Part shown: one piece after another, positions 1 to 64,000 of the stretch
How positions within the stretch are numbered: position 1 is the first letter of the stretch
How the letters are laid out: every line of letters begins with the position of its first letter
Source: Acidimicrobiales bacterium
Lineage (GTDB): Bacteria > Actinomycetota > Acidimicrobiia > Acidimicrobiales > SZUA-35
Direction of reading: 5' to 3'
Assembly: GCA_041576015.1 (NCBI GenBank)
Contig: JBFGLT010000001.1
Span: 5,918-69,917, forward strand
Length of the DNA: 64,000 bases
Translations under genes and position numbers: made by a program
Notes under the pieces: model-generated
Told to the model about the DNA's origin: nothing
What the model saw: only the letters and a program-made list of their open reading frames with translations
Database searches by the model: none

Positions 1-1
1 A

Positions 2-1099
2 CCGGCCGTCAGCGTGGTCATCCCCACGTACAACGAAGCCGAGAACCTTCCCATTCTCGTCGGACGCCTGGAGAAGGCCCTCGCCGATCTCGACTACGAA
101 CTCATCGTGGTCGACGACGATTCACCGGACCAGACCTGGCGGGTCGCCGAGGAGCTGGCTGCGCAACAGCCCCGGCTGTCGGCGATCCGGCGGACCGACG
201 CCCGAGGGCTGTCGTCGGCGGTGATGGCGGGGTTCGGGGCGGCGCAGGGCCGAACCCTTGCGGTCCTCGATGCCGATCTCCAGCACGATGAGCGCATCCT
301 CCCCGAGCTCGTCAGCGCGGTCCTCGACGACCGGGTCGACATCGCCGTCGGCTCACGAGAGGCACCGGGCGGGAGTTACGGCGAGTTCGGTCCCTGGAGG
401 CGGACGGTCTCCTGGGGTGGTGCACAGCTGGCGCGACTGATGCTGCGGACACCGGTGGGCGACCCGATGAGCGGCTTCTTCGTCGTCAGCAGGGATCGGT
501 ACGAGGCCGTGGCCGATCTGGTCAACCCGAAGGGATTCAAGATCCTCCTCGAGTTCCTGGCCACCGGACCAGCACCGACGGTACGAGAGATCGGGTTCGG
601 GTTCGGCCAGCGCCTGCATGGGGCGACCAAGCTCACCGGCTCGGTTGTCGTCGCCTACCTGATGGCACTCCTGGAGTTGGCCGGCGGCCGGTTCGTCACC
701 GCTCGCTTCAGCGCCTATGCGATCGTCGGGCTCTCCGGTGTGGCCGTTCGCGCCGTCGTGACACTCACCGCCGGAGCCGTGCTGTCCCGCGCTACGGCCT
801 GGTGGCTGGCCATCGAGGTGGCGGTGGTCTGGAACTACTGGTGGAACAACCGATTCACCTTCAACGCCTACCGCCACGCCGGACGTGACTGGTTCGTCGG
901 CCTGGCCAAGTTCCACGCCGTCGCCGCGCACGGCGTGCTCGTGGCGGGTGCCACCCAGCAGATTCTACAGCCCCGCGTCGAGCTCGTCGCCAGCGTGCCG
1001 GTCGCAGCGGGAGCTGCCCTGATCGCCGGTCTGGGCCTCGCGACCGTCGGCAACTACCACCTGAACCGATCGATCACCTGGCGGACACTCCCTGCCTAG
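2..1099 (+). CDS. Family-2 glycosyltransferase (Dpm1/Ppm1-like polyprenol-phosphate sugar synthase) fused to a C-terminal GtrA-like membrane domain; 5' end cut by the window edge
   Basis: ORF 14..1099; the frame stays open back to nt 2. Motifs VVIPTYNEAENL, VVDDDSPDQT and DADLQHD fit the GT2 fold with DxD. The C-terminal ~120 aa has about 4 hydrophobic segments and WNYWWNNRFTF, a GtrA-type signature. Confidence 0.8.
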   Translation, partial: PAVSVVIPTYNEAENLPILVGRLEKALADLDYELIVVDDDSPDQTWRVAEELAAQQPRLSAIRRTDARGLSSAVMAGFGAAQGRTLAVLDADLQHDERILPELVSAVLDDRVDIAVGSREAPGGSYGEFGPWRRTVSWGGAQLARLMLRTPVGDPMSGFFVVSRDRYEAVADLVNPKGFKILLEFLATGPAPTVREIGFGFGQRLHGATKLTGSVVVAYLMALLELAGGRFVTARFSAYAIVGLSGVAVRAVVTLTAGAVLSRATAWWLAIEVAVVWNYWWNNRFTFNAYRHAGRDWFVGLAKFHAVAAHGVLVAGATQQILQPRVELVASVPVAAGAALIAGLGLATVGNYHLNRSITWRTLPA

Positions 1100-1111
1100 G
1101 CCCGACCTCGT

Positions 1112-1645
1112 TCAGCCGAGGCGGGAAATCACCGTCGCAACGAGCTGATCGATCTCGTCGACGGCCCGCTCGTAGGCCTTCAGTCGCTTCTTGTACGGGT
1201 CGGCGACATCGAAGCGGGATTCAGAGAGATACTGGTGGGGATCGCGGCTGGCGTTGATCCGCTCAAGGAACGATTCGATCGTCTCGTCGGCCCTGATGAT
1301 CCCGGCCGCCTCTTTCAACGGAAGGGTCTTGCGAAGAGCGCGACGGTCGACGACCGTGGCGTCGAGAACGTGCCGCGCCTCCATGGTCAAGATGATGTCG
1401 GCAGCGGTGAGGCTGTCGCGGTCCACGGTGTAGCTGCGGTGGTCGGCGACGGAGATCCCCCGGCTCGCCAGCACCTTCTGGAGATCGTCGGGACACGGGC
1501 GGTCGCCGGAGAGAAATCCGGCCGACCTGAAGTGAAAACGCTCGGCACCGAACTGGTGGCGGGCCAGATACTCAGCGGACGGGCTGCGGCAGATGTTGGC
1601 AGTGCACACGAACAGCACCCGCCGACGCCGCGGTGTGGAATCCAT
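1112..1645 (-). CDS. Low-molecular-weight protein-tyrosine phosphatase
   Basis: Internal ATG at 1645 of ORF 1112..2011 gives 177 aa. VLFVCTANICRSPSAEY is the CX5R(S/T) P-loop and DVADPY is the Asp loop. The upstream 120 aa of the ORF are Arg/Pro-rich junk. Confidence 0.85.
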   Translation of the reverse strand: MDSTPRRRRVLFVCTANICRSPSAEYLARHQFGAERFHFRSAGFLSGDRPCPDDLQKVLASRGISVADHRSYTVDRDSLTAADIILTMEARHVLDATVVDRRALRKTLPLKEAAGIIRADETIESFLERINASRDPHQYLSESRFDVADPYKKRLKAYERAVDEIDQLVATVISRLG

Positions 1646-1665
1646 AGACCGCCAGTGTGACCGAT

Positions 1666-2373
1666 TCAGGCACCGGTGCGCCGGACGAGCGCCCCGAAGG
1701 TCCTGAACAGGATTCTCAGATCCGTCGCCAGCGACAGATTGATGACATAGGCCATGTCGAGGTGGAGACCCTCGGACAGGACCGCCTTGCTCCGCAGCCC
1801 CGACGTCTGGAACAACCCGGTCAGACCGGGGCGGACGAGGTGGCGGGGATGGTCGAGAATGCCGTCGTTCTTGGCGATGTAGTACAACTCGGGACGGGGT
1901 CCGACCAGGCTCATCTCGCCGCGGAGGACGTTGATGAGCTGAGGGAGTTCGTCGATGCTGACGCTCCGAAGGAAGCGCCCGAACCGGGTGTGACGGGGAT
2001 CGCTCGAGCACTTGTGCGTCTTGCGGCGGTCCTCGCCGTCGAAGCGGATCGCGCTCGATCGCCGGTCGGGATGCATCGTCCGGAACTTGAACATCTTGAA
2101 CTGACGGCCGTTCTGGCCGACTCGATCCTGGGACAGGACGACGTCCCTGCCGAGCGTCAGCCGGAGCCCGAGCCAGGTGAGAGCGAGCACGGGCGAGAGG
2201 AGCGCGAGCGCGCTGCCGGCGATCAGGACGTCGAGGGCGCGCTTGACGAAGCGCTCGTAGAAGCTGCGTCGGCGCTCCACCCAGCCGATGTCGAGCACCG
2301 ACGATGCCGCGCCGGGGTCCTCGGTTGGTGCCGATCGGGAGAGTTCTCGATCTAGTGGGTGTCGCGCCGTCAT
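1666..2373 (-). CDS. Polyprenyl-phosphate sugar phosphotransferase (bacterial sugar transferase family, small WbaP/EpsL type); priming enzyme
   Basis: One N-terminal TM segment (LDVLIAGSALALLSPVLALTWL). Motifs FKFRTM, DELPQLINVLRGEMSLVGPRPE and RPGLTGLFQ. ATG at 2373 is preceded by GAGG; an alternative start lies at 2430. Confidence 0.85.
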   Translation of the reverse strand: MTARHPLDRELSRSAPTEDPGAASSVLDIGWVERRRSFYERFVKRALDVLIAGSALALLSPVLALTWLGLRLTLGRDVVLSQDRVGQNGRQFKMFKFRTMHPDRRSSAIRFDGEDRRKTHKCSSDPRHTRFGRFLRSVSIDELPQLINVLRGEMSLVGPRPELYYIAKNDGILDHPRHLVRPGLTGLFQTSGLRSKAVLSEGLHLDMAYVINLSLATDLRILFRTFGALVRRTGA

Positions 2374-2489
2374 ATTCGCCTCATACCGCTCTTTCACGGG
2401 TAATCCGAGAGTTGTAACCGAAGGTAGCAACCACGTGCCGTGGTGGGAATGAACAAGGCAAGAATCGGGAACGTCTGCCCATCATCGCC

Positions 2490-3449
2490 ATGGGTCGGCA
2501 CCCCATGAGCCATGGGGACCAGTACCTTCGAGACGTGCGATCGATTGCTGTCATCCTCACCTGCTTCAACCGGCGCGAGACGACGCTGACCTGCCTCGAT
2601 CATCTGGTCAACCAGACGGGGCTCGAGACCGAACCTCCTGGTCAGGGACCCGAGCCGGAGGCCGAGCTCCACGTGTTCCTCGTCGACGACGGGAGCACCG
2701 ACGGCACCGGAGAGGCGGTCGGATCGGCCCATCCCGAGGTCGAGATCATCCCCGGCACGGGCGACCTCTTCTGGAATCGTGGCATGCACCGTGCGTGGCA
2801 GGTCGCCATCGAGCACGGTGGATTCGACCACTACTTCTTGTTGAACGACGACACGTTCTTGTTCCCGGATGCGCTCATCGCGCTGATCGCCGCCGCCGAA
2901 CACCCCGAGGACGGCTCGACCGGCCCGGGGATCGCCGTCGGCGCGACGACCGATCCGCGCACCGGTGCGCTCAACTACGGCGGCTACGTCCGCTCCTCGA
3001 AGTGGAATCCGATGAAGCTCGAGCACCGACCTCTCGGTGACCGGACCAGGGTCGTGACGATGAACTGCAACGCCGTGTTGGTCCCGGGCGACATCGTCGA
3101 CCAGATCGGCCAGATGGATCCGTTCTACCATCACAGCTGGGGCGACATCGATCTCGGCTACCGGGCCAGTCGGGCGGGAATCGTTCTCTCGGTCCCGGAC
3201 CGCCCGGTCGGTCACTGCGAATCGAATCCCCACGGGACCGACGCCTACCGCGACCCGTCGATGGGCCTGCGGGAGCGCATCCGTCAGATCAACTCGATCC
3301 ACGGCCTGAACAAGGCGGATTGGTATCACCTCGTCCGCCGGCACGGGGGCCCGGTGTGGCCGGCGGTCTGGGCGTCTCCCTACATCAATCTGGTGGTCAC
3401 GTGGGCTCGACAACGGCTGCCCGGCTCCGGGCGTGCCGCCGGAGAATGA
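2490..3449 (+). CDS. Family-2 glycosyltransferase
   Basis: IAVILTCFNRRETTLTCLDHL, FLVDDGSTDGT and LLNDDTFL are GT2 motifs. Divergent from the priming transferase. Confidence 0.8.
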   Translation: MGRHPMSHGDQYLRDVRSIAVILTCFNRRETTLTCLDHLVNQTGLETEPPGQGPEPEAELHVFLVDDGSTDGTGEAVGSAHPEVEIIPGTGDLFWNRGMHRAWQVAIEHGGFDHYFLLNDDTFLFPDALIALIAAAEHPEDGSTGPGIAVGATTDPRTGALNYGGYVRSSKWNPMKLEHRPLGDRTRVVTMNCNAVLVPGDIVDQIGQMDPFYHHSWGDIDLGYRASRAGIVLSVPDRPVGHCESNPHGTDAYRDPSMGLRERIRQINSIHGLNKADWYHLVRRHGGPVWPAVWASPYINLVVTWARQRLPGSGRAAGE

Positions 3450-4770
3450 TCTCGCGACCGTCCAGCGTCGATCGGTTCCGATCCATGAACCGCTTGGTCT
3501 CCACGAACGCCACCACCAGCAACATCCAGTCGATGCCCCGTTGCACGACGCCGTGCTCGGTGACCGAGTAGAGCGCAGCGTAGGAGATCATGGCGATCGG
3601 GAAGAGCCCGGCCAGTCCCGGCCGGTCCCGGAGGTAGTGAATCGACCGCCACAGCCCTCGTCCCATGACGATGAGCCAGATGACGAGCCCTACCGCCCCG
3701 ATGTTGAGCAGGTATTCGAGGGCGGCGTTGTGGGCGGTCGGCGGAAACCAGTCGTTCTCGAGCCAGATCTCGTGGGCCGGCGATCCCCAGCCCCCCCAGA
3801 ACGCGTCCCAGCCGTACCCGAGAAACGGGCGCTCGGAGATCGGCACGAGGAGATGGCGCCACAGGATGGTCCGACCGGTCAGCGTTATGTCTCGGCCGAG
3901 CAGGTCCGTGATGAACACGAGGTTGGCGGTCGCGACGAGGATTCCGAACAACCCGGCGGTCACCTCGCTCACGAGCACGGCGCCGAACAGCTGCTTGCGG
4001 GCCCGAAACGTCGTGAACACGATCAGCAACCCGCCAAGCAACACCAGCGACACCAGCGAGGTCTTGGAGTTGGTGCCCAGGACCAACCCGATCGAGCCGA
4101 CCAACCCGATCGACGCGAGGATCCGATGGTGCCGTGACCGGATGGCAAAGACCATGATCAGCGCACCGAGTACCGCTTGCTTGCCGAGCGAGTTGCGGTT
4201 GGTGGTGATGCCCAACCAGTTGGCGCCCGTCGGGGACACCCCGTACCGGGGAAGCGCGAAGATCCACAGGTAGTTCAGGATCATCGAGACGAAGAAGACG
4301 ATGGCGAGGCGGTTGAGGAGCTGCTCCAGGCTGTAGCGGGCGACGAAATAGATCCCGATCAGCACCACCATGAAGAGGGCGACCGCTCTTCGCAGTGTCG
4401 TGTTGAAGTCGACCGACCAGAGCGGGGAGAACAGGATCAATGCGGCGAACGCCATCAGCGCCATGTCGCAGACGATCAGGTAGAACATCGCCTTCGGGCG
4501 CTTCAGTGAGAAGGCCAGCAACGACACGGTCAGTCCGAGGAAGACGGCGATCACGAGAGAACCGCCGGAGTCGACGTACTGCCCTGTCCCGCCCTCGAGC
4601 ACGACGAACCACTCGGTCGGGAGCCCGGCGGTGAGAAACAGCAGGGTGAGCATCCCCACGGCCTGTTCGGCCAGTCGAGGGCGGGCCCGGTAGGCCGGGC
4701 TCAGACGCCACTGCGCCCGCTGCTCGGCCAGCAACTGGGCCGGCGACGGCGTGACGGCGGTCAGCGCCAT
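3397..4770 (-). CDS. O-antigen ligase / Wzy-like polytopic membrane protein
   Basis: 457 aa with about 10-12 hydrophobic segments and a larger loop (GRTILWRHLLVPISERPFLGYGWDAFW), typical of the Wzy_C/O-antigen ligase family. Its start lies 3 nt downstream of the Wzz/kinase stop. Confidence 0.75.
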   Translation of the reverse strand: MALTAVTPSPAQLLAEQRAQWRLSPAYRARPRLAEQAVGMLTLLFLTAGLPTEWFVVLEGGTGQYVDSGGSLVIAVFLGLTVSLLAFSLKRPKAMFYLIVCDMALMAFAALILFSPLWSVDFNTTLRRAVALFMVVLIGIYFVARYSLEQLLNRLAIVFFVSMILNYLWIFALPRYGVSPTGANWLGITTNRNSLGKQAVLGALIMVFAIRSRHHRILASIGLVGSIGLVLGTNSKTSLVSLVLLGGLLIVFTTFRARKQLFGAVLVSEVTAGLFGILVATANLVFITDLLGRDITLTGRTILWRHLLVPISERPFLGYGWDAFWGGWGSPAHEIWLENDWFPPTAHNAALEYLLNIGAVGLVIWLIVMGRGLWRSIHYLRDRPGLAGLFPIAMISYAALYSVTEHGVVQRGIDWMLLVVAFVETKRFMDRNRSTLDGREIILRRHARSRAAVVEPT

Positions 4771-4773
4771 CGG

Positions 4774-6414
4774 TTAGGACTGGCCGGTGTCGTAGTACGA
4801 GTACGTGTCCCGGCGGGAGAAGAACCCCCGGCGGGCACGGGTGCGGTTGAGGACCGCTCCGACGATCGACGCACCCGCCCGTTCGAGTTCGTCCTTCACC
4901 TTGAGAAGGTCGGGCGTTTCGGTGCGGCGGCTGTCCACCACCAGCAGCACACCGTCGGCGTGGGTCGCGGCGGTCGCCGCATCGGCGGTGCTGAGGACCG
5001 GCGGGCTGTCGATGAGGACATAGGACGCCATGGTCCGGAGCTCTTTGATCAGCGTCTCGAACTGCAGGGAACCGAGCAGCTCGCCGGGGTTGGCGGGCGG
5101 AGGACCGGCCGGGACGAACCAGAGGTTGTCGACGCCCTCGACTGTCTTGAGCTCCATCTCGGTCTTCCCACCGAGGAAATCCGAGAGCCCTTCGTCGTTG
5201 GGAACGCCGAGAATCCGTTCGAGGGTCGGGCGGCGCATGTCGGCAGAGACGAGGGCGACGTGCTTTCCGCTCTGGGCGAGGGCCAGAGCCAGGTTGGCCG
5301 AGGCGACCGACTTGCCTTCGCCGGGGAAGGCGCTCGTGAAGAGGAAGACCTCTGCCCCGGTGGAGGCCGATGTGAACTGAACGCTCGATCGGAGCCGCCG
5401 GAACGCCTCCCGGCAGATCCCCAGTCGCGGTTTGCGGTCCTGGCTGAGCATGATCGCCGCCGACGTCCCGCTGCGACTCCCCAGCGGGAAGGCCGGAACC
5501 GAGGCCATGACCCGGGCGCCCACGGCCAGTGAGACGTCGGCCTCGTCGCGGGCGGTGGTGTCGAGGCGCTCGATGAGGAACGCAGCGGCCGTGCCGAACA
5601 ACAACCCGGCGATCGCCGCTCCCGCCAGAATGATGGCACGGGGGATGCCGTCGGGCGACCCGGGCACGGCTGCCGACAGAAGCACCCGGCCGGCCGGCTG
5701 GAGGGCGTTGCGCTCCAGCCGCAGCTCGTTGAGGTCGGTGTTGGCGACCCGAATCGCCTGGGCCCAGGCATTGACCTCGGTCCGCAACACGCTGACCTGT
5801 CCGCTGATCTGACCCTCCTCGATGTCGGTCAGGTTGACGCCGTTCGTGGAGGCGACGAGGGCGGCGATCTGTTCTTCGAGGCTCTGTTGGATGGCGACGG
5901 CTTCGGCGATCTGGGTCTCCAGCACGGCGATTCGTTCGTCGTAGTAGGCCTCGGCCTCGGTCCGGCGATCGTCGACGTAGACCTCGGCGAACGCATTGAC
6001 GACGTCGGCTGCGAACTCGCGGTCCGTACTGGTGTACGACAAGTCCAGTCGCTGGCTGTCGGGGATGAAGGAGATCTTGATCCGGCGCTGGAGTTGGGCG
6101 GCGGTGACCTCGTACCCCTGCCGGCGGAGAAGGCTCGCCACATCGGCGGAGATCTCGTCGCTGCGAAGCACGGAGCGCTCCAGCTCGAGGTTCGCCTCCG
6201 CCGGCGTGCCCCGGGTGCTGTTCACCGGGCTGAGGCCCACCTGGATCTCACCCTCGGCGGTGTAGGAGGCGACGCGCCCGGACGTGGCCACGAAGGCGAC
6301 GGCGAAGATCAGCAGCGTGGTCGCCACGACGGTCCACTTGCGATTCCGGATCGCGGCGAGGTAGTCCTCGAGCGTCGTGACATCGTCTTGCACGAAGTTG
6401 TTGTCTGGAACCAT
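4774..6414 (-). CDS. Polysaccharide co-polymerase (Wzz-like) fused to a BY-type tyrosine autokinase
   Basis: N-terminal TM, coiled periplasmic-type domain, then a second TM. The C-terminal P-loop has SAFPGEGKS (Walker A), VLIDSPP (A') and LLVVDSRRT (B). The C-terminal Tyr cluster is DTYSYYD. ATG at 6414 is preceded by GAGAG; the track uses TTG at 6441. Confidence 0.85.
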   Translation of the reverse strand: MVPDNNFVQDDVTTLEDYLAAIRNRKWTVVATTLLIFAVAFVATSGRVASYTAEGEIQVGLSPVNSTRGTPAEANLELERSVLRSDEISADVASLLRRQGYEVTAAQLQRRIKISFIPDSQRLDLSYTSTDREFAADVVNAFAEVYVDDRRTEAEAYYDERIAVLETQIAEAVAIQQSLEEQIAALVASTNGVNLTDIEEGQISGQVSVLRTEVNAWAQAIRVANTDLNELRLERNALQPAGRVLLSAAVPGSPDGIPRAIILAGAAIAGLLFGTAAAFLIERLDTTARDEADVSLAVGARVMASVPAFPLGSRSGTSAAIMLSQDRKPRLGICREAFRRLRSSVQFTSASTGAEVFLFTSAFPGEGKSVASANLALALAQSGKHVALVSADMRRPTLERILGVPNDEGLSDFLGGKTEMELKTVEGVDNLWFVPAGPPPANPGELLGSLQFETLIKELRTMASYVLIDSPPVLSTADAATAATHADGVLLVVDSRRTETPDLLKVKDELERAGASIVGAVLNRTRARRGFFSRRDTYSYYDTGQS

Positions 6415-6482
6415 GGCCGCACTCTCAGTCGTAGGACTCAACGGGCCAGGTTACTGGCACCGGGGCCAGAACGACTGAGCAG

Positions 6483-8618
6483 TCATCCCACCCTTCGAGT
6501 AGGCCGATAGTAGGACCAGAGTAGGGCCAGTGCGGCAGCGCCCGCCGCCGGGAGCTCGGGCGGAACCGGCGCCTGGGGGATCGATTGATCGTCGAACGCC
6601 AGCGTGCGAGGAACCTCGGCGGGTTGGTCGCCGCCCGTTTCGGCGAGCTCGGACGGCTCGTCGTCCTCGACGGGTGCCGGCGGAACCGGCCCGGCGATCT
6701 CGTCGGCCGTGGCTCGCTGGGCTGGGGCGCCCAAGGCTCCGGAGCCGTCGAGCTCGATGACGGAGCCTTCGCCGCCATCCACGCCCGGCGGACGGAACTG
6801 AACGGTCGTCGACCGACCAGTGGTGGTAGCGGTCGGGCCGGTGGCCGCCGCCGGCGAGACCTCGCCGATCTCGGCTCCTGCCAAGTCCGCATCCGACGCG
6901 GTTGTCACACGCGATGCGGTCGGCTCAGTCGACGAGGTCGAGGTCGGGCCGGCGGCGGTGGTCGACGAGCTCGTGGTGGCGGGGGACGTCGTCGTCGAGG
7001 ACTCCGTTGTCGGTGGCCGAGCCACGGCGGTGGAGGCGGTCCCGGGAGGAACGGTCGTCGCCACCGTGGAGGGTGACGTGTCCGTCGGTTCGGTCACGCT
7101 CGACGGGGCGGTCGTCGGCGGCGGAGTGGTGGGCGAAGATGCGGTCGTCGCAGTCGTCGGTGCAGCGGTCGTCGTCGGGGGCGGCGCCGTCGTGGTCGTC
7201 GTCGCGGGAGCTGTGCTCGAGGATTCGAGCGCCCCCTGATCGATGCCCGAGCCGGCGACCCGGGCCCGGCCGATCAGGTCGGCACCGAGCACTCCGTTGA
7301 AGCTGGCGATTCCACCGTCGACCGCCGGTGAACCGGCCTGGAGCTGGAAGTTCGACGGGTTCGGATTGGTGGACGGGGAGGCGAGGACCGCCGTGCCCGG
7401 TGCCACCCGCTGGTCCCCGCTCGACTGGGCGCCGTTGTATTCGGGGGCGGTGTCAGCCACGTACAGGTTGTTCGAGAACCGGACGTTCGACGCATCGTAG
7501 GTTCGGGCCGGCTTGAGCCCGTTGCGCGAGTACACGATGTTGTTGGCGAAGTGCACGTCGTCGGAGTAGAAGGCGCCCAGCTCACCGCCCGAGCTGGCGA
7601 TCTCGGACGTGCGCAGGTTCTGATAGATCGTGTTGTTCACGACATCGACGTGCCGCGACTCATAGATCTGTACTCCCCGTCCGCCGTTGTCGAGACACAG
7701 GTTGTTGGCGATCAGCGTTCTCCCCGAGTAGCCGTTGATCTTGGTGCGGTCCATGATGATGCAGTTGCCGTCGGTGAACCGACCGTTCCGATCCCGTATC
7801 TTGTTCTCGACCCGGTACACGATGTTGCCGGTGATGTAGTTGGAGTATCCGTTGGCGTCGTTGCCGAATCCCATGTTGAAACTCTCGAGGATCGAGATGC
7901 CCGAGTGCTGAGTGGGCTCGACCTCGGCGACATCGAACACCACGTTGTTGCGGATCTCGACGTGGCTGGAGCCGGTCACCGGGATGCCGCCGGCCCCGAA
8001 CCCCGAGATCCGGTTGTTCAAAACGCGGACATGGTGGTTCTTCGCCGGACCGTAGATCGCATCCACGTTGATTCCTGCGCCGGAGTAGCTGGACGTCCCG
8101 CCGGTCGGGTTGCCGATGAGTTCGAGGTTCGAGATCTCGACGTAGCTGGCTCCCTCCACCTTGATGCCGTTGCTCTGGTTGCTCTTGAGCACGGGCGTCG
8201 CCCCGGGGAACGCTGTGATCTTGATCCAGGCGTTCGGCTGGCCGGAACGGTTGACGACGACGGCGGAGTCGGAGCGTTCCGACTCGAAGAACTCCCCCTC
8301 CATCACATACAGGGTGTCGCCCGGATTGAGCTGCTTGACGGCGTACGCCACGGTGCGATATGGCTGGTCGGGGCTGTCGCCGCTGTTGGCGTTGTCGCCA
8401 CCGGGCGACACGTATTTCCCCGGCAGGGCGACTCCTGCGCCCCGCACCTCGGGGTCCTGCTCCGAGAGGTCGGTCGATGAAACACAACCAGACGCGACGA
8501 GGACGACCACGACGACCAGGGCGAGGCGGAGGGTGCCCAGGAAGCCTCGACGATCAAGCGCGGTTCGTGCGGCGGGGACGCGAGCGTCCCCACCCGTACG
8601 GCGGACGGTCTGGGGCAT
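6483..8618 (-). CDS. Secreted right-handed parallel beta-helix repeat protein (pectate-lyase-fold, putative glycan-modifying/depolymerising enzyme) with Thr/Pro-rich linker and C-terminal anchor-like tail
   Basis: The N-terminus DRRGFLGTLRLALVVVVVLVASGC reads as a Tat motif plus lipobox. Repeated NNxIxxxxxxGI units are present (NNRISGFGAGGIPVTGSSHVEIRNNVVFD, NNLCLDNGGRGVQIYESRHVDVVNNTIY). A T/P/S/A-rich stretch of about 130 aa follows. The C-terminus is VPPELPAAGAAALALLWSYYRPTRRVG. Confidence 0.75.
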   Translation of the reverse strand: MPQTVRRTGGDARVPAARTALDRRGFLGTLRLALVVVVVLVASGCVSSTDLSEQDPEVRGAGVALPGKYVSPGGDNANSGDSPDQPYRTVAYAVKQLNPGDTLYVMEGEFFESERSDSAVVVNRSGQPNAWIKITAFPGATPVLKSNQSNGIKVEGASYVEISNLELIGNPTGGTSSYSGAGINVDAIYGPAKNHHVRVLNNRISGFGAGGIPVTGSSHVEIRNNVVFDVAEVEPTQHSGISILESFNMGFGNDANGYSNYITGNIVYRVENKIRDRNGRFTDGNCIIMDRTKINGYSGRTLIANNLCLDNGGRGVQIYESRHVDVVNNTIYQNLRTSEIASSGGELGAFYSDDVHFANNIVYSRNGLKPARTYDASNVRFSNNLYVADTAPEYNGAQSSGDQRVAPGTAVLASPSTNPNPSNFQLQAGSPAVDGGIASFNGVLGADLIGRARVAGSGIDQGALESSSTAPATTTTTAPPPTTTAAPTTATTASSPTTPPPTTAPSSVTEPTDTSPSTVATTVPPGTASTAVARPPTTESSTTTSPATTSSSTTAAGPTSTSSTEPTASRVTTASDADLAGAEIGEVSPAAATGPTATTTGRSTTVQFRPPGVDGGEGSVIELDGSGALGAPAQRATADEIAGPVPPAPVEDDEPSELAETGGDQPAEVPRTLAFDDQSIPQAPVPPELPAAGAAALALLWSYYRPTRRVG

Positions 8619-8748
8619 ATCGGTTCATCGGCACGATCGGAATCGGGTTGAGCCCTAATTGGGCACGCCCACGTCGCCCCGACGGCCCGCACGCGCGACC
8701 GCTGGTCCGATGTCCCTGGTGGGAGCGTTCCCGACCGGGCCGGGCCCG

Positions 8749-10008
8749 ATGAACGAATTTTCGCCGCGACCTGTCCGCGCCCTCCTGGTCTGCCATTCGT
8801 GTTCACCGGCAGGTGGATCCGAGGCGCGCATGAGCTGGCGGTGGGTCACCCATCTGGCCAAGGCCGGCGTCCAGATCACCGCCCTGATCAACCGGGCCGA
8901 CCCGACGGCGACGATCGATCCCCGGACCGCGCTACTCCCGCCGGGGATTCCCGACGGCTGCGCACCGGTCTTCGTCGACGTCGCCCCACCGATCTGGTCG
9001 CGACGGTTGCCGATCGTCGCCTATACGGCGCTGGACTATCAGGGCTGGCAACGACGAGCTCTTGCCGAGGCACGATCGCGACACGCCGAGGAACCCGTCG
9101 ACATCGTGCACCACCTGTCGTGGGCGAGCGTGCACCACGGCACACAGCTCGTGCGGTTGGGCGCACCGTTCATACTCGGGCCGGTGGGGGGCGGCACGAC
9201 CAGCGCCGAGGGCTACCGCGACTGCTTCGAGGACAGCTGGCGATACGAACGATTGCGCAACCTTCTCGTCCGGTCGATCGCATGGAATCCCATGGCCCGC
9301 CGGCTCGTCCGGGGGTCGGCGCTCCTCGTCGCGTCGAATCCGGAGACCAAGGTCCTTTTGGAGCGGCTCGGCTCCGAGGAGGTCGAACTGATGCTCGATG
9401 ATGGCGTCGATCCCGACGAACTCCGCACCGAGCCGGTTCAGCAGTCGGCGTCCGGACCGCTCCGCATCCTCTGGGTGGGCCGCATCATGGAACGCAAGGC
9501 CCTGGGCATGGCGCTCGAGGCTGTCGCCCGGGCGGCCCAGACGACCCCGGTCACGATGACGGTCATCGGCGACGGCGAGCACCGGTTCGTCGTCGCCGAC
9601 CGGCTGGCCGAACTCGGCGCCGAAGGCGTCATCGACGACCGTGGCTGGGTCGACCAGGCGGCGGTCGACGATGCGTACTCCCATCACGACGTGCTGCTGT
9701 TCAACAGCGTCCGTGACAACGGGAGTGCTCCGCTGCATGCGGCCTCGACCCATGGACTGCCGGCGGTCGTCATCGCTCATCAGGGGCCCGGGGCCATCAC
9801 CTCCGAAGACTGGGCTGTCCGTGTGCCACCGTCGACCACTTCGGAGACCATCGACGAGCTGGCCAGAGCTCTGGTCGAGCTGGCCGGTGATCGCGACCGC
9901 CGCACGTCGATGGGGTGGGCAGCCCTCGAGGCTGCGAAACGCAACACCTGGCCCGAGCGCGCCGCCACGATGGTCCGCTGGTACCGCGAGGTGATCGAGC
10001 GGACCTGA
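8749..10008 (+). CDS. GT4-family (group 1) glycosyltransferase
   Basis: GT-B fold features: ALLVCHSCSPAGGSEARMSW, ILWVGRIMERKA, and a C-terminal E-x7-E-like region. The start is uncertain (ATG at 8749, 8710 or 8659). Confidence 0.7.
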   Translation: MNEFSPRPVRALLVCHSCSPAGGSEARMSWRWVTHLAKAGVQITALINRADPTATIDPRTALLPPGIPDGCAPVFVDVAPPIWSRRLPIVAYTALDYQGWQRRALAEARSRHAEEPVDIVHHLSWASVHHGTQLVRLGAPFILGPVGGGTTSAEGYRDCFEDSWRYERLRNLLVRSIAWNPMARRLVRGSALLVASNPETKVLLERLGSEEVELMLDDGVDPDELRTEPVQQSASGPLRILWVGRIMERKALGMALEAVARAAQTTPVTMTVIGDGEHRFVVADRLAELGAEGVIDDRGWVDQAAVDDAYSHHDVLLFNSVRDNGSAPLHAASTHGLPAVVIAHQGPGAITSEDWAVRVPPSTTSETIDELARALVELAGDRDRRTSMGWAALEAAKRNTWPERAATMVRWYREVIERT

Positions 10009-10047
10009 CCCCGCGGATGATGTCCCGGGCCCGCTGTCCGGGGCCCG

Positions 10048-11508
10048 CTAGGCCCGTCGGATGGCAGCCAGGGCGTCGCGGCCCTGGGCGACGAGGTCGG
10101 CGCGGTACACGGGGATGGCCAGGAGAACCAGACCCGGGACGAACAGCAGCGGGAGCCACGAGAGGGTCGGCAGGAAGGCGGTGAGGGACGCCGGCGCCAG
10201 CGCCACCAGCCAAGGGAGATACCGACGGTAGGTCGGCACGAAGATCTGCCGCAGCGGTCCCTCGAGAGTCAAGAAGCTGAGCGTCGACAGGACCGCCGCC
10301 AACCCCAGGCCGATCGGACCAAACACCGCCGCCAGCGGCCCGGCGGTGGTGACGGCGATGGCGACCTGGAGGAGTCGCTGGACCGTTGCCGGATTGGGTT
10401 GGTCGGTCACCCGGAGGACATTGCCGTGGAGGTCGAAGCTCACCGAGATGAGTTGGAACAGACACAGCAGGCCGAGCACGGGAAGCGCCGGCCCCCACTC
10501 GGTCTCGGCCGTGTCGATGATCAGCGGCAACAGGATCGGAGCCGCCATCGCCACGCCGGCGATGATGACCCCGGTCGAGAGGAGGTGGAGCACCACCCCC
10601 TGGCTGTGAGCCCGGCGCAGGCGTTCCCGATCCCGCTGGACCTTGGACAAGCTGGCCAGCGCCACCTGTTCGACGGCGACACGGAGCACGGCTGTCCGGT
10701 TGGCGAGCCGCTGAGCGGCACCGACGACACCGGCTCCCGCCTGTCCGAGGACACCGCCGGCGATGAGAGCCAGCGATGAGTCGAAGGCGTGAATACTGGC
10801 GTCATACACGGCGAAGCTGTACCCGCGACGGATCTCGTTGCGCCAGCGGCGGACATCGCGCACGAGGCCCGGGCGGTATCCCGATCGCCACATGAGCCCG
10901 CCGGTGAGCGTGGAGCTCATGGCGATCTGTCCGAGCACGGGCGCGCCGAACCCCAGGCCGAGGACGGCCAGCGGGATGGCCACCAGGTAGAAGGCGAGGT
11001 CCGCCGACACCTCCACGACACCCCGTTCGCCGAAGCGGAGATCGCGATCCATCTTCACCCGGGGTGCCACTCCCTGCATGTCGATGGCCAGGGCCACAGC
11101 GATCCCGGCGCCGGCGAGGAGGACGTCGTTGCCGCCGGAGCGGCCGTTGGCCAGTAGCCCGGCGGCGAGAACCAGCAGCGCAATCCCGACTGCGCCGTTG
11201 TGGGTGGCGACCATGTCGAAGTCGGACTTGGTCGGTTCATCCTCCCGGCGGGTCAGCTGGGTGGCGATTCCGAAGTTCAGCAGCAGACCGGAGGGCACGG
11301 CGATCGAGATGGGGATGATGTAGGCGCCGTACTCGTCGCTTCCGAGGAGGCTCAGCATGGCGAAGACGCCGACGACCCGAATGACGTTGCCGATCCCTTG
11401 GCGAACCAGAAGGTGGACGCTCCCGCGCATCACCCGGTTCTTGAATCCGGGGTCGCTGCCGGGCGAACCCGCAGACGCCGGGCCGGCCTCGGCGGCGGAG
11501 GGCATCAT
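10048..11508 (-). CDS. Wzx-type polysaccharide flippase (MOP superfamily)
   Basis: 486 aa with about 12-14 hydrophobic segments. ATG at 11508 overlaps the stop of the upstream glycosyltransferase (ATGA). The longer track ORF to 11727 would overlap that gene. Confidence 0.75.
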   Translation of the reverse strand: MMPSAAEAGPASAGSPGSDPGFKNRVMRGSVHLLVRQGIGNVIRVVGVFAMLSLLGSDEYGAYIIPISIAVPSGLLLNFGIATQLTRREDEPTKSDFDMVATHNGAVGIALLVLAAGLLANGRSGGNDVLLAGAGIAVALAIDMQGVAPRVKMDRDLRFGERGVVEVSADLAFYLVAIPLAVLGLGFGAPVLGQIAMSSTLTGGLMWRSGYRPGLVRDVRRWRNEIRRGYSFAVYDASIHAFDSSLALIAGGVLGQAGAGVVGAAQRLANRTAVLRVAVEQVALASLSKVQRDRERLRRAHSQGVVLHLLSTGVIIAGVAMAAPILLPLIIDTAETEWGPALPVLGLLCLFQLISVSFDLHGNVLRVTDQPNPATVQRLLQVAIAVTTAGPLAAVFGPIGLGLAAVLSTLSFLTLEGPLRQIFVPTYRRYLPWLVALAPASLTAFLPTLSWLPLLFVPGLVLLAIPVYRADLVAQGRDALAAIRRA

Positions 11509-12542
11509 CTGGCAGCGCCGGCCCGGGGCCGGCCTCGCTGTTCGATCGCCTTGGAGACGAACTGCGGGGGCCAGGTGAGGAAGGACCGAGCAGCGAACCG
11601 GGCGAAGTCGAGGCGGCGACCGTCGACCAGGGCGGCACCGGCCCGCCGGAACAGGTGCCGGCTCTTCACCTTCCTGGCGTGCGCTGTCCGGACCAACCAC
11701 GGGCGAGACTCCATCGTGGCCAGCCACTCCTCGAAGGTGGGCTCCGGATCACCGTTGTCGAGTGCCCGCAGGCACGCCTCGAAGTACTCGAATCGTTCGA
11801 ACTGGTGTCCGAAGTTCCTGGAGCTGTCGGAGCCGTCGTGGATGCGGAATCCGAAGCGACGGTCGGTTTGGGTGAGAGCCGGCCACTTCCGGCCGATCAG
11901 GCCGGTGAGCGCAGCGTCCATCGCCGAGCCGAATCGATCCTGGAACCCGCCCACCTCCCGCGCCGCCTCGGTGTCGAAGATCACGGCCGGAAAGCAGTAC
12001 TGGACCGGCGTCGACGATCGTCGGTAGCGCTGCCACTCCTCCAGCGTCACCGGACCGATGTCCATGCGGCCCTTCTTTACGGGATGCTCGAAGTCACCGC
12101 CGATTCGATGACAGAACGTCCCGACCATCTTGAGATCCGGAACCGAGTTGAACAGTGCGACGGCGTCGGTGAAGCGGTCGGCGAACACCAGGTCGTCGTC
12201 GCCCATGAAGTTGACCAGTGCCGTTTCCACCTCCGAAAGGGCCCGTTGATGGGACTCGGTCACCGGGACCCGCTCGTCGATCCGGACGATCTTCACCGGG
12301 CCCGGCCAGCGTTCGACGAGATCCTCGACAGCTGGCCACGTGGCCTCCGACGCCTCGTTCAGGACCAACTGGAGGGTTGGTCCAGCCGGCGTGGTGTCGA
12401 GAAGGCTCCCGATCGCTGCCCGGAGGGCCTCGGGGCGGTCGACGGTGCAGATGTTGATCGTCAGGTCGGCAAGCGTCAGCGCAGCGTCCGGTCGGCCCGG
12501 CGGCGGGGTGTCCATGGTGGTCCAGTCTGTCAGCGCTGCCAC
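11505..12542 (-). CDS. GT2-like glycosyltransferase with uncharacterised C-terminal extension
   Basis: LTINICTVDRPEALRAAIGSLL and NFMGDDDLV (DxD). The last ~140 aa have no motif I recognise. The start is GTG at 12542 or ATG at 12515. Confidence 0.6.
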   Translation of the reverse strand: MAALTDWTTMDTPPPGRPDAALTLADLTINICTVDRPEALRAAIGSLLDTTPAGPTLQLVLNEASEATWPAVEDLVERWPGPVKIVRIDERVPVTESHQRALSEVETALVNFMGDDDLVFADRFTDAVALFNSVPDLKMVGTFCHRIGGDFEHPVKKGRMDIGPVTLEEWQRYRRSSTPVQYCFPAVIFDTEAAREVGGFQDRFGSAMDAALTGLIGRKWPALTQTDRRFGFRIHDGSDSSRNFGHQFERFEYFEACLRALDNGDPEPTFEEWLATMESRPWLVRTAHARKVKSRHLFRRAGAALVDGRRLDFARFAARSFLTWPPQFVSKAIEQRGRPRAGAAR

Positions 12543-12616
12543 TGCGCCGTGTGAGGATCGTGGCTCATTACCCCCCGGTATCGTCCGATCGGACTACCCA
12601 GAGAAACGAGGAACCG

Positions 12617-13786
12617 ATGGCCACCATCCTTTGGCTGTCCGGGGAGTACCTGCTCCCTGCCGACAGCGGACTGTATCGCTACAGCTTGGACATGATGAAC
12701 GCTCTACGCACCTACGGACACGAGATCAACGCCATCGGTCGCGCCAGAACGCCCGAGGGGGAGGACCGATCGGCCCCAGGGTGGGTCATCCTCCCGCACC
12801 GCAGCCTCCCGATGTGGCGACGGATGGCTGGAAAGGCGCCGGTCAAGGTCGTCGACGTCTGGGATCGGACCTACGCGGCGGCGGTCGAACGGGCCATCGA
12901 GGAACACGCGCCCGACGTTGTTCTCTTCGACCATCTGCGGGCGGCGGCTGCGCTCGACGTCATCGGGGGGAGGATCCCGACGGTGTACGTCTCCCAGAAC
13001 GACGAATCGATGGTCAAACGGCGGATGGTCCCTGCCGCCCGTGGGATCAGGAAACTGGCGCTCTGGATCGATCTCAAGAAGATGGAACGGTTCGAGACGC
13101 GACTTCTGCGCCAGTGCGACGGGATCAGCGCCATCTCCTCGGCCGACGTGAAGTCGTTCGCCTCCAGGGTGCCCCACCAGCAGATCGTCCATACGCTGCC
13201 GACCTACCGGGGCACCAGGGTGCGGACCCGTACGATCACCGCCGACACCCCGCGGAGGGTGGCGATGATCAGCACCCTCTACTGGGGGGCCAAGATCGAC
13301 AACATGATGATGGCCCTCCGGGGTCTCGAGCCCTCGATCTCGGCGGGGACCGAGGTCGTGGTCTTCACCGGCGGATACCAACCCCCGGCCGCCGTCGCCC
13401 GGGACTACCCCACCGTTCGCTTCGAGGGGTTCGTCGAGGACTTCGACGCCGCCCTCGCCGAGTGCCGGCTCGGGGTCGTGTACGAGCCGGTCGGAGGTGG
13501 CTTCAAGATGAAGACCCTCGACTTCATCTTCCACCGCGTTCCCCTCGTGATGGGCCGCGCGTCGGCGGCCGAACTCCCCCTGCAGGCGGGGGAGAGCGTG
13601 GAACTGGTGAACAGCGCTGACGAGCTGGCACCGGTCGTCGACAGCCTGCTCGACGATTTCGATCGACTCAATTCGCTCCAGGAAGCCGCATTCGCGACCT
13701 GCGCCGGCCTCTTCACGTCTGATGCAGTACGTCCCCTGTCCGACCTGGTCGATCAGCTCACTTCGACCCACTCGATCCCCAATTAG
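12617..13786 (+). CDS. GT4-family (group 1) glycosyltransferase
   Basis: ATG at 12617 is preceded by GAGGA. It has a GT-B C-terminal domain with EPVGGGFKMKTLDFIFHRVP (E-x7-E-type region). Confidence 0.7.
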   Translation: MATILWLSGEYLLPADSGLYRYSLDMMNALRTYGHEINAIGRARTPEGEDRSAPGWVILPHRSLPMWRRMAGKAPVKVVDVWDRTYAAAVERAIEEHAPDVVLFDHLRAAAALDVIGGRIPTVYVSQNDESMVKRRMVPAARGIRKLALWIDLKKMERFETRLLRQCDGISAISSADVKSFASRVPHQQIVHTLPTYRGTRVRTRTITADTPRRVAMISTLYWGAKIDNMMMALRGLEPSISAGTEVVVFTGGYQPPAAVARDYPTVRFEGFVEDFDAALAECRLGVVYEPVGGGFKMKTLDFIFHRVPLVMGRASAAELPLQAGESVELVNSADELAPVVDSLLDDFDRLNSLQEAAFATCAGLFTSDAVRPLSDLVDQLTSTHSIPN

Positions 13787-13797
13787 GTTGTGCGCGA

Positions 13798-14625
13798 ATG
13801 ACCCTCGACCCCACTCAACGCGTCGACGTCCTCGGAGTCCATGTCAGTACCCTGGACTTGCCCACCACCGTCGAGGAAATCGCCCGCTGGATACGCGACG
13901 GCGAGCGTCAGTACGTGTGCGTTCGAGACGCCCACGGGGTCATGCTGGCACAAAAGGACGAAGCGTTCCGGCAGATCCAGAATCGGTCCGGCCTCACGAC
14001 CCCCGACGGCATGCCGATGGTCTGGTCCGGCCGGTGGGCTGGGGTCAAGGAGATGCGCCGGGTCTACGGTCCGGACCTGATCCAGGCGGTGAGCGAACGA
14101 GCCGGTCGGGAGGGATGGCGGTTCTTCTACTACGGCGGCACCAATGGCGTCGCCGAGGACCTTGCCGCCGAGATCGAGCGGCGGGCCCCCGGGGTGGTGA
14201 ACGTCGGAACCTACACTCCGCCGTTTCGGCCACTGACCCTCGAAGAGCGGTCCGACATCGTCGAGATGATCAACCGAGCCGAGGCCGACATCGTGTGGGT
14301 GGGTCTGTCGAGCCCCAAGCAGGAGTACTGGATGCACGACGTCCGTCCTGAGCTGAACGCCGCCGTCCTCATCGGGATCGGTGCCGCGTTCGACATGCTC
14401 ACCGGACGGGTTCGTCAGGCACCCCGCCTGATCCAACGGTCCGGTTTCGAATGGTTGTTCCGGCTCCTCATGGAACCACGACGGCTCTGGCGACGGTATG
14501 TCCTGAACCTCCCGAGGTTCGCCATGAAGCTGCTGTTCCGCCGACCGCGACTGGTCGACGAGCGTCGTTGTCCCGCCGGCGGCCGGCCAACGCCGGACGA
14601 GCCGGTTCCCCCACCGGCGCAGTGA
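13798..14625 (+). CDS. WecG/TagA/CpsF-family (GT26) glycosyltransferase
   Basis: VLGVHVSTLDL, TPDGMPMVW, RVYGPDL, WRFFYYGG, GLSSPKQEYWM and IGAAFD are typical GT26 motifs. Confidence 0.85.
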   Translation: MTLDPTQRVDVLGVHVSTLDLPTTVEEIARWIRDGERQYVCVRDAHGVMLAQKDEAFRQIQNRSGLTTPDGMPMVWSGRWAGVKEMRRVYGPDLIQAVSERAGREGWRFFYYGGTNGVAEDLAAEIERRAPGVVNVGTYTPPFRPLTLEERSDIVEMINRAEADIVWVGLSSPKQEYWMHDVRPELNAAVLIGIGAAFDMLTGRVRQAPRLIQRSGFEWLFRLLMEPRRLWRRYVLNLPRFAMKLLFRRPRLVDERRCPAGGRPTPDEPVPPPAQ

Positions 14626-14645
14626 CCGGGCCGGCCACGGCCCGG
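14626..14645. terminator. GC-only hairpin between convergent genes (possible bidirectional terminator)
   Basis: CCGGGCCG-GCCA-CGGCCCGG: a perfect 8-bp stem with a 4-nt loop, starting 1 nt after the GT26 stop and 17 nt before the RfbC-like stop. There is no U-tract. Confidence 0.4.
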
Positions 14646-14661
14646 CCGTTCCCCCAGGCAA

Positions 14662-15192
14662 TCAGCCAAACGGTGGCCAGCCGGCATCCTTCTCGCTGAG
14701 GACCACGCCCGTCGAGATCGGCCAATCGATGGCGAAAAACGGATCGTCCCAGCGGAGACCTTTCTCGGCGCCGGGCGTGTACGGCGTGTTCGTGAGGTAG
14801 ATCACCTCGCTGTCGGGAAGGAGGCTCTGGTAGGCGTGGGCACAGCCTTCGGGGATCACGAGGGCCAAGCGGTTCTGCGGGGTCAACTCGACGCCGACCC
14901 ACGCACCGAAGGTGGGCGAGTCCCTGCGTACATCGGCGCAGACGTCGAAGATGGCACCGTTGATGCACCGCATGAACTTGGCCTCGGCATCGGGTGCCTC
15001 CTGCCAGTGCAACCCACGGATCATGCCGGCGTCGACGCAGTAGCTCGTGTTGATCTGCGCGACGCTGCTCGCTGCGCCGATGGCGGCGAGTTCGTCGACG
15101 CACCACTGACGGGCGAAGAACCCCCGCTCGTCGCCGATCGGCTGAAGCGAGGCGACGAAGCAGCCATCGACGCTCGTCGGTTCGAACTGCAC
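14662..15192 (-). CDS. dTDP-4-dehydrorhamnose 3,5-epimerase family (RfbC-like cupin) sugar-nucleotide epimerase
   Basis: 176 aa with DERGFFARQW, IRGLHWQ, AKFMRCINGAIFDV and YQSLLPDSEVIY. Confidence 0.85.
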   Translation of the reverse strand: MQFEPTSVDGCFVASLQPIGDERGFFARQWCVDELAAIGAASSVAQINTSYCVDAGMIRGLHWQEAPDAEAKFMRCINGAIFDVCADVRRDSPTFGAWVGVELTPQNRLALVIPEGCAHAYQSLLPDSEVIYLTNTPYTPGAEKGLRWDDPFFAIDWPISTGVVLSEKDAGWPPFG

Positions 15193-15195
15193 GGC

Positions 15196-16227
15196 TCAGG
15201 TCCAGTAGAACCGGTCGGTCACCTGCGCGGTGTCGAGCAGGTGCTGCATCTGCTTGATGCGACGGTGACCACGATGCCCCTGCAGGCTTTCGTCGAAGGC
15301 GATGCGGTCGAACATCGCCACCATCTCGTGCACACCGGAACGTACATCGTGATCACATGAGAAGCCTGGCAACTTGCTGGTGATCTTGGTGAAGTTCACC
15401 TTGTAGTTCCGGTTGTCGCCGCCCTTTTCGCCGATGACGACCTCACACCCGGGAACCTCGTCGCCGATGATCTCGCAGATGTCGCGGATCTGGTAGTTCC
15501 CGCGGTCGTCCCCCACGTTGAAGATCTCATCATGCACTACGTCCTGCGGTGCCTCGAGGGCGCACCGCATGGCCTTGCCGATGTCGGCCACGTGGACGAA
15601 CGGACGCCACGGTGTGCCGTCGGACTCGAGCACCAGTTTCCTCGTGAGGTAGGCCTGGGCCGTCAGGTCGTTGATGGCCAGGTCGAAGCGCATCCGGGGG
15701 CTGAGCCCGAAGGCCGTGCCGTTGCGCAGGTAGACCGGCGAGAAGCGGTCGTCGGCCATGGCGGCCAGGTCCTGCTCGCACAGCAGTTTGCATTTGGCGT
15801 AGGCGGTCAACGGACCGGTCTCGGATTCCTCGGTTGCGAAGATGTCCTCGTTGTCGCCGGACGCGCCGTACACGCTGCACGAACTGCTGTACACGAACCG
15901 CCGGACCCCCGCCGCCTTGGCCAGCTCAGCCAGCCGAACGGTGGCAGCGTGGTTGATCTCGTAGGTGAGGTCGGGGTTCAGGTTGCCGAGGGGGTCGTTC
16001 GACAGGTCGGCCAGATGCACGACCGCATCGAATCCGGCGAGGTGCTCGGGTGCAAGACTGCGAGTGTCCGCACGCGTCCATGCCGCGGACCGCTCGACAC
16101 CGTCGTAGAGCCAGCCGACCCGATGGAACCCGGTGTCGTAGCTGACGACCTCGTGGCCGCTGCGAATGAGGCGTTCACCGAGGAGTACACCGATGTACCC
16201 CTCGCCGCCGGTCAGGAGGATCTTCAT
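15196..16227 (-). CDS. NAD-dependent epimerase/dehydratase (extended SDR)
   Basis: MKILLTGGEGYIGVLL (GxxGxxG), SSSCSVYG and YAKCK (YxxxK). Overlaps rfbF by 4 nt. Confidence 0.8.
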   Translation of the reverse strand: MKILLTGGEGYIGVLLGERLIRSGHEVVSYDTGFHRVGWLYDGVERSAAWTRADTRSLAPEHLAGFDAVVHLADLSNDPLGNLNPDLTYEINHAATVRLAELAKAAGVRRFVYSSSCSVYGASGDNEDIFATEESETGPLTAYAKCKLLCEQDLAAMADDRFSPVYLRNGTAFGLSPRMRFDLAINDLTAQAYLTRKLVLESDGTPWRPFVHVADIGKAMRCALEAPQDVVHDEIFNVGDDRGNYQIRDICEIIGDEVPGCEVVIGEKGGDNRNYKVNFTKITSKLPGFSCDHDVRSGVHEMVAMFDRIAFDESLQGHRGHRRIKQMQHLLDTAQVTDRFYWT

Positions 16228-17000
16228 GCGCTACTCCAGTTGTTCCACGGGGCGTTCCCCCCGTCCCACAGCGACTCCAACAGCTCCTTGTCGCGGAGGG
16301 TGTCCATGCACTGCCAAAAGGTTTCGTGGCGGTAGGCCATGAGCTGACCGTCCTTGGCCAGGTTCGCCAGCGGCTCTTTCGAGAAGTCGGTCCGGTCCGA
16401 TTCGATGTAGTCGAGGACCTCGGGTTCGAGCACGAAGAATCCGCCGTTGATCCACCCCTCGCCGGTCTGTGGCTTCTCGGTGAAGCTGGCGATGGCGTCG
16501 CCGTCGAGCTCGAGGGCGCCGAACCGGGCCGGCGGTCGCACGGCGGTCAAGGTGGCCAGCTTGCCGTGATCGCGGTGGAACTCGACCAGGCGGGTGATAT
16601 CGACATCGCAGACCCCGTCCCCGTAGGTCGCCATGAAGGTGCCGTTGTAGTGGGGCGCCAGACGCCGGATCCGCCCGCCGGTATGGGTGTGCAGTCCGGT
16701 GTCGATCAGACCGACCCTCCACCGCTCGTCGGGATCCTGGGTGTGGCGGATGATCTTGTTGGCCCCCAAATTGACGGTGAGGTCGCTGGCCAGGGTGGCG
16801 TACTCGGCGAAGTACTGCTTGATCATCTCTCCCTTGTATCCCAGGGCGATGAGGAAGTCGTCGAAACCATGAGCGGCGTAATGCTTCATGATGTGCCAGA
16901 TGATCGGGCGACCGCCGATCGACACGAGCGGCTTGGGCTTGCTGACCGTTTCTTCGCTGAGCCGGCTGCCGAGTCCGCCGGCGAGGATCACTACTTTCAT
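16224..17000 (-). CDS. rfbF: Glucose-1-phosphate cytidylyltransferase
   Basis: MKVVILAGGLGSRLSEETVSKPKPLVSIGGRPIIWHIMKHYAAHGFDDFLIALGYKG and EKPQTGEGWINGGFFVLEP closely match the RfbF family. Confidence 0.9.
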   Translation of the reverse strand: MKVVILAGGLGSRLSEETVSKPKPLVSIGGRPIIWHIMKHYAAHGFDDFLIALGYKGEMIKQYFAEYATLASDLTVNLGANKIIRHTQDPDERWRVGLIDTGLHTHTGGRIRRLAPHYNGTFMATYGDGVCDVDITRLVEFHRDHGKLATLTAVRPPARFGALELDGDAIASFTEKPQTGEGWINGGFFVLEPEVLDYIESDRTDFSKEPLANLAKDGQLMAYRHETFWQCMDTLRDKELLESLWDGGNAPWNNWSSA

Positions 17001-17042
17001 CGGAGGGTGCTCCCGTGAGTAGAGGACGGGGACGGGTTGCGC

Positions 17043-17999
17043 CTAGGCCGCAACGCCACGGGCGTCGCCGTAGTGCTCTTCGAACCATCGGTAGGTTTCG
17101 GTGAGCCCTTGACGGAGGTCGATGCTGTGCTTCCAGCCGAGATCGTGCAGTTTGGCCACGTCGAGCACCTTGCGCGGTGTGCCGTCGGGTTTGGAGGAGT
17201 CCCAGGTCAGTTGGGCCTCCGGGTAGACGATCTCCCGGATCATCTCGGCGAGGGCGCGAATGCTGAGATCCTCGCCGGTCCCGACGTTGACGTGCTGTTC
17301 CCCGTCGTAGTTGGCCAGCAGGAAAATGCATGCGTCGGCCAGGTCGTCCACGTGGAGGAACTCCCGCATCGCCGATCCGGTCCCCCAGATCTCGACATTG
17401 GATCGACCGTCGATCTTGGCCTCGTGGAACTTGCGGATGAGGGCCGGAATGACGTGGGAGCCCTCGAGATCGAAGTTGTCGTTCGGACCGTAGAGATTGG
17501 TGGGCATCGCCGAGACGAAGTTGTCGCCGTACTGGCGCTTGTAGGTCTCGCACATCTTGATGCCGGCGATCTTGGCCAGGGCGTAGCCCTCGTTGGTTGG
17601 TTCCAATGCGCCGGTCAGCAGCTGATCTTCGTCAATGGGCTGGTGCGCGTGGCGTGGGTAGATGCAGCTGGAACCGAGGTAGAGGAGCTTCTCCACACCG
17701 ACCTGGTGGGCAGCATGGACGACCGTGCCATGGATCATCAGATTGTCGTAGAGGAACTCGGCCGGATAGCTGTTGTTGGCGTGGATGCCACCGACCTTCC
17801 CGGCCGCCAGAATGACCTGTTCAGGACGGTGTTCGGCCATCCATTCGTTCACATCATGCTGGTTGCGGAGATCGAGTTCTGAACGAGGTGCCGTGACGAG
17901 GTTGAGGAAGCCGCCGAGTTCGAGACGCCGGAGCAGCGCCGATCCCACCAATCCGCCATGGCCAGCCACGTAGATCTTGGAGTCTTGTATTAGGCCCAT
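17043..17999 (-). CDS. fcl: GDP-L-fucose synthase (GDP-4-keto-6-deoxy-D-mannose epimerase/reductase)
   Basis: KIYVAGHGGLVGSAL, LYLGSSCIYP, YALAK (YxxxK) and NLYGPNDNF. ATG at 17999. Confidence 0.85.
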   Translation of the reverse strand: MGLIQDSKIYVAGHGGLVGSALLRRLELGGFLNLVTAPRSELDLRNQHDVNEWMAEHRPEQVILAAGKVGGIHANNSYPAEFLYDNLMIHGTVVHAAHQVGVEKLLYLGSSCIYPRHAHQPIDEDQLLTGALEPTNEGYALAKIAGIKMCETYKRQYGDNFVSAMPTNLYGPNDNFDLEGSHVIPALIRKFHEAKIDGRSNVEIWGTGSAMREFLHVDDLADACIFLLANYDGEQHVNVGTGEDLSIRALAEMIREIVYPEAQLTWDSSKPDGTPRKVLDVAKLHDLGWKHSIDLRQGLTETYRWFEEHYGDARGVAA

Positions 18000-18149
18000 A
18001 GGGCAAAACCGTAGCGGCACCGCCGCCTAGGCTCGTGTGTCAAAGGAAGCACCGAGCCGGGCAAAGGTTCCCGTGGCGGCTTCCGTCGCATCGACCGACG
18101 ACCGAGTCGCTGTGTTCAACGATCGATCTCCCAGTCCGACGAGGTATCC

Positions 18150-19136
18150 ATGGACGACTCCCCTGCTCCAACCACGCTGATCACCGGAGCGACCGGATTC
18201 CTCGGCCGTCATCTCGTCGCCGCGCTGGCCGGTGGCTTGGACGGCCTCGGGCCGGTCGGGACCACCCGGCCTCGCCGGATCCATGCCGTCACCACCCAGG
18301 CAGACCCCGTGTTCGAGGGTGTGGACCAGGACGCGATCGTCACTCACCGGACCGACCTGACCGACGGGAGCGCAGTCGACGAGCTCGTCGAGGAGGTTCG
18401 TCCCGACGAGCTCTTCCATTTGGCCTGGTCGAACGCTCCTTCAGCTGACCGATACAGCGATCCGGCCAACCACGACTGGGTGGCGGTCACCGAACATCTG
18501 GTCGAAGCCTTTGCCCGGGCTGGCGGACGTCGCGCCATCGTCGCCGGCAGCTGTATCGAATACGGCCCCGAGGGCGGCGTACTGTCCGAGGACCGACCGG
18601 CTGACCCCGACTCGGTCTACGGGCGCTGCAAGCTCGACGCCGGGCAACGAGCGCTGGCGATCGGCGACGAGTACGAAGGTCTCGGCGTCACGGTGGCCCG
18701 CATCTTCTTCGTGCTCGGCCGCTACGAGGAGCCGAACCGGCTGGTACCGCACATCATCACCCAGCTCCTGGCCGGCGAGACGGCCGAGCTGTCGTCAGGC
18801 ACACAGCGGCGTGACTACCTCCACGCATGGGACGTCGCGCTCGGACTGATCGCCCTCGCCGAAAGCTCCCTCACCGGGTATGTGAACATCGGTCGTGGCC
18901 AGGCCGTTTCGGTCAAGGAACTGGCCCAGCTGGTCGGGGAGGCTGTGGGGCGGCCCGATCTCCTTTGGTTCGGCGCCCGTTCGGGCGGGCCCGACACTGC
19001 CGGGGAGATCACCGCCGACATCTCCAGAATCACCGAGAACACATCCTGGCGGCCACAGCTTGATCTCCCGGCAGCAGCCGCCGATGTGGTCAAGTGGTGG
19101 TCTTCGCAGCTGGGCACATCGGCCGGTGTCCGCTGA
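18150..19136 (+). CDS. NAD-dependent epimerase/dehydratase (extended SDR)
   Basis: TLITGATGFLGRHL, GSCIEYG and YGRCK (YxxxK). Divergent from fcl. Confidence 0.75.
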   Translation: MDDSPAPTTLITGATGFLGRHLVAALAGGLDGLGPVGTTRPRRIHAVTTQADPVFEGVDQDAIVTHRTDLTDGSAVDELVEEVRPDELFHLAWSNAPSADRYSDPANHDWVAVTEHLVEAFARAGGRRAIVAGSCIEYGPEGGVLSEDRPADPDSVYGRCKLDAGQRALAIGDEYEGLGVTVARIFFVLGRYEEPNRLVPHIITQLLAGETAELSSGTQRRDYLHAWDVALGLIALAESSLTGYVNIGRGQAVSVKELAQLVGEAVGRPDLLWFGARSGGPDTAGEITADISRITENTSWRPQLDLPAAAADVVKWWSSQLGTSAGVR

Positions 19137-19194
19137 CCCCGGCACCGGCGAGACTCCAGCCAGAACAGAGCATCCGACACCACGAAAGATCGAC

Positions 19195-20514
19195 ATGAGC
19201 GACAAGACAGTGATCCTCGGCAGCGGCATGGCGGCGTGGGGAGCGTTCGATCGCCTCTCAGCCGAGGGGGTGACCCCGCTTCTGTTCGACAAGAACAGCT
19301 ATCCCGGCGGACACACGGCATCGTTCCCCAACGACCAGGGGTTCATCTTCGACGACGGTCCCCACATCTCGTTCACCGAGATCGAGAACGTTCAGGCCGC
19401 CTTCGCACAGGCGGTGGACCACGAATACGAGACGCTTCAGGCCAGGGTGGACAACTGGTACGAGGGGGTGTGGATCAAGCATCCAGCCATCGCCTACCTG
19501 CACGCCCTCCCCGAGGACCTCATCGTGAGGATCGTCAAGGAGTTCATGGAGGTTTCCCAGCAGCCGCTCCCCGATTCGTTCGACAACTACCGCGAATGGC
19601 TCCTCGCCGCCTACGGCCCGACCTTCGCCACCAACTTCCCCGGCCAGTACGGAACCAAATACCACACCTGTGGCCCCGAGGTCATGAACACCGACTGGCT
19701 CGGGCCCCGGCTGTACCGCCCGGACCTCGACGAGGTCCTGCTCGGCGCCATCCGCCCCCCTCGAACCGAAAAGCACTACATCGACAAGTTCCGCTACCCC
19801 AAGAAGGGCGGCTTCGAGGGCTACCTCCACAAGTTCTTCGACGCCGCCGACCTCCGCCTCGATCACCAGGCGACGGCGATCGATCCCGTCGCCAAGACGG
19901 TGACGTTCGGGAACGGTCATGTCGAGAGCTTCGACTCGTTGATCTCCTCGGCGCCCCTGGCCGAGGTAGTGAAGATGCTGCCCGACGTGCCCGACGACAT
20001 CCAGGAGGCGGCCAGCCTCCTCGCATGTAGCCAGGCGGTCATCGTGAATGTCGGCGTTGACCGTGACGATCTCTCGCCGTGCCACTGGCGGTACATCTAC
20101 GACGAGGACATCCGCTCGGTCCGGTTGAGCTTCCCCCACATGTTCTCGCCGACGACCTGTCCCCCCGGCCACGGTGCCGTGCAGGTGGAGGTGTACTACT
20201 CCGACAAGTACAAGCCGCTCGACCACAAGCCCGAGGATGACATCGAGCCCGTCGTCTCCGAGCTGAAGCTGATGGGTGTCCTTCGGGAGGACGAGAACAT
20301 CGTGTTCTCAGAAGCCCGGCTGATCGAGTACGCCAACGTGATCTTCGACCTCGATTCGACCCCGTCCGCGACCAGGGTCCAGGACTACCTCCGATCGTTG
20401 GACATCCAGTACTGCGGCCGCTACGGCGACTGGGCCTACATCTGGACCGATCAGAGCTTCCTGAGCGGGCAGCGGGCCGCCCAGCGGGTGCTCGACCGAC
20501 ACACCAGTAGCTGA
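19195..20514 (+). CDS. FAD-dependent oxidoreductase, UDP-galactopyranose-mutase-like / amine-oxidase fold
   Basis: The internal ATG at 19195 gives MSDKTVILGSGMAAWGAFDRL (GxGxxG) followed by NSYPGGH. The C-terminal GRYGDWAYIWTDQS resembles the UGM GRLxxYxYxxMD motif. Confidence 0.6.
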   Translation: MSDKTVILGSGMAAWGAFDRLSAEGVTPLLFDKNSYPGGHTASFPNDQGFIFDDGPHISFTEIENVQAAFAQAVDHEYETLQARVDNWYEGVWIKHPAIAYLHALPEDLIVRIVKEFMEVSQQPLPDSFDNYREWLLAAYGPTFATNFPGQYGTKYHTCGPEVMNTDWLGPRLYRPDLDEVLLGAIRPPRTEKHYIDKFRYPKKGGFEGYLHKFFDAADLRLDHQATAIDPVAKTVTFGNGHVESFDSLISSAPLAEVVKMLPDVPDDIQEAASLLACSQAVIVNVGVDRDDLSPCHWRYIYDEDIRSVRLSFPHMFSPTTCPPGHGAVQVEVYYSDKYKPLDHKPEDDIEPVVSELKLMGVLREDENIVFSEARLIEYANVIFDLDSTPSATRVQDYLRSLDIQYCGRYGDWAYIWTDQSFLSGQRAAQRVLDRHTSS

Positions 20515-20521
20515 CCTGCCG

Positions 20522-21031
20522 GTGACCATCGCCCGGACCGCCGGTCTCGACTTGGTGGGCGACGGCCGGCTGTTCTTGACTGGTCCGGTGCCGGTCTTCG
20601 ACTTCGAGTTCACCGTCGACGCCCCCCTCCACCGCGTCCGGGCCTTCCATCACGACACGTCGGCCTTGAAGATCCTCACACCGCCGCCGACGATCATGCA
20701 GATCCACTCGATCGAACCCCTCGCTGAGGGTTCGGTCAGCCGGTTCACCATCTGGGCCGGTCCGATTCCGATCCGCTGGGAAGCGACGCACTGCGACGTC
20801 GACGAGCACGGCTTCACCGACGTGCAGACCGACGGCTTGATGGCGTCGTGGAGACACACTCACCGCTTCATCGACCAGGGTGACATGACGACTCTGGTCA
20901 AAGAACACATCGAGTACGATCACCCGACGGGACCGGCGGGCATCCTCAGCCGGCTGATCTTCGGCAAACCGGCTCTCCGGGCGCTCTTCGCCTACCGACG
21001 GTTCCAGACCCGGCGGCACTGTCGCAACTGA
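20522..21031 (+). CDS. SRPBCC-superfamily-like small protein (function unknown)
   Basis: 169 aa, starting 8 nt after the flavoprotein stop. The size and the alternating beta/long C-terminal helix pattern suggest an SRPBCC/cyclase-like fold. I recognise no catalytic motif. Confidence 0.45.
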   Translation: MTIARTAGLDLVGDGRLFLTGPVPVFDFEFTVDAPLHRVRAFHHDTSALKILTPPPTIMQIHSIEPLAEGSVSRFTIWAGPIPIRWEATHCDVDEHGFTDVQTDGLMASWRHTHRFIDQGDMTTLVKEHIEYDHPTGPAGILSRLIFGKPALRALFAYRRFQTRRHCRN

Positions 21032-21062
21032 ACGACAGCGGCTCGGCAGGGGAACCGCCGGA

Positions 21063-24000
21063 TCACAACTGCACGCAATCGGCTCCGAACAGGACTCGCA
21101 GGTCGGCGATCACACCGTTGCCGGTGTCGACCGCATAGCTGTCGCTCAAGCGGAGGAGTTTCGGTGCCCCCAGATCGATCATGACCGGCGTACGTCCGGG
21201 ATGTTCGAGCAGACACGACTTGAGGTCGGCGACGGCGTGGTCCGACAGTTGGGCCGGTCGCACCACGAGGGTGATGGGCCGCTCGGCGGCCAGCGCTTCG
21301 GCATCGAGCACCTCGACCTGGGAGACCATCAGCTTCGGCTCATCGTCACGCCGGCTCACCCGGCCGCGGATGATCACGATCCGATCGTCCTCGAGCAGGT
21401 GGCCGTAGTCGGTGAACGTGCGCGGAAACACCATCGCCTCGATGCTGGACGACAGGTCCTCGAGCATCATCACAGCCATGAGCTCGCCCTTCTTCGTCCA
21501 CTTCTTCTGGAGGGCCGACACCACGCCGCCGACAGCAACCTGGGTGCCGTCGTCGAACTCGTGCAGGCCGGCGATGGTCTCCGAGGCGCGGGCGGCCAGT
21601 GCCGCTTCGACCCCCATCAGCGGATGATCGCTCACGTACAGCCCGAGCATCTCCTTCTCGAGCTTGAGGCGGGCTGATTTGTCGAAGGTCTCGCCCGCCG
21701 GGATCGGTGGTCGGTCGTCGAATCCACCGGCGTCGTCGTCCACGGCGCCAAACAGGGTCATCACCCCCATGTCCTTCTCCCGGCGAGCCTTGATCGTCTG
21801 GTTCACGATGTCCTCGCAGACCATGAGCAGGCCCCTTCGGGGGTGCCCGAGCGAGTCGAAGGCGCCCGCCTTGATGAGGGACTCCACCGCTCGCTTGTTG
21901 AGCACCGACAGATCGACCCGATCGCAGAACTCGATGAAGGACTCGAACCGACCATTCGCCCGGCGCTCCTCGAGGATGAGCTCGACGATTCCCTCGCCGA
22001 CATTTCGGACCGCCGAGAGCCCGAAGGTGATGGCGTTGAGCTTGACGCCGTTGCGTTCGGACCCGTCGGGATCGGCGATCGAGCCGAAATTGAGGTCGGA
22101 TCGGTTGACGTCGGGAACCAGCACCTTGACGCCGAGTTGCCGGCACTCGTTGAGATAGACCGCCGCCTTCTCCAAGTCGTGCTTGACGCTGGTCAACAGG
22201 CAGGCGAGGTACTCGGCCGGATAGTTGGCCTTCAGGTAGGCGGTCTGGTAGCTGACCAGCCCATAACCGTAGGAGTGGCTCTTGTTGAAGGCGTAGTCGG
22301 CGAAGCCCTCGATCACCTCGAACTTGGCCATTCCGAAGTCCTCGCCGTAGCCGTGCTCGACACACCCGGCGATGAACCGCTCGCGCTCTTCGGCCATGAG
22401 CTCGCGGTTCTTCTTGCCGGCCGCCTTCCTCAGGTTGTCGGCCTCGGCCAGGGTGTAGCCGGCGAACTTCTGGCTGAACCGCATCATCTGTTCCTGATAG
22501 ATCATGAGGCCGTAGGTGTCGCCGAGAATCTCCGCTTCGTCGGGATGGTCGTAGACGATCTCTTGTTTGCCGTTCTTGCGATCGGCGTAGTCGTTGTGCA
22601 TGTTCTTGGCCATGGGTCCTGGCCGGTACAGCGCCATGAGGGCGGCGACGTCCTCGAACTCGGTCGGACCCATCCGGCGAATCAGGGCCCGCATCTGCGG
22701 CGACTCCAGCTGGAAGACCCCGATGGTCAATCCCTGTTTCAGCAGGTCGTAGGCGACCGGGTCGGAGAGATCGACCCGATCGATGTCAACATCGACACCG
22801 TGCACCTCCCTGACCAGCGCCAGGGTGTCGGTGATGACATCGAGGTTGCGCAGGCCGAGGAAGTCCATCTTGAGCAGGCCGAGGTCATCCACGCCGTGCA
22901 TCTCGTACTGGGTGACGACCGGGGCCTCTTCGACGGGCACGTTCTTGTCCGGCTTGCGCTGGATCGGTACGAGCTCGGTCAGCGGGTCCTTGGTGATCAC
23001 GACGGCGGCGGCGTGAATCCCGTCGGAGCGGCGCAAGCCCTCCAAGCCCTTGGCCACCTCCACGACGGCCTCGACGTCGGGGTCGGTGTCCACCATCTCC
23101 CGCAGATCCTTGGCCATCTTGTAGCCGTCGGCGTACTTCTCCGATTCCTCCAAGCAGTACTTGAGCGGGGTGTCCCGTCCCATGATCAACGGCGGCATCG
23201 CCTTGGCGATCCGGTCGCCCACCGCATACGGGAAGCCGAGCACGCGGGCGGCGTCACGCACGGCGGCCCGGGCTTTGATCTGGGAAAAGGTCACGATCTG
23301 GGCGACGTGGTCCCGGCCGTACCGCTCGGCGCAGTAGCGGATCATCTCGTCCCGATACCGCGAGTCGAAGTCCATGTCGATGTCGGGCATGGAGATACGG
23401 GACGGATTGAGGAACCGCTCGAACAGTAGGTCGTACTCGATCGGGTCGAGGTCGGTGATCCACAGGCAATAGGCCACCGCGCAGCCAGCCGCCGAGCCGC
23501 GCCCGGGACCGACCCGAATTCCGCTGCGACGGGCGAAGGCGATCAGATCCCAGGTGATCAGGAAGTAGGAGCTGAATCCCATGTTCTTGATCACGTCCAG
23601 CTCATAGGCCAGGCGTTCGACGATGGAGTCGGTGAGGCCGTCTCCCCATCGCTTCCTCGCCCCCTCCATCGTGAGGTGCTGGAGATAGTCGTCGGCTCCC
23701 CCGAAGCCCTCCGGGATCGGGAACTCGGGGAGTTGTGGCTTGCCGAACTCGATCTCGACGTTGGCCCGTTCGGCGATCCAGAGCGTGTTGTCGCACGCCT
23801 CGGGCAGCTCGGCCCACTCCCGACGCATCTCGGCCGCCGACTTCAAGTAGTGCTGGTCGCCGTGGAACTTGAAGCGGTCCGGGTCCGAGATCAGCGATCC
23901 GGTTTGGACACACAAGAGCGCATCGTGAGATGTGTGGTCGCCCTGCTCGGTGTAGTGCGAGTCGTTGGTGACGATGACCGGCGCGTTGAGCCTGCGGGCA

Positions 24001-24620
24001 ATGTCCAGCAGCTGGGGGTTCGTGCGCGCTTGTTCGGGGATGCCGTGGTCCTGGAGCTCGACGAACATGTTGTCCTGACCGAAGATCTCCTGGAGGCGGC
24101 CGGCCTTGTCGAGCGCCGCCTGCTCGTTGCCCTGCATGAGCGACTGGAGGACCTGTCCGCCGAGACAGCCGGTTGTGATCATCACACCCTCGGCGTGGTC
24201 GCTGAGGACATCCCAGTCGACGCGCGGCTTGTAGTAGTACCCCTCCATGAACGCCCGGGACGCCAGCTGGATCAGGTTCCGGTAGCCCGTGTTGTTCTCG
24301 GCGAGGGCGGTGAGGTGGTAGTAGAGCTTCTTGCCGCCGTCGGTGTCCCCACCGGAGTCGTCGAGCCGGCCACGCCGGTTCGGGCGCTCGTGACGGGAGT
24401 CCTCCGCCTGGTACAGCTCACAGCCGATGACCGGCTTGATCCCCTGGGAGCGGCATGCCTTGTAGAAGTCGAGGACGCCGTACATGTTGCCGTGGTCGGT
24501 GATCCCCAGTGCCGGCATCCCGTCGGCGGCTGCCTTGGCCACCAGATCGTCGAGCCGTGACGCCCCGTCGAGCATCGAGAACTCCGTGTGGACATGGAGA
24601 TGAGTGAACGACGATCCCAC
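21063..24620 (-). CDS. dnaE: DNA polymerase III alpha subunit
   Basis: 1185 aa. PHP domain FTHLHVHTEFSMLDGA, palm/fingers motifs PDIDMDF and FNKSHSYGY. GTG start at 24620 preceded by GGAAGGGG. Confidence 0.98.
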   Translation of the reverse strand: MGSSFTHLHVHTEFSMLDGASRLDDLVAKAAADGMPALGITDHGNMYGVLDFYKACRSQGIKPVIGCELYQAEDSRHERPNRRGRLDDSGGDTDGGKKLYYHLTALAENNTGYRNLIQLASRAFMEGYYYKPRVDWDVLSDHAEGVMITTGCLGGQVLQSLMQGNEQAALDKAGRLQEIFGQDNMFVELQDHGIPEQARTNPQLLDIARRLNAPVIVTNDSHYTEQGDHTSHDALLCVQTGSLISDPDRFKFHGDQHYLKSAAEMRREWAELPEACDNTLWIAERANVEIEFGKPQLPEFPIPEGFGGADDYLQHLTMEGARKRWGDGLTDSIVERLAYELDVIKNMGFSSYFLITWDLIAFARRSGIRVGPGRGSAAGCAVAYCLWITDLDPIEYDLLFERFLNPSRISMPDIDMDFDSRYRDEMIRYCAERYGRDHVAQIVTFSQIKARAAVRDAARVLGFPYAVGDRIAKAMPPLIMGRDTPLKYCLEESEKYADGYKMAKDLREMVDTDPDVEAVVEVAKGLEGLRRSDGIHAAAVVITKDPLTELVPIQRKPDKNVPVEEAPVVTQYEMHGVDDLGLLKMDFLGLRNLDVITDTLALVREVHGVDVDIDRVDLSDPVAYDLLKQGLTIGVFQLESPQMRALIRRMGPTEFEDVAALMALYRPGPMAKNMHNDYADRKNGKQEIVYDHPDEAEILGDTYGLMIYQEQMMRFSQKFAGYTLAEADNLRKAAGKKNRELMAEERERFIAGCVEHGYGEDFGMAKFEVIEGFADYAFNKSHSYGYGLVSYQTAYLKANYPAEYLACLLTSVKHDLEKAAVYLNECRQLGVKVLVPDVNRSDLNFGSIADPDGSERNGVKLNAITFGLSAVRNVGEGIVELILEERRANGRFESFIEFCDRVDLSVLNKRAVESLIKAGAFDSLGHPRRGLLMVCEDIVNQTIKARREKDMGVMTLFGAVDDDAGGFDDRPPIPAGETFDKSARLKLEKEMLGLYVSDHPLMGVEAALAARASETIAGLHEFDDGTQVAVGGVVSALQKKWTKKGELMAVMMLEDLSSSIEAMVFPRTFTDYGHLLEDDRIVIIRGRVSRRDDEPKLMVSQVEVLDAEALAAERPITLVVRPAQLSDHAVADLKSCLLEHPGRTPVMIDLGAPKLLRLSDSYAVDTGNGVIADLRVLFGADCVQL

Positions 24621-24638
24621 TGGCGCCCCTTCCGCGCG

Positions 24639-24676
24639 TGCGGTCCCAAATTACTCAGGTGTCGTTTCGGACCGCA
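24639..24676 (-). terminator. Hairpin between the nucleotide-sugar dehydrogenase stop and the dnaE start (terminator or 5'-UTR structure)
   Basis: TGCGGTCC ... GGACCGCA: an 8-bp inverted repeat with a 22-nt AT-richer loop. There is no U-tract. Confidence 0.3.
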
Positions 24677-24728
24677 ACGTCACCGAACCGATGAAGCGCT
24701 GACCTCGGACTCGACGATGCGGACCGGC

Positions 24729-26021
24729 TCACAGTTTGACCACGTTCGGACCGGTGACGGCGTTGCGGGTGTCGAAGACGACGGCGGCGTGATCGACGAC
24801 GATGGCCAAATCCAGGTCGCAGTGGTCGACGAGCAGCACGACCACATCCGCTGCAGCAACCACCGAGGCGGTGAGATCGACCGGCTCGACCGAGTCGCAG
24901 AAGTTGGCCGGGTCGACCCAGGAGTCGTGACACCACACGGTGGCGCCGAGCTCGGCCAGCTTCTCGGCGATCGGTCGCACGGGCGTCTGACGGTCATCGC
25001 CTGTGTTGGGCTTGTAGGCGTAGCCGAGGAGCAGCAGTGTCGAGCCCCGCACCGGCCGGCTCCGGTCGTTGAGGAGGCGGGTGATCCGCTGGACCACGTG
25101 ATCGGGCATGTGGTCGTTCACATCGTTGGCCAGCTCGACGAACCGGAACCGGTGACCCAGGGACCGCTGCACTCTCCAGCTGAGAAAGCTGGGATCGATG
25201 GGAAGGCAGTGTCCTCCCACGCCCGGTCCGGGGGTGAATCGCATGAATCCGAAGGGCTTGGTGTCGGCGGCGTCGATCGCCGCCCAGATGTCGATGTCGA
25301 GCTCGGCTGCGAAGATCGCCAACTCGTTGACCAGGGCGATGTTGACGTGGCGGAACGTGTTCTCCAACAGCTTGGAGAGCTCGGCTGCGCGCGGTGAGGC
25401 CACCGGAACGACCTCGGACACGAGATCTGCGTAGAAGGCACCGATTCGGTCGAGTGCTTCGGGTGTGGTACCAGAGACGACCTTCGGAGTGTTGTCGAGC
25501 CGGTACACCGTGTTGCCCGGATCGATCCGCTCCGGGCTGTATCCGACCAGGAAATCGGCGCCGGCCCGGAGACCGCCCGATCCGGCCTCGAGCAACGGGA
25601 CGAGGAATTCCTCGGTGGTCCCCGGATAGGTCGTGGACTCCAGCACGACCGTGCACCCCGGTCTGAGAAACGGCGCCAGCTGGCGGCCGGCCGCCTCGAT
25701 GTGACCGAGGTCGGGGACCCCGTCCCGAAGGGGTGTGGGAACGGTGAGGATGGCGAGGTCGAATCCGGCGATGTCGTCGACCTCGTGGGTCAGGGCGAAC
25801 CGCCCGCTCTCGAGGGCCATCGCCAGCCCGGCGTCGTCGACGTCTTCGATGAACGAAGTACCGGCCCGCAAGCGATCGACACGCTCGGAGTCGATGTCAT
25901 AGCCGACGACGTCGTAGCCGGCGACGACGGCCCGCACCGCCAGCGGGAGCCCGACGTACCCCTGGCCAACGACGAGCACCCGGGTGCTCTGGCGCTCACC
26001 GGTCCGTCTCTCCTGTCGCAC
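24729..26021 (-). CDS. Nucleotide-sugar dehydrogenase (UDP-glucose/GDP-mannose dehydrogenase family; WecC/Cap5O-like)
   Basis: RVLVVGQGYVGLPLAV (Rossmann), GGHCLPID (catalytic Cys) and LLLGYAYKPNTGD. The start is uncertain (GTG at 26021 or 25979). The track ORF to 26747 overlaps bpa in another frame. Confidence 0.85.
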   Translation of the reverse strand: MRQERRTGERQSTRVLVVGQGYVGLPLAVRAVVAGYDVVGYDIDSERVDRLRAGTSFIEDVDDAGLAMALESGRFALTHEVDDIAGFDLAILTVPTPLRDGVPDLGHIEAAGRQLAPFLRPGCTVVLESTTYPGTTEEFLVPLLEAGSGGLRAGADFLVGYSPERIDPGNTVYRLDNTPKVVSGTTPEALDRIGAFYADLVSEVVPVASPRAAELSKLLENTFRHVNIALVNELAIFAAELDIDIWAAIDAADTKPFGFMRFTPGPGVGGHCLPIDPSFLSWRVQRSLGHRFRFVELANDVNDHMPDHVVQRITRLLNDRSRPVRGSTLLLLGYAYKPNTGDDRQTPVRPIAEKLAELGATVWCHDSWVDPANFCDSVEPVDLTASVVAAADVVVLLVDHCDLDLAIVVDHAAVVFDTRNAVTGPNVVKL

Positions 26022-26068
26022 CGGCCCGGACCCGAACCCTGGTCCGTCTCCCACCAGACCGCCCAAAC

Positions 26069-26548
26069 TCAGAGATAGGTGCCGGTCTGCGGCGGCTGGG
26101 TGGACTGTGGGAGGGCCTGCTGGCGGTGCATTTGCTCGAGCTGTTGCCGGGCCGCCATCTGCTGGGCGAACAGCGTGGCCTGAATGCCGTGGAACAGACC
26201 TTCCAGCCAGCCCACGAGCTGCGCTTGGGCGATCCGCAGCTCGGAGTCGGAGGGGACGGCGTGATCCTCGAACGGGAGCGCCAGCGACTGCAACTCCTGG
26301 GCCAGGTCCGGGGAAAGGGCCTCGCTGAGCTCCCGGATCGAGGTCTCGTAGATATCGCGCAAGCGGTTGCGCCCGGCGTCGTCCATCGACGTGGCCCGAA
26401 CCTCCTCGAGCAGCTGTTTGATCATCGAGCCGATCCGCATCACCTTGGCCGGCTCTGAGATCGAGTTCCGCTCGACTGGCGCCTCCTCCTGTTCGCCCGA
26501 AGGCGCTTCGACGACGTCGGGTGTTTCGACAGGCGGCGGATCGCTCAT
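26069..26548 (-). CDS. bpa: Bacterial proteasome activator
   Basis: 159 aa. It has an acidic disordered N-terminus, a helical core (KVMRIGSMIKQLLEEVR ... LVGWLEGLFHGIQ) and a C-terminal tail ending PQTGTYL. The mycobacterial Bpa/PafE ends GQYL. Confidence 0.8.
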   Translation of the reverse strand: MSDPPPVETPDVVEAPSGEQEEAPVERNSISEPAKVMRIGSMIKQLLEEVRATSMDDAGRNRLRDIYETSIRELSEALSPDLAQELQSLALPFEDHAVPSDSELRIAQAQLVGWLEGLFHGIQATLFAQQMAARQQLEQMHRQQALPQSTQPPQTGTYL

Positions 26549-26610
26549 GGGTGGGATCGTATCGGTCGCCTGGGACGGCGGCGCACCGACTGTGCCGGGT
26601 TCGGGAAGGC

Positions 26611-27717
26611 TCAGGCTTGGGCTCGCAGCAGCGGTACGAGCATCTCGGCCGGCGTGAGCGACCCGTGACGGCCGATGAGCTCGAAGGGTCCGCTGTCGGC
26701 GGGATCGAAGAAGGCCACCGGTTCGAACGGGCAGAGGGCAACATCACCGAGGCGGTCTTCGACGCCGGCTCGCAGCACCGGACCGAACCACTGCTCGTCG
26801 AGGATCTGCTGTCGGCTGCGGACCCAGGCCACGTCGCCGTACCGACGTTCGGCCTCGGCGGTCAAGTCGTCCACGGCGCCCGGTTCGCAGTGCAACCACC
26901 GGAATCGACCTTCGCCGCTCAGCCCGGTCACCAGGGACTCGATGTCGGGGTGGAGATGGATCACGTGATCGTCGCAGTCCACCTGACCGTGGTCGGCGGT
27001 CACGACGACCTCGGTTCCCGACGGGACCGCGTCGAGGATCTCGGCAACCAGGCGATCGGCGAAGGCGACCTCGGCGTCGAAGACCGAACCGAAGCCGTAT
27101 TCGTGGGACACCTTGTCGACTCCGTCGTAGTAGGCGTACACGAACTCCTCGCCCTCGCGAAGCAGGCGGGCGACCTCGTGGACGAGCGTGGCCGTCGTCC
27201 GGTACCCGACCAGGCGAGCGCCGCGCAGGTGCGCCAAGCTGAATCCCGACCGCCGGAAGTCGGCCTTCGACACGAGCGGCACCTCGCATCCCTGAAACGG
27301 CGCATAGGGCTGGAGGACGTCGGGCGGAATCTGACGGCGAGCGTCGAGGGTCTCGGCGGTGGCCCAACGCAAGGTGTTGAGCACCTCGTCGTCCACCACC
27401 ATGCGGTACCCGACGATCCCGTGCTCGCCCGGTGTCAGGCTGGTGGTGATCGACGTCAGCGCCGTCGCCGTGGTCGATGGGACAACCGTCGTGATGGCGC
27501 CACCGTGCATGCGGTGCAGGGTGGGCGCATGGTGCTGACGATCCTGGAGTTGTTCCCAGCCCAAGCCGTCGAGGATCATCAGCACCCGTTGGGGACTGTT
27601 GCCGATCTCGACCGGAAGGTGCCCGGTCCCGCGCCCTCCGGGCAGTAGGTAGGAAAGGATGTCGACGACACATCCCGACCCGTAGGCCGGCACGATGAGC
27701 GGGGGTTCAGAGGACAC
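26611..27717 (-). CDS. Alkaline-phosphatase-superfamily enzyme (type I phosphodiesterase/nucleotide pyrophosphatase-like)
   Basis: VLMILDGLGWEQL (metal-binding Asp), VVPSTTATALTSI (nucleophile region) and VVTADHGQVD. The start is uncertain (GTG at 27717 or 27693, no clear SD). The longer ORF would run through the divergent Rrf2 gene. Confidence 0.75.
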   Translation of the reverse strand: MSSEPPLIVPAYGSGCVVDILSYLLPGGRGTGHLPVEIGNSPQRVLMILDGLGWEQLQDRQHHAPTLHRMHGGAITTVVPSTTATALTSITTSLTPGEHGIVGYRMVVDDEVLNTLRWATAETLDARRQIPPDVLQPYAPFQGCEVPLVSKADFRRSGFSLAHLRGARLVGYRTTATLVHEVARLLREGEEFVYAYYDGVDKVSHEYGFGSVFDAEVAFADRLVAEILDAVPSGTEVVVTADHGQVDCDDHVIHLHPDIESLVTGLSGEGRFRWLHCEPGAVDDLTAEAERRYGDVAWVRSRQQILDEQWFGPVLRAGVEDRLGDVALCPFEPVAFFDPADSGPFELIGRHGSLTPAEMLVPLLRAQA

Positions 27718-27789
27718 TGCTCGTGAAGGATACGCACGGAGCGGCCCGGAATGGTTCACCGTCCAAGTCGGCCCCGGTAGGGTCGTCGT

Positions 27790-28248
27790 GTGAGGGTGTC
27801 GACGCGAGGGGACTACGCCTGCCGGGCCCTCCTGTCGCTGACCCTGCACCGTCACGCCGACGAGCGCCCTGAACCGACGCCGGTCAAGGCCATCGCCGAG
27901 CGCACCGGCCTTCCCCAGCCCTATCTCGAACAGATTCTGCTGGCGCTGAAGGGCGCCGGCTTCGTCACCTCCAAACGCGGGGTCGGGGGTGGGTATGTCC
28001 TGGCCAAGGAGCCCGGCGAGATCAGCCTGGCCGCCGTCGTCCGGGCGGTCGACGGGCCGATCACCCTCGGCGACTTCGGCGAACCCCACGCCGAGGGAGC
28101 ATGCGATCACGAGGGCCAGTGCGTCCTGCTGGCGATCTGGCGCCACCTCGGCGATCGGATGGGTCAGCTCCTCGAGCAGTACACGCTCGACGACGTGGCC
28201 CTCGCCGCCCAGGGCAAGGGCCGCTGGCCCGGCGAGCCGGGCGCCTGA
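27790..28248 (+). CDS. Rrf2-family transcriptional regulator
   Basis: MRVSTRGDYACRALLSL, winged helix-turn-helix VKAIAERTGLPQPYLEQILLALKGAGFVTSKRGVGGGYVLA, and two clustered Cys (ACDHEGQC). Confidence 0.9.
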   Translation: MRVSTRGDYACRALLSLTLHRHADERPEPTPVKAIAERTGLPQPYLEQILLALKGAGFVTSKRGVGGGYVLAKEPGEISLAAVVRAVDGPITLGDFGEPHAEGACDHEGQCVLLAIWRHLGDRMGQLLEQYTLDDVALAAQGKGRWPGEPGA

Positions 28249-28295
28249 TCCTCGTCATCCGCCGCTGAGCCGTTCGGGCGTTTACCGCTGTTGGC

Positions 28296-29357
28296 ATGGG
28301 TCTGCTGCTACTGGCACCGACGCGAGCTGGTATCGTCGAACCGGTGAGCGGTGTCACCTTCCTGCGGCCGTTGGGCTATCCGCCGCCGCCCAGTCTCCGG
28401 CGTCCGAGCATCGGCCTCGTCCTGGGGGCCGGTGGCCGCGCCGGCATCGCCCACCATGCCGGCGCGCTGCACGCCCTCACCGCTTCGGGAGCGATCGCCA
28501 TCGATGATGTCGACGTCGTGATCGGGACCTCGGCGGGGGGAATCGTCGGGGCGCAGCTTCGATCCGGTGTCGATCCCCACGCGCTGTACGAGATCGCCTG
28601 CGATAACTCCGACGGCGCAGCCCGGCGCCGCGGCGACGACTTCTTTGCGCCGGCCTGGGATTCGGCCTTCTCGCTGGCGCAGCGGGCCGTCGGATCGACC
28701 TGGGTTCTCGGTCGCTCCCTTCTCCGGTTCCCGCTGCCGGTGATGCCGCGGTCGGTCCGCTCGATGTTCCCCGGCGGGCTCATGCAGCTCGCCGGACACG
28801 CCAACCTCGACGACCACCTCCCGCCGGCATGGCCTCGCGAACACCTGTGGCTCGTGACGGTCGACATCCACTCGGGCCGCCGGGTTGTGTTGCGGCGGGA
28901 CGGGCCGGTTCCGGCCAATCTCCAGCAGGCCGCTCTCGCCTCCGCCGCCGTCCCCGGTATCTATCCCCCGATCCGGATCCATGGGCGCACCCTGGTCGAC
29001 GGCGGTGTCCACTCCGCGACAAACCTCGACCTTCTGCTCGGGAAGCGGCTTGACCTCGTCGTGGTGATCGCGCCGCTAGGCCTGTCGGCACCGTCGGCGG
29101 TCCCGCCGCCCCTGTTCGCCGTCCGGCAATTCGTTCACGTGAACCTGATGCGAATGGTCGACCAGCTCCGATCCGAGGGCAGTACGGTCGCAGTGCTCGA
29201 GCCATCGGCCGACCTGGCCCGCCTGCACGGCGTCAACACGCTGAGAGTCGGGGCGTCCCGGGAGATCGCCGAAGCAGCCTACGCCGAGACCATCGGCCGG
29301 TTGAGCGACATGGTGCGGGCGACCGAGGATCTCGACCAGCGCGACCTCGCCTCCTGA
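28296..29357 (+). CDS. Patatin-like phospholipase
   Basis: GLVLGAGGRAGIAHHAG (oxyanion GxGxxG), IGTSAGG (GxSxG) and LVDGGV (catalytic Asp). Confidence 0.85.
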   Translation: MGLLLLAPTRAGIVEPVSGVTFLRPLGYPPPPSLRRPSIGLVLGAGGRAGIAHHAGALHALTASGAIAIDDVDVVIGTSAGGIVGAQLRSGVDPHALYEIACDNSDGAARRRGDDFFAPAWDSAFSLAQRAVGSTWVLGRSLLRFPLPVMPRSVRSMFPGGLMQLAGHANLDDHLPPAWPREHLWLVTVDIHSGRRVVLRRDGPVPANLQQAALASAAVPGIYPPIRIHGRTLVDGGVHSATNLDLLLGKRLDLVVVIAPLGLSAPSAVPPPLFAVRQFVHVNLMRMVDQLRSEGSTVAVLEPSADLARLHGVNTLRVGASREIAEAAYAETIGRLSDMVRATEDLDQRDLAS

Positions 29358-29362
29358 AGACG

Positions 29363-30046
29363 GTGGATCTCGTCGATGCCATCCGCCGGCGTCGGATGGT
29401 CCGCTCGTACCGGTCCACGCCGCTCGATTCCGCCGAGGTGCTCGCGGTGCTCGATCTGGCCCGGCGGGCGCCTTCGGCGGGGAATGCCTCGGCCGTGGAG
29501 TACCTGGTGCTCGCGTCCCCCGCCACGGTCGGCCGCTACTGGGATACGACGTTGCCCGAGCCCCGGCGTGGCAAGTTCACCTTTCCGGGCTTGTTCCGCG
29601 CGCCTGTCCTGGTGATCGTCACCACCCGGCCCCAGACCTACATCGACCGGTATGTCGAGGCGGACAAGTGGCACCCCGAACTCGGCGCATCGGCTCGCGG
29701 CTGGACAGTCCCCTACTGGTGGGTGGACGCCGGTGCGGTTGCGCAGAACCTGTTGTTGCTGGCGACCGCACGCGGGATCGGGGCCTGTCTGTTCGGGCTG
29801 TTCGAACACGAGGAGGCGGTCGCCGAACGCTTCGGCATTCCCGAGGATCGGCGATGCGTCGCCACGGTCGCGTTGGGTCATCCGACCGACGATCCGGGAC
29901 CGCCGGGTCGATCGGCGAAGCGCCGGCGACCGCCGATCGGGGAGATCTGCCACTGGGGCCGTTGGGGCACACTGCCGCCGGCGGCGCTCACGTCGACCGC
30001 AATGCCGACAGGATCGACGCCAGATCCGGCGGCAGATCCGACGTGA
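29363..30046 (+). CDS. Nitroreductase-family protein
   Basis: DAIRRRRMVRSY, APSAGNASAVEYLVL and a C-terminal basic/Pro-rich tail. GTG start. Confidence 0.8.
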   Translation: MDLVDAIRRRRMVRSYRSTPLDSAEVLAVLDLARRAPSAGNASAVEYLVLASPATVGRYWDTTLPEPRRGKFTFPGLFRAPVLVIVTTRPQTYIDRYVEADKWHPELGASARGWTVPYWWVDAGAVAQNLLLLATARGIGACLFGLFEHEEAVAERFGIPEDRRCVATVALGHPTDDPGPPGRSAKRRRPPIGEICHWGRWGTLPPAALTSTAMPTGSTPDPAADPT

Positions 30047-30917
30047 ACTCGAGCCACCGGCCGTCTCGAGGGTGCTGGAATCCCAGCCGGCCGGCATGGA
30101 GGAACACCCGAGGGCAGCCCGCCACCACCGGATGGCCGGTGCGCACGGCGCCGTAGCGGTCGTCCCCGACCAGGGGATGACCGATGGCGTCGGCGTGAAC
30201 GCGGATCTGGTGGGTCCGCCCCGTCTCGAGACGAATCCGGAGCAGGGCGACATCTGCGTCCTCGAATCGCTCCTCGACGGTGTAGAAGGTCCGGGCTTCC
30301 TTGCCCCCGGCCCGCACAGCTTGTCGAGTCGGGTGACGCAGTGACCGCCCGATCGGCGCATCGATCAGCCCTTCCTGGGCGGCTGGGAGACCATGCACAA
30401 GTGCGAGATAAGTCCGAGCCACCTGACGGTCACGGAGCTGCTCGCTCAACGCCCGGTGGGCCACATGCGAGCGGGCGGCCATCAACAGCCCGGAAGTCCC
30501 CTTGTCCAGCCGGTGCACGATGCCGGGACGATCCCGCTCTCCGATGCCGGCGATCTCCGGGAAACGGGCCAGCAAGCCCTGGACGACGGTCCCATTATCG
30601 ACCCCGGAGCCCGGGTGGACGATCTGACCGGCCGCCTTGTCGATCACGACGACGTCGGCGTCGGCGTACCGGATGTCGAGGTCGACCGACGGATCTCCAG
30701 CGAGCGCAGCCGGACGGTCGCCGGCCGGTAGTTGTATCCACTGACCGGGCTCGACGCGCAGGGAAGGTTTGTGCACGGTGGCGCCGTCGATGGCCACCCG
30801 CCCCTCGGCAATCAGGTCGACGGCGCGCGCCCGGCTGACCTCCAGGACCATCGCCACCACCCTGTCGATACGTTCTCCGGCGAGTGCACCGGAGACCTCG
30901 ATGGGCTGATCGGTCAT
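29988..30917 (-). CDS. rluD: RluA-family 23S rRNA pseudouridine synthase (RluD-like)
   Basis: ATG at 30917 overlaps the lspA stop (ATGA). S4 domain (RIDRVVAMVLEVSRARAVDLIAEGRVAIDG), catalytic HRLDKGTSGLLM, and GRTHQIRVH. Confidence 0.9.
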   Translation of the reverse strand: MTDQPIEVSGALAGERIDRVVAMVLEVSRARAVDLIAEGRVAIDGATVHKPSLRVEPGQWIQLPAGDRPAALAGDPSVDLDIRYADADVVVIDKAAGQIVHPGSGVDNGTVVQGLLARFPEIAGIGERDRPGIVHRLDKGTSGLLMAARSHVAHRALSEQLRDRQVARTYLALVHGLPAAQEGLIDAPIGRSLRHPTRQAVRAGGKEARTFYTVEERFEDADVALLRIRLETGRTHQIRVHADAIGHPLVGDDRYGAVRTGHPVVAGCPRVFLHAGRLGFQHPRDGRWLEFTSDLPPDLASILSALRST

Positions 30918-31477
30918 CGCCGCCGGGCTGGCGACGGGGTGGAACGGAACGACAGAATCACTGCGGCGATCACCGACAGGACGATCGCCGAGTCGGCCAC
31001 GTTGAACACCGGCCACCATTGGAGATCGATGAAATCGATCACTTCGCCCGAGAGCGGTCCGTCCTCGGCGCGAAGGACCCGATCGATGCCGTTCCCGAGA
31101 GCGCCGCCGACGATGCATGCGTACACAACTCGGTGGGCGGTGTCGCTGGTCCGACTTCCCACCCAGGTGAGGAGGACGGCCATGCACAGGGACAGCACGC
31201 CGATCAGCGGACCGAGCGACTCGGCGGTACCGAACGAGGCACCGGAGTTGAACACCAGGTTCAACCGGAGCGTCCAGATCACGTCGATGCACGCATCCGG
31301 TTCCGAGCAGGCGCCGGGCTCGAGCGCGCGCAGAACCCACCACTTGGTCAGCTGGTCGAGGGCGACGATGGCGCCGGCGATCGCCACCACCTGCGCCAGC
31401 CAGTGCCTCGTGAAACCGGTGTGTGCCTCGGTTACCGGCGAGCGTTGTCGAACATCGAGGTCTTGTGGTCTACGCAC
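30914..31477 (-). CDS. lspA: Lipoprotein signal peptidase (signal peptidase II)
   Basis: DQLTKWWV, NSGASFG and FNVADSAIV (catalytic Asp motifs) with 4 TM segments. The ATG at 31477 overlaps the upstream gene by 46 nt, so the start is uncertain. Confidence 0.85.
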   Translation of the reverse strand: MRRPQDLDVRQRSPVTEAHTGFTRHWLAQVVAIAGAIVALDQLTKWWVLRALEPGACSEPDACIDVIWTLRLNLVFNSGASFGTAESLGPLIGVLSLCMAVLLTWVGSRTSDTAHRVVYACIVGGALGNGIDRVLRAEDGPLSGEVIDFIDLQWWPVFNVADSAIVLSVIAAVILSFRSTPSPARRR

Positions 31478-32250
31478 CGTTCGCTTTCCGGCCGGGCCTC
31501 CAGCCGGGCCTTGGGTATGGCCACGTTATCGACATAGCAGAAGCCGTAGGTCCCGGCATCGATTCGGGCCAGGGCAGCGTCGATGGTCTCGATGTGTTCG
31601 AGGCGGCCCTTCCGCTCGGCGACGAGTTCGGAGATCTGGACGTTGATGCTCGTGCCCTCGCTGGACTCGTCGCTGGAGGTGTCGTCGCCGGCTTCGGCGG
31701 TCTCGAGAAGCTCGTCGAGCTGGGCGGCGAACTCGGCCACCTGCTCGCTGAGCTCGGCGCGCTCGTCTTCGAGCTGGCCGCGTCGCGCCGACAGCCACTT
31801 GCTGTCCTTGAGGTAAGCCGGCTTGACTCCGGCATTCTTCGGAGCGGCCGGTGCGGGCCGTTTCTTGCGCGCTGTCGCTGACCGGGTCGTGGCGGCCGAC
31901 TTCTTCGCCGTGCGTCGGCGGCTGGGAGCCTTGGCGGCCTTCTTCTTGGTAGTGGTTGTGCGGATCACCCTGTCCGCCGATGCCGCCCTCTTCTTGGCGC
32001 CGGCCGCCTTCTTCGCCGCTGACTTGCTGGCAGTCTTCTTGGCGCCGGCCGCCTTCTTGGCCGCCACGGTCTTCGTCGCCGGCGCTCGTTTCCTGCTCAC
32101 GGCCTTCTTGGTTCCAGTCGCCCGTTTCGTGGCCGGCGTCTTCTTCGTCGCCCGCTTCGTCGACGCTCCGCGGGCTGCCGTCTTTTTGGTGGCCGGCTTT
32201 CTGGCCGTCGATTTCTTCGTCGATTTCTTCGTCGATTTCTTCGTGGTCAC
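31432..32250 (-). CDS. DksA/TraR-like protein with N-terminal Lys/Ala/Thr-rich histone-H1-like tail
   Basis: The N-terminal ~150 aa are K/A/T/R-rich (TKKSTKKSTKKS, KKAAGAKK x2). A coiled-coil follows (LSARRGQLEDERAELSEQVAEFAAQLDELL) with an acidic loop. The C-terminus GTYGFCYVDNVAIPKARLEARPESERCVDHK is a degenerate TraR/DksA zinc-finger position. GTG start at 32250. Confidence 0.75.
   Translation of the reverse strand: MTTKKSTKKSTKKSTARKPATKKTAARGASTKRATKKTPATKRATGTKKAVSRKRAPATKTVAAKKAAGAKKTASKSAAKKAAGAKKRAASADRVIRTTTTKKKAAKAPSRRRTAKKSAATTRSATARKKRPAPAAPKNAGVKPAYLKDSKWLSARRGQLEDERAELSEQVAEFAAQLDELLETAEAGDDTSSDESSEGTSINVQISELVAERKGRLEHIETIDAALARIDAGTYGFCYVDNVAIPKARLEARPESERCVDHKTSMFDNARR
32209..32244 (-). 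repeat. Perfect 12-nt tandem repeat x3 inside the DksA-like gene
   Basis: CGATTTCTTCGT x3 on the plus strand, encoding (T/S)KKS repeats. Confidence 0.95.
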
Positions 32251-32364
32251 GGTTGGGTCCCGGATCTTCTTGCACCTGCTGCTGTATGGAGTCGGGGTAG
32301 CCTAGTCCCAAAAGGGGCCGAACTTCACGCTCGACGGGCTCGGGGAGGCCGGTAGATTGCAGGC

Positions 32365-35300
32365 ATGCCTGCGAGTCGACCTGCGAGCTATCCAAACGTT
32401 CCAGCCCGACCGGACATTCCCACCATCGAGGAGAAGATCATCTCCTGGTGGCAGGCAAACCGGGTGTTCGAGTCGACCGTCGAGCGGCCGGCGGGCGGTG
32501 AGCCGAAGGGCACCTTCGTCTTCAACGACGGGCCTCCGTTCGCCAATGGACTCCCCCACTACGGTCACCTGCTCACGGGCTACGTGAAGGACATCGTTCC
32601 CCGCTACCAGACCATGCGGGGCAACCGGGTGAATCGCCGGTTCGGGTGGGATTGCCACGGTCTGCCCGCCGAGATGCAGACCGAGCAGGAGACCGGGGTG
32701 TCGGGACGCAAGGCGATTCTCGATTACGGGATCGACCGGTTCAACCAGGCGTGCCGGACCTCGGTGCTCCGCTACACCACCGAGTGGGAGGACTACGTTA
32801 CCCGGCAGGCCCGGTGGGTCGATTTCTCCGACGACTACAAGACCATGGACCTCGACTACATGGAGTCGGTGATGTGGGCCTTCAAACGGCTGTGGGACCA
32901 GGGCCTGATCTTTCAGGCCCACCGGGTCATGCCGTACTCGTGGGGGGCACAGACGCCGCTGTCGAACTTCGAGATCCGGCTCGACGACGCGACGCGCCCG
33001 CGTCAGGATCCCGCCGTCACCGTCGAGTTCAGCCTCCGGACCCGACCCGGTGATCCTGGCCCGCTGCGAATGCTGGCGTGGACGACCACGCCGTGGACGC
33101 TTCCGTCCAACCTGGCGCTCGCCGTCGGGCCCGACCTTGGCTACGCGGTCGTGGCCCACGAGGGCCGCTTCCTTGTTCTGGCCGAGGCGTCGCTCCCCAA
33201 GTACGCCCGCGAGCTCGGGGAGGAACCGACCATCGTCGAGACCTTCACCGGCGCCGCTCTCGCCGGGCGCGAGTACGAGCCGCTGTTCCCTTACTTCGCC
33301 GACAACCCGAACAGCTTCGTGGTCCTGGCGGCCGGGTTTGTCGAGACCGGCGAGGGCACCGGTGTCGTTCACCTGGCGCCCGGATTCGGCGAGGACGACC
33401 AGGTGGCGTGTACCGAGGCGGGCATCCCGCTGGTCGTCCCGGTCGACGACGCCGGCGAATTCACCGCGGAGATCACCGACTTCGCCGGAATGAACGTGTT
33501 CGACGCCAATCCGAAGGTCATCGCCCGCCTGAAGGAGGCGGGCCGAATCCTGCGGCACGAGACGTACGACCACAACTATCCGCACTGCTGGCGGACCGAC
33601 ACGCCCATCATCTATCGAGCCGTGAACTCCTGGTACGTCCGCGTCACCGACCTGACGGACCGGCTGCTGGCAGCAAACCAGCAGATCAACTGGATCCCCG
33701 CCCACGTGCGTGACGGTCAGTTCGGCCGTTGGCTTGAAGGGGCGCGGGATTGGAGCATCAGCCGGAACCGTTTCTGGGGCGCACCGATCCCGATCTGGAT
33801 GTCGGACGATCCCGACCACCCGCGCATCGATGTCTACGGATCCCTCGACGAGATCGAGGCCGACTTCGGGGTGCGGCCCGCCGACCTCCACCGGCCCTTC
33901 ATCGACGAATTGATCCGCCCCAATCCGGACGACCCGACCGGTCGGGCCATGATGCGACGCGTACCCGAGGTGCTCGACTGCTGGTTCGAGTCCGGATCGA
34001 TGCCCTACGCCCAACTGCACTACCCGTTCGAGAACGTCGAGCGGTTCGAGGACCACAATCCGGCTGACTTCATCGTCGAGTACGTCGCCCAGACCCGCGG
34101 GTGGTTCTACACCATGCATGTCCTGGGCGTTGCCCTCTTCGACACGCCGGCGTTTGCAAACGTGATCTGTCACGGGGTGGTGCTCGACAGCGAAGGTCGC
34201 AAGCTGTCCAAGAAGCTACGGAACTACCCCGACCCGATCGACGTCTTCAACAACGTGGGTGCCGATCCGATGCGTTGGTATCTCACCAGTTCGCCGATAC
34301 TTCGCGGCTTGGACACGCGCATCGAGCCCGACGATTCGGGCGTCCGGGAAGTCGTGCGCCAGGTGCTCAACCCGCTCTGGAGCGCATATAGCTTCTTCAC
34401 CCTGTACGCCAACGCCGAGCGGCATGTCGCTGTGGAGCGGACCGACAGCCGTCACGTTCTGGACCGCTACATCCTGGCCAAGACCAGCGAGTTGGTCGAA
34501 CGGGTCACCGACACAATGGACCGCTACGACCTACCCGGCGCATGCGCTCACGTCAGCGCCTATCTCGATGCCCTCACGAACTGGTACATCCGCCGATCTC
34601 GCGAACGCTTCTGGAACACCAGCGCCGACGGTGTGGTCGACGTCGACGCCCTCGACACCCTGTACACCGTCTTGATCACGCTGATGAAGACCGCTGCTCC
34701 GCTCCTGCCGATGATGAGCGAGGAGATCTACTTGGGGTTGACCGGTGGCGCCGAGTCGGTCCACCAGCAAGCGTGGCCCGACCACCACCGGCTCGGTCCT
34801 GATCCCGACCTCGTCGCGGTCATGGACGAGGTGCGGGCGGTCGCTCGTGCGGCGCTGTACCTCCGAGACGAGCAGGGTCTCCGGGTGCGACAGCCGTTGC
34901 CGGCCATCACCGTCGCCGGAGAACGCGATCTGGACCTCACCCCGTTCCGCTCATTGCTCGCCGAAGAGATCAACGTCAAGGATGTCCGCTTCTCCACCGA
35001 GGTCTCCGACTTCGGTGAGTTCCGGCTCCAACCGAACGCCCGGGTGCTCGGACCGCGCATCGGAGGCGCCGTGCAATCGGTGATCGCTGCCGCCAAGTCC
35101 GGCGATTGGACCGACAACGGAGACGGCACGGTCACCGTCGCAGGTCAGCTGCTCGGCGACGGCGACTACGACCTGACGCTCCACCCGGCCGCCGGGGTGG
35201 TTGCGGCGTCGCTCCCCGGCAATCGGGCCGTCGTGGTGCTCGACACGGAGCTCACGCCCGAACTGGTGGCCGAGGGCCAGGCCCGCGACCTGGTGCGCGC

Positions 35301-35535
35301 CATCCAGAACCATCGCCGGGAAGCCGGTCTGAACGTCACCGACCGGATCCACCTGCGCCTCAGCGGCGAGCCGTCGCTCGTGGCGGCCATCGAGCCCAAC
35401 CTCGAGTGGGTGGCCGAACAGGTACTCGCCGCAACCGTCGTCGTCGACGATCCCGATGCAAACGCCTACCGGGCGGTCGCACCGGTCGAGGGAGGGGCAC
35501 TCGAGATCAGCTTGGCCGTCGCCAACCGACGCTGA
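32365..35535 (+). CDS. ileS: Isoleucyl-tRNA synthetase (type 2, long form)
   Basis: 1056 aa with PFANGLPHYGHLL (HIGH), KLSKKLRN (KMSKS) and a CP1 editing domain. Confidence 0.98.
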   Translation: MPASRPASYPNVPARPDIPTIEEKIISWWQANRVFESTVERPAGGEPKGTFVFNDGPPFANGLPHYGHLLTGYVKDIVPRYQTMRGNRVNRRFGWDCHGLPAEMQTEQETGVSGRKAILDYGIDRFNQACRTSVLRYTTEWEDYVTRQARWVDFSDDYKTMDLDYMESVMWAFKRLWDQGLIFQAHRVMPYSWGAQTPLSNFEIRLDDATRPRQDPAVTVEFSLRTRPGDPGPLRMLAWTTTPWTLPSNLALAVGPDLGYAVVAHEGRFLVLAEASLPKYARELGEEPTIVETFTGAALAGREYEPLFPYFADNPNSFVVLAAGFVETGEGTGVVHLAPGFGEDDQVACTEAGIPLVVPVDDAGEFTAEITDFAGMNVFDANPKVIARLKEAGRILRHETYDHNYPHCWRTDTPIIYRAVNSWYVRVTDLTDRLLAANQQINWIPAHVRDGQFGRWLEGARDWSISRNRFWGAPIPIWMSDDPDHPRIDVYGSLDEIEADFGVRPADLHRPFIDELIRPNPDDPTGRAMMRRVPEVLDCWFESGSMPYAQLHYPFENVERFEDHNPADFIVEYVAQTRGWFYTMHVLGVALFDTPAFANVICHGVVLDSEGRKLSKKLRNYPDPIDVFNNVGADPMRWYLTSSPILRGLDTRIEPDDSGVREVVRQVLNPLWSAYSFFTLYANAERHVAVERTDSRHVLDRYILAKTSELVERVTDTMDRYDLPGACAHVSAYLDALTNWYIRRSRERFWNTSADGVVDVDALDTLYTVLITLMKTAAPLLPMMSEEIYLGLTGGAESVHQQAWPDHHRLGPDPDLVAVMDEVRAVARAALYLRDEQGLRVRQPLPAITVAGERDLDLTPFRSLLAEEINVKDVRFSTEVSDFGEFRLQPNARVLGPRIGGAVQSVIAAAKSGDWTDNGDGTVTVAGQLLGDGDYDLTLHPAAGVVAASLPGNRAVVVLDTELTPELVAEGQARDLVRAIQNHRREAGLNVTDRIHLRLSGEPSLVAAIEPNLEWVAEQVLAATVVVDDPDANAYRAVAPVEGGALEISLAVANRR

Positions 35536-35540
35536 GCGTC

Positions 35541-35576
35541 GCTGGTTCGCCGGCTACCGGCGGCGTCCGAACCAGC
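35541..35576. terminator. Hairpin at the ileS/divIVA convergent junction
   Basis: GCTGGTTCG ... CGAACCAGC: a 9-bp stem with an 18-nt loop that contains a CCGG-CTA-CCGG sub-hairpin. It starts 6 nt after the ileS stop and overlaps the last codons of the divIVA-like gene. There is no U-tract. Confidence 0.3.
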
Positions 35577-37413
35577 CGCCCGACTCCCCCTTGTCGGCTT
35601 CCTCGGTGAGGAACTTGTGGAGCGTCTCGTCCTCGGAGGCCTGCTCACCGCCGGTCATCTGTCGGAGCTCGTCGAGAAACGGATCATCGGGCGGCAGCTC
35701 CTCGAACCGGGCGTCGGGATGGAGAGGCCGGGACGGCTCGTCGGCCGGTGCTGCGGTCCACTCGTCCGGCTCCATCTCCACCGCCGGTGGCTCCGGCGGG
35801 GCCGTCCACATCGATGGTTCGGCGACCGGTGGCGGCGCAGGTGGAGGCGGGGGCTCGTCGACTACTTCGGGGGCGGGCGGGATCGTCGTCTCTCCGACCA
35901 GTGGCGGCGGCGGATCGTCGTGCTCCTCGACTGCGTCCTCGGGAACGGCGGTGTCCCGCAACCGGGACACGCGGCTCGCCAGTCGCGAACGCGCCTGCTC
36001 GGCCAGACCGCTCATTCCGGACCGGCCGGTTGCCTCATCGGGCACCGGCGAGTCGACGTCGATGCCGAGACCGGTCGGATCGGTCACCCGCGAGTCCTCG
36101 CCCAGGTCCGAATACTGAGGGTAGGCGGCCGGATCGGCGGTTTCGGGCACCGAGGCGAAAACCGACTCGGCCGTCGGGCTGGCCGGAATCCCGGCCGGCG
36201 AGGAATCCTCGGCGACGAAACCGGCGGTGGCGAACGGGTCGGATTCGACAACTTCGGGCCGATCCTCGAACGGCGCGGCCCCGGTGCCGAATGGCTCGCT
36301 CGGCGCCTCGACGGGCTCTGTCTCGGTCCCGAACTCCTCGCTCGGTGCCGCAAATGGCTCGGTCCCGACGGCCCACGATTCGCCGGCCTCGCCGGCGGTG
36401 CCGGCATCGGTGTCGTCCTCGGCGACCGGCTCGCCGACATCGTCGTCGTCGGGATCCGCCGGTTGTTCGTCGCCGGTCCCGGCGAGACGGCCCTCGACGT
36501 CGTCCCACGGGCTCTCCTCGACGGGAGCAACGTCGTCAGCATCGCCATCGAGCGCCTCGCCGTAGTCCAACGCTTGCTGCTGGGCGGCCGCCACCTCGGT
36601 CTCCAGTGCCCCGATCGAGTGGCTGGTCACCTCCAGCTCGGTGAGGTCCTCGATGATGCCGATGTCGGCCGGATCCGGGGTTTCGGCCTCGGCCAGCCGG
36701 TCGGGGTCGTCGAGCACCGAGCTGATCTCCGCCAGCGCCGTTCGGACCCCCCGGCGCCGTTCGGTCAGATAGCTCTCGAAACGGGATACGTCGGCCGCCA
36801 GGTCGTCACGGGCGCGTTCTAGCTCGGCGATCTCAGCGAGGAGCTCGTCTCGTTTGGCACCCTGGTCGGCGACGAGCTCGTCCTCGATCGCCTGCTTCCG
36901 GGATTCGGCGTGTTCGAGCGCATCGGCGAGCAATTGCGCTCGCTCGGCTTCGGCGTCGGCCAGCATTTGTTCGCGTTGGGCATGGGCCTCCGCTTTGAGC
37001 TCCTTTGCCTCGGCTCGGGCGCCGGCCATGATCGAGTCGGCCTTGGCGGTCGACTCCCGCCTCAAGGACTCGGCGTTCGCCTCGGCATCGCGCACCGTCT
37101 GGTCGGCGGTCCGTTGCGCCAGCAGGAGCGTGTTCCGCAACGTTTCGTCGAAGTTGTCGTCCGGAATTGCGGCCTGGTCACCGCTCGGTGGCCGCTCCTC
37201 TTCTTCGAGCTGGTGAATCCGCTCATTGGCCGTCGACAGACGCTCATTGGCGTCGTCGAGCTGGTACTGGAGCGACTCGATCTCGTCGGCGAGCGGAGCA
37301 AGCGTCTCGAGTACACGGTCGACTTGTGACTTGGAGTACCCTCGCATCTCCTCATCGAATCGCACCGACGGGATCCGGCGGAGCAGACGGAGCTTGTCGC
37401 TACCTACGGTCAT
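35554..37413 (-). CDS. divIVA: DivIVA-domain protein (Wag31-like) with long acidic/Pro-rich C-terminal region
   Basis: N-terminal VRFDEEMRGYSKSQVDRVLETL (DivIVA domain), about 200 aa of coiled-coil, then about 330 aa of low-complexity D/E/P/A-rich sequence ending GGWFGRRR. Confidence 0.85.
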   Translation of the reverse strand: MTVGSDKLRLLRRIPSVRFDEEMRGYSKSQVDRVLETLAPLADEIESLQYQLDDANERLSTANERIHQLEEEERPPSGDQAAIPDDNFDETLRNTLLLAQRTADQTVRDAEANAESLRRESTAKADSIMAGARAEAKELKAEAHAQREQMLADAEAERAQLLADALEHAESRKQAIEDELVADQGAKRDELLAEIAELERARDDLAADVSRFESYLTERRRGVRTALAEISSVLDDPDRLAEAETPDPADIGIIEDLTELEVTSHSIGALETEVAAAQQQALDYGEALDGDADDVAPVEESPWDDVEGRLAGTGDEQPADPDDDDVGEPVAEDDTDAGTAGEAGESWAVGTEPFAAPSEEFGTETEPVEAPSEPFGTGAAPFEDRPEVVESDPFATAGFVAEDSSPAGIPASPTAESVFASVPETADPAAYPQYSDLGEDSRVTDPTGLGIDVDSPVPDEATGRSGMSGLAEQARSRLASRVSRLRDTAVPEDAVEEHDDPPPPLVGETTIPPAPEVVDEPPPPPAPPPVAEPSMWTAPPEPPAVEMEPDEWTAAPADEPSRPLHPDARFEELPPDDPFLDELRQMTGGEQASEDETLHKFLTEEADKGESGGWFGRRR

Positions 37414-37493
37414 GGCTCAAGCCTAGTGCCTCCGCCGGCGCCGGTCGGGTTGGATTGCCCACGATCTGAGCGCCCGGTGAACCGCCGCGACGG

Positions 37494-37757
37494 TCAGATC
37501 GAACAGACGATCTGCACCACGATCGCCAGGATCAAGAACATCGCCAGCTCGGCGACACCGAAGCCGGCCATCGCTCCGGGAAGCGGCGGCAGTGCGCGGC
37601 GCAACGGAAGCAGAGCCGGTTCGGTGACACTGAAGGCCATCTCGCGTACCTGCATCATCGGCCCGCCGGTGCGGGCGGGGAACCAGGACAGCGCGATGCG
37701 AACGAAGAAAGCGAACTGGAACGCCAATACGGCGAAACACAAGATGTCGGCAACCAT
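37494..37757 (-). CDS. yggT: YggT-family membrane protein
   Basis: 87 aa with two TM segments; IALSWFP and EPALLPLRR motifs. Canonical position between sepF and divIVA. Confidence 0.85.
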   Translation of the reverse strand: MVADILCFAVLAFQFAFFVRIALSWFPARTGGPMMQVREMAFSVTEPALLPLRRALPPLPGAMAGFGVAELAMFLILAIVVQIVCSI

Positions 37758-38512
37758 CAGCGGTTGAACCCGCGCTCGTGCATCCGGCGGAGGTCCTCGG
37801 GGCTGACGTCCACACCGTTCGGCGTCAGCAGGTAGACGTTGGCGGCCAGACGCTCCATTCCGCCGGAGAGGACATAGCAGACGCCACTGGCGAAGTCGAT
37901 CAACCGGCGGGCGACCGGCTTGTCCACCGCCGACAGGTTCATCACGACCGGCGAGCCGGCGCGGAAATCATCGGCGAGCCGGCTGGCCTCGTCGAATGAG
38001 CTCGGGATGTGGAGTCGGGGTTTGGCGTGCGTGACCACGTTGGATTGGAGCTCCTGGGGAGGACGGGACGGGGACGCTGCCAGCGGGCGGGCCGATTGAG
38101 CGGCTCCCGAGTCGGCACCCTCGATCGTCGCGGTGGACGGCGGAGCGTCGAAGACGGTCATCCGCTCGTCGTGGGCAAGCGGTTCGTCGGCGGGAGGTTC
38201 CGCCCGCCGGACCGTGCTCCGCCGGTCGATCGCTGGGTCCGGATCGGAGTCGGCAACCGGCACCGCACGAAGCGGCCGCACGGCGCCGACTCCACCGACC
38301 TCGGGGGCATCTCCCTCCACGGCGAACCCGAACGACTGGGACGGGGCGACCCCTTCGAGACGTTCTCCGACGGCGATCGTGTGACTCCGGCGACTCGCCT
38401 TGGACCGGCGATCGGGCTCCTCGGCGTCCTCGTCGTAATACGTCTCGTCGTCGTAGACCTGATCGTCGTCGTCCAGACCGAGAAACGCCATGACGTTGCG
38501 GAACACAGCCAT
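37757..38512 (-). CDS. sepF: Cell division protein SepF
   Basis: N-terminal MAVFRNVMAFLGL (membrane-targeting helix), a disordered linker, and a C-terminal SepF domain (RLADDFRAGSPVVMNLSAVDKPVARRLIDFASGVCYVLSGGMERLAANVYLLTP). Confidence 0.9.
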   Translation of the reverse strand: MAVFRNVMAFLGLDDDDQVYDDETYYDEDAEEPDRRSKASRRSHTIAVGERLEGVAPSQSFGFAVEGDAPEVGGVGAVRPLRAVPVADSDPDPAIDRRSTVRRAEPPADEPLAHDERMTVFDAPPSTATIEGADSGAAQSARPLAASPSRPPQELQSNVVTHAKPRLHIPSSFDEASRLADDFRAGSPVVMNLSAVDKPVARRLIDFASGVCYVLSGGMERLAANVYLLTPNGVDVSPEDLRRMHERGFNR

Positions 38513-38658
38513 CGACGATCCTTTCGAAGAGGCAACGGCTGTCCATCACCGTAGCCTCTTCCCGCCCCCGAAAGGCGCACATGCACGTTGGAGCGTGGCT
38601 GAATCATCCGGAGCGTGGCCGAAGCGACCGACCGGCACCGACCCCTCGTGCCGTCCGG

Positions 38659-39372
38659 TCAGTCGGGACGGGGCCCGAAGATCAACGACCCGATGCGGAC
38701 GATGGTGGCGCCCTCGTCCACCGCCACCTCGAAATCGCCCGACATGCCCATCGAGCAGTCGTCCAGTCCCAGCCCGTCGGCCAAGCGGCGGCACAGCGCG
38801 AACGCCGGCCGGGGATCCCGCGAGGGGTCGGTCGGGCCCATCGTCATCAGCCCCCGCACGACGAGTCCCAGCTCCCCGGCAGCGTTCACCAACCTGTCAA
38901 GACCGGCCGGATCGACGCCGGACTTCGACGCCTCGCCGGTCGTGTTGACCTGCACGAGCACGGCGGCTCCCGGCTCCCTTCGAGCCAGCTCACCGGCGAG
39001 GGACACTCGGTCGACGGTGTGCCAGAGCGCAACGCGGCCTACGAGCTTCTTCACCTTGTTCCGCTGAACCGGTCCGATCATGTGCCACCGGGGCGGGTCG
39101 ATGTCGGTTCCGGTCAGCAGTTCGTCGACCGCCTCCGCCTTGGCGAGCAACTCTTGCCCGTAGTTCTCGCCGAGCTCCCGGCAACCGGCCATAACGGCAG
39201 CCGCCGCCACCTCCGGGGGGAATCGCTTGGTCACCGCTACGATCTGCACGTCCTGGTCGGGTTGGCGGCGAGCTTCGATCCGGTCGGCGATACCGGCCAG
39301 CGCGGCTGCGATGGCGCCGGCCCGTCCGCTGATCCCGCTGTCGACCAGCTGTTGATCGGTTCCCTCAACCAC
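38659..39372 (-). CDS. yggS: YggS-family pyridoxal-phosphate homeostasis protein
   Basis: GTG at 39372 overlaps the pgeF stop (GTGGTTGA). IVAVTKRFP (PLP Lys), WHMIGPVQRNK, MGMSGDFEVAV and IVRIGSLIFG. Confidence 0.85.
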   Translation of the reverse strand: MVEGTDQQLVDSGISGRAGAIAAALAGIADRIEARRQPDQDVQIVAVTKRFPPEVAAAAVMAGCRELGENYGQELLAKAEAVDELLTGTDIDPPRWHMIGPVQRNKVKKLVGRVALWHTVDRVSLAGELARREPGAAVLVQVNTTGEASKSGVDPAGLDRLVNAAGELGLVVRGLMTMGPTDPSRDPRPAFALCRRLADGLGLDDCSMGMSGDFEVAVDEGATIVRIGSLIFGPRPD

Positions 39373-40063
39373 GTTCGACCAGCCTAGCGACGGTGACGAG
39401 GCGCTGGCCGTCGGCTCGAACTCGGTGGCTGAAGTAGCGAGGATCGGCGGTGCTCGGCGGCCGCTCCGGCGGGATGAACCCGGCCCGCTCCACGGCCACC
39501 CGGACTCCGGCGAACAGATCGAGAGCCGGTCGGCCGTCGACGGTTTCGGACAGCACCACGGAGCCGTATCGCTCGACGACCAGGGCGAGTTCCGGCTGGG
39601 CGAACTCGTAGTGTTCGGGGCCGATGCACGGGCTGCACACGCTGGTGCGGTGCGGAAGGGGCCGTCCGGCCAGCTGGTCCAGGAGCGCAGCAGCCGCCTC
39701 GACCACGCCGGCCACCAGGCCCCGCCAGCCGGCATGGACCACGGCCAAACCGGCACGGTGTTCGCCGTCGGTGGCCACGAGGACCACCCCTGCGCAGTCG
39801 GCGGTCGTCACACCGATCGGAGCATCGAGGCAGAGCGTCGCACCGGCATCGGCTGCGCCACCGGCGTGGGCGCCGGGCCGGTCGACCGGCACCGCAACGG
39901 CACCGTGCTGTAGTCGCAACCAGGTCCACGGGGCGTCGACGAGGGCTCGCCGGCGACGGTCGACTTCAGCAGCGGACACGGCGAAGTCACCGTCCCGAGC
40001 TTCGGTTGAGATGATCTCGACCCCGACGGCCGGGGTCAGTTGGCGACGGATGGTGCTGGCCAT
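39365..40063 (-). CDS. pgeF: YfiH/PgeF-family (laccase-domain) peptidoglycan editing factor
   Basis: GVTTADCAGVVL and VHAGWRGLVAG motifs. Canonical position downstream of ftsZ. Confidence 0.85.
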   Translation of the reverse strand: MASTIRRQLTPAVGVEIISTEARDGDFAVSAAEVDRRRRALVDAPWTWLRLQHGAVAVPVDRPGAHAGGAADAGATLCLDAPIGVTTADCAGVVLVATDGEHRAGLAVVHAGWRGLVAGVVEAAAALLDQLAGRPLPHRTSVCSPCIGPEHYEFAQPELALVVERYGSVVLSETVDGRPALDLFAGVRVAVERAGFIPPERPPSTADPRYFSHRVRADGQRLVTVARLVERG

Positions 40064-40085
40064 GCGACGCCGGCCGGTGCAGGAT

Positions 40086-41243
40086 TTACTTCAGGAACGA
40101 CGGCACGTCGAAGTCGTCATCCAGGTCGTCGTCGTCGCTGGCGAACACGTCGATGGCCTGCCGGGTTCCACTGGAGACCGGAGCCTGGTCCTCCAGGAAG
40201 GCGTCGTAGCTCCGTCCGGCCGAGGAGGAACTGGCCCGTCCGGCCCCACCACCGGGGGGCGGGGTGTAGACCGACGTGCGCTCGGGGCTCGGCTCACCGT
40301 CCCACCGATCGAAACCGGCTGCGATGACCGTGACCCGGATCTCCTCGCCCATGCTCTCGTCGACCACGGTGCCGAAGATGATGTTGGCCTCGGGGTGAGC
40401 CACGTCGTGAATGATCTCGGCGGCTTCGTTGACCTCGAACAGGCCGAGCTCGCTGCTGCCGGCGATCGACAACAGAATGCCGCGGGCTCCTTCGATGGAG
40501 GCCTCCAGCAGCGGGCTGGCGATTGCCGATCGAGCTGCCGACAGCGCCCGGCCTTCTCCTGCGGCCTGGCCGATGCCCATGAGAGCCGACCCGGCATCGG
40601 ACATGATCATTCGCACGTCGGCGAAGTCGGTGTTGATCAGACCGGGGGTGGTGATCAGATCGGTGATGCCCGAGACCCCCGACAGCAGGATCTCGTCGGC
40701 CATCTTGAAGGCGTCGATCATCGTGGTCCGCTCGTCGGCGATCGACAAGAGCCGGTCGTTGGGGATCACGATCTGGGTGTCGACTTTTTCCTTCAGCCGG
40801 GAGATCCCGTTCTCGGCCACCATGGCCCGCCGGCGCCCTTCGAAACCAAAGGGCCGGGTGACGACGGCGATGGTGAGCGCTCCCTGGGTCTTGGCGATCT
40901 CGGCGATCACCGGCGCCGCACCGGTGCCGGTGCCGCCGCCCTCGCCGACGGTGATGAACACCATGTCGCCACCTTCGAGCGCAGCAGCGATCTCCTCCCG
41001 GTGCTCCTCGGCGGCCTGCTGGCCGATCGCGGGGTCCGACCCGGCGCCGAGCCCACGGGTGAGCTCGCGACCGATGTGGATCTTGGTCTCGGCATCGTTC
41101 ATCAGCAAGGATTGGGCGTCGGTGTTCACCGAGATGAACTCCACACCACGCATGCCGGCGTCGATCATTCGGTTGACGGCATTGCAGCCACCGCCGCCGA
41201 TGCCGAGGACTTTGATGACCGCCACGTAGTTCTGGGTGTTCAT
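40086..41243 (-). CDS. ftsZ: Cell division GTPase FtsZ
   Basis: [30 protein letters not shown] (tubulin signature) and a C-terminal [15 protein letters not shown] peptide. Confidence 0.98.
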
Positions 41244-41351
41244 TCCGATGCCGATCCTTGTTTGCTGGGTGCTGGGCGGCTCACAGGGTGTAACGCTAGT
41301 GCGTACGACCGCGTTTCGCGGTGCTGGGCCCGGATGGACAGCCCGTAGAGA

Positions 41352-42335
41352 TTACGAACACTTTGTCAGATCGGCAAGTCCGTCCCGCGGATTACCGTTT
41401 TCTCCAATTCGTGACACGGCCGGGGCGGACGGGACGGTCAGATCGATTTCGTGAACGCATCGCAGATCGACCGACAGGAGCAGTGTCTCCAGAGAGATGA
41501 CCTTGGCCTCGAGCTCTTCATCCTGACCCAGAACGGCCCGTCCACCGTCGATCAGCCCGAGGGCCAGTTCGTCCCCCGTGACGATCACCTCGCTCACGGC
41601 CGCCCGCACCGGCGGGGTGATCTGGGCCATGAGGCGCAACACCGACGTCGACCCCGGCGGCGCCGGATCACCGGGCCGCCCGGTCGCCTGGAGCCCGATG
41701 ACCGGGAGGAAGCCGTCCGGGGGCTCCGCGGTCACCCGGACCTGACGGCCGTCGTCGTCGACGAGCACGTACCCGTCGGCTGTCTTCAGCGCCATTGTCG
41801 GCTCCCGTTCGGTCACGACGATCGTCACCGTTCCGTCGAGCTGCCGTCCGACGGTGGCCGCCCGCACCTCGGGGATCTGCTCGACCCGGGCGGCGACCGC
41901 TTCCACCTCGAGGTCCAGGATCGGGCTCCCCATCGGAATGGCGGCAGCGGCGACGACGTCGGCGACGCCCACATCCGAGACACCCGTGACCTCGACGCGG
42001 TCGATGTCGAGCAGCGGCGAGCGGATGAGCGCCAAGCCGGCCGTGCTGGCGACGGTGATGGCGACCAGCACGATGATCACGCTACGCCGGCGCTCGCGCC
42101 GCTGGGCCCGCACCGCTGCTGATCGCGCCGTGAGATTCCGCGCCGGTACGTTGGCCCCACCCGGGGCGCCCGCCCGGCGACGGGAGCGAGCGGGTTGCAC
42201 TCGTGTCCGGGGCGGTGCGGAGCGCCTCGTCTCGCGCCGTGGTTTCCGGTCGCCGGCTGCCGTTTTGCGCGTCGCGGCGGATCGCTTGCCGGCTGGCTGC
42301 TTCGGGGCGGGACGCGTTCCGGTCTTCGCCGGCAT
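41352..42335 (-). CDS. ftsQ: Cell division protein FtsQ/DivIB with Arg-rich N-terminal tail
   Basis: A basic tail of about 95 aa, a TM segment (SVIIVLVAITVASTAGLALI), POTRA (IDRVEVTGVS) and the FtsQ domain. Confidence 0.85.
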   Translation of the reverse strand: MPAKTGTRPAPKQPAGKRSAATRKTAAGDRKPRRETRRSAPPRTRVQPARSRRRAGAPGGANVPARNLTARSAAVRAQRRERRRSVIIVLVAITVASTAGLALIRSPLLDIDRVEVTGVSDVGVADVVAAAAIPMGSPILDLEVEAVAARVEQIPEVRAATVGRQLDGTVTIVVTEREPTMALKTADGYVLVDDDGRQVRVTAEPPDGFLPVIGLQATGRPGDPAPPGSTSVLRLMAQITPPVRAAVSEVIVTGDELALGLIDGGRAVLGQDEELEAKVISLETLLLSVDLRCVHEIDLTVPSAPAVSRIGENGNPRDGLADLTKCS

Positions 42336-43264
42336 CAGCGGACCTCCCGATCGAATCCGACCAGTTCGTTCTCGGTCTCCAGTTCGACACCGAAGCGCTG
42401 CCGCACACGCTCCCTCACCGCTTCGACCACCGCCAGCACGTCCTCCGCCGACCCGCCCGGGTCGGCCTGGATGAAGTTGGCGTGTTTGTCAGAAACCTGG
42501 GCGGTTCCGATCCGGAAACCCTTGAGACCGGCTGCGTCGATGAGCCGGCCCGCCGAGTCGCCGGTCGGGTTGGTGAACACCGATCCGGCGTTCTGTCCGC
42601 CGGGCTGATGGGCGCGTCGCCACTGCACGATCCGGCGGAGCATCTCCTCGCCGTCGGCAGCCGAGCGCTGGCTCAACCTCAGCTCCGCCCACAGCACGAC
42701 GTCGTCACCGCTGAGATTGCTCGCACGGTAGGCGAAGCCCAACCGGTCCGGTGTCCACTCCCGAGGACCGCCGCTCCGCAAGTTGAACACCGAGACCCGG
42801 GTCAGGGCGGCCGCCATGTCGCTGCCGTGCCCGCCGGCGTTCATCCGCACCGCGCCACCGACCGTGCCCGGCACGCCGACGGCCCATTCGAAGCCGCCGA
42901 TCCCCTGCCGGGTGAGTTGCCGGGCGACGCGCGGCAGCATCGCCGCCCCACCGACGGTCACGTACACGCCGTCGTTCCCCTGGCGAATCTCGGTCGACGT
43001 GAAGGCCGGACCCAACCGGACGACGACTCCGGGAAATCCCCGATCGCTGACCAGGAGGTTCGATCCTGCGCCGACGACCAGGAATCTTACGTCGGCCGGC
43101 ACGACCCGGCGGATGACCTCGAGGTCGGCGACGCTGTCGACGTCGACGATCGCACGCGCCCGACCCCCGACCCGGTAGGTGCAGAGTGCAGCGACCGATC
43201 CGTCGGCCCGTACACGGCCGGCGAGCGCCGCTTCGAGCTCGGCGACCAGTGGGTCATCGTGCAT
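42335..43264 (-). CDS. murB: UDP-N-acetylenolpyruvoylglucosamine reductase
   Basis: ATG at 43264 overlaps the murC 3' end. YRVGGRA, VVGAGSNLLVSD, GGHGSD and NAGSVFTNP motifs. Confidence 0.9.
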   Translation of the reverse strand: MHDDPLVAELEAALAGRVRADGSVAALCTYRVGGRARAIVDVDSVADLEVIRRVVPADVRFLVVGAGSNLLVSDRGFPGVVVRLGPAFTSTEIRQGNDGVYVTVGGAAMLPRVARQLTRQGIGGFEWAVGVPGTVGGAVRMNAGGHGSDMAAALTRVSVFNLRSGGPREWTPDRLGFAYRASNLSGDDVVLWAELRLSQRSAADGEEMLRRIVQWRRAHQPGGQNAGSVFTNPTGDSAGRLIDAAGLKGFRIGTAQVSDKHANFIQADPGGSAEDVLAVVEAVRERVRQRFGVELETENELVGFDREVR

Positions 43265-44687
43265 CGATCGCCTCTCGGTCGAGAACCCGTGCGATCTCAG
43301 CGAGGACCGCATCGGCGACACCGGGCAGGTCACCGGCGCTGAGCAGCAGACACGTGTCACCCGGGCTGACCAGCGGAGCAACTGCGGCGGCGACCTCGGC
43401 GGGCTCACCCACCCGGCGAACAGGAACTTTCGGTGCCCTGCGGCGGAGGTCGTCGACGATCGCGTCGGACGACACATCCATTCTCGGCTGCTCGCCGGAC
43501 GCGTAGATGTCGGTGACCACGACCGCGTCGGCCAGTTGGAGCGCACCGGCGAACGTCGGCCACAGCGTCGCGGTCCGGGAGTACCGGTGCGGCTGAAACA
43601 CGACGACCACCCGCCCCTCGCTTCGATCCCGGGCGGCGGAGATCGCCGCTCGGATCTCCCCGGCGAGGTGGGCGTAGTCGTCGATCACGGTCACCCCGGC
43701 TGCCGATCCCCGGTCCTCGAACCGCCGGCCCACGCCGGCGAAGTCGGCTGCGCCGGCGAGACCGTCCTCTACGGAATACCCCAGCGCCACCAACACCCCG
43801 AACGCGGCGGTCATGTTGAGGGCGTTGTGCCGTCCGGGCGGGCCGATCCGCAGGTCGTGGTGGGCGCCTCGATGTTGCAGCCGCGACTGCGCCGGCGCAT
43901 AGGCGAGGCGGAGGTCGGCCGATTCCATTTCACCGTACGTGACCACGTCGCAGCTGCGTTGGGCCGGGCCGGCGAGGAGCTCCCGGACCCCTCGATCATC
44001 GATGCAGGCGACGACCGCCTCCAGCTCGGGGGCTGACACGAACGTTGCGAACGCCTCCCGCAACCCGTCTTCTCCACCGTAGAAGTCCAGGTGATCGGGC
44101 TCGATGTTGGTCACCACGCCGATGTCGGTGTCCAGTTCGACGAATGTGCCATCGCTCTCGTCGGCCTCGACGACGAGCACCCCGTCGGGATCGCCGAGGA
44201 GCGCTCCGGGGACGATGTGCTCGACGCCGAGGATTCGTCCGCCGATGACGGTGGTGACGGGGACCCCGGCCGCCACCAGGACGGCGGCCGTCATCGACGC
44301 CGTCGTCGTCTTGCCGTGGGTTCCGGCCACCGAGACGGTCCGAAAGGCGCGGGTGATGGCCGCCAGTGCCTCCGCCCGACGGTGCACGGGCCGGCCGGCA
44401 CCGAGGGCAGCCGACACCTCGGGATGTGAGTCGGGGATCGCCGTCGATCTCACGAGCGCCGCATCGGCGGGTACGGCTCGGTAGTCTGCGCCCACGGTGA
44501 CCGCGACGCCGAGTTCAGCGAGGCGTTGCAGCGTCTCGGAGGGGCGCTGATCCGACCCGCTGACCGGCACGCCGAGATGGGCCAGCACAGCGGCGATCGG
44601 GGCCATCCCTGCCCCGCCGCAACCGATGACATGGATCGGTCGGGAGCCGAGGTCGATGGTGGACGGGACCGTGCTCATGGCGATCAC
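43254..44687 (-). CDS. murC: UDP-N-acetylmuramate--L-alanine ligase
   Basis: IHVIGCGGAGMAPIAAVL, VAGTHGKTTTASM and DDYAHLAGEI. Confidence 0.95.
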   Translation of the reverse strand: MIAMSTVPSTIDLGSRPIHVIGCGGAGMAPIAAVLAHLGVPVSGSDQRPSETLQRLAELGVAVTVGADYRAVPADAALVRSTAIPDSHPEVSAALGAGRPVHRRAEALAAITRAFRTVSVAGTHGKTTTASMTAAVLVAAGVPVTTVIGGRILGVEHIVPGALLGDPDGVLVVEADESDGTFVELDTDIGVVTNIEPDHLDFYGGEDGLREAFATFVSAPELEAVVACIDDRGVRELLAGPAQRSCDVVTYGEMESADLRLAYAPAQSRLQHRGAHHDLRIGPPGRHNALNMTAAFGVLVALGYSVEDGLAGAADFAGVGRRFEDRGSAAGVTVIDDYAHLAGEIRAAISAARDRSEGRVVVVFQPHRYSRTATLWPTFAGALQLADAVVVTDIYASGEQPRMDVSSDAIVDDLRRRAPKVPVRRVGEPAEVAAAVAPLVSPGDTCLLLSAGDLPGVADAVLAEIARVLDREAIDAR

Positions 44688-45835
44688 GAGTGTTGCAGAT
44701 GACGGAGCACCATCTGCGCCACCTTGCCGGCGGCGGCGGCGTGATCGACCGCCGGCACGGCCGAGCGCATCCGAGCTCTCGTGCCGGGGTCGAGCAGCGA
44801 TTCGACGGTGGTGGCCAGAGCCGCGCCCGACAGTGATGCATCGTCCATCACGACCGCCAGTCCCTGCGCGACGAGCTCCTCGGCGTTGGTCCGCTGGTGG
44901 TCCCGTGGGGCTCCGGGCAGGGGCACGATGATCGCCGGCAGACCGGCGACGCTCAGTTCGGCCACGGTGCTTGCTCCCCCGCGGGTGACGGCGAGATCGG
45001 CGGCCAGCAACAGCGTAAGCATGTCGTCTTCATACGGGACGGTGCGATAGACGAGCGACCCGTCGACATCGAGGGGAGCCAGCGCGGCGGCGTTGCGCCG
45101 GCCGACCACGTGATGGAGCACGAGGTCCTCGCGATCGATCCACAGGCGGGCCAGTTCCCGCACGGCCCGGTTGATCCGGTCGGCACCCAGCGATCCGGCC
45201 CACACCGCCACCAGGAGCTGGCCGTCCCTCACCCCGAGCTCGGCGCGTGCGCGCCGCCGTTGAGTTCCGCTTCGATCGGTGAGACCCTCGGCGACCACCC
45301 GGCGGATCGGATTCCCCGTGAGGACGCCGCCACGAGGCAGATCGGTAGACGGGAAGGGCAGGGCTCGGTCGGCGGCGAAGCGCGCGACGAAGCGATTCAC
45401 GGCGCTCGCTCGAGAGTTCTGCTCGGTCACGACCACTGGAACCCCCAGGAGCCGCGCTCCCACAGCCGGCGCGAACGCCGCGAACCCACCGAGGCAGACG
45501 ACCACTTCGGGATTCCGGCGCCGGAGGAGGGGGATCGCCGCACCCATCCCGCCGGCGAGCTCGATGACGCTCTTCACCGCAGCGAGCCCGACGCGGCGCG
45601 GAACGCCGCGTCCGGGCAGGACGTCGAGATCGAATCCGGCCGCCGGGACCAGGGTCGCCTCGTTGCCGCGGCGGGAGCCCACGAAGCCAATGTCGCTGCG
45701 GTCGATGCCGGCCTCGACCAGCGCTTCGGCGATGGCGATCCCCGGATTGGTGTGGCCGGCGGTCCCTCCGCCGACGATCAGGACACGACGACGGATCGCG
45801 CGCCGGTCGTCTCGCCCGCCGTCAGCGCCGGCCAC
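44684..45835 (-). CDS. murG: Undecaprenyldiphospho-muramoylpentapeptide beta-N-acetylglucosaminyltransferase
   Basis: VLIVGGGTAGHTNPGIAIAEAL and GGASTVAELSVAGLPAIIVP. Confidence 0.95.
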   Translation of the reverse strand: MAGADGGRDDRRAIRRRVLIVGGGTAGHTNPGIAIAEALVEAGIDRSDIGFVGSRRGNEATLVPAAGFDLDVLPGRGVPRRVGLAAVKSVIELAGGMGAAIPLLRRRNPEVVVCLGGFAAFAPAVGARLLGVPVVVTEQNSRASAVNRFVARFAADRALPFPSTDLPRGGVLTGNPIRRVVAEGLTDRSGTQRRRARAELGVRDGQLLVAVWAGSLGADRINRAVRELARLWIDREDLVLHHVVGRRNAAALAPLDVDGSLVYRTVPYEDDMLTLLLAADLAVTRGGASTVAELSVAGLPAIIVPLPGAPRDHQRTNAEELVAQGLAVVMDDASLSGAALATTVESLLDPGTRARMRSAVPAVDHAAAAGKVAQMVLRHLQHS

Positions 45836-47342
45836 GGCGGGCGATCCCGACGAGCAGGCCGCTGGCGAAGAGCGTGGTCACCAGACTGGAGCCGCCGAGC
45901 GAGACGAAGGGCAGAGGCTCGCCGGTGATGGGCGCCAACCCCAACGCCATGCCGATGTTCAAGGCCGTCTGGGTCACGATCCAAATCGTCAGACCAGAGG
46001 CCAGGAGCCGCCCGAAGGCATCCGGCGCCCGGAGAGCGGCGAGAAACCCGAGGTAGCCGAAGAGGCCGAACGCCAGCACGAGACCGGCGGCGCCGACGAC
46101 ACCGAGCTCCTCGGCGACGACGGCGAAGATGAAGTCGGTCTGCGCCTCGGGCAGGAATCCCCACTTGGCCCGGCTGGCGCCGAGACCGCGACCGAGCAGG
46201 CCACCGGAGGCGATGCCGATCTGACTCTGGATCGTCTGCATGCCGATCCCGTCTGGACTCGACCACGGGTCGAGGAACGCCAGCACCCGGGCTCGACGGT
46301 ACGGTGCCGAGTAGGCGAGGACCGTGGTGACAGCCAGCAGGCTGAACGCCCACTTGGCGAGATGGCCGACGTGGACCTTGCCGACGTACAGCATGAGGAT
46401 GGCCACCGTTCCCATGATGACGGGCGTACCGAGCTTTGGCTGAGCGAGCAGGAGCGCCGAGAACGCACCGACGATGACCAGGACGGGGCGGATCGTGCGT
46501 TCGGGTCGGTGGGCGTGGTTTTCCCGACGGGCGAGCAGGGTCGCCGTGACCAGGATCACCGAGAGTTTGGCGAACTCGGCCGGTTGGATCACCACCGGTC
46601 CGAACGAGAGCCACCGGCTCGATCCGTTGACGGTCCGGCCGACCCCGGGGACGAGGACGACGAGGAGCAGCGCAGCGCTGAAGACAGCCGCCGGCACGGC
46701 GATGCGGGCGACGTGGCGGTAGTTCATCCGGCTGCCGGCGAAGAAGGCCAGGCCACCCAACAGGGCGTACCGCAGTTGGCGGGAGAAGTAGAAGAACGGT
46801 GATGCGTCGGCCCGGTGGACGCTGGAGACCGACGATGCCGACAGAACCATGACCAGTCCGAACAGCGTGAGGCCGATCACCAGGATCGTGATCGACCAGC
46901 CGATTCGCTCGCCGACCTCGGTCGCCGGAAGCTTCGGAGTCGAAGCCGGCTTCCACCACGGGCGGGGCGCCTGGCGGCGGCGCGCCTGGCCCGACCGTGA
47001 GCGGCCGGCGACAGCCCGGCCCGACCGTGAGCGGCCGGCGGCCTGGCCCGGCCGGCGCGAATCGCCGGCGGGAGAGCGGCGGCCGCTGCGGGAGGCACGA
47101 CCGTTGGTCTTGGCGGCCGGCTTGCTCGGCGCGCGGGTCGGCGAATCCCGTCGGGCCGTCGCGGTCCGCTTCGTGGTCGCCCCCGTGCGGCGGGGAGGAG
47201 CGGGGCGGCGGGTCGCACGCTTCTGACCGGGCGCCTTGCTCGCTGCGACCTTCCGTTTGGGTTTGGAGCCGCTGCGCGATTTCGACGTTCGCCGGGCCGG
47301 CGCCCGGTCAATCCGGGGTTTGCGGGTGAGGGTCTTGCTCAT
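45822..47342 (-). CDS. ftsW: SEDS-family peptidoglycan glycosyltransferase FtsW with ~125-aa basic N-terminal tail
   Basis: ATG at 47342 overlaps the mraY stop (ATGA). A basic tail (MSKTLTRKPRIDRAPARRTSKSRSGSKPKRK...) precedes about 10 TM segments with QPAEFAK, PDFIFAV-like DFIFAVV and LPFVSLGGSS. Confidence 0.9.
   Translation of the reverse strand: MSKTLTRKPRIDRAPARRTSKSRSGSKPKRKVAASKAPGQKRATRRPAPPRRTGATTKRTATARRDSPTRAPSKPAAKTNGRASRSGRRSPAGDSRRPGQAAGRSRSGRAVAGRSRSGQARRRQAPRPWWKPASTPKLPATEVGERIGWSITILVIGLTLFGLVMVLSASSVSSVHRADASPFFYFSRQLRYALLGGLAFFAGSRMNYRHVARIAVPAAVFSAALLLVVLVPGVGRTVNGSSRWLSFGPVVIQPAEFAKLSVILVTATLLARRENHAHRPERTIRPVLVIVGAFSALLLAQPKLGTPVIMGTVAILMLYVGKVHVGHLAKWAFSLLAVTTVLAYSAPYRRARVLAFLDPWSSPDGIGMQTIQSQIGIASGGLLGRGLGASRAKWGFLPEAQTDFIFAVVAEELGVVGAAGLVLAFGLFGYLGFLAALRAPDAFGRLLASGLTIWIVTQTALNIGMALGLAPITGEPLPFVSLGGSSLVTTLFASGLLVGIARRGRR
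46988..47040 (-). repeat. 23-nt exact duplication at 30-nt period inside the ftsW tail-coding region
   Basis: GGCCCGACCGTGAGCGGCCGGCG occurs at 46988..47010 and 47018..47040, encoding GRSRSG(R/Q)A decapeptide repeats. Confidence 0.95.
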
Positions 47343-48385
47343 GAACCGATCTCCACGGCTTGGACCCAGTCCGCATAGAACAGGCCGAGAGCGACGGCGG
47401 TCAAGCCGCCAGCGATCAACCAGAACCGAATGATGACCTTGGTCTCCCGCCAGCCCGCCAGTTCGAAGTGGTGGTGGATGGGCGCCATGCGGAAGAGCCG
47501 CTTGCCCCCGGTCGACTTGAAGTAGGCGACCTGCAGCACGACCGACAGGGTCTCGGCGACGTAGACACCACCGATCACCGGGAGCAGCAGGTGGGTGTTG
47601 GTGAGCAGGGCCAACGAGGCGAGGCCGGTTCCGATTGCCAGTGACCCGGTGTCCCCCATGAAGATCTCCGCTGGGGCGGCGTTGAACCACAGGAATCCGG
47701 CCAGAGCCCCGACCATGGCGACGGCGACGATCGCCAGATCGAGGGCGTGAGGAACGAGGTACAGATCGGGACGGGTCTCGTTCTGGCGGAATATCCAGAA
47801 CCCGATCAGCACGTAGGCGGCGAAGGAGAATATGCCCGAACCGCCGGCCAGGCCGTCGAGGCCGTCGGTCAAGTTCACGGCGTTGCTGCTGCCGATGATC
47901 AGCAGCACCGCCCAGAGAGCCCACCCGACGGTTCCCAGATCGAGCGAGGTGAACCGGGTGAAGGAGAGTTCGGTCCTGGTGGTGGTGTAGGCCTGGGTGG
48001 CGATGGCGAAGCCGGTGGCGACCGAGAGCAACCCGAGCATCTTCGTCCGCTTGTTCAGACCGAGGTTCCGCTCTCGCGAGACCTTGATCCAGTCGTCCAA
48101 GAAGCCGACCGCGCCGGCGCCGACGATGGCACCCATCGCCAGTAGACCCGAGCGGGTGTAGATGCCCCCCTGGATGATGTGACTGAAGAAGTAGCCGGCG
48201 ACAGCACCGACGACGATGGCGATGCCGCCCATCGTCGGCGTCCCCGCCTTGATCTGGTGACCCTGGGGGCCGTCCTCACGAATCGGCTGGCCGATGCGAT
48301 TCCGGGTGAGCAGGTCGATCAGGAATTTGGTGCCGAGGGCACTCAAGGCGAATGCGATCCCGGCGGCTGTGAGAAGGCGAATCAT
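47339..48385 (-). CDS. mraY: Phospho-N-acetylmuramoyl-pentapeptide transferase
   Basis: ATG at 48385 gives MIRLLTAAGIAF. GTPTMGG, NAVNLTDGLDGLA, FMGDTGSLAIG and APIHHHFE motifs. Confidence 0.95.
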   Translation of the reverse strand: MIRLLTAAGIAFALSALGTKFLIDLLTRNRIGQPIREDGPQGHQIKAGTPTMGGIAIVVGAVAGYFFSHIIQGGIYTRSGLLAMGAIVGAGAVGFLDDWIKVSRERNLGLNKRTKMLGLLSVATGFAIATQAYTTTRTELSFTRFTSLDLGTVGWALWAVLLIIGSSNAVNLTDGLDGLAGGSGIFSFAAYVLIGFWIFRQNETRPDLYLVPHALDLAIVAVAMVGALAGFLWFNAAPAEIFMGDTGSLAIGTGLASLALLTNTHLLLPVIGGVYVAETLSVVLQVAYFKSTGGKRLFRMAPIHHHFELAGWRETKVIIRFWLIAGGLTAVALGLFYADWVQAVEIGS

Positions 48386-48392
48386 GGCAGGT

Positions 48393-49790
48393 TCACCATC
48401 CTGCTCGCTCGAGCGACTCGACGGCCACCACCCGGTCATCGAAATCCAGGACCCGGCCATCGATGGTCTGGGTGGCCTCGTGACCTTTGCCGGCGATCAG
48501 CACGACGTCGCCGGGGCCGGCGCCGGCAACGGCCTGGTCGATCGCCACCCGGCGATCCGGCTCGACGGTCACCTCGCTCAGGTCGGGCACCCCTGCGAGG
48601 ATGGCGGCGGCGATGGCGGCCGGGTCCTCGCCGCGAGGGTTGTCCGATGTGACGGTGATCCGGTCGGCCCCCTCCGCGGCCACCCGGCCCATCAACGGTC
48701 GCTTGTCCCGGTCACGGTCGCCGCCACATCCGAACACCACATGGACCGCCCCGGTAGCCGCTCGCCGGCACGCCTCCAGGGCGACGCTGAGACCCGCCGG
48801 AGAGTGGGCGAAGTCGACCACGACACGGAAGGGCTGCCCAAGGTTGATCCACTCCATCCGGCCGGGTACTGGGTCGATGGCTCCGATGGCGTCGGCGATG
48901 TCGTCGGGTTCGATGTCGAGCGACTCGAGCACGACCGCCGCACAGAGCGCATTGACGACGTTGTGCCGGCCGGCGAGTTGCAGTGTGACCGGCCGGCCCC
49001 GCCACGCGAACGACGAGGTGGCCGCCGCCAGGCTCAGTTCGGCCGCATCGTCGATCCCGTAGGTGAGCGCATCGGGCCGGCGGTCGATCAATGTGCGGCC
49101 GGCCGAATCCTCCCGATTGATGACGGCCATCCGGCTCCGCTCCGGTTCGAACAGCGTCGCCTTTGCCTCGAAGTAGTCGGCCATCGTCCCGTGGAAGTCC
49201 AGATGGTCCTGGGAGAGGTTCGTGAACGCGGCGACGTCGAACCGAAGCCCCTCGACTCGGTGGAGGGCGAGCGCGTGGCTCGACACCTCCAGAGCGAGGT
49301 AGCGGACCGCTCGTCGACGGAGGTCGGCGAGTCCAGCGAACAGGTCGGTTGCATCGGGGGTGGTGAGCGAACCCGTGAGGGTTCCGGACACCTCCACCGC
49401 TCGATCGAGGCGTCCGAGCATGGCGCCCAGCATCTGGGTCACGGTCGTCTTGCCGTTCGTACCGGTCACCCCGATGAGGGTGATGTGGCGTTCGGGGTGA
49501 CCGAGCACCGTCGCAGCCGCCGGTCCTGCCATCCGCCGCGTGTCGGTGACCAGGACCTGTGGCACGTCGATGTCCAGCCGCCGCTCGACGAGGAGCGCAG
49601 CGGCTCCAGCCGCCACGGCCCGATCGGCGAAGTCGTGCCCGTCGGCCGACTGCCCGGGGACGCACACGAACAGGAACCCGGACTGGACGAGGCGGGAGTC
49701 GTGGGTGATGCCGGCGACCTCGACCGACTCACCCACCAGCTCGCCGTCGACGTCGGCGGCGACGCGGCGCAGTTCCACACCGGCGGCCAT
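48393..49790 (-). CDS. murE: UDP-N-acetylmuramoyl-L-alanyl-D-glutamate--2,6-diaminopimelate ligase
   Basis: GVTGTNGKTT, DFAHSPAG, GCGGDRDRDKRP and SDNPRGEDP. The DNPR motif is associated with meso-DAP-adding MurE. Confidence 0.9.
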   Translation of the reverse strand: MAAGVELRRVAADVDGELVGESVEVAGITHDSRLVQSGFLFVCVPGQSADGHDFADRAVAAGAAALLVERRLDIDVPQVLVTDTRRMAGPAAATVLGHPERHITLIGVTGTNGKTTVTQMLGAMLGRLDRAVEVSGTLTGSLTTPDATDLFAGLADLRRRAVRYLALEVSSHALALHRVEGLRFDVAAFTNLSQDHLDFHGTMADYFEAKATLFEPERSRMAVINREDSAGRTLIDRRPDALTYGIDDAAELSLAAATSSFAWRGRPVTLQLAGRHNVVNALCAAVVLESLDIEPDDIADAIGAIDPVPGRMEWINLGQPFRVVVDFAHSPAGLSVALEACRRAATGAVHVVFGCGGDRDRDKRPLMGRVAAEGADRITVTSDNPRGEDPAAIAAAILAGVPDLSEVTVEPDRRVAIDQAVAGAGPGDVVLIAGKGHEATQTIDGRVLDFDDRVVAVESLERAGW

Positions 49791-49793
49791 TCC

Positions 49794-51806
49794 TCACCCA
49801 CCTTCGGCCGGATCGGCGGCGACGTCGAGGTCGACGACGCTCGGCGAGTCGCTGGGTTCGACGGCCACCGGGTGTTCCGCTGGGGTCGTCGCAGTCACCT
49901 CTTCGTCACCGGCGGCCGGGCCGGGTTCCCCTGCGGGCGGGTCGGACTGCGGCGATTCAGCGGGTTCGCCCCCGGCCCGCCGGGCGTCCTCGGCGATGGC
50001 GGGTGTACCGCGCACGAGCGTTCGCGCCTGGCGCCACGCCGGCGTTGCCTCCGCCTGCCCCGGTGCGATCTTGAGCACCCGCAGGGCGTACTGCGCGATC
50101 TGCGCAAAGGTGGGCGCTGCCGCAGTCGTGGCGCTCGTCGCCGTCCGGGGTTCGTCGATCATCAACACGACCGAGAGTTCGGGATCGGCGGCCGGAACCA
50201 GTCCGCCGAACGTGGTCACGTATCGACGGTCGTTGTCGCTTCCGTAGGAGAGGCGTCCGCTGCCGTTGTCGAACACCTTCCAGGCCGTACCGGTCTTCCC
50301 GGCCACCTCGTAGCCCTCGATGGCGGCCTTGAACCCGGTGCCCTCCTCGCCGGTGACCGCGGTCATCATCTTCAGCATCTCGGCGGCTGCGTCGGGATCG
50401 ATCACGGGCCGCTCGATGGGATCGGAAATCAGATGGTCCTCGCCGTCGGCATCCTCGACATTGGCAACGATGACGGGCTGGACGTAGCGGCCGTCGTTCC
50501 CGATGGCGTTGAAGGCGGCCGCCAGCTGTAGGAGGTGGACCGTCATCCCCTGTCCGATCACGATCGATCCGGCGTCGCTCCCCTGCCACTCCGAAGGGTG
50601 CCGCAGCACCCCGGCCACCTCGCCGGCGAAGTCGAGCCCGGTCAGCTCGCCGAACCCGAAAGCCGAGGCGTATTCGTAGTACCGCTGGGGGCCCAGCTGC
50701 TGGGACAGACCGATCGTGGCCACGTTGCTCGACCGGGCCAGCGCATCGCCCAGGGTCATCTCCAGCTCCTCGTGGCGGGGGTGATCGAAGAACGGCTTGT
50801 CGGCCACCTCGATCGACCCGGGTACGGTGATCAGGTCACCGGCCTCGTAGCCGAGGTGGTCGGCGGCGGCGGCGAAGGCGACGATCTTCATCACGGAACC
50901 GGGCTCGAAGGTGTCGATCACCGCCTTGTTGTACGACGCCACCCCACAGGTGGTTTCGTCGATGCGGTCGACGCTCGCCATGCTGTAGATCTCGCCGGTC
51001 TTGGGATCGCTCACGATGGCCGCCGCCCCCATGGCGCCTAGTTTCTCGCACGTGTCGATCAGGATGGCTTCGGTGCCGAATTGGATCCGGTGGTCGAGCG
51101 TCAGCGTGATGTCGTACCCTCGCTCGGCAGGCTCGACGATCCGCTCGCCGACGCTGATCGACCCGAAGATGCCCCGCTCGTACCGCTCGAATCCCGACGT
51201 GCCGGCCAGCAGTTCCTCGAATTGCTGCTCGACGCCCGAGCGCCCGACCTCGTCGGGATCGACCCGGCCGATCACCGGTCTGGCCAGGTCGCCGGCGGGG
51301 TAAAGCCGATCCTCCTCAGGCCGGATCACGATGCCGTCGAACGCCTCGGTCGTGTCGGCGTCGGCGACCATTGTCCGGATGGCGGCCAGCGCTTCCTGAT
51401 CGCTCGTGGCCGCCACGACGTTGTACCGGTCCTCGTCGTTGGCGGGCAGAAGCCGGTCGTGGATGATGTTGGCCTCGATGCCCAACTCCGGGGCCAGGAG
51501 CGTCGCCGTCCAGGCGGGGTCGGCAACCAGTTGAGGGTCGGCGATGAGCAGCTGGGTCGGGGTGCTGGCGGCCAGGACGTACCCCTCCCGGTCGAGCACC
51601 TGACCGCGAAAACCAGCCAGCTTGCGGGTGGCGGTGCTCTGATCGAACGCCAGATCGCGGTATCGGTGGGGACGAACGGCCTGCAGGTCGACCAATGCCG
51701 CCATGAACACGACCATGACGACGAAGAAGCAGGCGAGAACGGCGAACACTTGCGGATGCTCGGCGAAGAGTGTCCGGGTCGACCGGCGGGGTCGGCGGCG
51801 GGTCAT
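49794..51806 (-). CDS. ftsI: Class B penicillin-binding protein (FtsI/PBP3-like transpeptidase) with Pro/Ala/Glu-rich C-terminal tail
   Basis: An N-terminal TM, then SVMK (SxxK), SSN and KTGTA motifs, then a ~90-aa low-complexity tail. Confidence 0.9.
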   Translation of the reverse strand: MTRRRPRRSTRTLFAEHPQVFAVLACFFVVMVVFMAALVDLQAVRPHRYRDLAFDQSTATRKLAGFRGQVLDREGYVLAASTPTQLLIADPQLVADPAWTATLLAPELGIEANIIHDRLLPANDEDRYNVVAATSDQEALAAIRTMVADADTTEAFDGIVIRPEEDRLYPAGDLARPVIGRVDPDEVGRSGVEQQFEELLAGTSGFERYERGIFGSISVGERIVEPAERGYDITLTLDHRIQFGTEAILIDTCEKLGAMGAAAIVSDPKTGEIYSMASVDRIDETTCGVASYNKAVIDTFEPGSVMKIVAFAAAADHLGYEAGDLITVPGSIEVADKPFFDHPRHEELEMTLGDALARSSNVATIGLSQQLGPQRYYEYASAFGFGELTGLDFAGEVAGVLRHPSEWQGSDAGSIVIGQGMTVHLLQLAAAFNAIGNDGRYVQPVIVANVEDADGEDHLISDPIERPVIDPDAAAEMLKMMTAVTGEEGTGFKAAIEGYEVAGKTGTAWKVFDNGSGRLSYGSDNDRRYVTTFGGLVPAADPELSVVLMIDEPRTATSATTAAAPTFAQIAQYALRVLKIAPGQAEATPAWRQARTLVRGTPAIAEDARRAGGEPAESPQSDPPAGEPGPAAGDEEVTATTPAEHPVAVEPSDSPSVVDLDVAADPAEGG

Positions 51807-52180
51807 CGCCCCACCGGTCGGGCAGCGACCAGGTAGACCGGACGGACCGCGCGCACCATGCCGAGCGCTCGCGCCCTCCGGACGATCTCCTCGGGCGAGG
51901 AGGCGACCACGACATCGCGCTCGAGCAGGGCGATGTCATTCTCGAGCTGCCCAATCTCGGCTTCCAGCGCGTCGAGCTCGCTCTGGGTCTGCACCAGCTG
52001 CGCTTGCACGAGGGCGACGCCGAAGAACACGCCGACCAGGAGGGTCAGAGCGATGAAGAGCAGCCGCCGGCGCCGGGCGCGGCTGCGGAGCGCGACGAAG
52101 TCGATCAGGAACAGCGACGGGGCCGAGGCGGCGCGACCGCGCCCCGCCGGCCGGCGGCGGGCCGGTGACGTCGTACTCAT
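51803..52180 (-). CDS. ftsL: FtsL/FtsB-like septum formation initiator
   Basis: 125 aa with a basic N-terminus, one TM and a leucine-zipper-like coiled coil (LVQTQSELDALEAEIGQLENDIALLERD). Canonical position between rsmH and ftsI. Confidence 0.7.
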   Translation of the reverse strand: MSTTSPARRRPAGRGRAASAPSLFLIDFVALRSRARRRRLLFIALTLLVGVFFGVALVQAQLVQTQSELDALEAEIGQLENDIALLERDVVVASSPEEIVRRARALGMVRAVRPVYLVAARPVGR

Positions 52181-53112
52181 GCCGCCTCCGGGCGATGCTG
52201 GATCGCCCGCAATCGGGCGCTTCGCGACCGCCGGTTGGCCTCCTGCTCGGCAGCGGTCGGCCGTCGGACCGCCGGGCGTAGGATCTCGAACGGCGGCGGG
52301 ACAGCCGGGACGGGAAGGCCGGGCGGGGTCGCGGAGGTCGTGTAGTGCCGGAAGACGCCCTTGACGATCCGGTCTTCACCCGAGTGATAGGTGATCACAG
52401 CGCCCCTCCCACCCGGAACCAGCAGGTCGAGCGCGGCGCGCAATGACGGCTCGAGAACCTCGAGCTCGTCGTTGACGGCGATGCGGATCGCTTGAAAGGT
52501 TCGCTTGGCGGGGTGACCGCCGCGGCGGCGGGCGGCGGCAGGGATGGCGGCCGCCGCGACCTCGGCCAGCTGGAGGGTCCGGTGGATCGGGCGGGCTGCC
52601 ACGATCGCCCGAGCGATCCGTTCGGCGTAGCGTTCGTCGCCACCCCGCCGGAGAGCCCGGGTCAACTGTGCCGCCGACCACGTGTTGACGACCTCGTCGG
52701 CGGTGAGCGCACTGGCCGGGTCCATTCGCATGTCGAGAGGGCCATCCCGCTGGAAGCTGAAGCCCCGCTGGGCTTGATCGAGTTGAGGCGAACTGACCCC
52801 CAGGTCGAACAGGAAGCCCGACAGGCGACCGACGCCTATCGAGCTCAACAGGTGGCCGAGCGCGTCGAACCGGCCGGCCAGGATCCGAACGCGACCGGCA
52901 AATCTGGCCAGGCGGTCCGCAGCAGCAGCCCGAGCTGCCGGATCCCGATCGATGCCGACGACATCGAGGTGAGGCGCCGCATCGAGAAGCAACTCTGCGT
53001 GTCCGCCGCCGCCCAGGGTCGCATCCAGCACCACACCGGGCGGCACCTGACCGAGGACCTCCACGACTTCTCCCGCCAGAACCGGCGCATGCACGAACCG
53101 CGAAGGCGTCAT
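52177..53112 (-). CDS. rsmH: 16S rRNA (cytosine1402-N4)-methyltransferase
   Basis: HAPVLAGEVVEVL, DATLGGGGHAELLL, DLGVSSPQLD and ITYHSGEDRIVK. Confidence 0.95.
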   Translation of the reverse strand: MTPSRFVHAPVLAGEVVEVLGQVPPGVVLDATLGGGGHAELLLDAAPHLDVVGIDRDPAARAAAADRLARFAGRVRILAGRFDALGHLLSSIGVGRLSGFLFDLGVSSPQLDQAQRGFSFQRDGPLDMRMDPASALTADEVVNTWSAAQLTRALRRGGDERYAERIARAIVAARPIHRTLQLAEVAAAAIPAAARRRGGHPAKRTFQAIRIAVNDELEVLEPSLRAALDLLVPGGRGAVITYHSGEDRIVKGVFRHYTTSATPPGLPVPAVPPPFEILRPAVRRPTAAEQEANRRSRSARLRAIQHRPEAA

Positions 53113-53147
53113 GAAAACGTGCCGGTGTCACCCAAGCTCCGGTTCGG

Positions 53148-53270
53148 CCATCGGTTGCCCCTCGGATGACGGACGTACGTCAGGATGTCTCCCTGAGCGC
53201 ACTTGAGGGGTAACGGGCGGAGTTGTGGGGCAGAAGTACCCTTCCCCGACATCCGAGAAGCAACCGATGA
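53148..53270 (-). promoter_or_regulatory. Candidate structured cis-RNA element in the mraZ-rsmH spacer (possibly the actinobacterial mraW-type leader motif)
   Basis: Arms 53250..53269 and 53149..53168 are reverse complements except for 2 central positions. These become two G-U pairs only on the minus (transcribed) strand. The result is a continuous 20-21 bp helix enclosing 81 nt with further hairpins. Confidence 0.45.
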
Positions 53271-53347
53271 ACGAACGCCTTCCTAGGCTCTACCGAACTC
53301 CTTTCCTGATCGTTGCCGCCTGAGGGTCGAGAGGTGGGTCGGCATGC

Positions 53348-53773
53348 CTAGAGGCCCATCCGCTCCAGTGCGGCGCTCACGTTGGCATTGGCCTGATCGG
53401 TCCCGTGCATCTGGTGGAACAGGTCGCGCGGCCAGATCTCGATGCGGTTCAGGGCGCCGGACAGCACGACCGGCTGGCCGAGTCGAAAGCCCTCGAGCAG
53501 GATTCGGTTGATCGTGATGCGCCCGGCCGAGTCGATCCTGGCCCGCTGGGTCTCGCCGGTCAGCTTGCGGAACGTCACACCGTCGATCACGCCCTCCTGA
53601 CGGTGGTTGACCCAGTCGGCGGAGACGTCCAGGTAGCCGGCCTCGGACCAGACACCGAGCCGCTCGCCCATGCGGACGACGTACCCCAGCGAGCCGAGCT
53701 GCTCCCGGAAGTCCGGTGGGAGTACGACGCGACCTTTGTCGTCCAGCGTGTGCTCGTACTGGCCAACGAACAA
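53348..53773 (-). CDS. mraZ: Transcriptional regulator MraZ
   Basis: Two SpoVT/AbrB-type repeats: FVGQYEHTLDDKGRVVLP and DSAGRITINRILLE. The proposed TTG start at 53773 matches the usual MFxGxxxHxxDxKGR N-terminus. The track ORF extends to 53878 through the operator region. Confidence 0.85.
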   Translation of the reverse strand: MFVGQYEHTLDDKGRVVLPPDFREQLGSLGYVVRMGERLGVWSEAGYLDVSADWVNHRQEGVIDGVTFRKLTGETQRARIDSAGRITINRILLEGFRLGQPVVLSGALNRIEIWPRDLFHQMHGTDQANANVSAALERMGL

Positions 53774-53841
53774 CGTGCACCTCGCCTCCCCCGAGTCCTC
53801 TCGATGTGGTTCCGACTGCCACGCCAGACCCCGCATCTGCG

Positions 53842-53908
53842 GTGTGGCGCCGTGGGACTCTCCCCCACTTGTCCCCACCGTAACCCACTACGCCCCACTT
53901 GTCCACAC
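53842..53908 (-). promoter_or_regulatory. Array of 10-bp-phased GTGGGN boxes (putative MraZ operator / dcw promoter region)
   Basis: On the minus strand there are five boxes with exact 10-nt period: GTGTGG(53908)-ACAA-GTGGGG-CGTA-GTGGGT-TACG-GTGGGG-ACAA-GTGGGG(53863). Two inverted boxes lie on the plus strand: GTGTGG 53842..47 and GTGGGA 53852..57. The array sits 70-135 nt upstream of the mraZ start. Confidence 0.7.
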
Positions 53909-53957
53909 TTGGATCGGAAAATGGCGGACACCAACGCAGCGTTGCGACACTGGTGGT

Positions 53958-54626
53958 GTGCTACCGGGGAGAGGGCCGTGGTGGGAGGTCGTGACCACGC
54001 GCGGGACGGCGGCTTCGCTCCACGAACGGGCGCTTCCCGACCCCCCGAGACGATCGGCCTGGGTCCACGCCGTCACCGGTCCGGCGCTCGTGCTCGGATC
54101 CTCCCAGTCCGAACGCCAGGTGTCGACGTTCGATGTACGGCGTGACGGCATCGAGGTCTGCCGGCGACGCAGCGGTGGCGGTGCGGTCCTGGTGTCCCCC
54201 GGCGACACCTGGATCGACGTGCTCGTCGGACGGGACGATCCGCTCTGGAGCGACGATGTGACGGTCGCGTTCGGGTGGCTCGGTCAGGTCTGGCAGCGGA
54301 CCCTCGCTGCGGTCGGAATCGACGAGACCATCGTGCACTCGGGTCCGCTCCGGAACCGGCGGGCCGGCGGGGTGGTGTGTTTCGCCGGCACCGGTCCCGG
54401 CGAGGTCGTCGGTCCGGATCAGACGAAGCTGGTCGGGATGTCGCAGCGACGGACTCGCTCGATCGCTCGCTTCCAGACCATGGCTCCCTCGCGGCAGCCG
54501 CTGGCGGACACCCTGCGCTACCTCGAACCGGCGGCCGTCTCGGGGATCGACCCGGACACCGAGGTCGGCGTCACCGTCGATGCGGCTGTTTTGACCACCG
54601 CCTTTCTCGCCGAGCTCCACCGCTGA
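53958..54626 (+). CDS. Biotin/lipoate A/B protein ligase family (LplA/LipB-like) protein
   Basis: CRRRSGGGAVLV (RRxSGGGAV motif) and TKLVGMSQRRTR (conserved Lys-x-x-G-x-[AS]-Q). The start is uncertain (GTG at 53958 or 53991). The track ORF from 53670 runs through the mraZ operator. Confidence 0.55.
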   Translation: MLPGRGPWWEVVTTRGTAASLHERALPDPPRRSAWVHAVTGPALVLGSSQSERQVSTFDVRRDGIEVCRRRSGGGAVLVSPGDTWIDVLVGRDDPLWSDDVTVAFGWLGQVWQRTLAAVGIDETIVHSGPLRNRRAGGVVCFAGTGPGEVVGPDQTKLVGMSQRRTRSIARFQTMAPSRQPLADTLRYLEPAAVSGIDPDTEVGVTVDAAVLTTAFLAELHR

Positions 54627-54683
54627 CCGGCACAACAGGCCACCGACTTCTGCGAACTTGACCGCGCGGTCTAGTCTTGGGTC

Positions 54684-55931
54684 ATGCAGCCGACCTATCC
54701 ACCCGAAGCCGCCGTGTTCCGCGAAAAGGTCCAGGCGTTTCTCGCCGAACACCTCCCGACCGGCTGGGAAGGGATCGGGGCACTTACCGAGGACGAGGCG
54801 ACGGCCTTCAGCCTCGAGTGGCGGGAGACCCTGCGGGATCACCAGTTCCTGGCGCCCACCTGGCCAACCGAGTACGGCGGCGCCGGTTTGACCGCCCTGG
54901 AGTCGGTGATCCTGGCCGAGGAGTTCTCCAAGGCCGGAGTCCCGACGGGGGGTCCCAACGACGTCTTCGGCATTCAGATGGTCGGCAACACGATCCTCGA
55001 GTGGGGCACCGAGGAGCAGAAGCACTACTTCTTGCCCCGGATCATCGGCGGCGAGGACCTCTGGTGCCAGGGGTACTCGGAGCCCAATGCCGGATCCGAT
55101 CTCGGCAACCTCGGCTGCCGGGCGATGCTCGACGGTGACGAGTGGCTGATCAACGGTCAGAAGATCTGGACCTCGGCCGGTCACCTCGCCAACATGATCT
55201 TCGTCCTGGCCCGTACCGACACCGAGGCGGCCAAGCATCGCGGCATCACCTTCTTGTTGGTACCGATGGACCAACCCGGTGTCGAGGTCCGCCCGATCCG
55301 GATGATCTCCGGGCAGGCCGAGGTCAACGAGGTGTTCTTCTCCGATGCGCGCTGCCCGGCCGCCAACGTGGTCGGCGAGGTCAACGGCGGCTGGGGCGTC
55401 GCGATGACGCTGCTCGGCTACGAGCGGGGCGAGGCGGCGGCGACCACCCCGGTGGCGTTTCGGATCGAACTTGACCGTCTCCTCGAGCTGGCGCGCACCA
55501 GGGGCCGGGCCGACGAGCCGGCGATCCGGCAGCGGCTGGCATGGTGTCACTCCAAGGTCGAGATCATGCGGTATCTCGGCATGCGCACCCTGACCGACTT
55601 CCTCAGCGGCGCCCACCCCGGGCCGGAGGGATCGATCTTCAAGCTGTATTGGAGCGAGTACCACCGCACGGTCACAGAACTGGCGCTCGACATCCTGGGG
55701 GCCGATGCCCTCTCGATCGAGGGCAAGTTGCCCTCTTCGGCGTTCTCGACCGACACACCCGGCGCACCGAACGAGTCCGGGTCATGGATCGGTACCTTCT
55801 TGAACGCTCGAGCGGGAACGATCTACGCCGGCACGTCGGAGATCCAGCGAAACATCCTGGGCGAGATGGTCCTCGGACTTCCCAAGGAACCCCGGTCGGA
55901 CCGCGGTCCGTGGTCGGCGATCCCCAGGTAG
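54684..55931 (+). CDS. Acyl-CoA dehydrogenase family protein
   Basis: 415 aa with QGYSEPNAGSDLGNL and TIYAGTSEIQRNILGE. Confidence 0.9.
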   Translation: MQPTYPPEAAVFREKVQAFLAEHLPTGWEGIGALTEDEATAFSLEWRETLRDHQFLAPTWPTEYGGAGLTALESVILAEEFSKAGVPTGGPNDVFGIQMVGNTILEWGTEEQKHYFLPRIIGGEDLWCQGYSEPNAGSDLGNLGCRAMLDGDEWLINGQKIWTSAGHLANMIFVLARTDTEAAKHRGITFLLVPMDQPGVEVRPIRMISGQAEVNEVFFSDARCPAANVVGEVNGGWGVAMTLLGYERGEAAATTPVAFRIELDRLLELARTRGRADEPAIRQRLAWCHSKVEIMRYLGMRTLTDFLSGAHPGPEGSIFKLYWSEYHRTVTELALDILGADALSIEGKLPSSAFSTDTPGAPNESGSWIGTFLNARAGTIYAGTSEIQRNILGEMVLGLPKEPRSDRGPWSAIPR

Positions 55932-55935
55932 GGCG

Positions 55936-56193
55936 ATGCTCCTCACGCCGAGCATGGTGCTCGCCGTCGCCCGTCGACCCCACCTGTGGTCGACAGCGGC
56001 TCGCGCCTACCGATCGATGGTCCCCGATCGGTGGTGGTCCCGGCGGCCGTACCTGCCGGTCCCCGACCGCGACTGGATGCGCTTCCGCCTCGTGACCGCC
56101 TACGGCGGGACCGGCGACGCCCCGCCGGGGTCTGAGGACGACCTCCTAGCATGGCTGGCGTGGATGCAGGACACCTCGTTCACGCTCCGGTGA
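55936..56193 (+). CDS. Hypothetical small protein (85 aa, Trp/Arg-rich)
   Basis: It starts 5 nt after the ACAD stop and ends 5 nt before the methyltransferase start, which suggests translational coupling. I recognise no motif. Confidence 0.4.
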   Translation: MLLTPSMVLAVARRPHLWSTAARAYRSMVPDRWWSRRPYLPVPDRDWMRFRLVTAYGGTGDAPPGSEDDLLAWLAWMQDTSFTLR

Positions 56194-56197
56194 GCGA

Positions 56198-56746
56198 ATG
56201 AGCGCCGATGATCGGCGCCACTGGGACGCCCGGCATGCGGCGGCCGCCGATCTCGCCTGGCCGAACCCGTCGGCTCCGAGGGAGCTGGCCGACCGGGAGG
56301 ATCTGTTCCCGTGCCACGGGTTCGCCATCGAGCTGGCGTGCGGACGGGGTGGTGCATCGGTATGGCTGGCGCTGCGCGGTATGCAGGTGTTCGGCGTCGA
56401 CGTGTCGCCGGTGGCGATCGAGGCGGCGGTCCAACTCGCCGAGGAGTACGAGGTCGGTTATCGGTGCCGGTTCGAAGTCGTCGACCTCGACGCCGGCCTG
56501 CCCGACACGCCGAAAGCCGATCTCGTCCTCAGCCACATGTTCCGCGACCCGCAGCTGGACGCTGCCCTCGTCGAGCGCCTCAAACCCAACGCCGTCCTGG
56601 CCGTCGCCTGCCTGAGCGAGGTGGATCACGGGCCCGGCCGGTACCGGGCACCGGCAGGTGATCTGCGACGCGCCTTCGCGACGCTGGACATCCTCGACTT
56701 CGCCGAGGGGGACGGGCAGGCCCGCATCATCGCCCGCCGGTCGTAA
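56198..56746 (+). CDS. Class I SAM-dependent methyltransferase
   Basis: AIELACGRGGASVWLA (motif I), VFGVDVSP and a post-I acidic residue. 182 aa. Confidence 0.75.
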   Translation: MSADDRRHWDARHAAAADLAWPNPSAPRELADREDLFPCHGFAIELACGRGGASVWLALRGMQVFGVDVSPVAIEAAVQLAEEYEVGYRCRFEVVDLDAGLPDTPKADLVLSHMFRDPQLDAALVERLKPNAVLAVACLSEVDHGPGRYRAPAGDLRRAFATLDILDFAEGDGQARIIARRS

Positions 56747-56754
56747 CCGGGAGG

Positions 56755-57657
56755 TCAGAACGCCCTGGGCAGCCGGCCCAGGTGACGCAGCACGACGGCG
56801 GCGGCACCGACCAGAGGCCCGTCGTCCCCGAGTCCGGCCGGCAGGATTCGGGCACCACGGCTGTAATCGAGCGTGCAGAGCCGGTCGATCTCGGCCTGGG
56901 CCGAGCTGAAGAACGGTTCGCCGTAGCCGAGGGCGACCGAACCGGCCACGACGGCCAGCCGCAGATCGAGCAGGTTGGCGACCGACGCCACCGCCCGTCC
57001 CACCAGCACACCGGTGCGGCGAATCTCGACGGTGCTGGCGTTGACGGCCGGGCTGCCGATTCGGGAGGCGATACCGACTCCGGAGGCCTCGGACTCGAGC
57101 AGACCGGGGACATGATTCGGCGGAGCGTCCGATGTGTCGCCACAGACGAACACGTGACCGATGTGCCCGGCGTTGCCGGTGGCGCCGTCGAGGAGGCGGC
57201 CATTGAGCACGATGCCACCGCCCACCCCCGTGCTCACGACCATGGCGACGTAGCTGTCGAACCCGATCGCAGCGCCCCGCCAGCCCTCGGCCAAGGCCAG
57301 TGCCTTCGCGTCGTTGTCGACTGCGACGGTGAGGCCGGTGTGCCTGGTGAGTCGCTCCACCAGCGGAAACCGCCGCCAGGCCGGAATGTTGACAGGCGAT
57401 ACATGGACGCGCCCGCGATCCATCGGGCCGGCACAGCCGACGCCGAGACCCTGGAAGCGCTCGAATGGCCGCAAGCGGTCGAGGAGCTCGGTGACAGCGA
57501 GGAACACTTCGTCGGGTTCGGAGGTCGGGGGAGTCGTCGCCAGCACTCGCCGCTGGACACGGCCTGCGGCGGAGACCTCGGCCGCCGCCAGCTTGGTGGC
57601 GCCCACATCGAGGGCCAGGAGAGGTGACTCCTGGGGCGGTTCGACATCGGCGAGCAT
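56755..57657 (-). CDS. ROK-family sugar kinase (glucokinase-like)
   Basis: ATG at 57657. LALDVGATKLAAA (ATP-binding motif), GNAGHIGHVFV (ROK signature) and LESEASGVG. Confidence 0.85.
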   Translation of the reverse strand: MLADVEPPQESPLLALDVGATKLAAAEVSAAGRVQRRVLATTPPTSEPDEVFLAVTELLDRLRPFERFQGLGVGCAGPMDRGRVHVSPVNIPAWRRFPLVERLTRHTGLTVAVDNDAKALALAEGWRGAAIGFDSYVAMVVSTGVGGGIVLNGRLLDGATGNAGHIGHVFVCGDTSDAPPNHVPGLLESEASGVGIASRIGSPAVNASTVEIRRTGVLVGRAVASVANLLDLRLAVVAGSVALGYGEPFFSSAQAEIDRLCTLDYSRGARILPAGLGDDGPLVGAAAVVLRHLGRLPRAF

Positions 57658-57719
57658 GGTCGCCAAGTTAGTCTCTCCGCTACCCTGAGCCGGCGAGCGG
57701 CGGCAGCCGGAAGGAACCC

Positions 57720-58748
57720 ATGACCACCACATCGGCATCTCAAGAAGCGGCCCTCTCGTCGGTGCGGACGCCGCGGGTCCTGCCCGCTCTCGACGAAAGC
57801 GCCCTGGGCAGGTTCGTCGCCGCCTTCGATGCCATCGCTGCCAACATCGAGCTGGTCGTCCAGGGAAAGCCCATCGTGGTCCGCCAGGCGCTGCTGTGCC
57901 TGCTGGCCGAGGGACACCTCCTCGTCGAGGACGTTCCCGGCGTCGGAAAGACGACGGTCGCCAAGGCTCTCGCCCAGTCGATCGAGGCGGCCTGGGGGCG
58001 GATCCAGTTCACCCCCGACCTGTTGCCGGCCGACGTGATGGGCATCAGCGTGTGGAACCGTGACGCCAACGATTTCCAGTTCCGCCGCGGCCCGGTCTTC
58101 AACAACATCGTCCTCGCCGACGAAATCAACCGCGCCTCCCCCAAGACGCAATCGGCACTGCTCGAGGCCATGGCCGAGGAGCAGGTGACCGTCGACGGCC
58201 ACACCTACCGGTTGCCCAGGCCCTTCATGGTCGTGGCCACGCAGAATCCGGTCGAATCCGAAGGCACGTACCCGCTCCCAGAGAGTCAGCTCGATCGATT
58301 CCTGATGCGGATCTCGGTCGGATACCCCCGCCGCCAGGACGAACTCTCGATCCTGGAGACCCACGAGCAGCGGCATCTGGTCGACGAGCTCGAACCGGTG
58401 GCGAGCGCACATGACGTCAAGACGATGATCGGTCTGGTGAAAGCGGTGCGCATCGCCCCGGAGTTGCGCGCCTACCTTGTCGATCTGGCCGAGGCGTCGC
58501 GGAACCACCCCTCGATCGAGCTCGGAATGTCGCCCCGGGCGACGCTCAGTCTGCAGCAGGTCAGCCGTGCCCATGCGCTTGCGTCCCAGCGGACCTTCGT
58601 CACCGACGACGATGTCAAGGCGGTTGCCGCCTCGGTGATCAGCCACCGTCTGGTGCTCCGGCCCGAGGCCCAACTCCAAGGTCTCGAGGCCGACAAGATC
58701 GTGGCCGACCTCCTCGATGCCGTGCCCGTGCCGTACGATCGAATGTGA
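57720..58748 (+). CDS. MoxR-family AAA+ ATPase
   Basis: HLLVEDVPGVGKTTVAKAL (Walker A), VLADEINRASPKTQSALLEAMAE (Walker B/sensor) and FMVVATQNPVE. SD GGAAGGA lies upstream. Confidence 0.92.
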   Translation: MTTTSASQEAALSSVRTPRVLPALDESALGRFVAAFDAIAANIELVVQGKPIVVRQALLCLLAEGHLLVEDVPGVGKTTVAKALAQSIEAAWGRIQFTPDLLPADVMGISVWNRDANDFQFRRGPVFNNIVLADEINRASPKTQSALLEAMAEEQVTVDGHTYRLPRPFMVVATQNPVESEGTYPLPESQLDRFLMRISVGYPRRQDELSILETHEQRHLVDELEPVASAHDVKTMIGLVKAVRIAPELRAYLVDLAEASRNHPSIELGMSPRATLSLQQVSRAHALASQRTFVTDDDVKAVAASVISHRLVLRPEAQLQGLEADKIVADLLDAVPVPYDRM

Positions 58749-59944
58749 TGCGCCCGACCCGAGCGAGCCTGGCCCTCGCCGTCGCCGGGGGCTCGATGGT
58801 CGCTCTCGGTCGAGCACTCGGCACCATCGAGCTGTACTACCTCGGAGCGATGGCCGGGGCAGCGATCATCTTGGCGGTGCTGTATGCGGCATCGGTCCAG
58901 CTCGACCTCGAGATCGCCAGGCGGGCAGCCCCCGTGCGGCTCCGGGCCGGCCAGCCCGCCCGGATCGACCTCGAGCTCACCAACACCGCGCGGCGGAGCA
59001 CGCCGGTGCTTCGCGTCACCGATCACGTGAGCGGCAGCAGCGGGGCGCGCGTGTCGCTGGCCGGCATCGGCGGCCGAGACCGGGCCACGATCGCCTACCA
59101 GTTGCCGACGAGAACGCGGGGCCTGCTCGAAGTCGGCCCGCTGGACCTCTCCTTCGGCGACCCGCTGGCGCTCACCACCTCGACAGTCAGAGCGTCAGCC
59201 GCCTCGAGGCTGCTCGTTCACGCTCCCCTTCTACCCTTCGCCCCGCTCCGGGGCAGGGTCGGGCAGGAGCAGATCGGAGAACTCCGCAAGGATCGGACGC
59301 TGCGCTTTGGCGGAGACGAGTTCTATGCACTCCGCCCCTATGTGATCGGTGACGAACTCCGCCGGGTGAACTGGCGGGCGACGGCCCGCACCGACGAGCT
59401 GATGGTCAGGACCGACGAACAGCCGCGCACCGCCCGCACGACGATCGTGCTCGACCGCCGGTCGGCAGCCTACAGCCCCGACGGCTTCGAACGGGCCGTC
59501 TCCGCCGCCCTGAGTGCGCTCTACGCCGGCTGGAATCCGAACGACCTGCTTCGGCTGATGACGACCGAACCAACGGTGGTGACCGACATCCACAGCGTCG
59601 ACGAACTCGAACTGGTCGACGACCGATTCGCCACCATCCGATGGTCGGGTGGGGGTTCGACCACGACCGACCCTGACGGCTCGTCGCTGATCGCAGCGTT
59701 GCGCGATCTCACCAGACGCAGCCGGGGCGGCACCCTGATCATCGTCACCGGGGCCCCGGAAGTCGATCTGGCGCCGGCCTTGATCGGGCTGGGACGGCGG
59801 TACCGCCGGGTGGTGGCCATCACCTGCGAGCCCACACCGGTCACCGGAATCCCCGGCCACATTCGACACGACGGCGTCTCCGATCCTGTGTCCCAGTGGC
59901 GGGAGGTCCTGGTGAAGCCCGCCATGAAGGCGGTTGGATCATGA
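58745..59944 (+). CDS. DUF58-domain protein (vWA-like partner of MoxR)
   Basis: N-terminal TM hairpin and the FYALRPYVIGDELRRVNWRATARTDELMVR motif typical of DUF58. Overlaps the MoxR stop. Confidence 0.85.
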   Translation: MMRPTRASLALAVAGGSMVALGRALGTIELYYLGAMAGAAIILAVLYAASVQLDLEIARRAAPVRLRAGQPARIDLELTNTARRSTPVLRVTDHVSGSSGARVSLAGIGGRDRATIAYQLPTRTRGLLEVGPLDLSFGDPLALTTSTVRASAASRLLVHAPLLPFAPLRGRVGQEQIGELRKDRTLRFGGDEFYALRPYVIGDELRRVNWRATARTDELMVRTDEQPRTARTTIVLDRRSAAYSPDGFERAVSAALSALYAGWNPNDLLRLMTTEPTVVTDIHSVDELELVDDRFATIRWSGGGSTTTDPDGSSLIAALRDLTRRSRGGTLIIVTGAPEVDLAPALIGLGRRYRRVVAITCEPTPVTGIPGHIRHDGVSDPVSQWREVLVKPAMKAVGS

Positions 59945-62331
59945 GCGACGCCAGCCACCTGGCGCCGGCGACGACGGGACCGGCGCTCGGCAACGAACTG
60001 GCCGCCCTCCTGCTGGTGCCAGCGGCAGCGGTCGGGTTCATCCGGGTGTTCGAAGAGCCTTCGGCATCACTTCCGGTGATCGCCGCCGCCCTGTTGTCGT
60101 CGCTGGTGGCGGTGACGTTGCGCCGCCTGCGGATCCCGCTCCCCATCGCCGCGGTGCTGTCGCTGCTGTTGTTGGCGATCACCCTGGTCAACGCGTTGGC
60201 GCCCGGCACCACGGACTACGGCGTCGTGCCGACCGAGGAGACCTGGACATCGTTCAGCGCCGTCGCCGACGAAGCGCTCGAGCAATTCCGCAGCAAACGA
60301 GCACCCGTCGAGGCCCTCGATGGGTTCCTCGCCGCCGGCGCCGCCGGGGCATGGATCGCCGCCTTCATCGTCGACTGGGCGGCTCTCCGTCTCCGGCTAG
60401 CCTTCGAGCCGGTGCTCCCCGCCGGGTTGCTGTTCATCTTCACATCGGTGACCGGCAGCGGAGACCATCGGATCGCCTCGACGGCCGTGTTCGCCGGCGC
60501 CATCGGGCTGTGGGCAGTGGCTCACCGTCTGAGTCGGGAACGGCGCGACCTGTGGCTCACCTCCGATCGGCGAAGGGGACCGAGCCGGCAGGCGGCCGGC
60601 ACCGCAGCGCTCAGTGCGACCGCCCTGGCCATCGGCCTCGTCGCCGGTCCGCTCCTCCCCGGCGCCGGTGAGAGGGAGCTGTTCGACTGGCGGAACAGCG
60701 GAGACCCGACCCGAGTGGTGGTCACACCCTTTGTCAACATCGGGGCCCGGCTGGTCAACCAGCGCGACGTCGAGTTGTTCAAGGTGCGCACAGATCGGCC
60801 GGCCTACTACCGTCTCGCCGGCCTGGAGACCGTCGAGGACGGAGTTTGGCTGGCCCGCGCCCAGCAGTCGGTCGAGGAGGATGGCCGGCTGCCCGGTCGC
60901 CGCCCCTCGGCGGGGGCGACGGCGGTCGTCCGGCAGGACTTCGAGATCCAGGCTCTGAGCGGCGAGTGGCTGCCCGCCGCCTACGCGCCGTCGGAGATCA
61001 TCGAGTCGGACGCCCCATTCAGCTGGATCGCCGACACGGGATCGCTGATCATCGACGACTCCCGTTCGACGGTCGACGGAGCCGTCTACTCGATCGCATC
61101 GATCGTGCCCGTCTACACAGCCGACGAGTTGCGTTCGGCGTCGACCCGGGTGCCCGATTCGATCGCCCGTCGCTATCTCGGTCTGCCCGAGGAACTCACG
61201 CCCGCCGTCGCCACGACCGCCCGGGAGGTCACCGCAGGAGCCGAGACACGCTATGACCAGTTGCTTGCGCTGCAGAGCTACTTCCGCGAATTCCGCTATT
61301 CGGTGAACCTCTCGCCACGCACCGGCGACCCCACCGAGCAGTTCCTGGAGGAACGAGTCGGGTTCTGCCAGCAGTTCTCCGGAACCTTTGCGTTGATGGC
61401 CCGCACCCTGGGCATTCCGTCCCGTGTGGCGGTCGGTTTCACCTGGGGTCAGCCGCTCGCAGGCGAGCCCAACACCTACCAGATCACCGGACGACACACC
61501 CATGCCTGGCCCGAGGTCTACTTCGACGATCTCGGCTGGGTCGCCTTCGAGCCCACCCCGCAACGGGGCGCTCCCTCGGCCGAATCGTATACCGGTATCC
61601 CCGCTGACCAGGACGATCCGGTCCAGCCCGACAACCCGTTCGCCACCACGACGACCACCCTCGCGCCCTCGACCGACGGGGCAGCGCCGGGCACCCTGTT
61701 GCCCGAGTTCGACGAGCCGGTCGGCGAGGGCGCCGGATCGGCCGGATCCGGGGGGACGTCGGGGGGCCTCGACCGACGGGTGCTGATCGTGGTGGCAGCG
61801 GTGGCGGCCGCCGTCCTCGGGTTGCCGTTGATCCAGCGGGTTCGCCGGGACCGCCGTCGCCGGCACGCAGTCACCCCGGCCGAGCGGGTCGACTCGAGCT
61901 GGGCCGACGTCGTCGAAGCCCTCGAACGCCAGCGGGGAATCCTCCGAGCGCCGTCGGAGACCCGCGCGTCGTTCTGTGGAAGGCTGGCAACTCAGCGCGA
62001 CTTCGCCTCCTACCCGTTCGAACAGCTCGGCGCCATCGCCACGACCGCACGGTTTGCGCCGCGACTGGTGACCGACGCCGAGGCAGCTTCCGCCGAGGCA
62101 GCCGCCGATCGGATTCTCGCTGGTTTGGCGCAGGAGCAGTCGCTGTTCCGGCGGTGGTGGGCTGACGCTGATCCACGAAGGCTCCTGCGCCCGACCAGCC
62201 GGGTGCGGACCCCGGCCGGGCGCCCGCCAGTCGATCCGCCCGCGGTGGAGGGTAATGGATCCGCCCGCGTTGCCGATTGGGAAAAGGTGCGCGAGACTAA
62301 GGACTTCACGGGTACGGGTTCGGAGAGGTAA
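59941..62331 (+). CDS. Transglutaminase-domain polytopic membrane protein
   Basis: ATG at 59941 overlaps the DUF58 stop (ATGA). Six or more N-terminal TM segments, then the core FCQQFSGTFALMARTLGIPSRVAVGF (Cys) and HAWPEVYFDDLGWVAFEPT (His/Asp). A low-complexity linker, a further TM and a C-terminal cytoplasmic domain follow. Confidence 0.88.
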   Translation: MSDASHLAPATTGPALGNELAALLLVPAAAVGFIRVFEEPSASLPVIAAALLSSLVAVTLRRLRIPLPIAAVLSLLLLAITLVNALAPGTTDYGVVPTEETWTSFSAVADEALEQFRSKRAPVEALDGFLAAGAAGAWIAAFIVDWAALRLRLAFEPVLPAGLLFIFTSVTGSGDHRIASTAVFAGAIGLWAVAHRLSRERRDLWLTSDRRRGPSRQAAGTAALSATALAIGLVAGPLLPGAGERELFDWRNSGDPTRVVVTPFVNIGARLVNQRDVELFKVRTDRPAYYRLAGLETVEDGVWLARAQQSVEEDGRLPGRRPSAGATAVVRQDFEIQALSGEWLPAAYAPSEIIESDAPFSWIADTGSLIIDDSRSTVDGAVYSIASIVPVYTADELRSASTRVPDSIARRYLGLPEELTPAVATTAREVTAGAETRYDQLLALQSYFREFRYSVNLSPRTGDPTEQFLEERVGFCQQFSGTFALMARTLGIPSRVAVGFTWGQPLAGEPNTYQITGRHTHAWPEVYFDDLGWVAFEPTPQRGAPSAESYTGIPADQDDPVQPDNPFATTTTTLAPSTDGAAPGTLLPEFDEPVGEGAGSAGSGGTSGGLDRRVLIVVAAVAAAVLGLPLIQRVRRDRRRRHAVTPAERVDSSWADVVEALERQRGILRAPSETRASFCGRLATQRDFASYPFEQLGAIATTARFAPRLVTDAEAASAEAAADRILAGLAQEQSLFRRWWADADPRRLLRPTSRVRTPAGRPPVDPPAVEGNGSARVADWEKVRETKDFTGTGSER

Positions 62332-62337
62332 GCGTTC

Positions 62338-62688
62338 ATGCCGCTTTCTGAAAATGAGCAGAACATTCTCGACGAGATCGAGCGTCACCTTCATCAGACC
62401 GACCCCGATCTCGTGCGGGAGGTCGGCCAGGCCACCGTCTACGGCCACGCCCTCTCTTCGCTGCGGTGGTCGGTCGCCGGTGTGATCGCCGGGCTGGTCA
62501 TCATGCTCGGCACCCTGCAGATCCACTTCCTCGTGGCCTTCGCCGGATTTGCTCTGATGCTGATCAGTGGAATGGGCCTGGAGCGCAATTTCCGCATGAT
62601 GGGCCGAGCCGGACTCAACCAGGTGTCGTCGGCCATCCGAGCCAACACGCAGCAGAACGAAAACCAGCGGGATCTCTCTGAGGACTGA
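62338..62688 (+). CDS. DUF3040-family membrane protein
   Basis: MPLSENEQNILDEIERHL N-terminus followed by two TM segments. Confidence 0.8.
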   Translation: MPLSENEQNILDEIERHLHQTDPDLVREVGQATVYGHALSSLRWSVAGVIAGLVIMLGTLQIHFLVAFAGFALMLISGMGLERNFRMMGRAGLNQVSSAIRANTQQNENQRDLSED

Positions 62689-62714
62689 CCCCTCGGCAGG
62701 GGTGTCCCGGGCCC

Positions 62715-63044
62715 ATGGCTGAACATGGCGACGTCGAACCGCGCGACAACCCTGACGGCGACCTGCTCCCTTTCGCCGGACTGTCGATCCCCCAACCTCT
62801 CGACACCGAACCGCCACCCACGGCTCGCTGGTTGGCCTTCGCAGGCATCCTGGTCGGAGGACTCCTCGGCGGGCTGATCGGGTTCGGCACCGCCGACCTC
62901 CTCGGAGCCGAGCGCTGGATCTCGGCGCTAGCCGGCGTACTGTTCGCCGCCGGCGGAGCGACCGGTGTCGGCATCGTCGCCCAGCTCACCCTCCGCGCCA
63001 TGAACGAATGGCGGGCGGTTCACCACCCCGAGGACGATCGATGA
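62715..63044 (+). CDS. Hypothetical small membrane protein (2 TM)
   Basis: 109 aa with two Gly/Ala-rich hydrophobic segments. Its stop overlaps the next start (ATGA). Confidence 0.5.
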   Translation: MAEHGDVEPRDNPDGDLLPFAGLSIPQPLDTEPPPTARWLAFAGILVGGLLGGLIGFGTADLLGAERWISALAGVLFAAGGATGVGIVAQLTLRAMNEWRAVHHPEDDR

Positions 63045-63847
63045 CCCACGACTGGTCCCAGTTGCGGGATCTGGCCACTCGAATCGCCGGTGAGGCGGGC
63101 GCGCTGGCACGGGCCCGCCGCAGTCATGCGGTGATCGAGCCCGTCGCCACCAAATCCACCGACGTCGACATCGTCACAGCAGCCGACCAGGCGACCGAGC
63201 AACTGATCGCCGAGCGGCTGACCGGGGCCCGGCCCCACGACGCAATCGTCGGCGAGGAGGGAGCCGATCGGGCCGGATCGAGCGGGGTCACCTGGCTGGT
63301 CGACCCGATCGACGGCACCACCAACTTCTTCTATGGCCTGCCCGGCTGGGTCGTCTCGATCGCCGCTGCCGACGACGACGGGTTGGCCGCCGCCGCGGTG
63401 TACGACCCGACCGCCGACGTCATGTACAGCGCCCACCGCGGTGGAGGTGCCACGCGAAATGGCCGCCAGATCTCGGTCTCCCCGGTCTCGCCGCCGCTCT
63501 CCCGTGCACTTGTCGGCACCGGATTCTCCTACCGGTCTGATCAGCGGACCCGGCAGGCAGAGATCCTCCTCCGCGTGCTCCCCGAGGTCAGGGACATCCG
63601 GCGACTCGGGTCTGCGGCACGCGATCTGTGCCTGGTCGCCGAGGGAGCCTACGACGCCTACTACGAGGCCGGCCTCAACCGGTGGGATCTGGCCGGCGGA
63701 TGGCTGATCGCCGCCGAGGCGGGGGCCACTGTTGCCTACCTCACGCCGGCGACGGCGACCCGCAGGCTCCTGCTGGCCGCCGCACCAAGCCTGTTCGGCG
63801 ACCTCGCAGCAGTCCTGTCCGCCGCCGGTGCCGACACCGACCCGTAG
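63041..63847 (+). CDS. Inositol monophosphatase family protein (SuhB/ImpA/HisN-like)
   Basis: AIVGEEG, WLVDPIDGTTNF and WDLAGG motifs. Confidence 0.9.
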   Translation: MTHDWSQLRDLATRIAGEAGALARARRSHAVIEPVATKSTDVDIVTAADQATEQLIAERLTGARPHDAIVGEEGADRAGSSGVTWLVDPIDGTTNFFYGLPGWVVSIAAADDDGLAAAAVYDPTADVMYSAHRGGGATRNGRQISVSPVSPPLSRALVGTGFSYRSDQRTRQAEILLRVLPEVRDIRRLGSAARDLCLVAEGAYDAYYEAGLNRWDLAGGWLIAAEAGATVAYLTPATATRRLLLAAAPSLFGDLAAVLSAAGADTDP

Positions 63848-63913
63848 CGGCGCCAGCGGCCCGCCCGTCCGCCGCCTCCCCTTTTCTGCCCGTTTGAGGC
63901 ACCATAGGAGACT

Positions 63914-64000
63914 GTGGGCACACACATTCTGACCGTGGAGGACGACGAGCGGATCCGACAAGCCGTCAAGTTGGCCTTGGAGGAAGAAGGCTGGGACGTC
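63914..64000 (+). CDS. Response regulator receiver domain, 5' fragment (runs off the window)
   Basis: GTG at 63914 is preceded by AGGAG (63906..63910). It translates to VGTHILTVEDDERIRQAVKLALEEEGWDV, a typical OmpR/MtrA-type receiver N-terminus. It is not in the ORF track because it is truncated. Confidence 0.6.
   Translation, partial: MGTHILTVEDDERIRQAVKLALEEEGWDV

Follow-up and report, generated by a model that had tools for sequence, protein, structure and literature searches.

A Putative Lipoprotein Beta-Helix Enzyme with a Conserved C-Terminal Module Encoded in a Wzz/BY-Kinase–Wzy Cassette of an Uncultured Acidimicrobiales Bacterium

Introduction

Wzy-dependent polysaccharide pathways of Gram-positive and actinobacterial lineages are poorly understood with regard to chain trimming, release, and extracellular length control. 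WcaM, encoded in the colanic-acid cluster of Escherichia coli and Salmonella, is a predicted beta-helix protein. It is an exported product of a Wzy-dependent exopolysaccharide (EPS) cluster, carries a twin-arginine signal, and is a listed Tat substrate (PMC8262268). In Vibrio cholerae, the secreted right-handed beta-helix enzyme RbmB (PDB 9ozl) is encoded within the gene cluster of its target polysaccharide (PMC11637428, PMC12993940). Rhombotarget A (9cdu/9cdv) is a gammaproteobacterial beta-helix surface protein that has been named as the target of a C-terminal sorting enzyme, rhombosortase. PL9 enzymes (Pel9A, 1ru4; 5olq) have a Ca2+-binding Asp cluster and a catalytic Lys. The acid/base D568 and the nucleophile D575 of the GH136 lacto-N-biosidases (LnbX, BsaX, and ErLnb136; 5gqc, 7v6i, and 6kqs) are 7 residues apart (PMC7335108).

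In this study, we analyzed a 64,000-nt stretch of DNA, referred to as the window, from an uncultured Acidimicrobiales bacterium. A first-pass annotation had assigned to one gene of this stretch an N-terminal Tat-lipoprotein signal, a beta-helix carbohydrate-enzyme domain, a T/P-rich linker, and a C-terminal tail laid out like a PEP-CTERM or LPXTG sorting signal, and had placed the gene in a polysaccharide locus beside a Wzz/BY-kinase gene. The lipobox, beta-helix, linker, and tail, as well as the adjoining gene, all proved to be present. Below, coordinates are those of the window, and features lie on the minus strand unless otherwise stated.

Results and Discussion

The beta-helix gene (6483..8618) encodes 711 residues, as judged from the list of ORFs and homology. 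It is a genuine gene, given its ATG start, a GC3 of 0.84 that is similar to that of the neighboring genes, and 74 homologues of its product (best E = 0); the choice of start codon is also backed by MPxxVRRxG, which is conserved in the orthologues. Antisense ORFs overlapping the gene (e.g., 6425-6892 and 7551-8480) were rejected as high-GC artefacts in view of the GC3 and the deep homology of the sense frame.

The gene belongs to a Wzy-type locus, as had been proposed. Its conserved partner, encoding a Wzz/BY-kinase, i.e., a polysaccharide co-polymerase (PCP) with a tyrosine autokinase (4774..6441), follows on the same strand after 41 bp and matches TIGR01007 with 150.6 bits (cutoff, 108). The conserved third gene of the cassette codes for a Wzy_C family membrane protein, a putative polymerase (3397..4773). 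The genes for a Bac_transf polyprenyl-phosphate sugar phosphotransferase (1666..2481; identified by family match and synteny) and a low-molecular-weight protein tyrosine phosphatase, a partner of the BY-kinase (1115..1645; 69% identical by tblastn to the LMWPc gene of the related locus L001), follow the cassette in the window and in the four loci that extend that far. On the other side, a GT1-family glycosyltransferase gene (8659..10008, plus strand) is a conserved, divergently transcribed neighbor. Further window genes, for a nucleotide-sugar dehydrogenase (TIGR03026, 375 bits) and for a transferase of the WecG/TagA family, make a uronic-acid sugar in the polymer plausible; such a sugar would suit a lyase.

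All seven homologues that have both linker and tail are encoded in the cassette, in the order beta-helix protein, PCP, and Wzy_C protein. The three tail-less paralogues examined all lie outside it, beside an S9 peptidase gene, with a PEPCK gene on the other side in the two loci that reach far enough, and a 2.05-Mb contig carries one of them together with the tail-bearing homologue P0006. The linker-plus-tail form thus goes with the Wzz/BY-kinase–Wzy cassette in a strict correlation, which is a new finding.

The N-terminus of the protein reads MPQTVRRTGGDARVPAARTALDRRGFLGTLRLALVVVVVLVASGC. The signal peptide (residues 1-44, 8487..8618), delimited by a lipobox regex, includes a Tat-like motif and an h-region and is followed by the lipobox Cys45 (8484-8486; PROSITE-style pattern, VASG-C), so that by pattern match the protein has the lipobox with a +1 Cys of bacterial lipoproteins, the substrates of signal peptidase II. 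Of the 28 closest homologues, 23 have the corresponding Cys, and five are truncated, mis-started, or mismatched to the regex at one position; the Cys is conserved across the Acidimicrobiales family of the protein. Since the window contains lspA, coding for signal peptidase II (30914..31525, outside the polysaccharide locus), the organism processes lipoproteins. Lipidation at Cys45, some 22 residues ahead of the catalytic domain, is probable, in line with the lipoprotein-type signal proposed at first. The Tat assignment is uncertain. Tat signal peptides have an S/T-R-R-x-F-L-K-like motif before the h-region; the twin-arginine motif RRGFLGTL is real (DRRGFLGTL, residues 22-30, nt 8529-8555), but its TIGR01409 score is below threshold (14.2 bits; cutoff, 16.7), and it sits in an insertion missing from the closest orthologues, P0002-P0007.

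The catalytic domain (residues 68-419, 7362..8417) has the Asn-ladder fold of right-handed parallel beta-helix carbohydrate enzymes, as the first-pass annotation had suggested. A Pfam-A scan returned only NosD and Beta_helix (PF13229; 1.5e-10, 41.4 bits against a cutoff of 25.9), and Pel9A-like_beta_helix (PF22842) is the precomputed Pfam annotation on all close homologues. The domain contains NNxI/V-type motifs (NNRI, NNVV, GNIV, NNTI, and NNIV), and its AlphaFold2 (AF2) model has a pLDDT of 93.2 and a pTM of 0.92. Foldseek gave 77 matches in the PDB at E ≤ 1e-3, and the best 50 of the 77 are nearly all beta-helix CAZymes or phage tailspikes; the matches include GH136 (6e-13), Pel9A (1.5e-9), PL9 rhamnogalacturonan lyase, AlgE4, PL6, and the VPS lyase RbmB. 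In a profile search against the PDB, GH136 (8.5e-18) and PL9 (1.2e-12) were matched, which also places the predicted fold near these two families, while a sub-alignment of the catalytic coils gave only weak matches to AlgE4/AlgE6 repeats. D283 and D290 (nt 7749-7772) as well as R314 (nt 7677-7679) are invariant in the alignment of the 39 homologues compared. Sequence and model suggest a putative glycosidase, lyase, or epimerase whose right-handed beta-helix is related to GH136 and PL9. The domain is followed by a C-terminal cap (residues 420-470, 7209..7361), at which the tail-less paralogues end and which contains a choice-of-anchor Q domain (NF041518, 30 bits against a cutoff of 25, residues 422-466). 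We take this family to be named for members with differing C-terminal anchors.

The expected T/P linker was confirmed as a low-complexity region of residues 471-600 (6819..7208) by its composition (T 34%, A 18%, P 16%, and S 15%) and predicted disorder (AF2 pLDDT <50). Composition and the AF2 model also delimit a disordered, Gly/Pro/Asp/Glu-rich spacer (residues 601-671, 6606..6818), and the disordered stretch before the tail helix amounts to about 215 aa in the model (residues 472-686). The protein ends in a 40-aa module (residues 672-711, 6486..6605), defined by alignments, the AF2 model, an exhaustive search, and an HMM of its core. The module follows the pattern LAFDD..Q.P.PxE[ILV]P (PPELP in the window protein), a 13-residue helix (residues 691-703, nt 6510-6548; DSSP of the AF2 model), and YYRP(T/R); the last 27 aa of the window protein are VPPELPAAGAAALALLWSYYRPTRRVG, ending in YYRPTRRVG. 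The tail aligns gap-free across about 12 orthologues, and 10 orthologues share 11 invariant positions in it; on these alignments, its conservation exceeds chance. The invariant non-hydrophobic positions are LAF, Q, P, E, P, Y, and P, and R is present in nine of the 10. Identity in the tail is 43-75%, against 75-79% in the catalytic domain and 68-73% in the neighboring PCP and Wzy. AF2 models the tail block of the full-length protein with moderate confidence (pLDDT about 76), from an alignment that includes about 10 tail-bearing sequences.

The residues before the tail helix are acidic and those after it net-basic, consistent with an N-out, C-in orientation; orthologues have a weak basic cluster (e.g., RPRWTEQELG is net neutral). 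On the scale of Hessa 2005, a 19-residue window over the tail scores +9.3 kcal/mol, and the tails of close orthologues score +4.4 to +8.2 kcal/mol, compared with about 0 for the two PCP transmembrane (TM) segments and +0.7 kcal/mol for the signal h-region. Given this poor score and a hydrophobic stretch of only ~13-15 residues, stable insertion of the tail as a lone TM helix is doubtful. Among the distant homologues, P0010 and P0025/26 still have the linker, and their hydrophobic C-terminus is an unrelated tail that has lost the motif, including the Glu; the P0025/26 tail has a more hydrophobic segment of 15-19 residues (+1.5 kcal/mol over 19 residues and ~0 over 15).

As to the proposed sorting signal, the acidic/hydrophobic/basic layout of the tail was found, but membership in a PEP-CTERM or LPXTG type was not: when the C-terminal 30 and 60 aa were scanned against NCBIfam, no PEP-CTERM-type or other sorting-signal model, including those of GlyGly-CTERM signals, matched at E ≤ 10. 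The motif (PPELP or PxE[ILV]P) and the weak basic cluster of the orthologues also depart from the PEP-CTERM model. A LAETG sequence in the spacer (residues 658-662) was rejected as a sortase-E motif, as the orthologues lack it, 28 residues separate it from the helix downstream, and it scores 11.8 bits with NF041528 (cutoff, 30) in a match covering only the 7-aa motif; the protein has no LPXTG/LAXTG motif directly before its hydrophobic segment and basic tail. As the first-pass annotation had stated, sortase (PF04203) and exosortase families are missing from the window (about 40 ORFs scanned with Pfam), and they are likewise missing from the precomputed Pfam gene listings of the related loci L001, L003, L004, and L125.

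PEP-CTERM signals, made up of a PEP motif, a TM helix, and an Arg-rich cluster, are shared by several unrelated proteins per genome, and the gene for the EpsH-family exosortase is often part of the EPS locus. Our exhaustive profile search with the tail over 1.84 billion representative proteins, which reaches copies scoring at least ~35 bits, returned only orthologues and their fragments, and the window and 206 kb of related loci contain no second copy. Since the 24-aa tail core scores 32-47 bits and ~35 bits corresponds to E = 1e-3, a well-conserved copy on another family would have been detectable. Scanning genome contigs with PxExP-8-L-3-YxRP, a pattern too degenerate to exclude other tail-bearing families, yielded at least 120 matches; of the 120 listed, 118 were chance matches lacking a hydrophobic core and two were real (L051 and L058, both orthologues). 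These results largely undercut the sorting-signal proposal: the tail occurs on no other family among the representative proteins and related loci searched, and no sorting enzyme was seen in the window or the gene listings of the four loci. Judged by its sequence, the tail looks like a lineage-specific membrane tether associated with the adjoining polysaccharide-assembly genes rather than like any sorting signal known for sortases or exosortases.

The tail could still be an undescribed, dedicated sorting signal, which we consider unlikely. A membrane enzyme encoded elsewhere would recognize PxE[ILV]P and remove or exchange the helix and YYRP, so that the T/P-rich stalk would link the beta-helix enzyme to the wall, to a lipid, or to the polymer. 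In favor of such processing, the Pro/Glu motif abuts the helix, P15, E17, P19, Y32, and P35 are invariant beyond the needs of hydrophobicity, and the helix is shorter and weaker than a permanent TM anchor would comfortably be. Substrates of sortases and archaeosortases typically have a Thr/Pro-rich stalk right before the anchor, as is present here; the choice-of-anchor Q domain closes the catalytic domain, whose best neighbor by TM-score among the matches listed is Rhombotarget A. Besides the missing model match, the restriction to one family, and the lack of a candidate enzyme in the window and the four listings, what speaks against a sorting signal is that P0010 and P0025/26 retain the cassette and architecture after losing the motif, that the basic cluster is weak, and that the tail is less conserved than the catalytic domain, PCP, and Wzy.

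On balance we lean, if not strongly, toward a lipoprotein glycanase or lyase that a C-terminal anchor or docking helix specific to its family retains at the Wzy/PCP machine. The protein would be exported via its lipoprotein signal peptide and then lipidated at Cys45, and the enzyme tethered at the cell surface would most likely trim, cleave, or release the heteropolysaccharide of its own Wzy-dependent locus. The cassette clade would have gained a C-terminal extension, consisting of the long disordered linker and the 40-aa module, whose helix most likely serves as a stop-transfer anchor or docking helix and would retain the C-terminus at the cytoplasmic membrane, beside Wzz/BY-kinase and Wzy. 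Three points weigh against this reading. The short hydrophobic stretch and its unfavorable score make a lone TM helix doubtful, and the plain TM anchor raised in the first-pass annotation is likewise uncertain. The invariant LAF, Q, P, E, P, Y, and P exceed the needs of a generic anchor and would also be consistent with a processing enzyme or a partner recognizing them. Finally, anchoring at two ends with a 215-aa loop between them has no obvious mechanical rationale.

The same features bear on another possibility, that the C-terminal module stays outside the membrane as a docking peptide or helix on a flexible leash, with the N-terminal lipid as the sole membrane anchor. The module would bind the extracytoplasmic domain of Wzz/BY-kinase or Wzy, or fold back on the beta-helix as a regulator. 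The poor TM propensity, the specific invariant polar and aromatic positions, the strict co-occurrence of the tail with the PCP–Wzy cassette, and the long disordered leash agree with this arrangement. We nevertheless judge it improbable, given that the charge distribution and the fully apolar core of 11-13 residues resemble a stop-transfer segment, that the more hydrophobic P0025/26 tail suggests membrane anchoring as the conserved property, and that the AF2 model is only moderate for the tail block, with a disordered linker and about 10 tail-bearing sequences.

In O-oligosaccharyltransferases such as PglL and WsaB, a Wzy_C domain is present, and the Ser/Thr residues that these enzymes modify lie in low-complexity regions rich in Ala/Pro/Ser. 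Many secreted enzymes of actinobacteria have T/P-rich linkers. That the linker is an O-glycosylation acceptor for the locus glycan, with the adjacent Wzy_C protein as the transferase and the beta-helix protein as a glycoprotein carrier rather than mainly an enzyme, is very improbable: a Wzy_C gene always lies two genes downstream, two related loci have a second one, and the flippase weakly matches an O-glycosylation Wzx model (35 bits; cutoff, 720), but the sole Wzy_C gene of the window is needed as the polymerase by a Wzy-dependent pathway with a PCP, the invariant acidic/basic constellation is typical of an active enzyme, and such linkers are common.

The stretch from LAFDD and PxE[ILV]P through the short helix to YYRP might form a new lineage-specific targeting element that physically couples a glycanase or lyase to the Wzz/BY-kinase–Wzy machine of a monoderm actinobacterium, a proposal to which we give little credence at present. 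It could be either a single-substrate sorting signal with a processing enzyme of its own or an intramembrane docking helix, and, if real, would build an activity for chain trimming or release into the place where polymerization occurs. The conserved cassette offers a concrete candidate for a machine-dedicated processing enzyme and a testable targeting element, for which the tail-less paralogue elsewhere in the same genome is a natural control. The result also cautions annotators that a C-terminus with a Pro/Glu motif, a hydrophobic stretch, and Arg need not be a signal for a sortase or exosortase. With uncultured Acidimicrobiales as hosts and a function that is predicted, the practical impact is small.

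Comparison with Known Systems

As in PEP-CTERM and LPXTG signals, the tail is at the extreme C-terminus, with a Pro/Glu motif abutting a hydrophobic helix and then Arg, and a low-complexity stalk lies upstream; as in XrtA systems, the tail protein is encoded in an EPS locus with a BY-kinase. Unlike those signals, it has a PxE[ILV]P motif, occurs on a single protein family, matches no HMM, has no sorting enzyme nearby, and loses its motif in the more distant cassette homologues; the host lineage is actinobacterial and presumably monoderm. Rhombotarget A has the top TM-score of the PDB matches listed (0.50-0.55), at an rmsd of 5-6.5 Å, ~14% identity, and E ~1e-4.

WcaM differs from the window protein in being soluble in the periplasm and lacking a lipobox, linker, and tail, while the Tat motif of the window protein is sub-threshold and not conserved; membership in the WcaM family was rejected because no NCBIfam WcaM match was found at E ≤ 1. 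RbmB is matched by Foldseek (E 7.8e-5), but with low structural overlap (TM 0.34-0.46), and, unlike the window protein, it has only a signal peptide and no lipobox, T/P linker, or C-terminal anchor; its host belongs to a different phylum and has a diderm envelope.

PL9 enzymes resemble the window protein in fold (TM 0.50-0.53) and N-terminal sequence. By analogy, the invariant Asp cluster and the basic residue one coil later may be a Ca2+ site and a base, but the invariant basic residue is R314, not a Lys, and the substrate is certainly not pectin.

GH136 enzymes are the best match in both the profile and Foldseek searches, at ~15% identity, with central catalytic coils that do not align by sequence and no GH136-I/LnbY chaperone domain or gene seen in the window protein or its locus. 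The match includes the C-terminal cap motif D.xG..R...PD.GA.E, and D283-x6-D290, which is spaced as D568/D575 are, is at most a candidate counterpart of that pair, as the catalytic coils are unaligned by sequence. Whereas GH136 enzymes serve HMO or mucin catabolism, the context of the window protein is EPS biosynthesis.

The beta-helix gene and its locus

The gene at 6483–8618 (minus strand) is genuine: it starts with ATG, encodes 711 aa and has a GC3 of 0.84, similar to that of the flanking genes. Antisense ORFs across it are the usual artefacts of high-GC DNA. A protein search returned 74 homologues (designated by P-numbers), the best of which was near-identical, followed by proteins with E-values of 1e-252 to 1e-217; the few homologues that bear a source name are Acidimicrobiales or Actinomycetota MAG proteins labelled "hypothetical" or "parallel beta-helix repeat". 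The assigned start codon is supported by an N-terminal MPxxVRRxG sequence, which is conserved among the orthologues.

The window comes from the chromosome of a bacterium with 65–70% GC, and positions 1–20 kb constitute a Wzy-dependent polysaccharide locus. This locus encodes a GT2-GtrA protein and a GT2 glycosyltransferase, an LMW tyrosine phosphatase (the BY-kinase partner), a polyprenyl-phosphate sugar transferase, Wzy_C (a putative polymerase), Wzz/BY-kinase (a polysaccharide co-polymerase with tyrosine autokinase, PCP/BY-kinase) and the beta-helix protein, followed by GT1, a MOP flippase, GT2, GT4, a WecG/TagA-family transferase, RmlC and several NDP-sugar epimerases/dehydratases. The phosphatase gene (1115–1645, minus strand), which fell outside the GC3-based ORF filter, was found by tblastn with 69% identity to the gene in the related locus L001. 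A nucleotide-sugar dehydrogenase is encoded at about 24.7–26.9 kb (stop-to-stop ORF 24732–26861, minus strand; TIGR03026, 375 bits). This ORF spans 710 aa and its domain matches begin only at residue ~294; probably the true gene covers less of this ORF, or a second gene lies upstream in the same frame. The rest of the window carries dnaE, lspA, ileS and a complete-looking dcw cell-division cluster (35554–53887, minus strand: an mraZ-like ORF, named by position and sequence look alone, mraW, ftsI, a Mur ligase gene, mraY, murG, ftsZ, sepF and divIVA). The dcw cluster with ileS, lspA and dnaE upstream of it confirms a chromosomal, actinobacterial-type context.

Association with the PCP-Wzy cassette

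As the first-pass annotation stated, the beta-helix gene adjoins the Wzz/BY-kinase gene, which follows downstream after 41 bp, in the same orientation. All seven homologues with a linker and a hydrophobic tail occupy the same cassette (the window, L001/P0006, L003/P0005, L004/P0010, L125/P0025, L051 and L058), in which a divergent GT1 gene lies upstream and the order is beta-helix, PCP/BY-kinase and Wzy_C; the short locus L051 stops before GT1. Bac_transf and LMW-PTP genes come next in the four loci that are long enough and also, after an inserted GT2 gene, in the window. The tail-less paralogues P0021, P0012 and P0023 (~480 aa) stop just past the choice-of-anchor-Q cap. All three adjoin an S9 peptidase gene, with PEPCK also present in both loci whose sequence reaches that far, and no polysaccharide genes were found near any of them. 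P0021 and the tail-bearing P0006 share one 2.05-Mb contig, contig_11226 of ENA ERZ25039508, and one near-complete genome thus holds both forms. Since the tailed proteins are in the cassette in seven of seven cases, whereas the three tail-less ones are elsewhere, the C-terminal extension is a clade-specific gain that accompanied recruitment into the PCP-Wzy cassette.

Some related loci carry further copies of these genes. A second Wzy_C-family gene lies by the LMW-PTP gene in L004 (16979–18352) and L125 (10569–11816); in these loci one of the two copies may serve not as a polymerase but as a ligase or O-oligosaccharyltransferase, a possibility that bears on potential glycosylation of the T/P-rich linker. 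A second, divergent PCP/BY-kinase, 27–32% identical to that of the cassette, is encoded on the far side of the glycosyltransferase block in L001 (3761–5380), L003 (3203–4819) and L004 (1520–3178), and the window yielded no counterpart.

Catalytic domain

The beta-helix with an Asn ladder noted in the first-pass annotation is present. AlphaFold2 with a 57-sequence alignment modelled residues 46–469 as a right-handed beta-helix (mean pLDDT 93.2, pTM 0.92), within which residues 422–466 match the choice-of-anchor Q domain (NCBIfam) above the cutoff. In a Foldseek comparison with the PDB, the leading matches were GH136 lacto-N-biosidases (6e-13) and PL9 Pel9A (1.5e-9, TM about 0.5), with PL9 rhamnogalacturonan lyase, AlgE4/AlgE6 epimerases, PL6 lyases and the Vibrio VPS lyase RbmB ranking lower, and the best TM-score (0.55) was that of Rhombotarget A; direct profile matches of the family were 8.5e-18 to GH136 and 1.2e-12 to PL9.

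D283, D290 and R314 (window 7677–7772) show no variation among the 39 aligned homologues, and the motifs TDGN....D and NGGRG are likewise unchanged in the whole set, the tail-less clade being included in both cases. The acid/base and nucleophile of the GH136 enzyme ErLnb136 are D568 and D575 (PMC7335108). The Asp pair of the beta-helix protein has the same D-x6-D spacing, although its central region is unalignable to GH136 by sequence. R314, one coil after the Asp pair, would suit the role of a lyase base. Because the locus encodes the nucleotide-sugar dehydrogenase and a WecG-type transferase, its product may plausibly contain a uronic acid, and the enzyme could act by a lyase mechanism.

N-terminal signal

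The proposed Tat-lipoprotein signal stood in its lipobox part, with an h-region and a lipobox that ends at Cys45, while its Tat part is weaker: DRRGFLGTL is present, and the TIGR01409 score was 14.2 bits, below the cutoff of 16.7. Among the 28 closest homologues, 23 carry a PROSITE-style lipobox; the remaining five are N-terminally truncated, mis-started, or one residue off the pattern with the Cys kept. Because of this conservation and the presence of lspA in the organism, the predicted lipoprotein status is well supported by sequence. The RRGFLGTL motif arises within a ~17-residue insertion (GDARVPAARTALDRRGF) in the signal peptide (residues 1–44, window 8487–8618). The closest orthologues, P0002–P0007, are without it, MPxxVRRxG running straight into the h-region, and have ordinary 28-aa lipoprotein signals. 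The insertion may mean that the export route changed recently, or it may be mere n-region drift.

C-terminal linker and tail

Composition bore out the T/P/S/A-rich stretch (residues 471–600: 34% Thr, 18% Ala, 16% Pro and 15% Ser), and the protein does close with VPPELPAAG-AAALALLWSYY-RPTRRVG. Close orthologues, whose catalytic domains are 75–79% identical, share a gap-free 40-aa module, xLAFDDxPIPQAPxPxE[ILV]PLAG...LL.SYYRP(T/R)....LG, which is carried by P0002–P0006, P0022, three short fragments (P0075–77) and the MAG loci L051 and L058; the linker ahead of it is unalignable between them. Eleven positions of the tail are invariant across ten sequences. The tail, at 43–75% identity, also changes more quickly than either the catalytic domain or the PCP and Wzy encoded next to it (68–73%). 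In the full-length AlphaFold2 model, residues 472–686 are disordered (pLDDT below 50) and residues 691–703 form a 13-residue helix of moderate confidence. Charges are acidic before the helix and net-basic after it, the orientation that would be expected of an N-out, C-in stop-transfer segment.

In more distant cassette members the motif is gone, although a long linker and a hydrophobic C-terminus persist: P0010 (catalytic domain 63% identical) ends in ...SPVWPLSGVFLTSLFGAWQCTRPSRFVDLR, having lost the Glu, and P0025/26 (about 48% identical) end in ...GLWIALSLVFLASGFGAMQMTNSVAQRRD. The property conserved over long range is "linker plus hydrophobic C-terminus" rather than a recognition motif. 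In the close orthologues P0007 (594 aa) and P0008 (559 aa), Arg/Pro/Ser-rich, unrelated-looking C-termini replace linker and tail; these are likely frameshift or assembly errors in the repetitive T/P-coding DNA of MAGs, not real variants.

The PEP-CTERM/sortase-like sorting signal suggested for this tail was not borne out, as the tail lacks those hallmarks of PEP-CTERM and LPXTG signals that were tested. No NCBIfam sorting-signal model matched the last 30 or 60 residues even at E<=10, apart from LAETG, which was rejected as a sortase motif: the match covers only 7 residues (11.8 bits, cutoff 30), sits 28 residues ahead of the helix and is missing from all orthologues. In an exhaustive HMMER search of 1.84 billion representative proteins with a 59-position tail profile, eight matches reached E<=1e-3: five orthologues or C-terminal fragments of them, two unrelated repeat proteins (P0079 and P0080), and P0078, with 19 short matched stretches, which was presumed to be another such repeat protein. 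The 24-residue core scores 32–47 bits on true members, and about 35 bits corresponds to E=1e-3 in this search, so a well-conserved tail on another family should have been seen. Six-frame translation of the window and of 206 kb of related Acidimicrobiales DNA revealed no second copy. The reported lack of sortase and exosortase genes in the window held for the about 40 ORFs scanned. With no model match, a single carrier family, no second copy and loss of the motif in distant members, a classical sorting signal is disfavoured. The tail would work like a C-terminal anchor, and we assign it to no sorting-signal family.

Possible roles of the tail

We favour a role in which the extension would tether or dock the enzyme at the PCP-Wzy machine, because it goes with recruitment into the cassette. 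The apolar stretch is about 13–15 residues long. Its hydrophobicity, taken as the best 19-residue window sum on the Hessa 2005 scale, a crude measure and not a trained predictor, was +9.3 kcal/mol in the window protein and +4.4 to +8.2 kcal/mol in close orthologues, compared with about 0 kcal/mol for the two PCP transmembrane helices and +0.7 kcal/mol for the signal-peptide h-region. The segment may therefore depend on a membrane partner, or it may fail to cross the membrane altogether. Since these poor sums weaken a plain TM anchor, a docking helix and a novel sorting signal are both kept alive as alternatives; it is improbable that the tail serves as a dedicated element for targeting or sorting that couples a glycanase to the Wzy machine.

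Comparison with known systems

We found no described counterpart of the combination of a lipobox, a conserved short C-terminal helix and strict BY-kinase/Wzy linkage. For the enzyme itself, we commit to a glycanase or lyase that would act on the locus polymer, by analogy with the locus-encoded enzyme RbmB (PMC11637428); hydrolase, lyase and epimerase activities would all be compatible. The protein adds a new member to the superfamily of beta-helix CAZymes, with GH136 and PL9 as its nearest families, and fills the already familiar niche of a polysaccharide-processing enzyme encoded by its own locus.

Follow-up and report, generated by a model that had tools for sequence, protein, structure and literature searches.

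A gene on the minus strand (positions 31432..32250) of a 64-kb stretch of DNA from an Acidimicrobiales bacterium, hereafter the window, is probably the Acidimicrobiia counterpart of Streptomyces DdbA, that is, a two-module protein in which a DNA-binding-type tail is joined to a DksA-fold domain. In the list of open reading frames, the gene has 272 codons plus a stop codon and a GTG start, and its product has a basic tail in front of a DksA-like domain. An identical protein was also called in the assembly GCA_041610795.1 and in a Logan assembly. That it is an orthologue of DdbA is concluded from the architecture of the two proteins and the location of their genes, compared by description.

Gene and genomic context

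The DdbA-like gene is flanked by its divergent neighbour ileS (32365..35535, plus strand) and by lspA (30914..31477, minus strand), which lies downstream on the same strand; rluD (29988-30917, minus strand) comes next. The identities of the neighbours were taken from the Pfam families of the matching genes in two other loci, L002 and L003; there, the DdbA-like protein and rluD show no difference from those of the window, and ileS and lspA are 99-100% identical. PF00133 (tRNA-synt_1) was found on the 99.8%-identical ileS gene of L002, lspA was assigned from PF01252 (Peptidase_A8) and the list of open reading frames, and rluD from the Pfam family recorded for the identical gene in L002 and L003. 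The ileS/lspA/rluD neighbourhood proposed in a preliminary description of this sequence was borne out by these near-identical genes. The longest lspA ORF shares 46 nt with the 3' end of the DdbA-like gene. The gene order in the window is murG-murC-murB-ftsQ-ftsZ-ylmD-ylmE-sepF-(ORF)-divIVA, ileS, the DdbA-like gene, lspA and rluD. A second DksA-like gene was sought across the 64-kb window and none was found. The DdbA-like gene is the syntenic and apparently primary DksA copy rather than an obvious paralogue.

The intergenic region between the DdbA-like gene and ileS, which are divergent, is 114 nt long (32251..32364). A scan for consensus sigma-70 promoters upstream of the DdbA-like gene gave no match. 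A possible -10-like hexamer, TAGGCT, is located at 32299-32304 on the minus strand, and the alignment with L001, an 87%-identical relative, shows TATGCT there. From this hexamer we infer at most a possible promoter. Two terminator-like matches fall within the coding repeat, at a level expected by chance; they were discarded.

The basic N-terminal tail

Residues 1-150 (31801..32250, minus strand) form a Lys/Ala/Thr-rich, polycationic tail that is predicted to be disordered. K, A, T, R, S and P account for 89% of these residues, with 52 Lys and Arg versus 2 Asp and Glu, and the pI is 12.0; that of residues 151-272 is 4.5. In the full-length AlphaFold model, residues 1-144 have no secondary structure, with pLDDT values of 44-57. 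The tail is encoded in part by repeats. An exact 12-nt tandem repeat of 3.2 copies (32206..32244, minus strand; family D4), detected by TRF with a 100% match and a score of 78, encodes (TKKS)x3 at residues 3-14, and a 31-nt direct repeat (31989..32064, minus strand; family D3), with two copies at a spacing of 45 nt and 97% identity, encodes KKAAGAKK twice, at residues 65 and 80. The preliminary description had noticed both the three TKKS units from an exact 12-nt triple repeat and the repeated KKAAGAKK, and was correct on both. The GC3 of the gene reaches 0.81 over the tail codons and 0.86 over those of the C-domain. The exact repeats of the tail and its GC3 of 0.81 in frame far exceed chance.

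The histone-H1-like character of the tail, also proposed earlier, was supported. H1-like NCBIfam models matched the tail alone weakly (NF038053, 23.2 bits), and none of 7 shuffled tails matched these models. The whole protein scored under the H1-like cut-offs (28.5 vs 80 bits for NF038053, 12.4 vs 135 for NF038052 and 16.9 vs 40 for PF07382). As judged from these scores, the likeness to H1-like families is one of repeat pattern and composition, with no demonstrable homology. Chlamydia Hc2, the Burkholderia H1-like protein and the tails of HupS and Hlp have Lys/Ala-rich low-complexity repeats of the AKK/KKA type, as does the tail here. In actinobacterial HupS and Hlp, however, the tail is C-terminal to the HU fold, whereas here it is N-terminal to the DksA-like domain.

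It is worth considering whether the basic region is instead a mis-called upstream extension, the true product being a stand-alone DksA-like factor of ~120-130 aa. The closest database relative, P0001, is annotated as a 120-aa protein, and a 152-aa ORF is called separately upstream of it; chance long open frames do arise in high-GC genomes, and the orthologues in L004, L008 and L011 extend by 22 aa at most. However, the conserved internal start after residue ~150 that the preliminary description had raised against its own reading was not found. There is no in-frame ATG, GTG or TTG between residues 96 and 170, V95 is encoded by GTA in L001, so that no start codon exists there, and a start at residue 171 would cost half of the first coiled-coil helix. 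In codons 1-13, the comparison with L001 showed 9 synonymous and 2 non-synonymous changes, and the GTG is kept. The split in L001 stems from two frame disruptions, which are assembly errors, as ileS on the same contig is also broken into three pieces; when the frames are rejoined, L001 has a continuous K/A tail of 155 aa, of a length like that in the window protein, built on a different repeat (33 nt x 8.7). For 59 of the 62 syntenic Acidimicrobiia orthologues, the longest ORF would accommodate 30 or more additional N-terminal residues, and 46 of these 59 extensions are clearly basic. The extensions have K+R of 27%, D+E of 2% and a median length of 118 aa, the lengths being upper limits since each extension was taken as far as the frame stays open in the raw DNA. 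The start-codon gap, the synonymous bias in codons 1-13 and the orthologue extensions thus led us to reject an internal start, and a mis-called extension would seem highly improbable. Judged from these comparisons, the tail is part of the translated protein and, as a feature, is conserved. P0001 is wrongly split into two proteins.

The DksA-like domain

The DksA-like domain (residues ~145-272; 31435..31818, minus strand) was delineated from AlphaFold, Foldseek, TIGR02420, an orthologue profile and dN/dS. It is predicted to begin with a short helix, followed by two long helices in antiparallel arrangement, then a hinge and a final helix at the C-terminus. The AlphaFold model of the fragment has a mean pLDDT of 84.6 and a pTM of 0.72, with helices at 13-53, 60-95 and 123-134 (fragment numbering). 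The best matches found by Foldseek in the PDB were all DksA proteins, with TM scores of 0.78 for DksA2 (4ijj) and 0.73 for E. coli DksA (7khi). At the sequence level, TIGR02420 (dksA) matched residues 157-264 with E=1.9e-12, and NF033459 (NCBIfam) matched with E=3.3e-10. The orthologue profile found E. coli DksA (1tjl; E=1.9e-22) and DksA2 (E=5.8e-17), and phmmer with the single sequence gave E=4e-4 against 1tjl. The placement of the C-terminal half in the DksA family, first made from the sequence alone, therefore holds on the NCBIfam dksA models, the orthologue profile and the predicted fold, the structure prediction proposed at that time having yielded a DksA fold.

The curated cut-offs were, however, missed by the single sequence, both for PF01258 (14.9 vs 24.9 bits) and for TIGR02420 (47.6 vs 115.5). 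The PF01258 score lies under its threshold because the cysteines are gone, and the shortfall as a whole fits with the lost cysteines and a divergent coiled coil. The PF01258 search, suggested as a check in the preliminary description, was thus below threshold with the single sequence, but family membership stood through NCBIfam, profile and fold. The dN/dS of the C-domain against L001 is 0.05; the C-domain is under strong purifying selection.

E. coli DksA (1tjl, 5vsw, 7khi) has the same domain order and fold as the domain described here, and the sequence is conserved between them in the hinge and where the C-terminal helix begins (RLEARP...C.D.KT). In the E. coli protein the zinc ribbon carries four Cys, the tip is DxxDxA and a tail is absent, and the window protein differs from it in all three.

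The hinge

The degenerate zinc-ribbon hinge (residues 238-262; 31465..31539, minus strand) reads C238-Y-V-D241 ... C259-V-D-H262 in the alignment with C114, C117, C135 and C138 of E. coli DksA. The C4 zinc ribbon CxxC-x17-CxxC is absent from the hinge of the window protein. The whole protein has only two Cys, C238 (CYVD) and C259 (CVDH), in agreement with the earlier observation of one Cys per knuckle and two of the four zinc cysteines. Comparison of the syntenic Acidimicrobiia orthologues, which had also been proposed, showed that Cys loss is common, with 4, 2, 1 or 0 Cys in the hinge. The four ligand positions in these orthologues include CGCH, CSRH, CSRY, CSRV and SSRE, and the majority have one or no hinge Cys.

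The best structural match, DksA2 of Pseudomonas aeruginosa (4ijj), has a sequence identity of ~25%. DksA2 is a back-up paralogue under Zur control that is expressed when zinc is limiting. Like the window protein it has Cys at the first and third positions (CQET...CIEA vs CYVD...CVDH) and, unlike the window protein, it has no basic tail. The two-Cys DksA2 is functional without zinc (PMC4850274). Since the first and third cysteines are kept as in zinc-free DksA2, the hinge of the window protein, minus two of the four zinc ligands, and the domain as a whole most likely fold without zinc. DksA of Chlamydia trachomatis (6ptg), from a different phylum, has one Cys, versus two in the window protein, and no basic tail; its hinge (GICDVSGEEIP...MTV) is similar to those of the CSR[VY] type, which most Acidimicrobiia orthologues have. 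It shows again that Cys loss is tolerated.

The coiled-coil tip

The coiled-coil tip (residues 186-201; 31648..31695, minus strand), EAGDDTSSDESSEGTS, is the loop that connects the two long helices and is modelled with low pLDDT. It is very acidic and is the probable counterpart of the D71/D74/A76 tip of E. coli DksA; the very acidic loop of the preliminary description is this tip. MAFFT did not place the E. coli tip residues consistently, and only the columns of the hinge and the C-terminus were trusted in its alignment. The HMMER profile alignment was used for the tip. In this alignment, which is uncertain in the loop, the family has D (in QFD) at E. coli D71 and E (in GEG) at D74, and the window protein has S191 then D192 at the D71 position and E198 at the D74 position. 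Of the 66 other orthologues, 65 have the motif GDxQFD[DE]ExGEG, whereas the window lineage has GDDTSSDESxEG and is without the canonical DxxDxA. The tips of the window protein and L001 differ at one position only. The window lineage also lies on a long branch among the orthologues. Activity in the RNA polymerase channel may be altered or gone in this lineage, as far as the tip sequence and the long branch indicate.

Alternative interpretations of the hinge and the tip

There is another possible interpretation of the hinge, namely that it binds metal via a Cys2-Asp-His site (C238, D241, C259 and H262) and that the protein is a DksA responding to zinc or redox state. Asp and His can both ligate zinc and sit exactly at the two substituted positions, both D241 and H262 are conserved in L001, and CCCH variants in paralogues of cultured Actinomycetes genera and in actinobacterial MAGs suggest that His can stand in for the fourth Cys. 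On the other hand, the nearest organisms by ileS identity (L004, L006, L010 and L011) carry CGCH, that is, Gly at position 2. The His at position 4 persists even in CSRH, where position 3 is Arg, so that metal binding does not account for its retention there. The prevalence of one or no Cys in the class and the zinc-free fold of DksA2 are likewise against such a site. We consider a metal-binding hinge unlikely, if worth keeping in mind.

A further interpretation would be that the DksA-like half has lost its action on RNA polymerase, and that the protein is solely nucleoid-associated, with the coiled coil as a spacer or oligomerisation module. The replacement of a tip motif common to nearly all other orthologues, the long branch and the loss of zinc ligands all point in this direction. 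The counterparts of E. coli R91, K94 and K98, which we take to be contacts of ppGpp site 2, are I, L and T, in a part of the coiled-coil alignment that is unreliable. In contrast, dN/dS is low throughout the C-domain, and the replaced tip is nearly identical in L001. The Glu at the D74 position and the counterparts of E. coli R125, R129 and K139 are retained, and the predicted fold superposes on RNA polymerase-bound DksA (7khi). Loss of action on RNA polymerase therefore seems distinctly unlikely, somewhat more so than a metal-binding hinge. A two-module DdbA-like protein is the reading that we prefer.

Comparison with Streptomyces DdbA

[quoted passage not shown] The preliminary description had placed the tail of DdbA at the C-terminus, and on this point it was wrong. 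Because the H1-like domain of DdbA is itself N-terminal, the N-terminal position of the tail in the window protein is not novel; an H1-like tail before a DksA-like domain is the published DdbA layout, and the mistaken premise is corrected here. The DdbA N-terminal domain was shown to bind DNA by EMSA, the basis for action of DdbA on RNA polymerase is genetic suppression only, and orthologues were reported in streptomycetes only (PMC3643593). For DdbA, an N-terminal domain of 93 aa was described and a 138-aa N-terminal construct expressed (PMC3643593); the tail of the window protein has ~145 aa. Tail length is variable among orthologues in the DdbA group and in the Acidimicrobiia group alike.

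The genomic positions also agree. SCO2075 was described as near ftsZ, SCO2082 (PMC3643593), and the order in S. coelicolor is ftsZ SCO2082 ... divIVA, SCO2076 ileS, then SCO2075. Both genes thus sit directly after ileS, where the dcw/ftsZ-divIVA block ends, and both proteins have the H1-like part N-terminal to the DksA-like part. They differ in that DdbA has four zinc cysteines and both tip aspartates, whereas the window protein has two Cys and Ser/Asp and Glu at the tip, and in the host, Streptomyces for DdbA and an Acidimicrobiales bacterium for the window protein. The profile search gave 7148 matches, of which the best 120 are all environmental, and there were no Streptomyces loci among the best 80 genome loci of the profile scan. 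A chlamydial protein, CTL0322, is also named DdbA; this is a collision of names and not a relative. The window protein is an ordinary though divergent member of the DdbA-like proteins, from another actinobacterial class, and the gene should be annotated as a DdbA-like or TraR/DksA-family protein.

Proposed role and implications

DNA binding, RNA polymerase binding and zinc independence would be expected of the window protein by analogy with the proteins above. The tail of ~145 residues, intrinsically disordered by prediction, polycationic and built of fast-evolving Lys/Ala repeats, would bind DNA non-specifically and help compaction, by analogy with the N-terminal domain of DdbA and with H1, Hc2 and the HupS tails. 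The DksA-fold domain of ~128 residues, with its predicted coiled coil and acidic tip, hinge and C-terminal helix, would insert in the secondary channel of RNA polymerase and modulate initiation, as suggested by homology with DksA. The protein could thereby tie RNA polymerase to the nucleoid.

A bolder proposal is that the lineage of the window and L001 has re-engineered the working end of a DdbA-type protein, and that DdbA-type proteins with 2, 1 or 0 Cys are the standard factor coupling nucleoid and RNA polymerase throughout the class Acidimicrobiia. The re-engineering may comprise the change of the tip from GDxQFD[DE]ExGEG to GDDTSSDESxEG and that of the hinge to Cys2-Asp-His, both under strong purifying selection. 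We regard this joint proposal as rather doubtful. If the altered hinge binds metal or is a redox sensor, and if the tip now has a different action in the RNA polymerase channel, the protein would be a distinct switch coupling nucleoid binding to transcription. If the reading across Acidimicrobiia is true, it would counter the published views that DdbA occurs only in streptomycetes and that every DksA orthologue keeps at least one hinge Cys.

The DdbA layout is extended here from Streptomyces to Acidimicrobiia, in dozens of uncultured genomes with the same ileS-lspA position. The Acidimicrobiia hinges that lack two, three or four of the zinc cysteines constitute a natural series on the need of DksA-type factors for zinc and Cys, and the same series bears on whether a DNA-tethered DksA-type factor is an old actinobacterial strategy.

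Gene structure and the C-terminal domain

The gene at 31432..32250 (minus strand) encodes, from a GTG start, a DksA-like protein of 272 residues with a basic tail. Residues 1-150 consist to 89% of K, A, T, R, S and P, with 52 K+R against 2 D+E and a pI of 12.0, and residues 151-272 are acidic (pI 4.5). An exact 12-nt tandem repeat of 3.2 copies (32206-32244, minus strand) encodes three TKKS units, and a 31-nt direct repeat (97% identity, 45 nt between the copies) gives the two KKAAGAKK units. The GC3 of the tail is 0.81 in the coding frame; the G+C content of the window is 67.6%. C238 (CYVD) and C259 (CVDH) are the only cysteines in the whole protein. The ORF, composition and repeat analyses thus agree with the preliminary description of the tail, its repeats and one cysteine per knuckle.

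An identical protein is called in GCA_041610795.1 and in one Logan assembly. Its neighbours there belong to the Pfam families tRNA-synt_1 (ileS, divergent), Peptidase_A8 (lspA) and S4 with PseudoU_synth_2 (rluD), as expected for the proposed ileS/lspA/rluD neighbourhood. The longest lspA ORF begins 46 nt before the DksA-like gene ends (31432-31477), also in L001, the locus of the closest relative (L001:6318-6363). The two genes may truly overlap or be translationally coupled, or else the lspA start has been placed too far upstream. A consensus promoter scan of the region upstream of the DksA-like gene gave no match. A -10-like hexamer, TAGGCT (32299-32304, minus strand; TATGCT in L001), lies some 50 nt before the GTG, in a conserved block of the 114-nt divergent region common to the gene and ileS.

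A DksA domain makes up the C-terminal half. Searched as a single sequence, it scored below the cut-offs of PF01258 (14.9 vs 24.9 bits) and TIGR02420 (47.6 vs 115.5 bits); NCBIfam dksA models were nevertheless significant over residues 157-264 (E=1.9e-12). A 57-homologue profile matched E. coli DksA (1tjl, E=1.9e-22) and the two-Cys DksA2 of P. aeruginosa (4ijj, E=5.8e-17). In the AlphaFold2 model of residues 138-272 (mean pLDDT 84.6, pTM 0.72), two long antiparallel helices, joined by a tip of low confidence, are followed by a small hinge and a helix at the C-terminus. Among PDB structures, Foldseek matched the model best with DksA2 (TM 0.78) and with E. coli DksA, both unbound and in complex with RNA polymerase (7khi, TM 0.73). 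Models, profile and predicted fold all bear out the DksA architecture.

Translation and nature of the basic tail

The tail might have been a mis-called upstream extension, with a conserved internal start after residue ~150. Such a start was sought and not found. The GTG is the earliest possible start of the ORF. Further in-frame ATG, GTG or TTG codons ahead of the DksA-like domain occur only at residues 51, 62 and 95, and the next lies at residue 171, within the first coiled-coil helix. V95 is no conserved internal start, since its codon is GTA in L001. In the first 13 codons, nine changes between the window and L001 are synonymous and two non-synonymous, and the GTG is kept. The synonymous bias, the kept GTG and the gap between starts 95 and 171 argue against a mis-called extension and indicate that the tail is translated.

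Among 5.8 billion protein clusters the closest relative is P0001 of L001 (86% identity), annotated with 120 aa; a 152-aa ORF lies just upstream. Two frame disruptions within the tail have split the annotation of the gene (L001:5476-6363) into two proteins; read in three frames, it is one continuous gene, interrupted twice. This upstream ORF and an ileS broken into three ORFs (L001:2157-5324) point to assembly frameshifts. The disruptions probably stem from errors in long-read assembly, with fragments as the resulting database entries. With the frames rejoined, the L001 tail has 155 aa (59 K, 43 A), compared with 150 aa in the window. It begins VTTKKSAKKATKK; a 33-nt repeat (VPAKKKAVAKK) follows in 8.7 copies, and the tail then runs through ...ADRVIKTT...APKNAGLKPAYLKDKKWL into the DksA-like part. 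Between the two proteins, the tail ends and an ADRVI[RK]TT island are kept, in contrast to the tail middle; identity over the C-terminal 137 residues is 87%. The island, SADRVIRT at residues 91-98 (31957-31980, minus strand) and KADRVIKT in L001, is short, non-repetitive and mid-tail.

In the full-length AlphaFold model, residues 1-144 lack secondary structure (pLDDT 44-57). The whole protein scored 28.5 bits with NF038053 (H1-like; cut-off 80) and 16.9 bits with Pfam HC2 (cut-off 40), and the tail alone 23.2 bits with NF038053; seven shuffled tails gave no NF038053-type match. Since the real tail matches and the shuffles do not, the likeness lies in the AKK/KKA repeat pattern, beyond composition alone. 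The proposed linker-histone resemblance thus stands as a repeat pattern with weak model matches; with scores far under the cut-offs it falls well short of demonstrable homology, and on sequence grounds the tail can be called only H1-like.

Hinge cysteines and coiled-coil tip

Comparison with syntenic orthologues shows that loss of ligand cysteines is widespread. The four ligand positions read CCCC in 14, CGCH in four, CDCH in the window and L001, CSRH in three, CSR[YFEV] in 32 and CSTA in two. Eleven read SSRE or SSLE, with no cysteine anywhere in the domain (L019, L020, L027, L039, L050, L053, L054, L056, L058, L063 and L078; match at ~4001-4375 in most). According to a 2016 paper, known DksA orthologues all retain one, two or four hinge cysteines (PMC4850274). 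Non-syntenic DksA-like paralogues with CCCH hinges, His replacing the fourth Cys, occur in the cultured Actinomycetes genera Terrabacter and Actinomycetospora, an Amnibacterium MAG and two unclassified Actinomycetota MAGs (L067, L069, L071, L079, L083).

DksA2 is a zinc-free, functional DksA (PMC4850274) that retains the first and third hinge cysteines, as does the protein studied here; chlamydial DksA has one cysteine instead of two. It seems rather likely from the sequence that the hinge is zinc-free. Metal could still be bound via a Cys2-Asp-His site (C238, D241, C259, H262), and both D241 and H262 are kept in L001. In the nearest organisms by ileS comparison, however, ligand position 2 is Gly, and His at position 4 stays even with Arg at position 3, so that such a site appears unlikely.

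The very acidic loop noted previously proved to be the coiled-coil tip, by predicted fold and profile alignment. The alignment, uncertain in the loop, sets the Asp of the family's QFD against D71 of E. coli DksA and the Glu of its GEG against D74. The motif GDxQFD[DE]ExGEG is found in 65 of the 66 other syntenic orthologues. In this lineage only, it is replaced by GDDTSSDESSEG (31648-31695, minus strand), the tip in the window and L001 being GDDTSSDES[SN]EG; the Glu is kept (E198), with Ser-Asp at the position aligned with D71. In the C-domain tree the two share a long branch. Their ileS is ordinary, which implies a burst of coiled-coil change followed by strong constraint (C-domain dN 0.10, dS saturated, dN/dS ~0.05). 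With this replacement, the action of the protein in the RNA-polymerase channel may have been altered or given up.

Distribution and relation to DdbA

A profile scan used one genome per species, and the majority of the best 80 loci were Acidimicrobiales or Acidimicrobiia MAGs. The ileS of the window shares 81% identity with that of L001 and 70-75% with those of Acidimicrobiales/Acidimicrobiaceae MAGs, which makes an Acidimicrobiales bacterium the most probable host. At 62 loci whose upstream region is complete, the gene precedes lspA and/or rluD, and in most of them it also adjoins ileS. The longest ORF, an upper limit for tail length, permits an N-terminal extension of at least 30 aa in 59 of the 62 (median 118 aa, 27% K+R, 2% D+E). 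Clearly basic extensions occur in 46 of the 59, many as overt AKK-repeat arrays. The tailed architecture is thus the rule in Acidimicrobiia. Almost tail-less orthologues (L008, L004, L011; 6-22 aa) extend the range of tail length to ~12 to >200 aa; P0003 of L008 (MATKDAAKKSALPKYMTDKKWL) looks genuinely short, and L004 and L011, from long-read MAGs, may carry frameshifts. A 'Burkholderiales' MAG (L026, with adjacent ileS) and an 'Acidobacteria' MAG (L014) also have the tailed gene followed by lspA and rluD; these contigs are probably mis-binned or mislabelled.

The preliminary description had placed the basic tail of Streptomyces DdbA (SCO2075) at the C-terminus and taken tail position as a distinction. 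That order was reversed: the H1-like domain of DdbA is N-terminal (PMC3643593), as here. The window order is murG, murC, murB, ftsQ, ftsZ, ylmD (Cu-oxidase_4), ylmE (Ala_racemase_N), sepF, a 130-aa ORF, divIVA, ileS, the DksA-like gene, lspA and rluD. [quoted passage not shown] Since these orders agree, SCO2075 occupies the same slot as the gene studied here. With 619 aa (708 aa in L001), the window DivIVA homologue (35554-37413, minus strand) is unusually long, and the DivIVA model covers just ~63 of its residues. DdbA has four cysteines and two tip aspartates (PMC3643593), whereas the present protein has two cysteines and Ser-Asp with Glu at the tip, and is probably zinc-independent.

The N-terminal construct of DdbA shifts DNA and the C-terminal construct does not (PMC3643593). 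The present analysis covered sequence, predicted fold, synteny and selection. By analogy with DdbA, the polycationic tail, predicted to be disordered, would contact DNA regardless of sequence; by homology with DksA, the C-terminal domain would use its acidic tip to dock in the secondary channel of RNA polymerase. The two parts may in this way link polymerase and nucleoid, a role proposed for DdbA. In 2013, DdbA orthologues were reported from streptomycetes only (PMC3643593), and no later study of this architecture in Acidimicrobiia was found among the papers searched. By architecture and gene position, the protein belongs to the known DdbA type as a divergent member, in a class without an earlier description of the type, and the streptomycete-only statement is out of date.

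Follow-up and report, generated by a model that had tools for sequence, protein, structure and literature searches.

The window analysed here, a 64-kb stretch of DNA, carries on its minus strand a dcw cluster with the gene order mraZ-rsmH-ftsL-ftsI-murE-mraY-ftsW-murG-murC-murB-ftsQ-ftsZ (Table 1). Gene identities were established from NCBIfam profile scores read against the curated cut-offs, together with orthology and position, and they bear out the order proposed in a previous, sequence-only reading of this DNA. The 5’ end of the cluster (mraZ-rsmH, on one strand with the rest) is present and the ftsL-ftsI pair precedes murE, ftsL being identified by position and orthology only. mraY, ftsW, murG and murC follow in sequence, ftsQ and ftsZ form the 3’ end, and murB lies between murC and ftsQ, i.e. 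inside the cluster as had been claimed. The window MraZ is 67%, 38% and 49% identical over its full length to the MraZ of the related loci L167, L168 and L170, respectively (tblastn), and its FtsI and the orthologue in L167 share 68% identity. ftsL shares ATGA overlaps with both rsmH and ftsI; its counterparts in L168 and L169 give weak or faint DivIC matches. The mraY start is backed by a database protein (P0492, 348 aa) that is 100% identical to the window MraY, while the murB start was chosen by comparing the possible start codons with where the HMM match lies. Downstream of ftsZ, the yggS-like, sepF and DivIVA genes are in the same order in relatives. From rsmH to ftsQ, adjacent genes either overlap or are separated by no more than 7 nt. 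The locus is a genuine dcw operon, compact and translationally coupled, from an uncultured Acidimicrobiales bacterium.

Table 1 Features of the dcw cluster and of the region downstream of ftsZ. Paired values are profile score / curated cut-off, in bits.
Feature	Coordinates	Strand	Description and evidence
mraZ	53351..53773	-	141 aa, TTG start; tblastn with relatives’ MraZ
rsmH (mraW)	52177..53112	-	TIGR00006 303 / 154
ftsL	51803..52180	-	125 aa; by position and 74.5% identity to the L167 counterpart ORF
ftsI	49794..51806	-	Class B PBP, 670 aa; top NCBIfam matches SpoVD, PBP2, FtsI
murE	48393..49790	-	465 aa; TIGR01085 463 / 257.3; NF001126 451.7 / 373
murE/mraY spacer	48386..48392	-	7 nt; murF site in canonical clusters; reads ...GGATGGTGAACCTGCCATGATT
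mraY	47339..48385	-	348 aa; TIGR00445 305 / 192
mraY stop/ftsW start overlap	47339..47342	-	ATGA; murD site in canonical clusters
ftsW	45822..47342	-	506 aa; TIGR02614 356 / 337.5 over residues 150-503
murG	44684..45835	-	TIGR01133 208, under the cut-off of 250; MurG still best match by far
murC	43254..44687	-	TIGR01082 377 / 335
murB	42335..43264	-	NF010480 271 / 259; ATG start at 43264, overlaps murC end
ftsQ	41352..42335	-	NF004039 E = 9e-17, weak, under cut-off; POTRA_1 here in relatives
ftsZ	40086..41243	-	TIGR00065 410 / 295
yggS-like ORF	38659..39756	-	Pfam Ala_racemase_N; downstream of ftsZ
sepF	37757..38512	-	Pfam SepF; downstream of ftsZ
DivIVA-domain protein	35554..37413	-	Pfam DivIVA; downstream of ftsZ

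The canonical actinobacterial/E. coli-type cluster, for which E. coli K-12 served as reference, reads mraZ-rsmH-ftsL-ftsI-murE-murF-mraY-murD-ftsW-murG-murC-...-ftsQ-ftsZ. The window shares with it the flanking genes, the strand, the order of the common genes and the tight packing, but differs in having neither murF nor murD, with no spacer or remnant. Like other Actinomycetota, it has no ftsA; the position of murB between murC and ftsQ is likewise found in canonical Acidimicrobiia-like loci. Reading of the sequence upheld both junctions as originally described: the murE stop (TGA, 48395-48393) and the mraY start (ATG at 48385) are 7 nt apart, with no murF between them, and the mraY stop and ftsW start overlap in an ATGA (47342-47339), with no murD between them. 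The claim that both genes are absent from the whole 64-kb window also held in three kinds of search. phmmer with MurE and MurC queries, run on every ORF of 90 aa or more, returned murE and murC only, i.e. no third Mur ligase in the window. tblastn of the window with six MurD/MurF queries and with E. coli MurD, MurF and Ddl gave only paralogous matches on murE and murC, and MurD and MurF profile HMMs matched only these same two ORFs. A query with MurD from the nearest relative that still has murD gave no signal of a remnant in the window, and no murD remnants in the FtsW tail and no murF remnants were found in the window or in L167.

Synteny comparison of the sampled loci shows that this arrangement is a lineage trait. 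In a neighbour-joining tree of MraY and MurE, the sampled murF-less clusters (n = 21, including the window) all fall into one Acidimicrobiia clade with 100% bootstrap support; of 17 further murF-less Acidimicrobiia-type loci, 3 were left out of the tree as too short or too frameshifted. Sequences with a murF-less cluster include the assemblies GCA_041394265.1 and GCA_041156625.1 and the complete 2.39-Mb chromosome OZ219783.1, the 5.08-Mb contig JAWKIO010000005.1 also belongs to the clade, and the cluster of CAWJOU010000005.1 (3.67 Mb) lacks both genes. Four murF-bearing Acidimicrobiia-like clusters of canonical order (L021, L084, L165 and L166), which keep murE-murF-mraY-murD, lie outside this clade. 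Most relatives within it retain murD, for example L169 (76% MraY identity) and L168 (73%), both of which read murE-mraY-murD-ftsW; in L169, the mraY/murD and murD/ftsW junctions are both ATGA overlaps. Together with L167, L170, L171, L168, L169 and L003, the window forms a clade at 100% bootstrap. Inside the murF-less clade, murD is absent only in the window’s narrow subgroup and in two distant MAGs, L006 and L008, the grouping of which with the window’s group receives 0% bootstrap. Within the subgroup, a common versus a separate murD loss in L170/L171 and the window is supported by bootstrap values of 44% against 35%. The arrangement is thus an inherited gene-order variant of the lineage, gained in two steps. 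It had been anticipated that the observation would become unremarkable if the arrangement proved universal and already documented in the lineage. The first part applies to the extent that the murF-less state is universal in the clade and the murD-less state is common to the window’s subgroup; as to the second, our literature search found no published account of this arrangement in Acidimicrobiia.

Each absence taken singly has precedents elsewhere. The sequence-only reading placed murF between murE and mraY in Bacillus as well as in E. coli; this canonical order holds for the E. coli-type reference but is wrong for Bacillus, since the B. subtilis cluster reads murE-mraY-murD-spoVE-murG-murB (PMC9931155). 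B. subtilis and the window therefore have in common that murE abuts mraY without murF and that murB is in the cluster. They differ in that Bacillus keeps murD and, to judge from how the cluster is named, lacks a murC between murG and murB, while the reverse is true of the window. Four ftsA-bearing metagenome loci (L107, L134, L137 and L163) also have murE-mraY-murD, as in Bacillus. Conversely, ftsW comes straight after mraY in Thermomonas (L075), Devosia (L064), Solirubrobacteraceae (L058 and L061), Pseudofrankia (L010) and spirochaetes (L050 and L056). These murD-less loci keep murF wherever their upstream side is visible, whereas the window cluster does not, and in our sample murD-less loci with murE abutting mraY are confined to the murF-less Acidimicrobiia clade (the window, L167, L170/L171, L006 and L008). 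Because loss of murD from the mraY-ftsW site recurs in several sampled phyla, the arrangement is less exceptional than initially implied. Mur ligase genes also lie apart from mraY and ftsW, with function kept, in the split dcw cluster of Streptococcaceae (PMC8136486); there, however, the whole cluster is broken up and mraZ is lost, while the window has a single compact operon.

Could murF and murD have been dropped through mis-joins at both junctions? The source contig (82,348 bp) evidently comes from a metagenome assembly, and mis-assembly was the first refutation that the sequence-only reading itself had named. Yet each junction falls precisely on a gene boundary, its stop and start codons undamaged, and the murE-mraY-ftsW order recurs in three independent assemblies from different projects with 79-83% MraY identity: L167 (83%, a 789-kb ENA contig, contig_6874 of ERZ25039508) and L170/L171 (79%, ENA and Logan assemblies, L170 being contig_60333 of ERZ21269380). 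At the nucleotide level L167, for which this was measured, is only about 70% identical to the window. The murF-less junction is moreover found in more than 20 other loci. The arrangement is therefore not a mis-assembly, and we give an artefact practically no credence. No more credible is that the missing genes are hidden in their neighbours, the murE ORF being in reality murF or murD or a bifunctional MurE-MurF, or the long FtsW (506 aa) holding a MurD module. MurE-MurF and MurD-FtsW chimeras do exist (PMC10214165), and our sample itself contains MurE-MurF fusions in L025, L030, L044 and the Acidimicrobiia protein P0322/P0391. Such a MurE-MurF chimera would have two ligase modules in ~930-1000 aa, but the window MurE has one module in 465 aa, matches NF008896 over its first half alone (positions 22-499 of the 965 in the profile), and scores 463-469 bits on MurE models versus 140 on the MurF model and 111 on the MurD model. 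It is a single three-domain ligase scoring over the curated cut-off, with a P-loop GTNGKT at residue 110 and a DNPR motif at residue 383. As DNPR marks DAP specificity in MurE, the protein is predicted from its sequence to be a DAP-type, i.e. meso-DAP-adding, UDP-MurNAc-tripeptide synthetase. As for FtsW, its N-terminal tail (~150 aa) is basic, low-complexity and rich in Arg/Ala/Ser/Pro/Lys, has no similarity to MurD, and is already there in the murD-bearing L169.

With neither gene in the cluster, MurD and MurF are probably still supplied by genes at other chromosomal sites, since the remaining pathway (MurB, MurC, DAP-type MurE with its DNPR motif, MraY, MurG, FtsW and FtsI) is intact and depends on their products. 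The opposite view is that the clade truly has no orthodox MurF and the window’s subgroup no orthodox MurD either, with non-orthologous or highly divergent ligases, or another enzyme, adding D-Glu and/or D-Ala-D-Ala, or with an altered precursor giving a non-standard muropeptide. In its favour, no murD or murF outside the dcw cluster was seen in clade genomes among the matches listed, and neither gene is present in the 20-kb flanks of ~20 murF-less loci. A MurF search with L007 and L021 as queries gave at least 120 matches, all close kin of the Frankiales-like L007; a MurF query against 50%-identity cluster representatives, followed by a neighbour-joining tree, led to three Acidimicrobiia-like contexts, all canonical dcw. 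In a metagenome scan with a MurD alignment, the Acidimicrobiia-like matches listed were all dcw-resident, and only one murD among the matches listed was outside a dcw context, in the unrelated L139. These negatives, however, reflect the ranking of the listed matches and not genome-wide absence. We also considered whether MurE of murF-less lineages might be unusually MurF-like, and rejected this, as the bit scores of E. coli MurF are 100-106 for MurE of murF-less relatives and 107 for that of the murF-bearing L021. It is also normal for murF to lie outside the cluster, as the case of Bacillus demonstrates; in B. subtilis the gene presumably adjoins ddl. True loss, and with it substitution by another enzyme or a non-standard muropeptide, is accordingly judged very unlikely.

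We thus favour, with considerable confidence, a history in which murF and then murD left a genuine compact operon in two steps, both genes now probably being located elsewhere. murF would have been lost from its site between murE and mraY a single time, in the common ancestor of the large Acidimicrobiia clade, and murD would later have left the mraY-ftsW interval in the window’s immediate subgroup. The excision of murD left no scar and amounts to cutting out precisely the ORF that two ATGA stop/start overlaps enclose, such that mraY remains translationally coupled to ftsW. At least one further branch of the clade has lost murD independently.

The order of dcw genes is frequently taken to show that the Mur enzymes need to be co-expressed or to assemble jointly (e.g. 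PMC10214165). An Actinomycetota clade with a tightly coupled dcw operon in which one or two of the four Mur ligases are, as we infer, encoded elsewhere is a natural test case for this view. With 100% support, the murF-less junction is a clean shared derived character, and it could serve as a synteny marker of this Acidimicrobiia clade. In MAG annotation, murF or murD missing from a dcw contig should not be taken as loss of the pathway, our view of which is unchanged unless the two genes prove to be truly absent.

The division and cell wall (dcw) genes of the window (G+C ~68%) form one co-directional row on the minus strand, from 53773 to 40086. Ten products of the row were scanned against NCBIfam and these scans, together with the identity of mraZ and the assignment of ftsL by position and orthology, bear out the gene order proposed by the sequence-only reading.

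Features of the dcw row and of other parts of the window (NCBIfam values are bits / cut-off)
Feature	Position	Strand	Evidence or remark
mraZ	53351-53773	minus	TTG start; 67% identity to a relative's MraZ
rsmH		minus	NCBIfam 303 / 154
ftsL	51803-52180	minus	position and orthology
ftsI-type class B PBP		minus	NCBIfam
murE		minus	TIGR01085 463 / 257; NF001126 452 / 373; MurF model only 140, MurD model 111
mraY		minus	NCBIfam 305 / 192
ftsW		minus	NCBIfam 356 / 337.5
murG		minus	NCBIfam 208, under cut-off 250; clearly top match
murC		minus	NCBIfam 377 / 335
murB		minus	NCBIfam 271 / 259
ftsQ		minus	NCBIfam, weak match
ftsZ		minus	NCBIfam 410 / 295
Putative Cu-oxidase_4 gene (probable)	39365-40063	minus	separate ORF
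YggS-type ORF	38659-39756	minus	365 aa; PLP domain (Ala_racemase_N) only in C-terminal 200 aa
DivIVA-domain ORF	35554-37413	minus	619 aa (longest-ORF reading); Pfam match limited to residues 87-149
DnaE (DNA polymerase III alpha subunit)	21063-24620	minus	1185 aa; ~15 kb downstream of dcw cluster
Polysaccharide biosynthesis cluster	1-14000
Wzy_C O-antigen-ligase-like protein	3397-4770		polysaccharide cluster
P-loop ATPase	4774-6441		CbiA/ParA/MipZ-type domains; polysaccharide cluster
Beta-helix protein	6483-8618		polysaccharide cluster
Glycosyltransferases	8659-10008, 12551-13786		polysaccharide cluster
Polysacc_synt_3 flippase	10048-11727		polysaccharide cluster

Beyond the row, the DivIVA-domain ORF is far above typical DivIVA length; the equivalent position in L170, a relative, holds a 497-aa DivIVA gene. 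In relatives, ftsZ and yggS are separated by a Cu-oxidase_4 gene (PF02578).

The murE stop (TGA, 48395-48393) is followed by 7 nt and the mraY ATG at 48385, and an ATGA at 47342-47339 both ends mraY and begins ftsW, exactly as had been described from the sequence. The mraY start is backed by a 348-aa database protein with 100% identity to window MraY (P0492), and all junctions from rsmH to ftsQ overlap or have gaps of at most 7 nt. The row forms a translationally coupled operon and leaves no space for a further gene. The claimed absence of murD and murF from the whole 64 kb also held: phmmer with MurE and MurC against all window ORFs of at least 90 aa returned no ligase beyond those two, tblastn with relatives' MurD and MurF and E. 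coli MurD, MurF and Ddl matched nothing but the paralogues murE and murC, and MurD and MurF profile HMMs matched murE and murC alone.

A MraY scan with one genome per GTDB species placed Acidimicrobiia and Acidimicrobiales MAGs nearest, and a MraY protein search returned relatives of 68-87% identity, all named ones being Acidimicrobiales, Acidimicrobiia or Actinomycetota MAGs. L167, a 789-kb ENA contig (83% MraY and ~70% nucleotide identity to the window), reads mraZ-rsmH-ftsL-ftsI-murE-mraY-ftsW-murG-murC-murB-ftsQ-ftsZ, and no MurD or MurF signal was found in its locus. L170 (133-kb ENA contig) and L171 (independent Logan assembly), both with 79% MraY identity, have the order murE-mraY-ftsW. 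A mis-assembly, named beforehand as a possible refutation, is thus rejected, since three other assemblies share the order. Chimeras of MurE-MurF and MurD-FtsW are known (PMC10214165); neither type fits the window. Its MurE is one 465-aa module, with P-loop and DNPR motif, and therefore not a MurE-MurF chimera. E. coli MurF scores 100-106 bits against MurE of murF-less relatives and 107 bits against that of L021, a murF-bearing Acidimicrobiia-like locus; such equal similarity scores argue against a bifunctional MurE. FtsW residues 1-150 (46890-47342) form an Arg/Ala/Ser/Pro/Lys-rich tail in which no MurD similarity was found.

FtsW tails of this kind (100-150 aa) are strongly basic and of low complexity (21% Arg, plus Ala, Ser, Pro, Lys, Thr). 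They lie at 12390-12700 in L169, a murD-bearing relative, and at 11083-11500 in L170, where the tail is built from PATKR-like repeats; FtsW of L170/L171 has 485 aa. Being present in L169 and almost lacking in L168, L082 and L083, the tail is older than murD loss and quick to vary.

The ORFs in 170 retrieved loci were classified by phmmer against E. coli and window proteins. Direct abutment of murE on mraY was seen in the window, 24 Acidimicrobiia-type loci (L001-L006, L008, L051, L082, L083, L088-L093, L099, L102, L156, L167-L171) and four ftsA-bearing Bacillus-like metagenome loci. In a neighbour-joining tree built from MraY-MurE concatenates (35 taxa, 785 columns), the murF-less Acidimicrobiia loci form one clade with 100% bootstrap, and murF-bearing Acidimicrobiia-like loci (L021, L017, L110, L084, L165, L166, L143, L157, L013) fall outside it, so that loss of murF from the cluster would most simply be one old event. 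The murF-less state is thereby an inherited lineage trait, as synteny comparison had been proposed to decide.

Most loci of this clade keep murD, including L169 (76% MraY identity) and L168 (73%); in these two, as in the window, genes for an LplA-like protein and an acyl-CoA dehydrogenase lie upstream. murD is absent from the cluster in the window, L167, L170 and L171, which form a clade with L168, L169 and L003 (100% bootstrap); on L170/L171 as sister to the window plus L167, bootstrap support is divided (44% vs 35%). The distant MAGs L006 and L008 also lack murD and group with the window's subgroup at 0%, which points to at least two, probably three, independent murD losses. In L169, ATGA overlaps stand at both mraY/murD and murD/ftsW, and FtsW already bears the basic tail. 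Exact removal of the murD ORF from an L169-like arrangement would yield the window state and thereby keep mraY-ftsW coupling. With L168 MurD as query, no remnant was found in the window or L167, and tblastn found no leftover murD sequence in the window.

The sequence-only reading erred in placing murF between murE and mraY in Bacillus: B. subtilis has murE-mraY-murD-spoVE-murG-murB (PMC9931155), so murE-mraY adjacency, also seen in the window, is normal there. In Streptococcaceae the dcw cluster is split (PMC8136486). Among sampled loci, mraY is directly followed by ftsW, as in the window, in Thermomonas, Devosia, Solirubrobacteraceae, Pseudofrankia and spirochaete loci, and the murD-less state combined with murE abutting mraY was seen only within the murF-less Acidimicrobiia clade. 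Each step is thus precedented in other phyla; a literature search found no paper on the Acidimicrobiia dcw cluster.

In Pseudofrankia asymbiotica (L010, NZ_MOMC01000025.1, 10001-13632) mraY precedes an FtsW ORF of 771 aa (stop to stop) that is much extended at its N-terminus; murD is missing and murC lies on the opposite strand, a layout that may be connected with what is reported on murC in Frankia. MurE-MurF fusion ORFs of ~1000 aa occur in Desulfobacterota-type loci (L025 6902-9916, L030 1-2973, L044 6780-9908). A 935-aa MurE-MurF fusion labelled Acidimicrobiia (P0322/P0391), its MurF half 54% identical to L021 MurF, implies three Acidimicrobiia states: murE and murF separate, fused, or murF outside the cluster.

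Because the rest of the pathway is intact and Bacillus offers a precedent, we infer that murD and murF have probably been relocated elsewhere in the genome; their true absence from it is very improbable. Among the matches listed, a MurD search with L001 and two contexts turned up murD only inside dcw clusters that lack murF, a MurF search of representatives with a tree, cluster names and three contexts gave only dcw-resident murF, and a metagenome MurD scan gave no relocated Acidimicrobiia murD. The only clearly non-dcw murD context among the matches listed is L139 (Ga0308398_1000006, 8001-9287), a lone homologue with 36% identity to the query, the 8 kb to each side of it being free of other dcw genes.

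The original observation is therefore real and exact in description, and the arrangement is a variant in the gene order of a known operon, reached in two steps and inherited. Its murF step cleanly marks an Acidimicrobiia clade.
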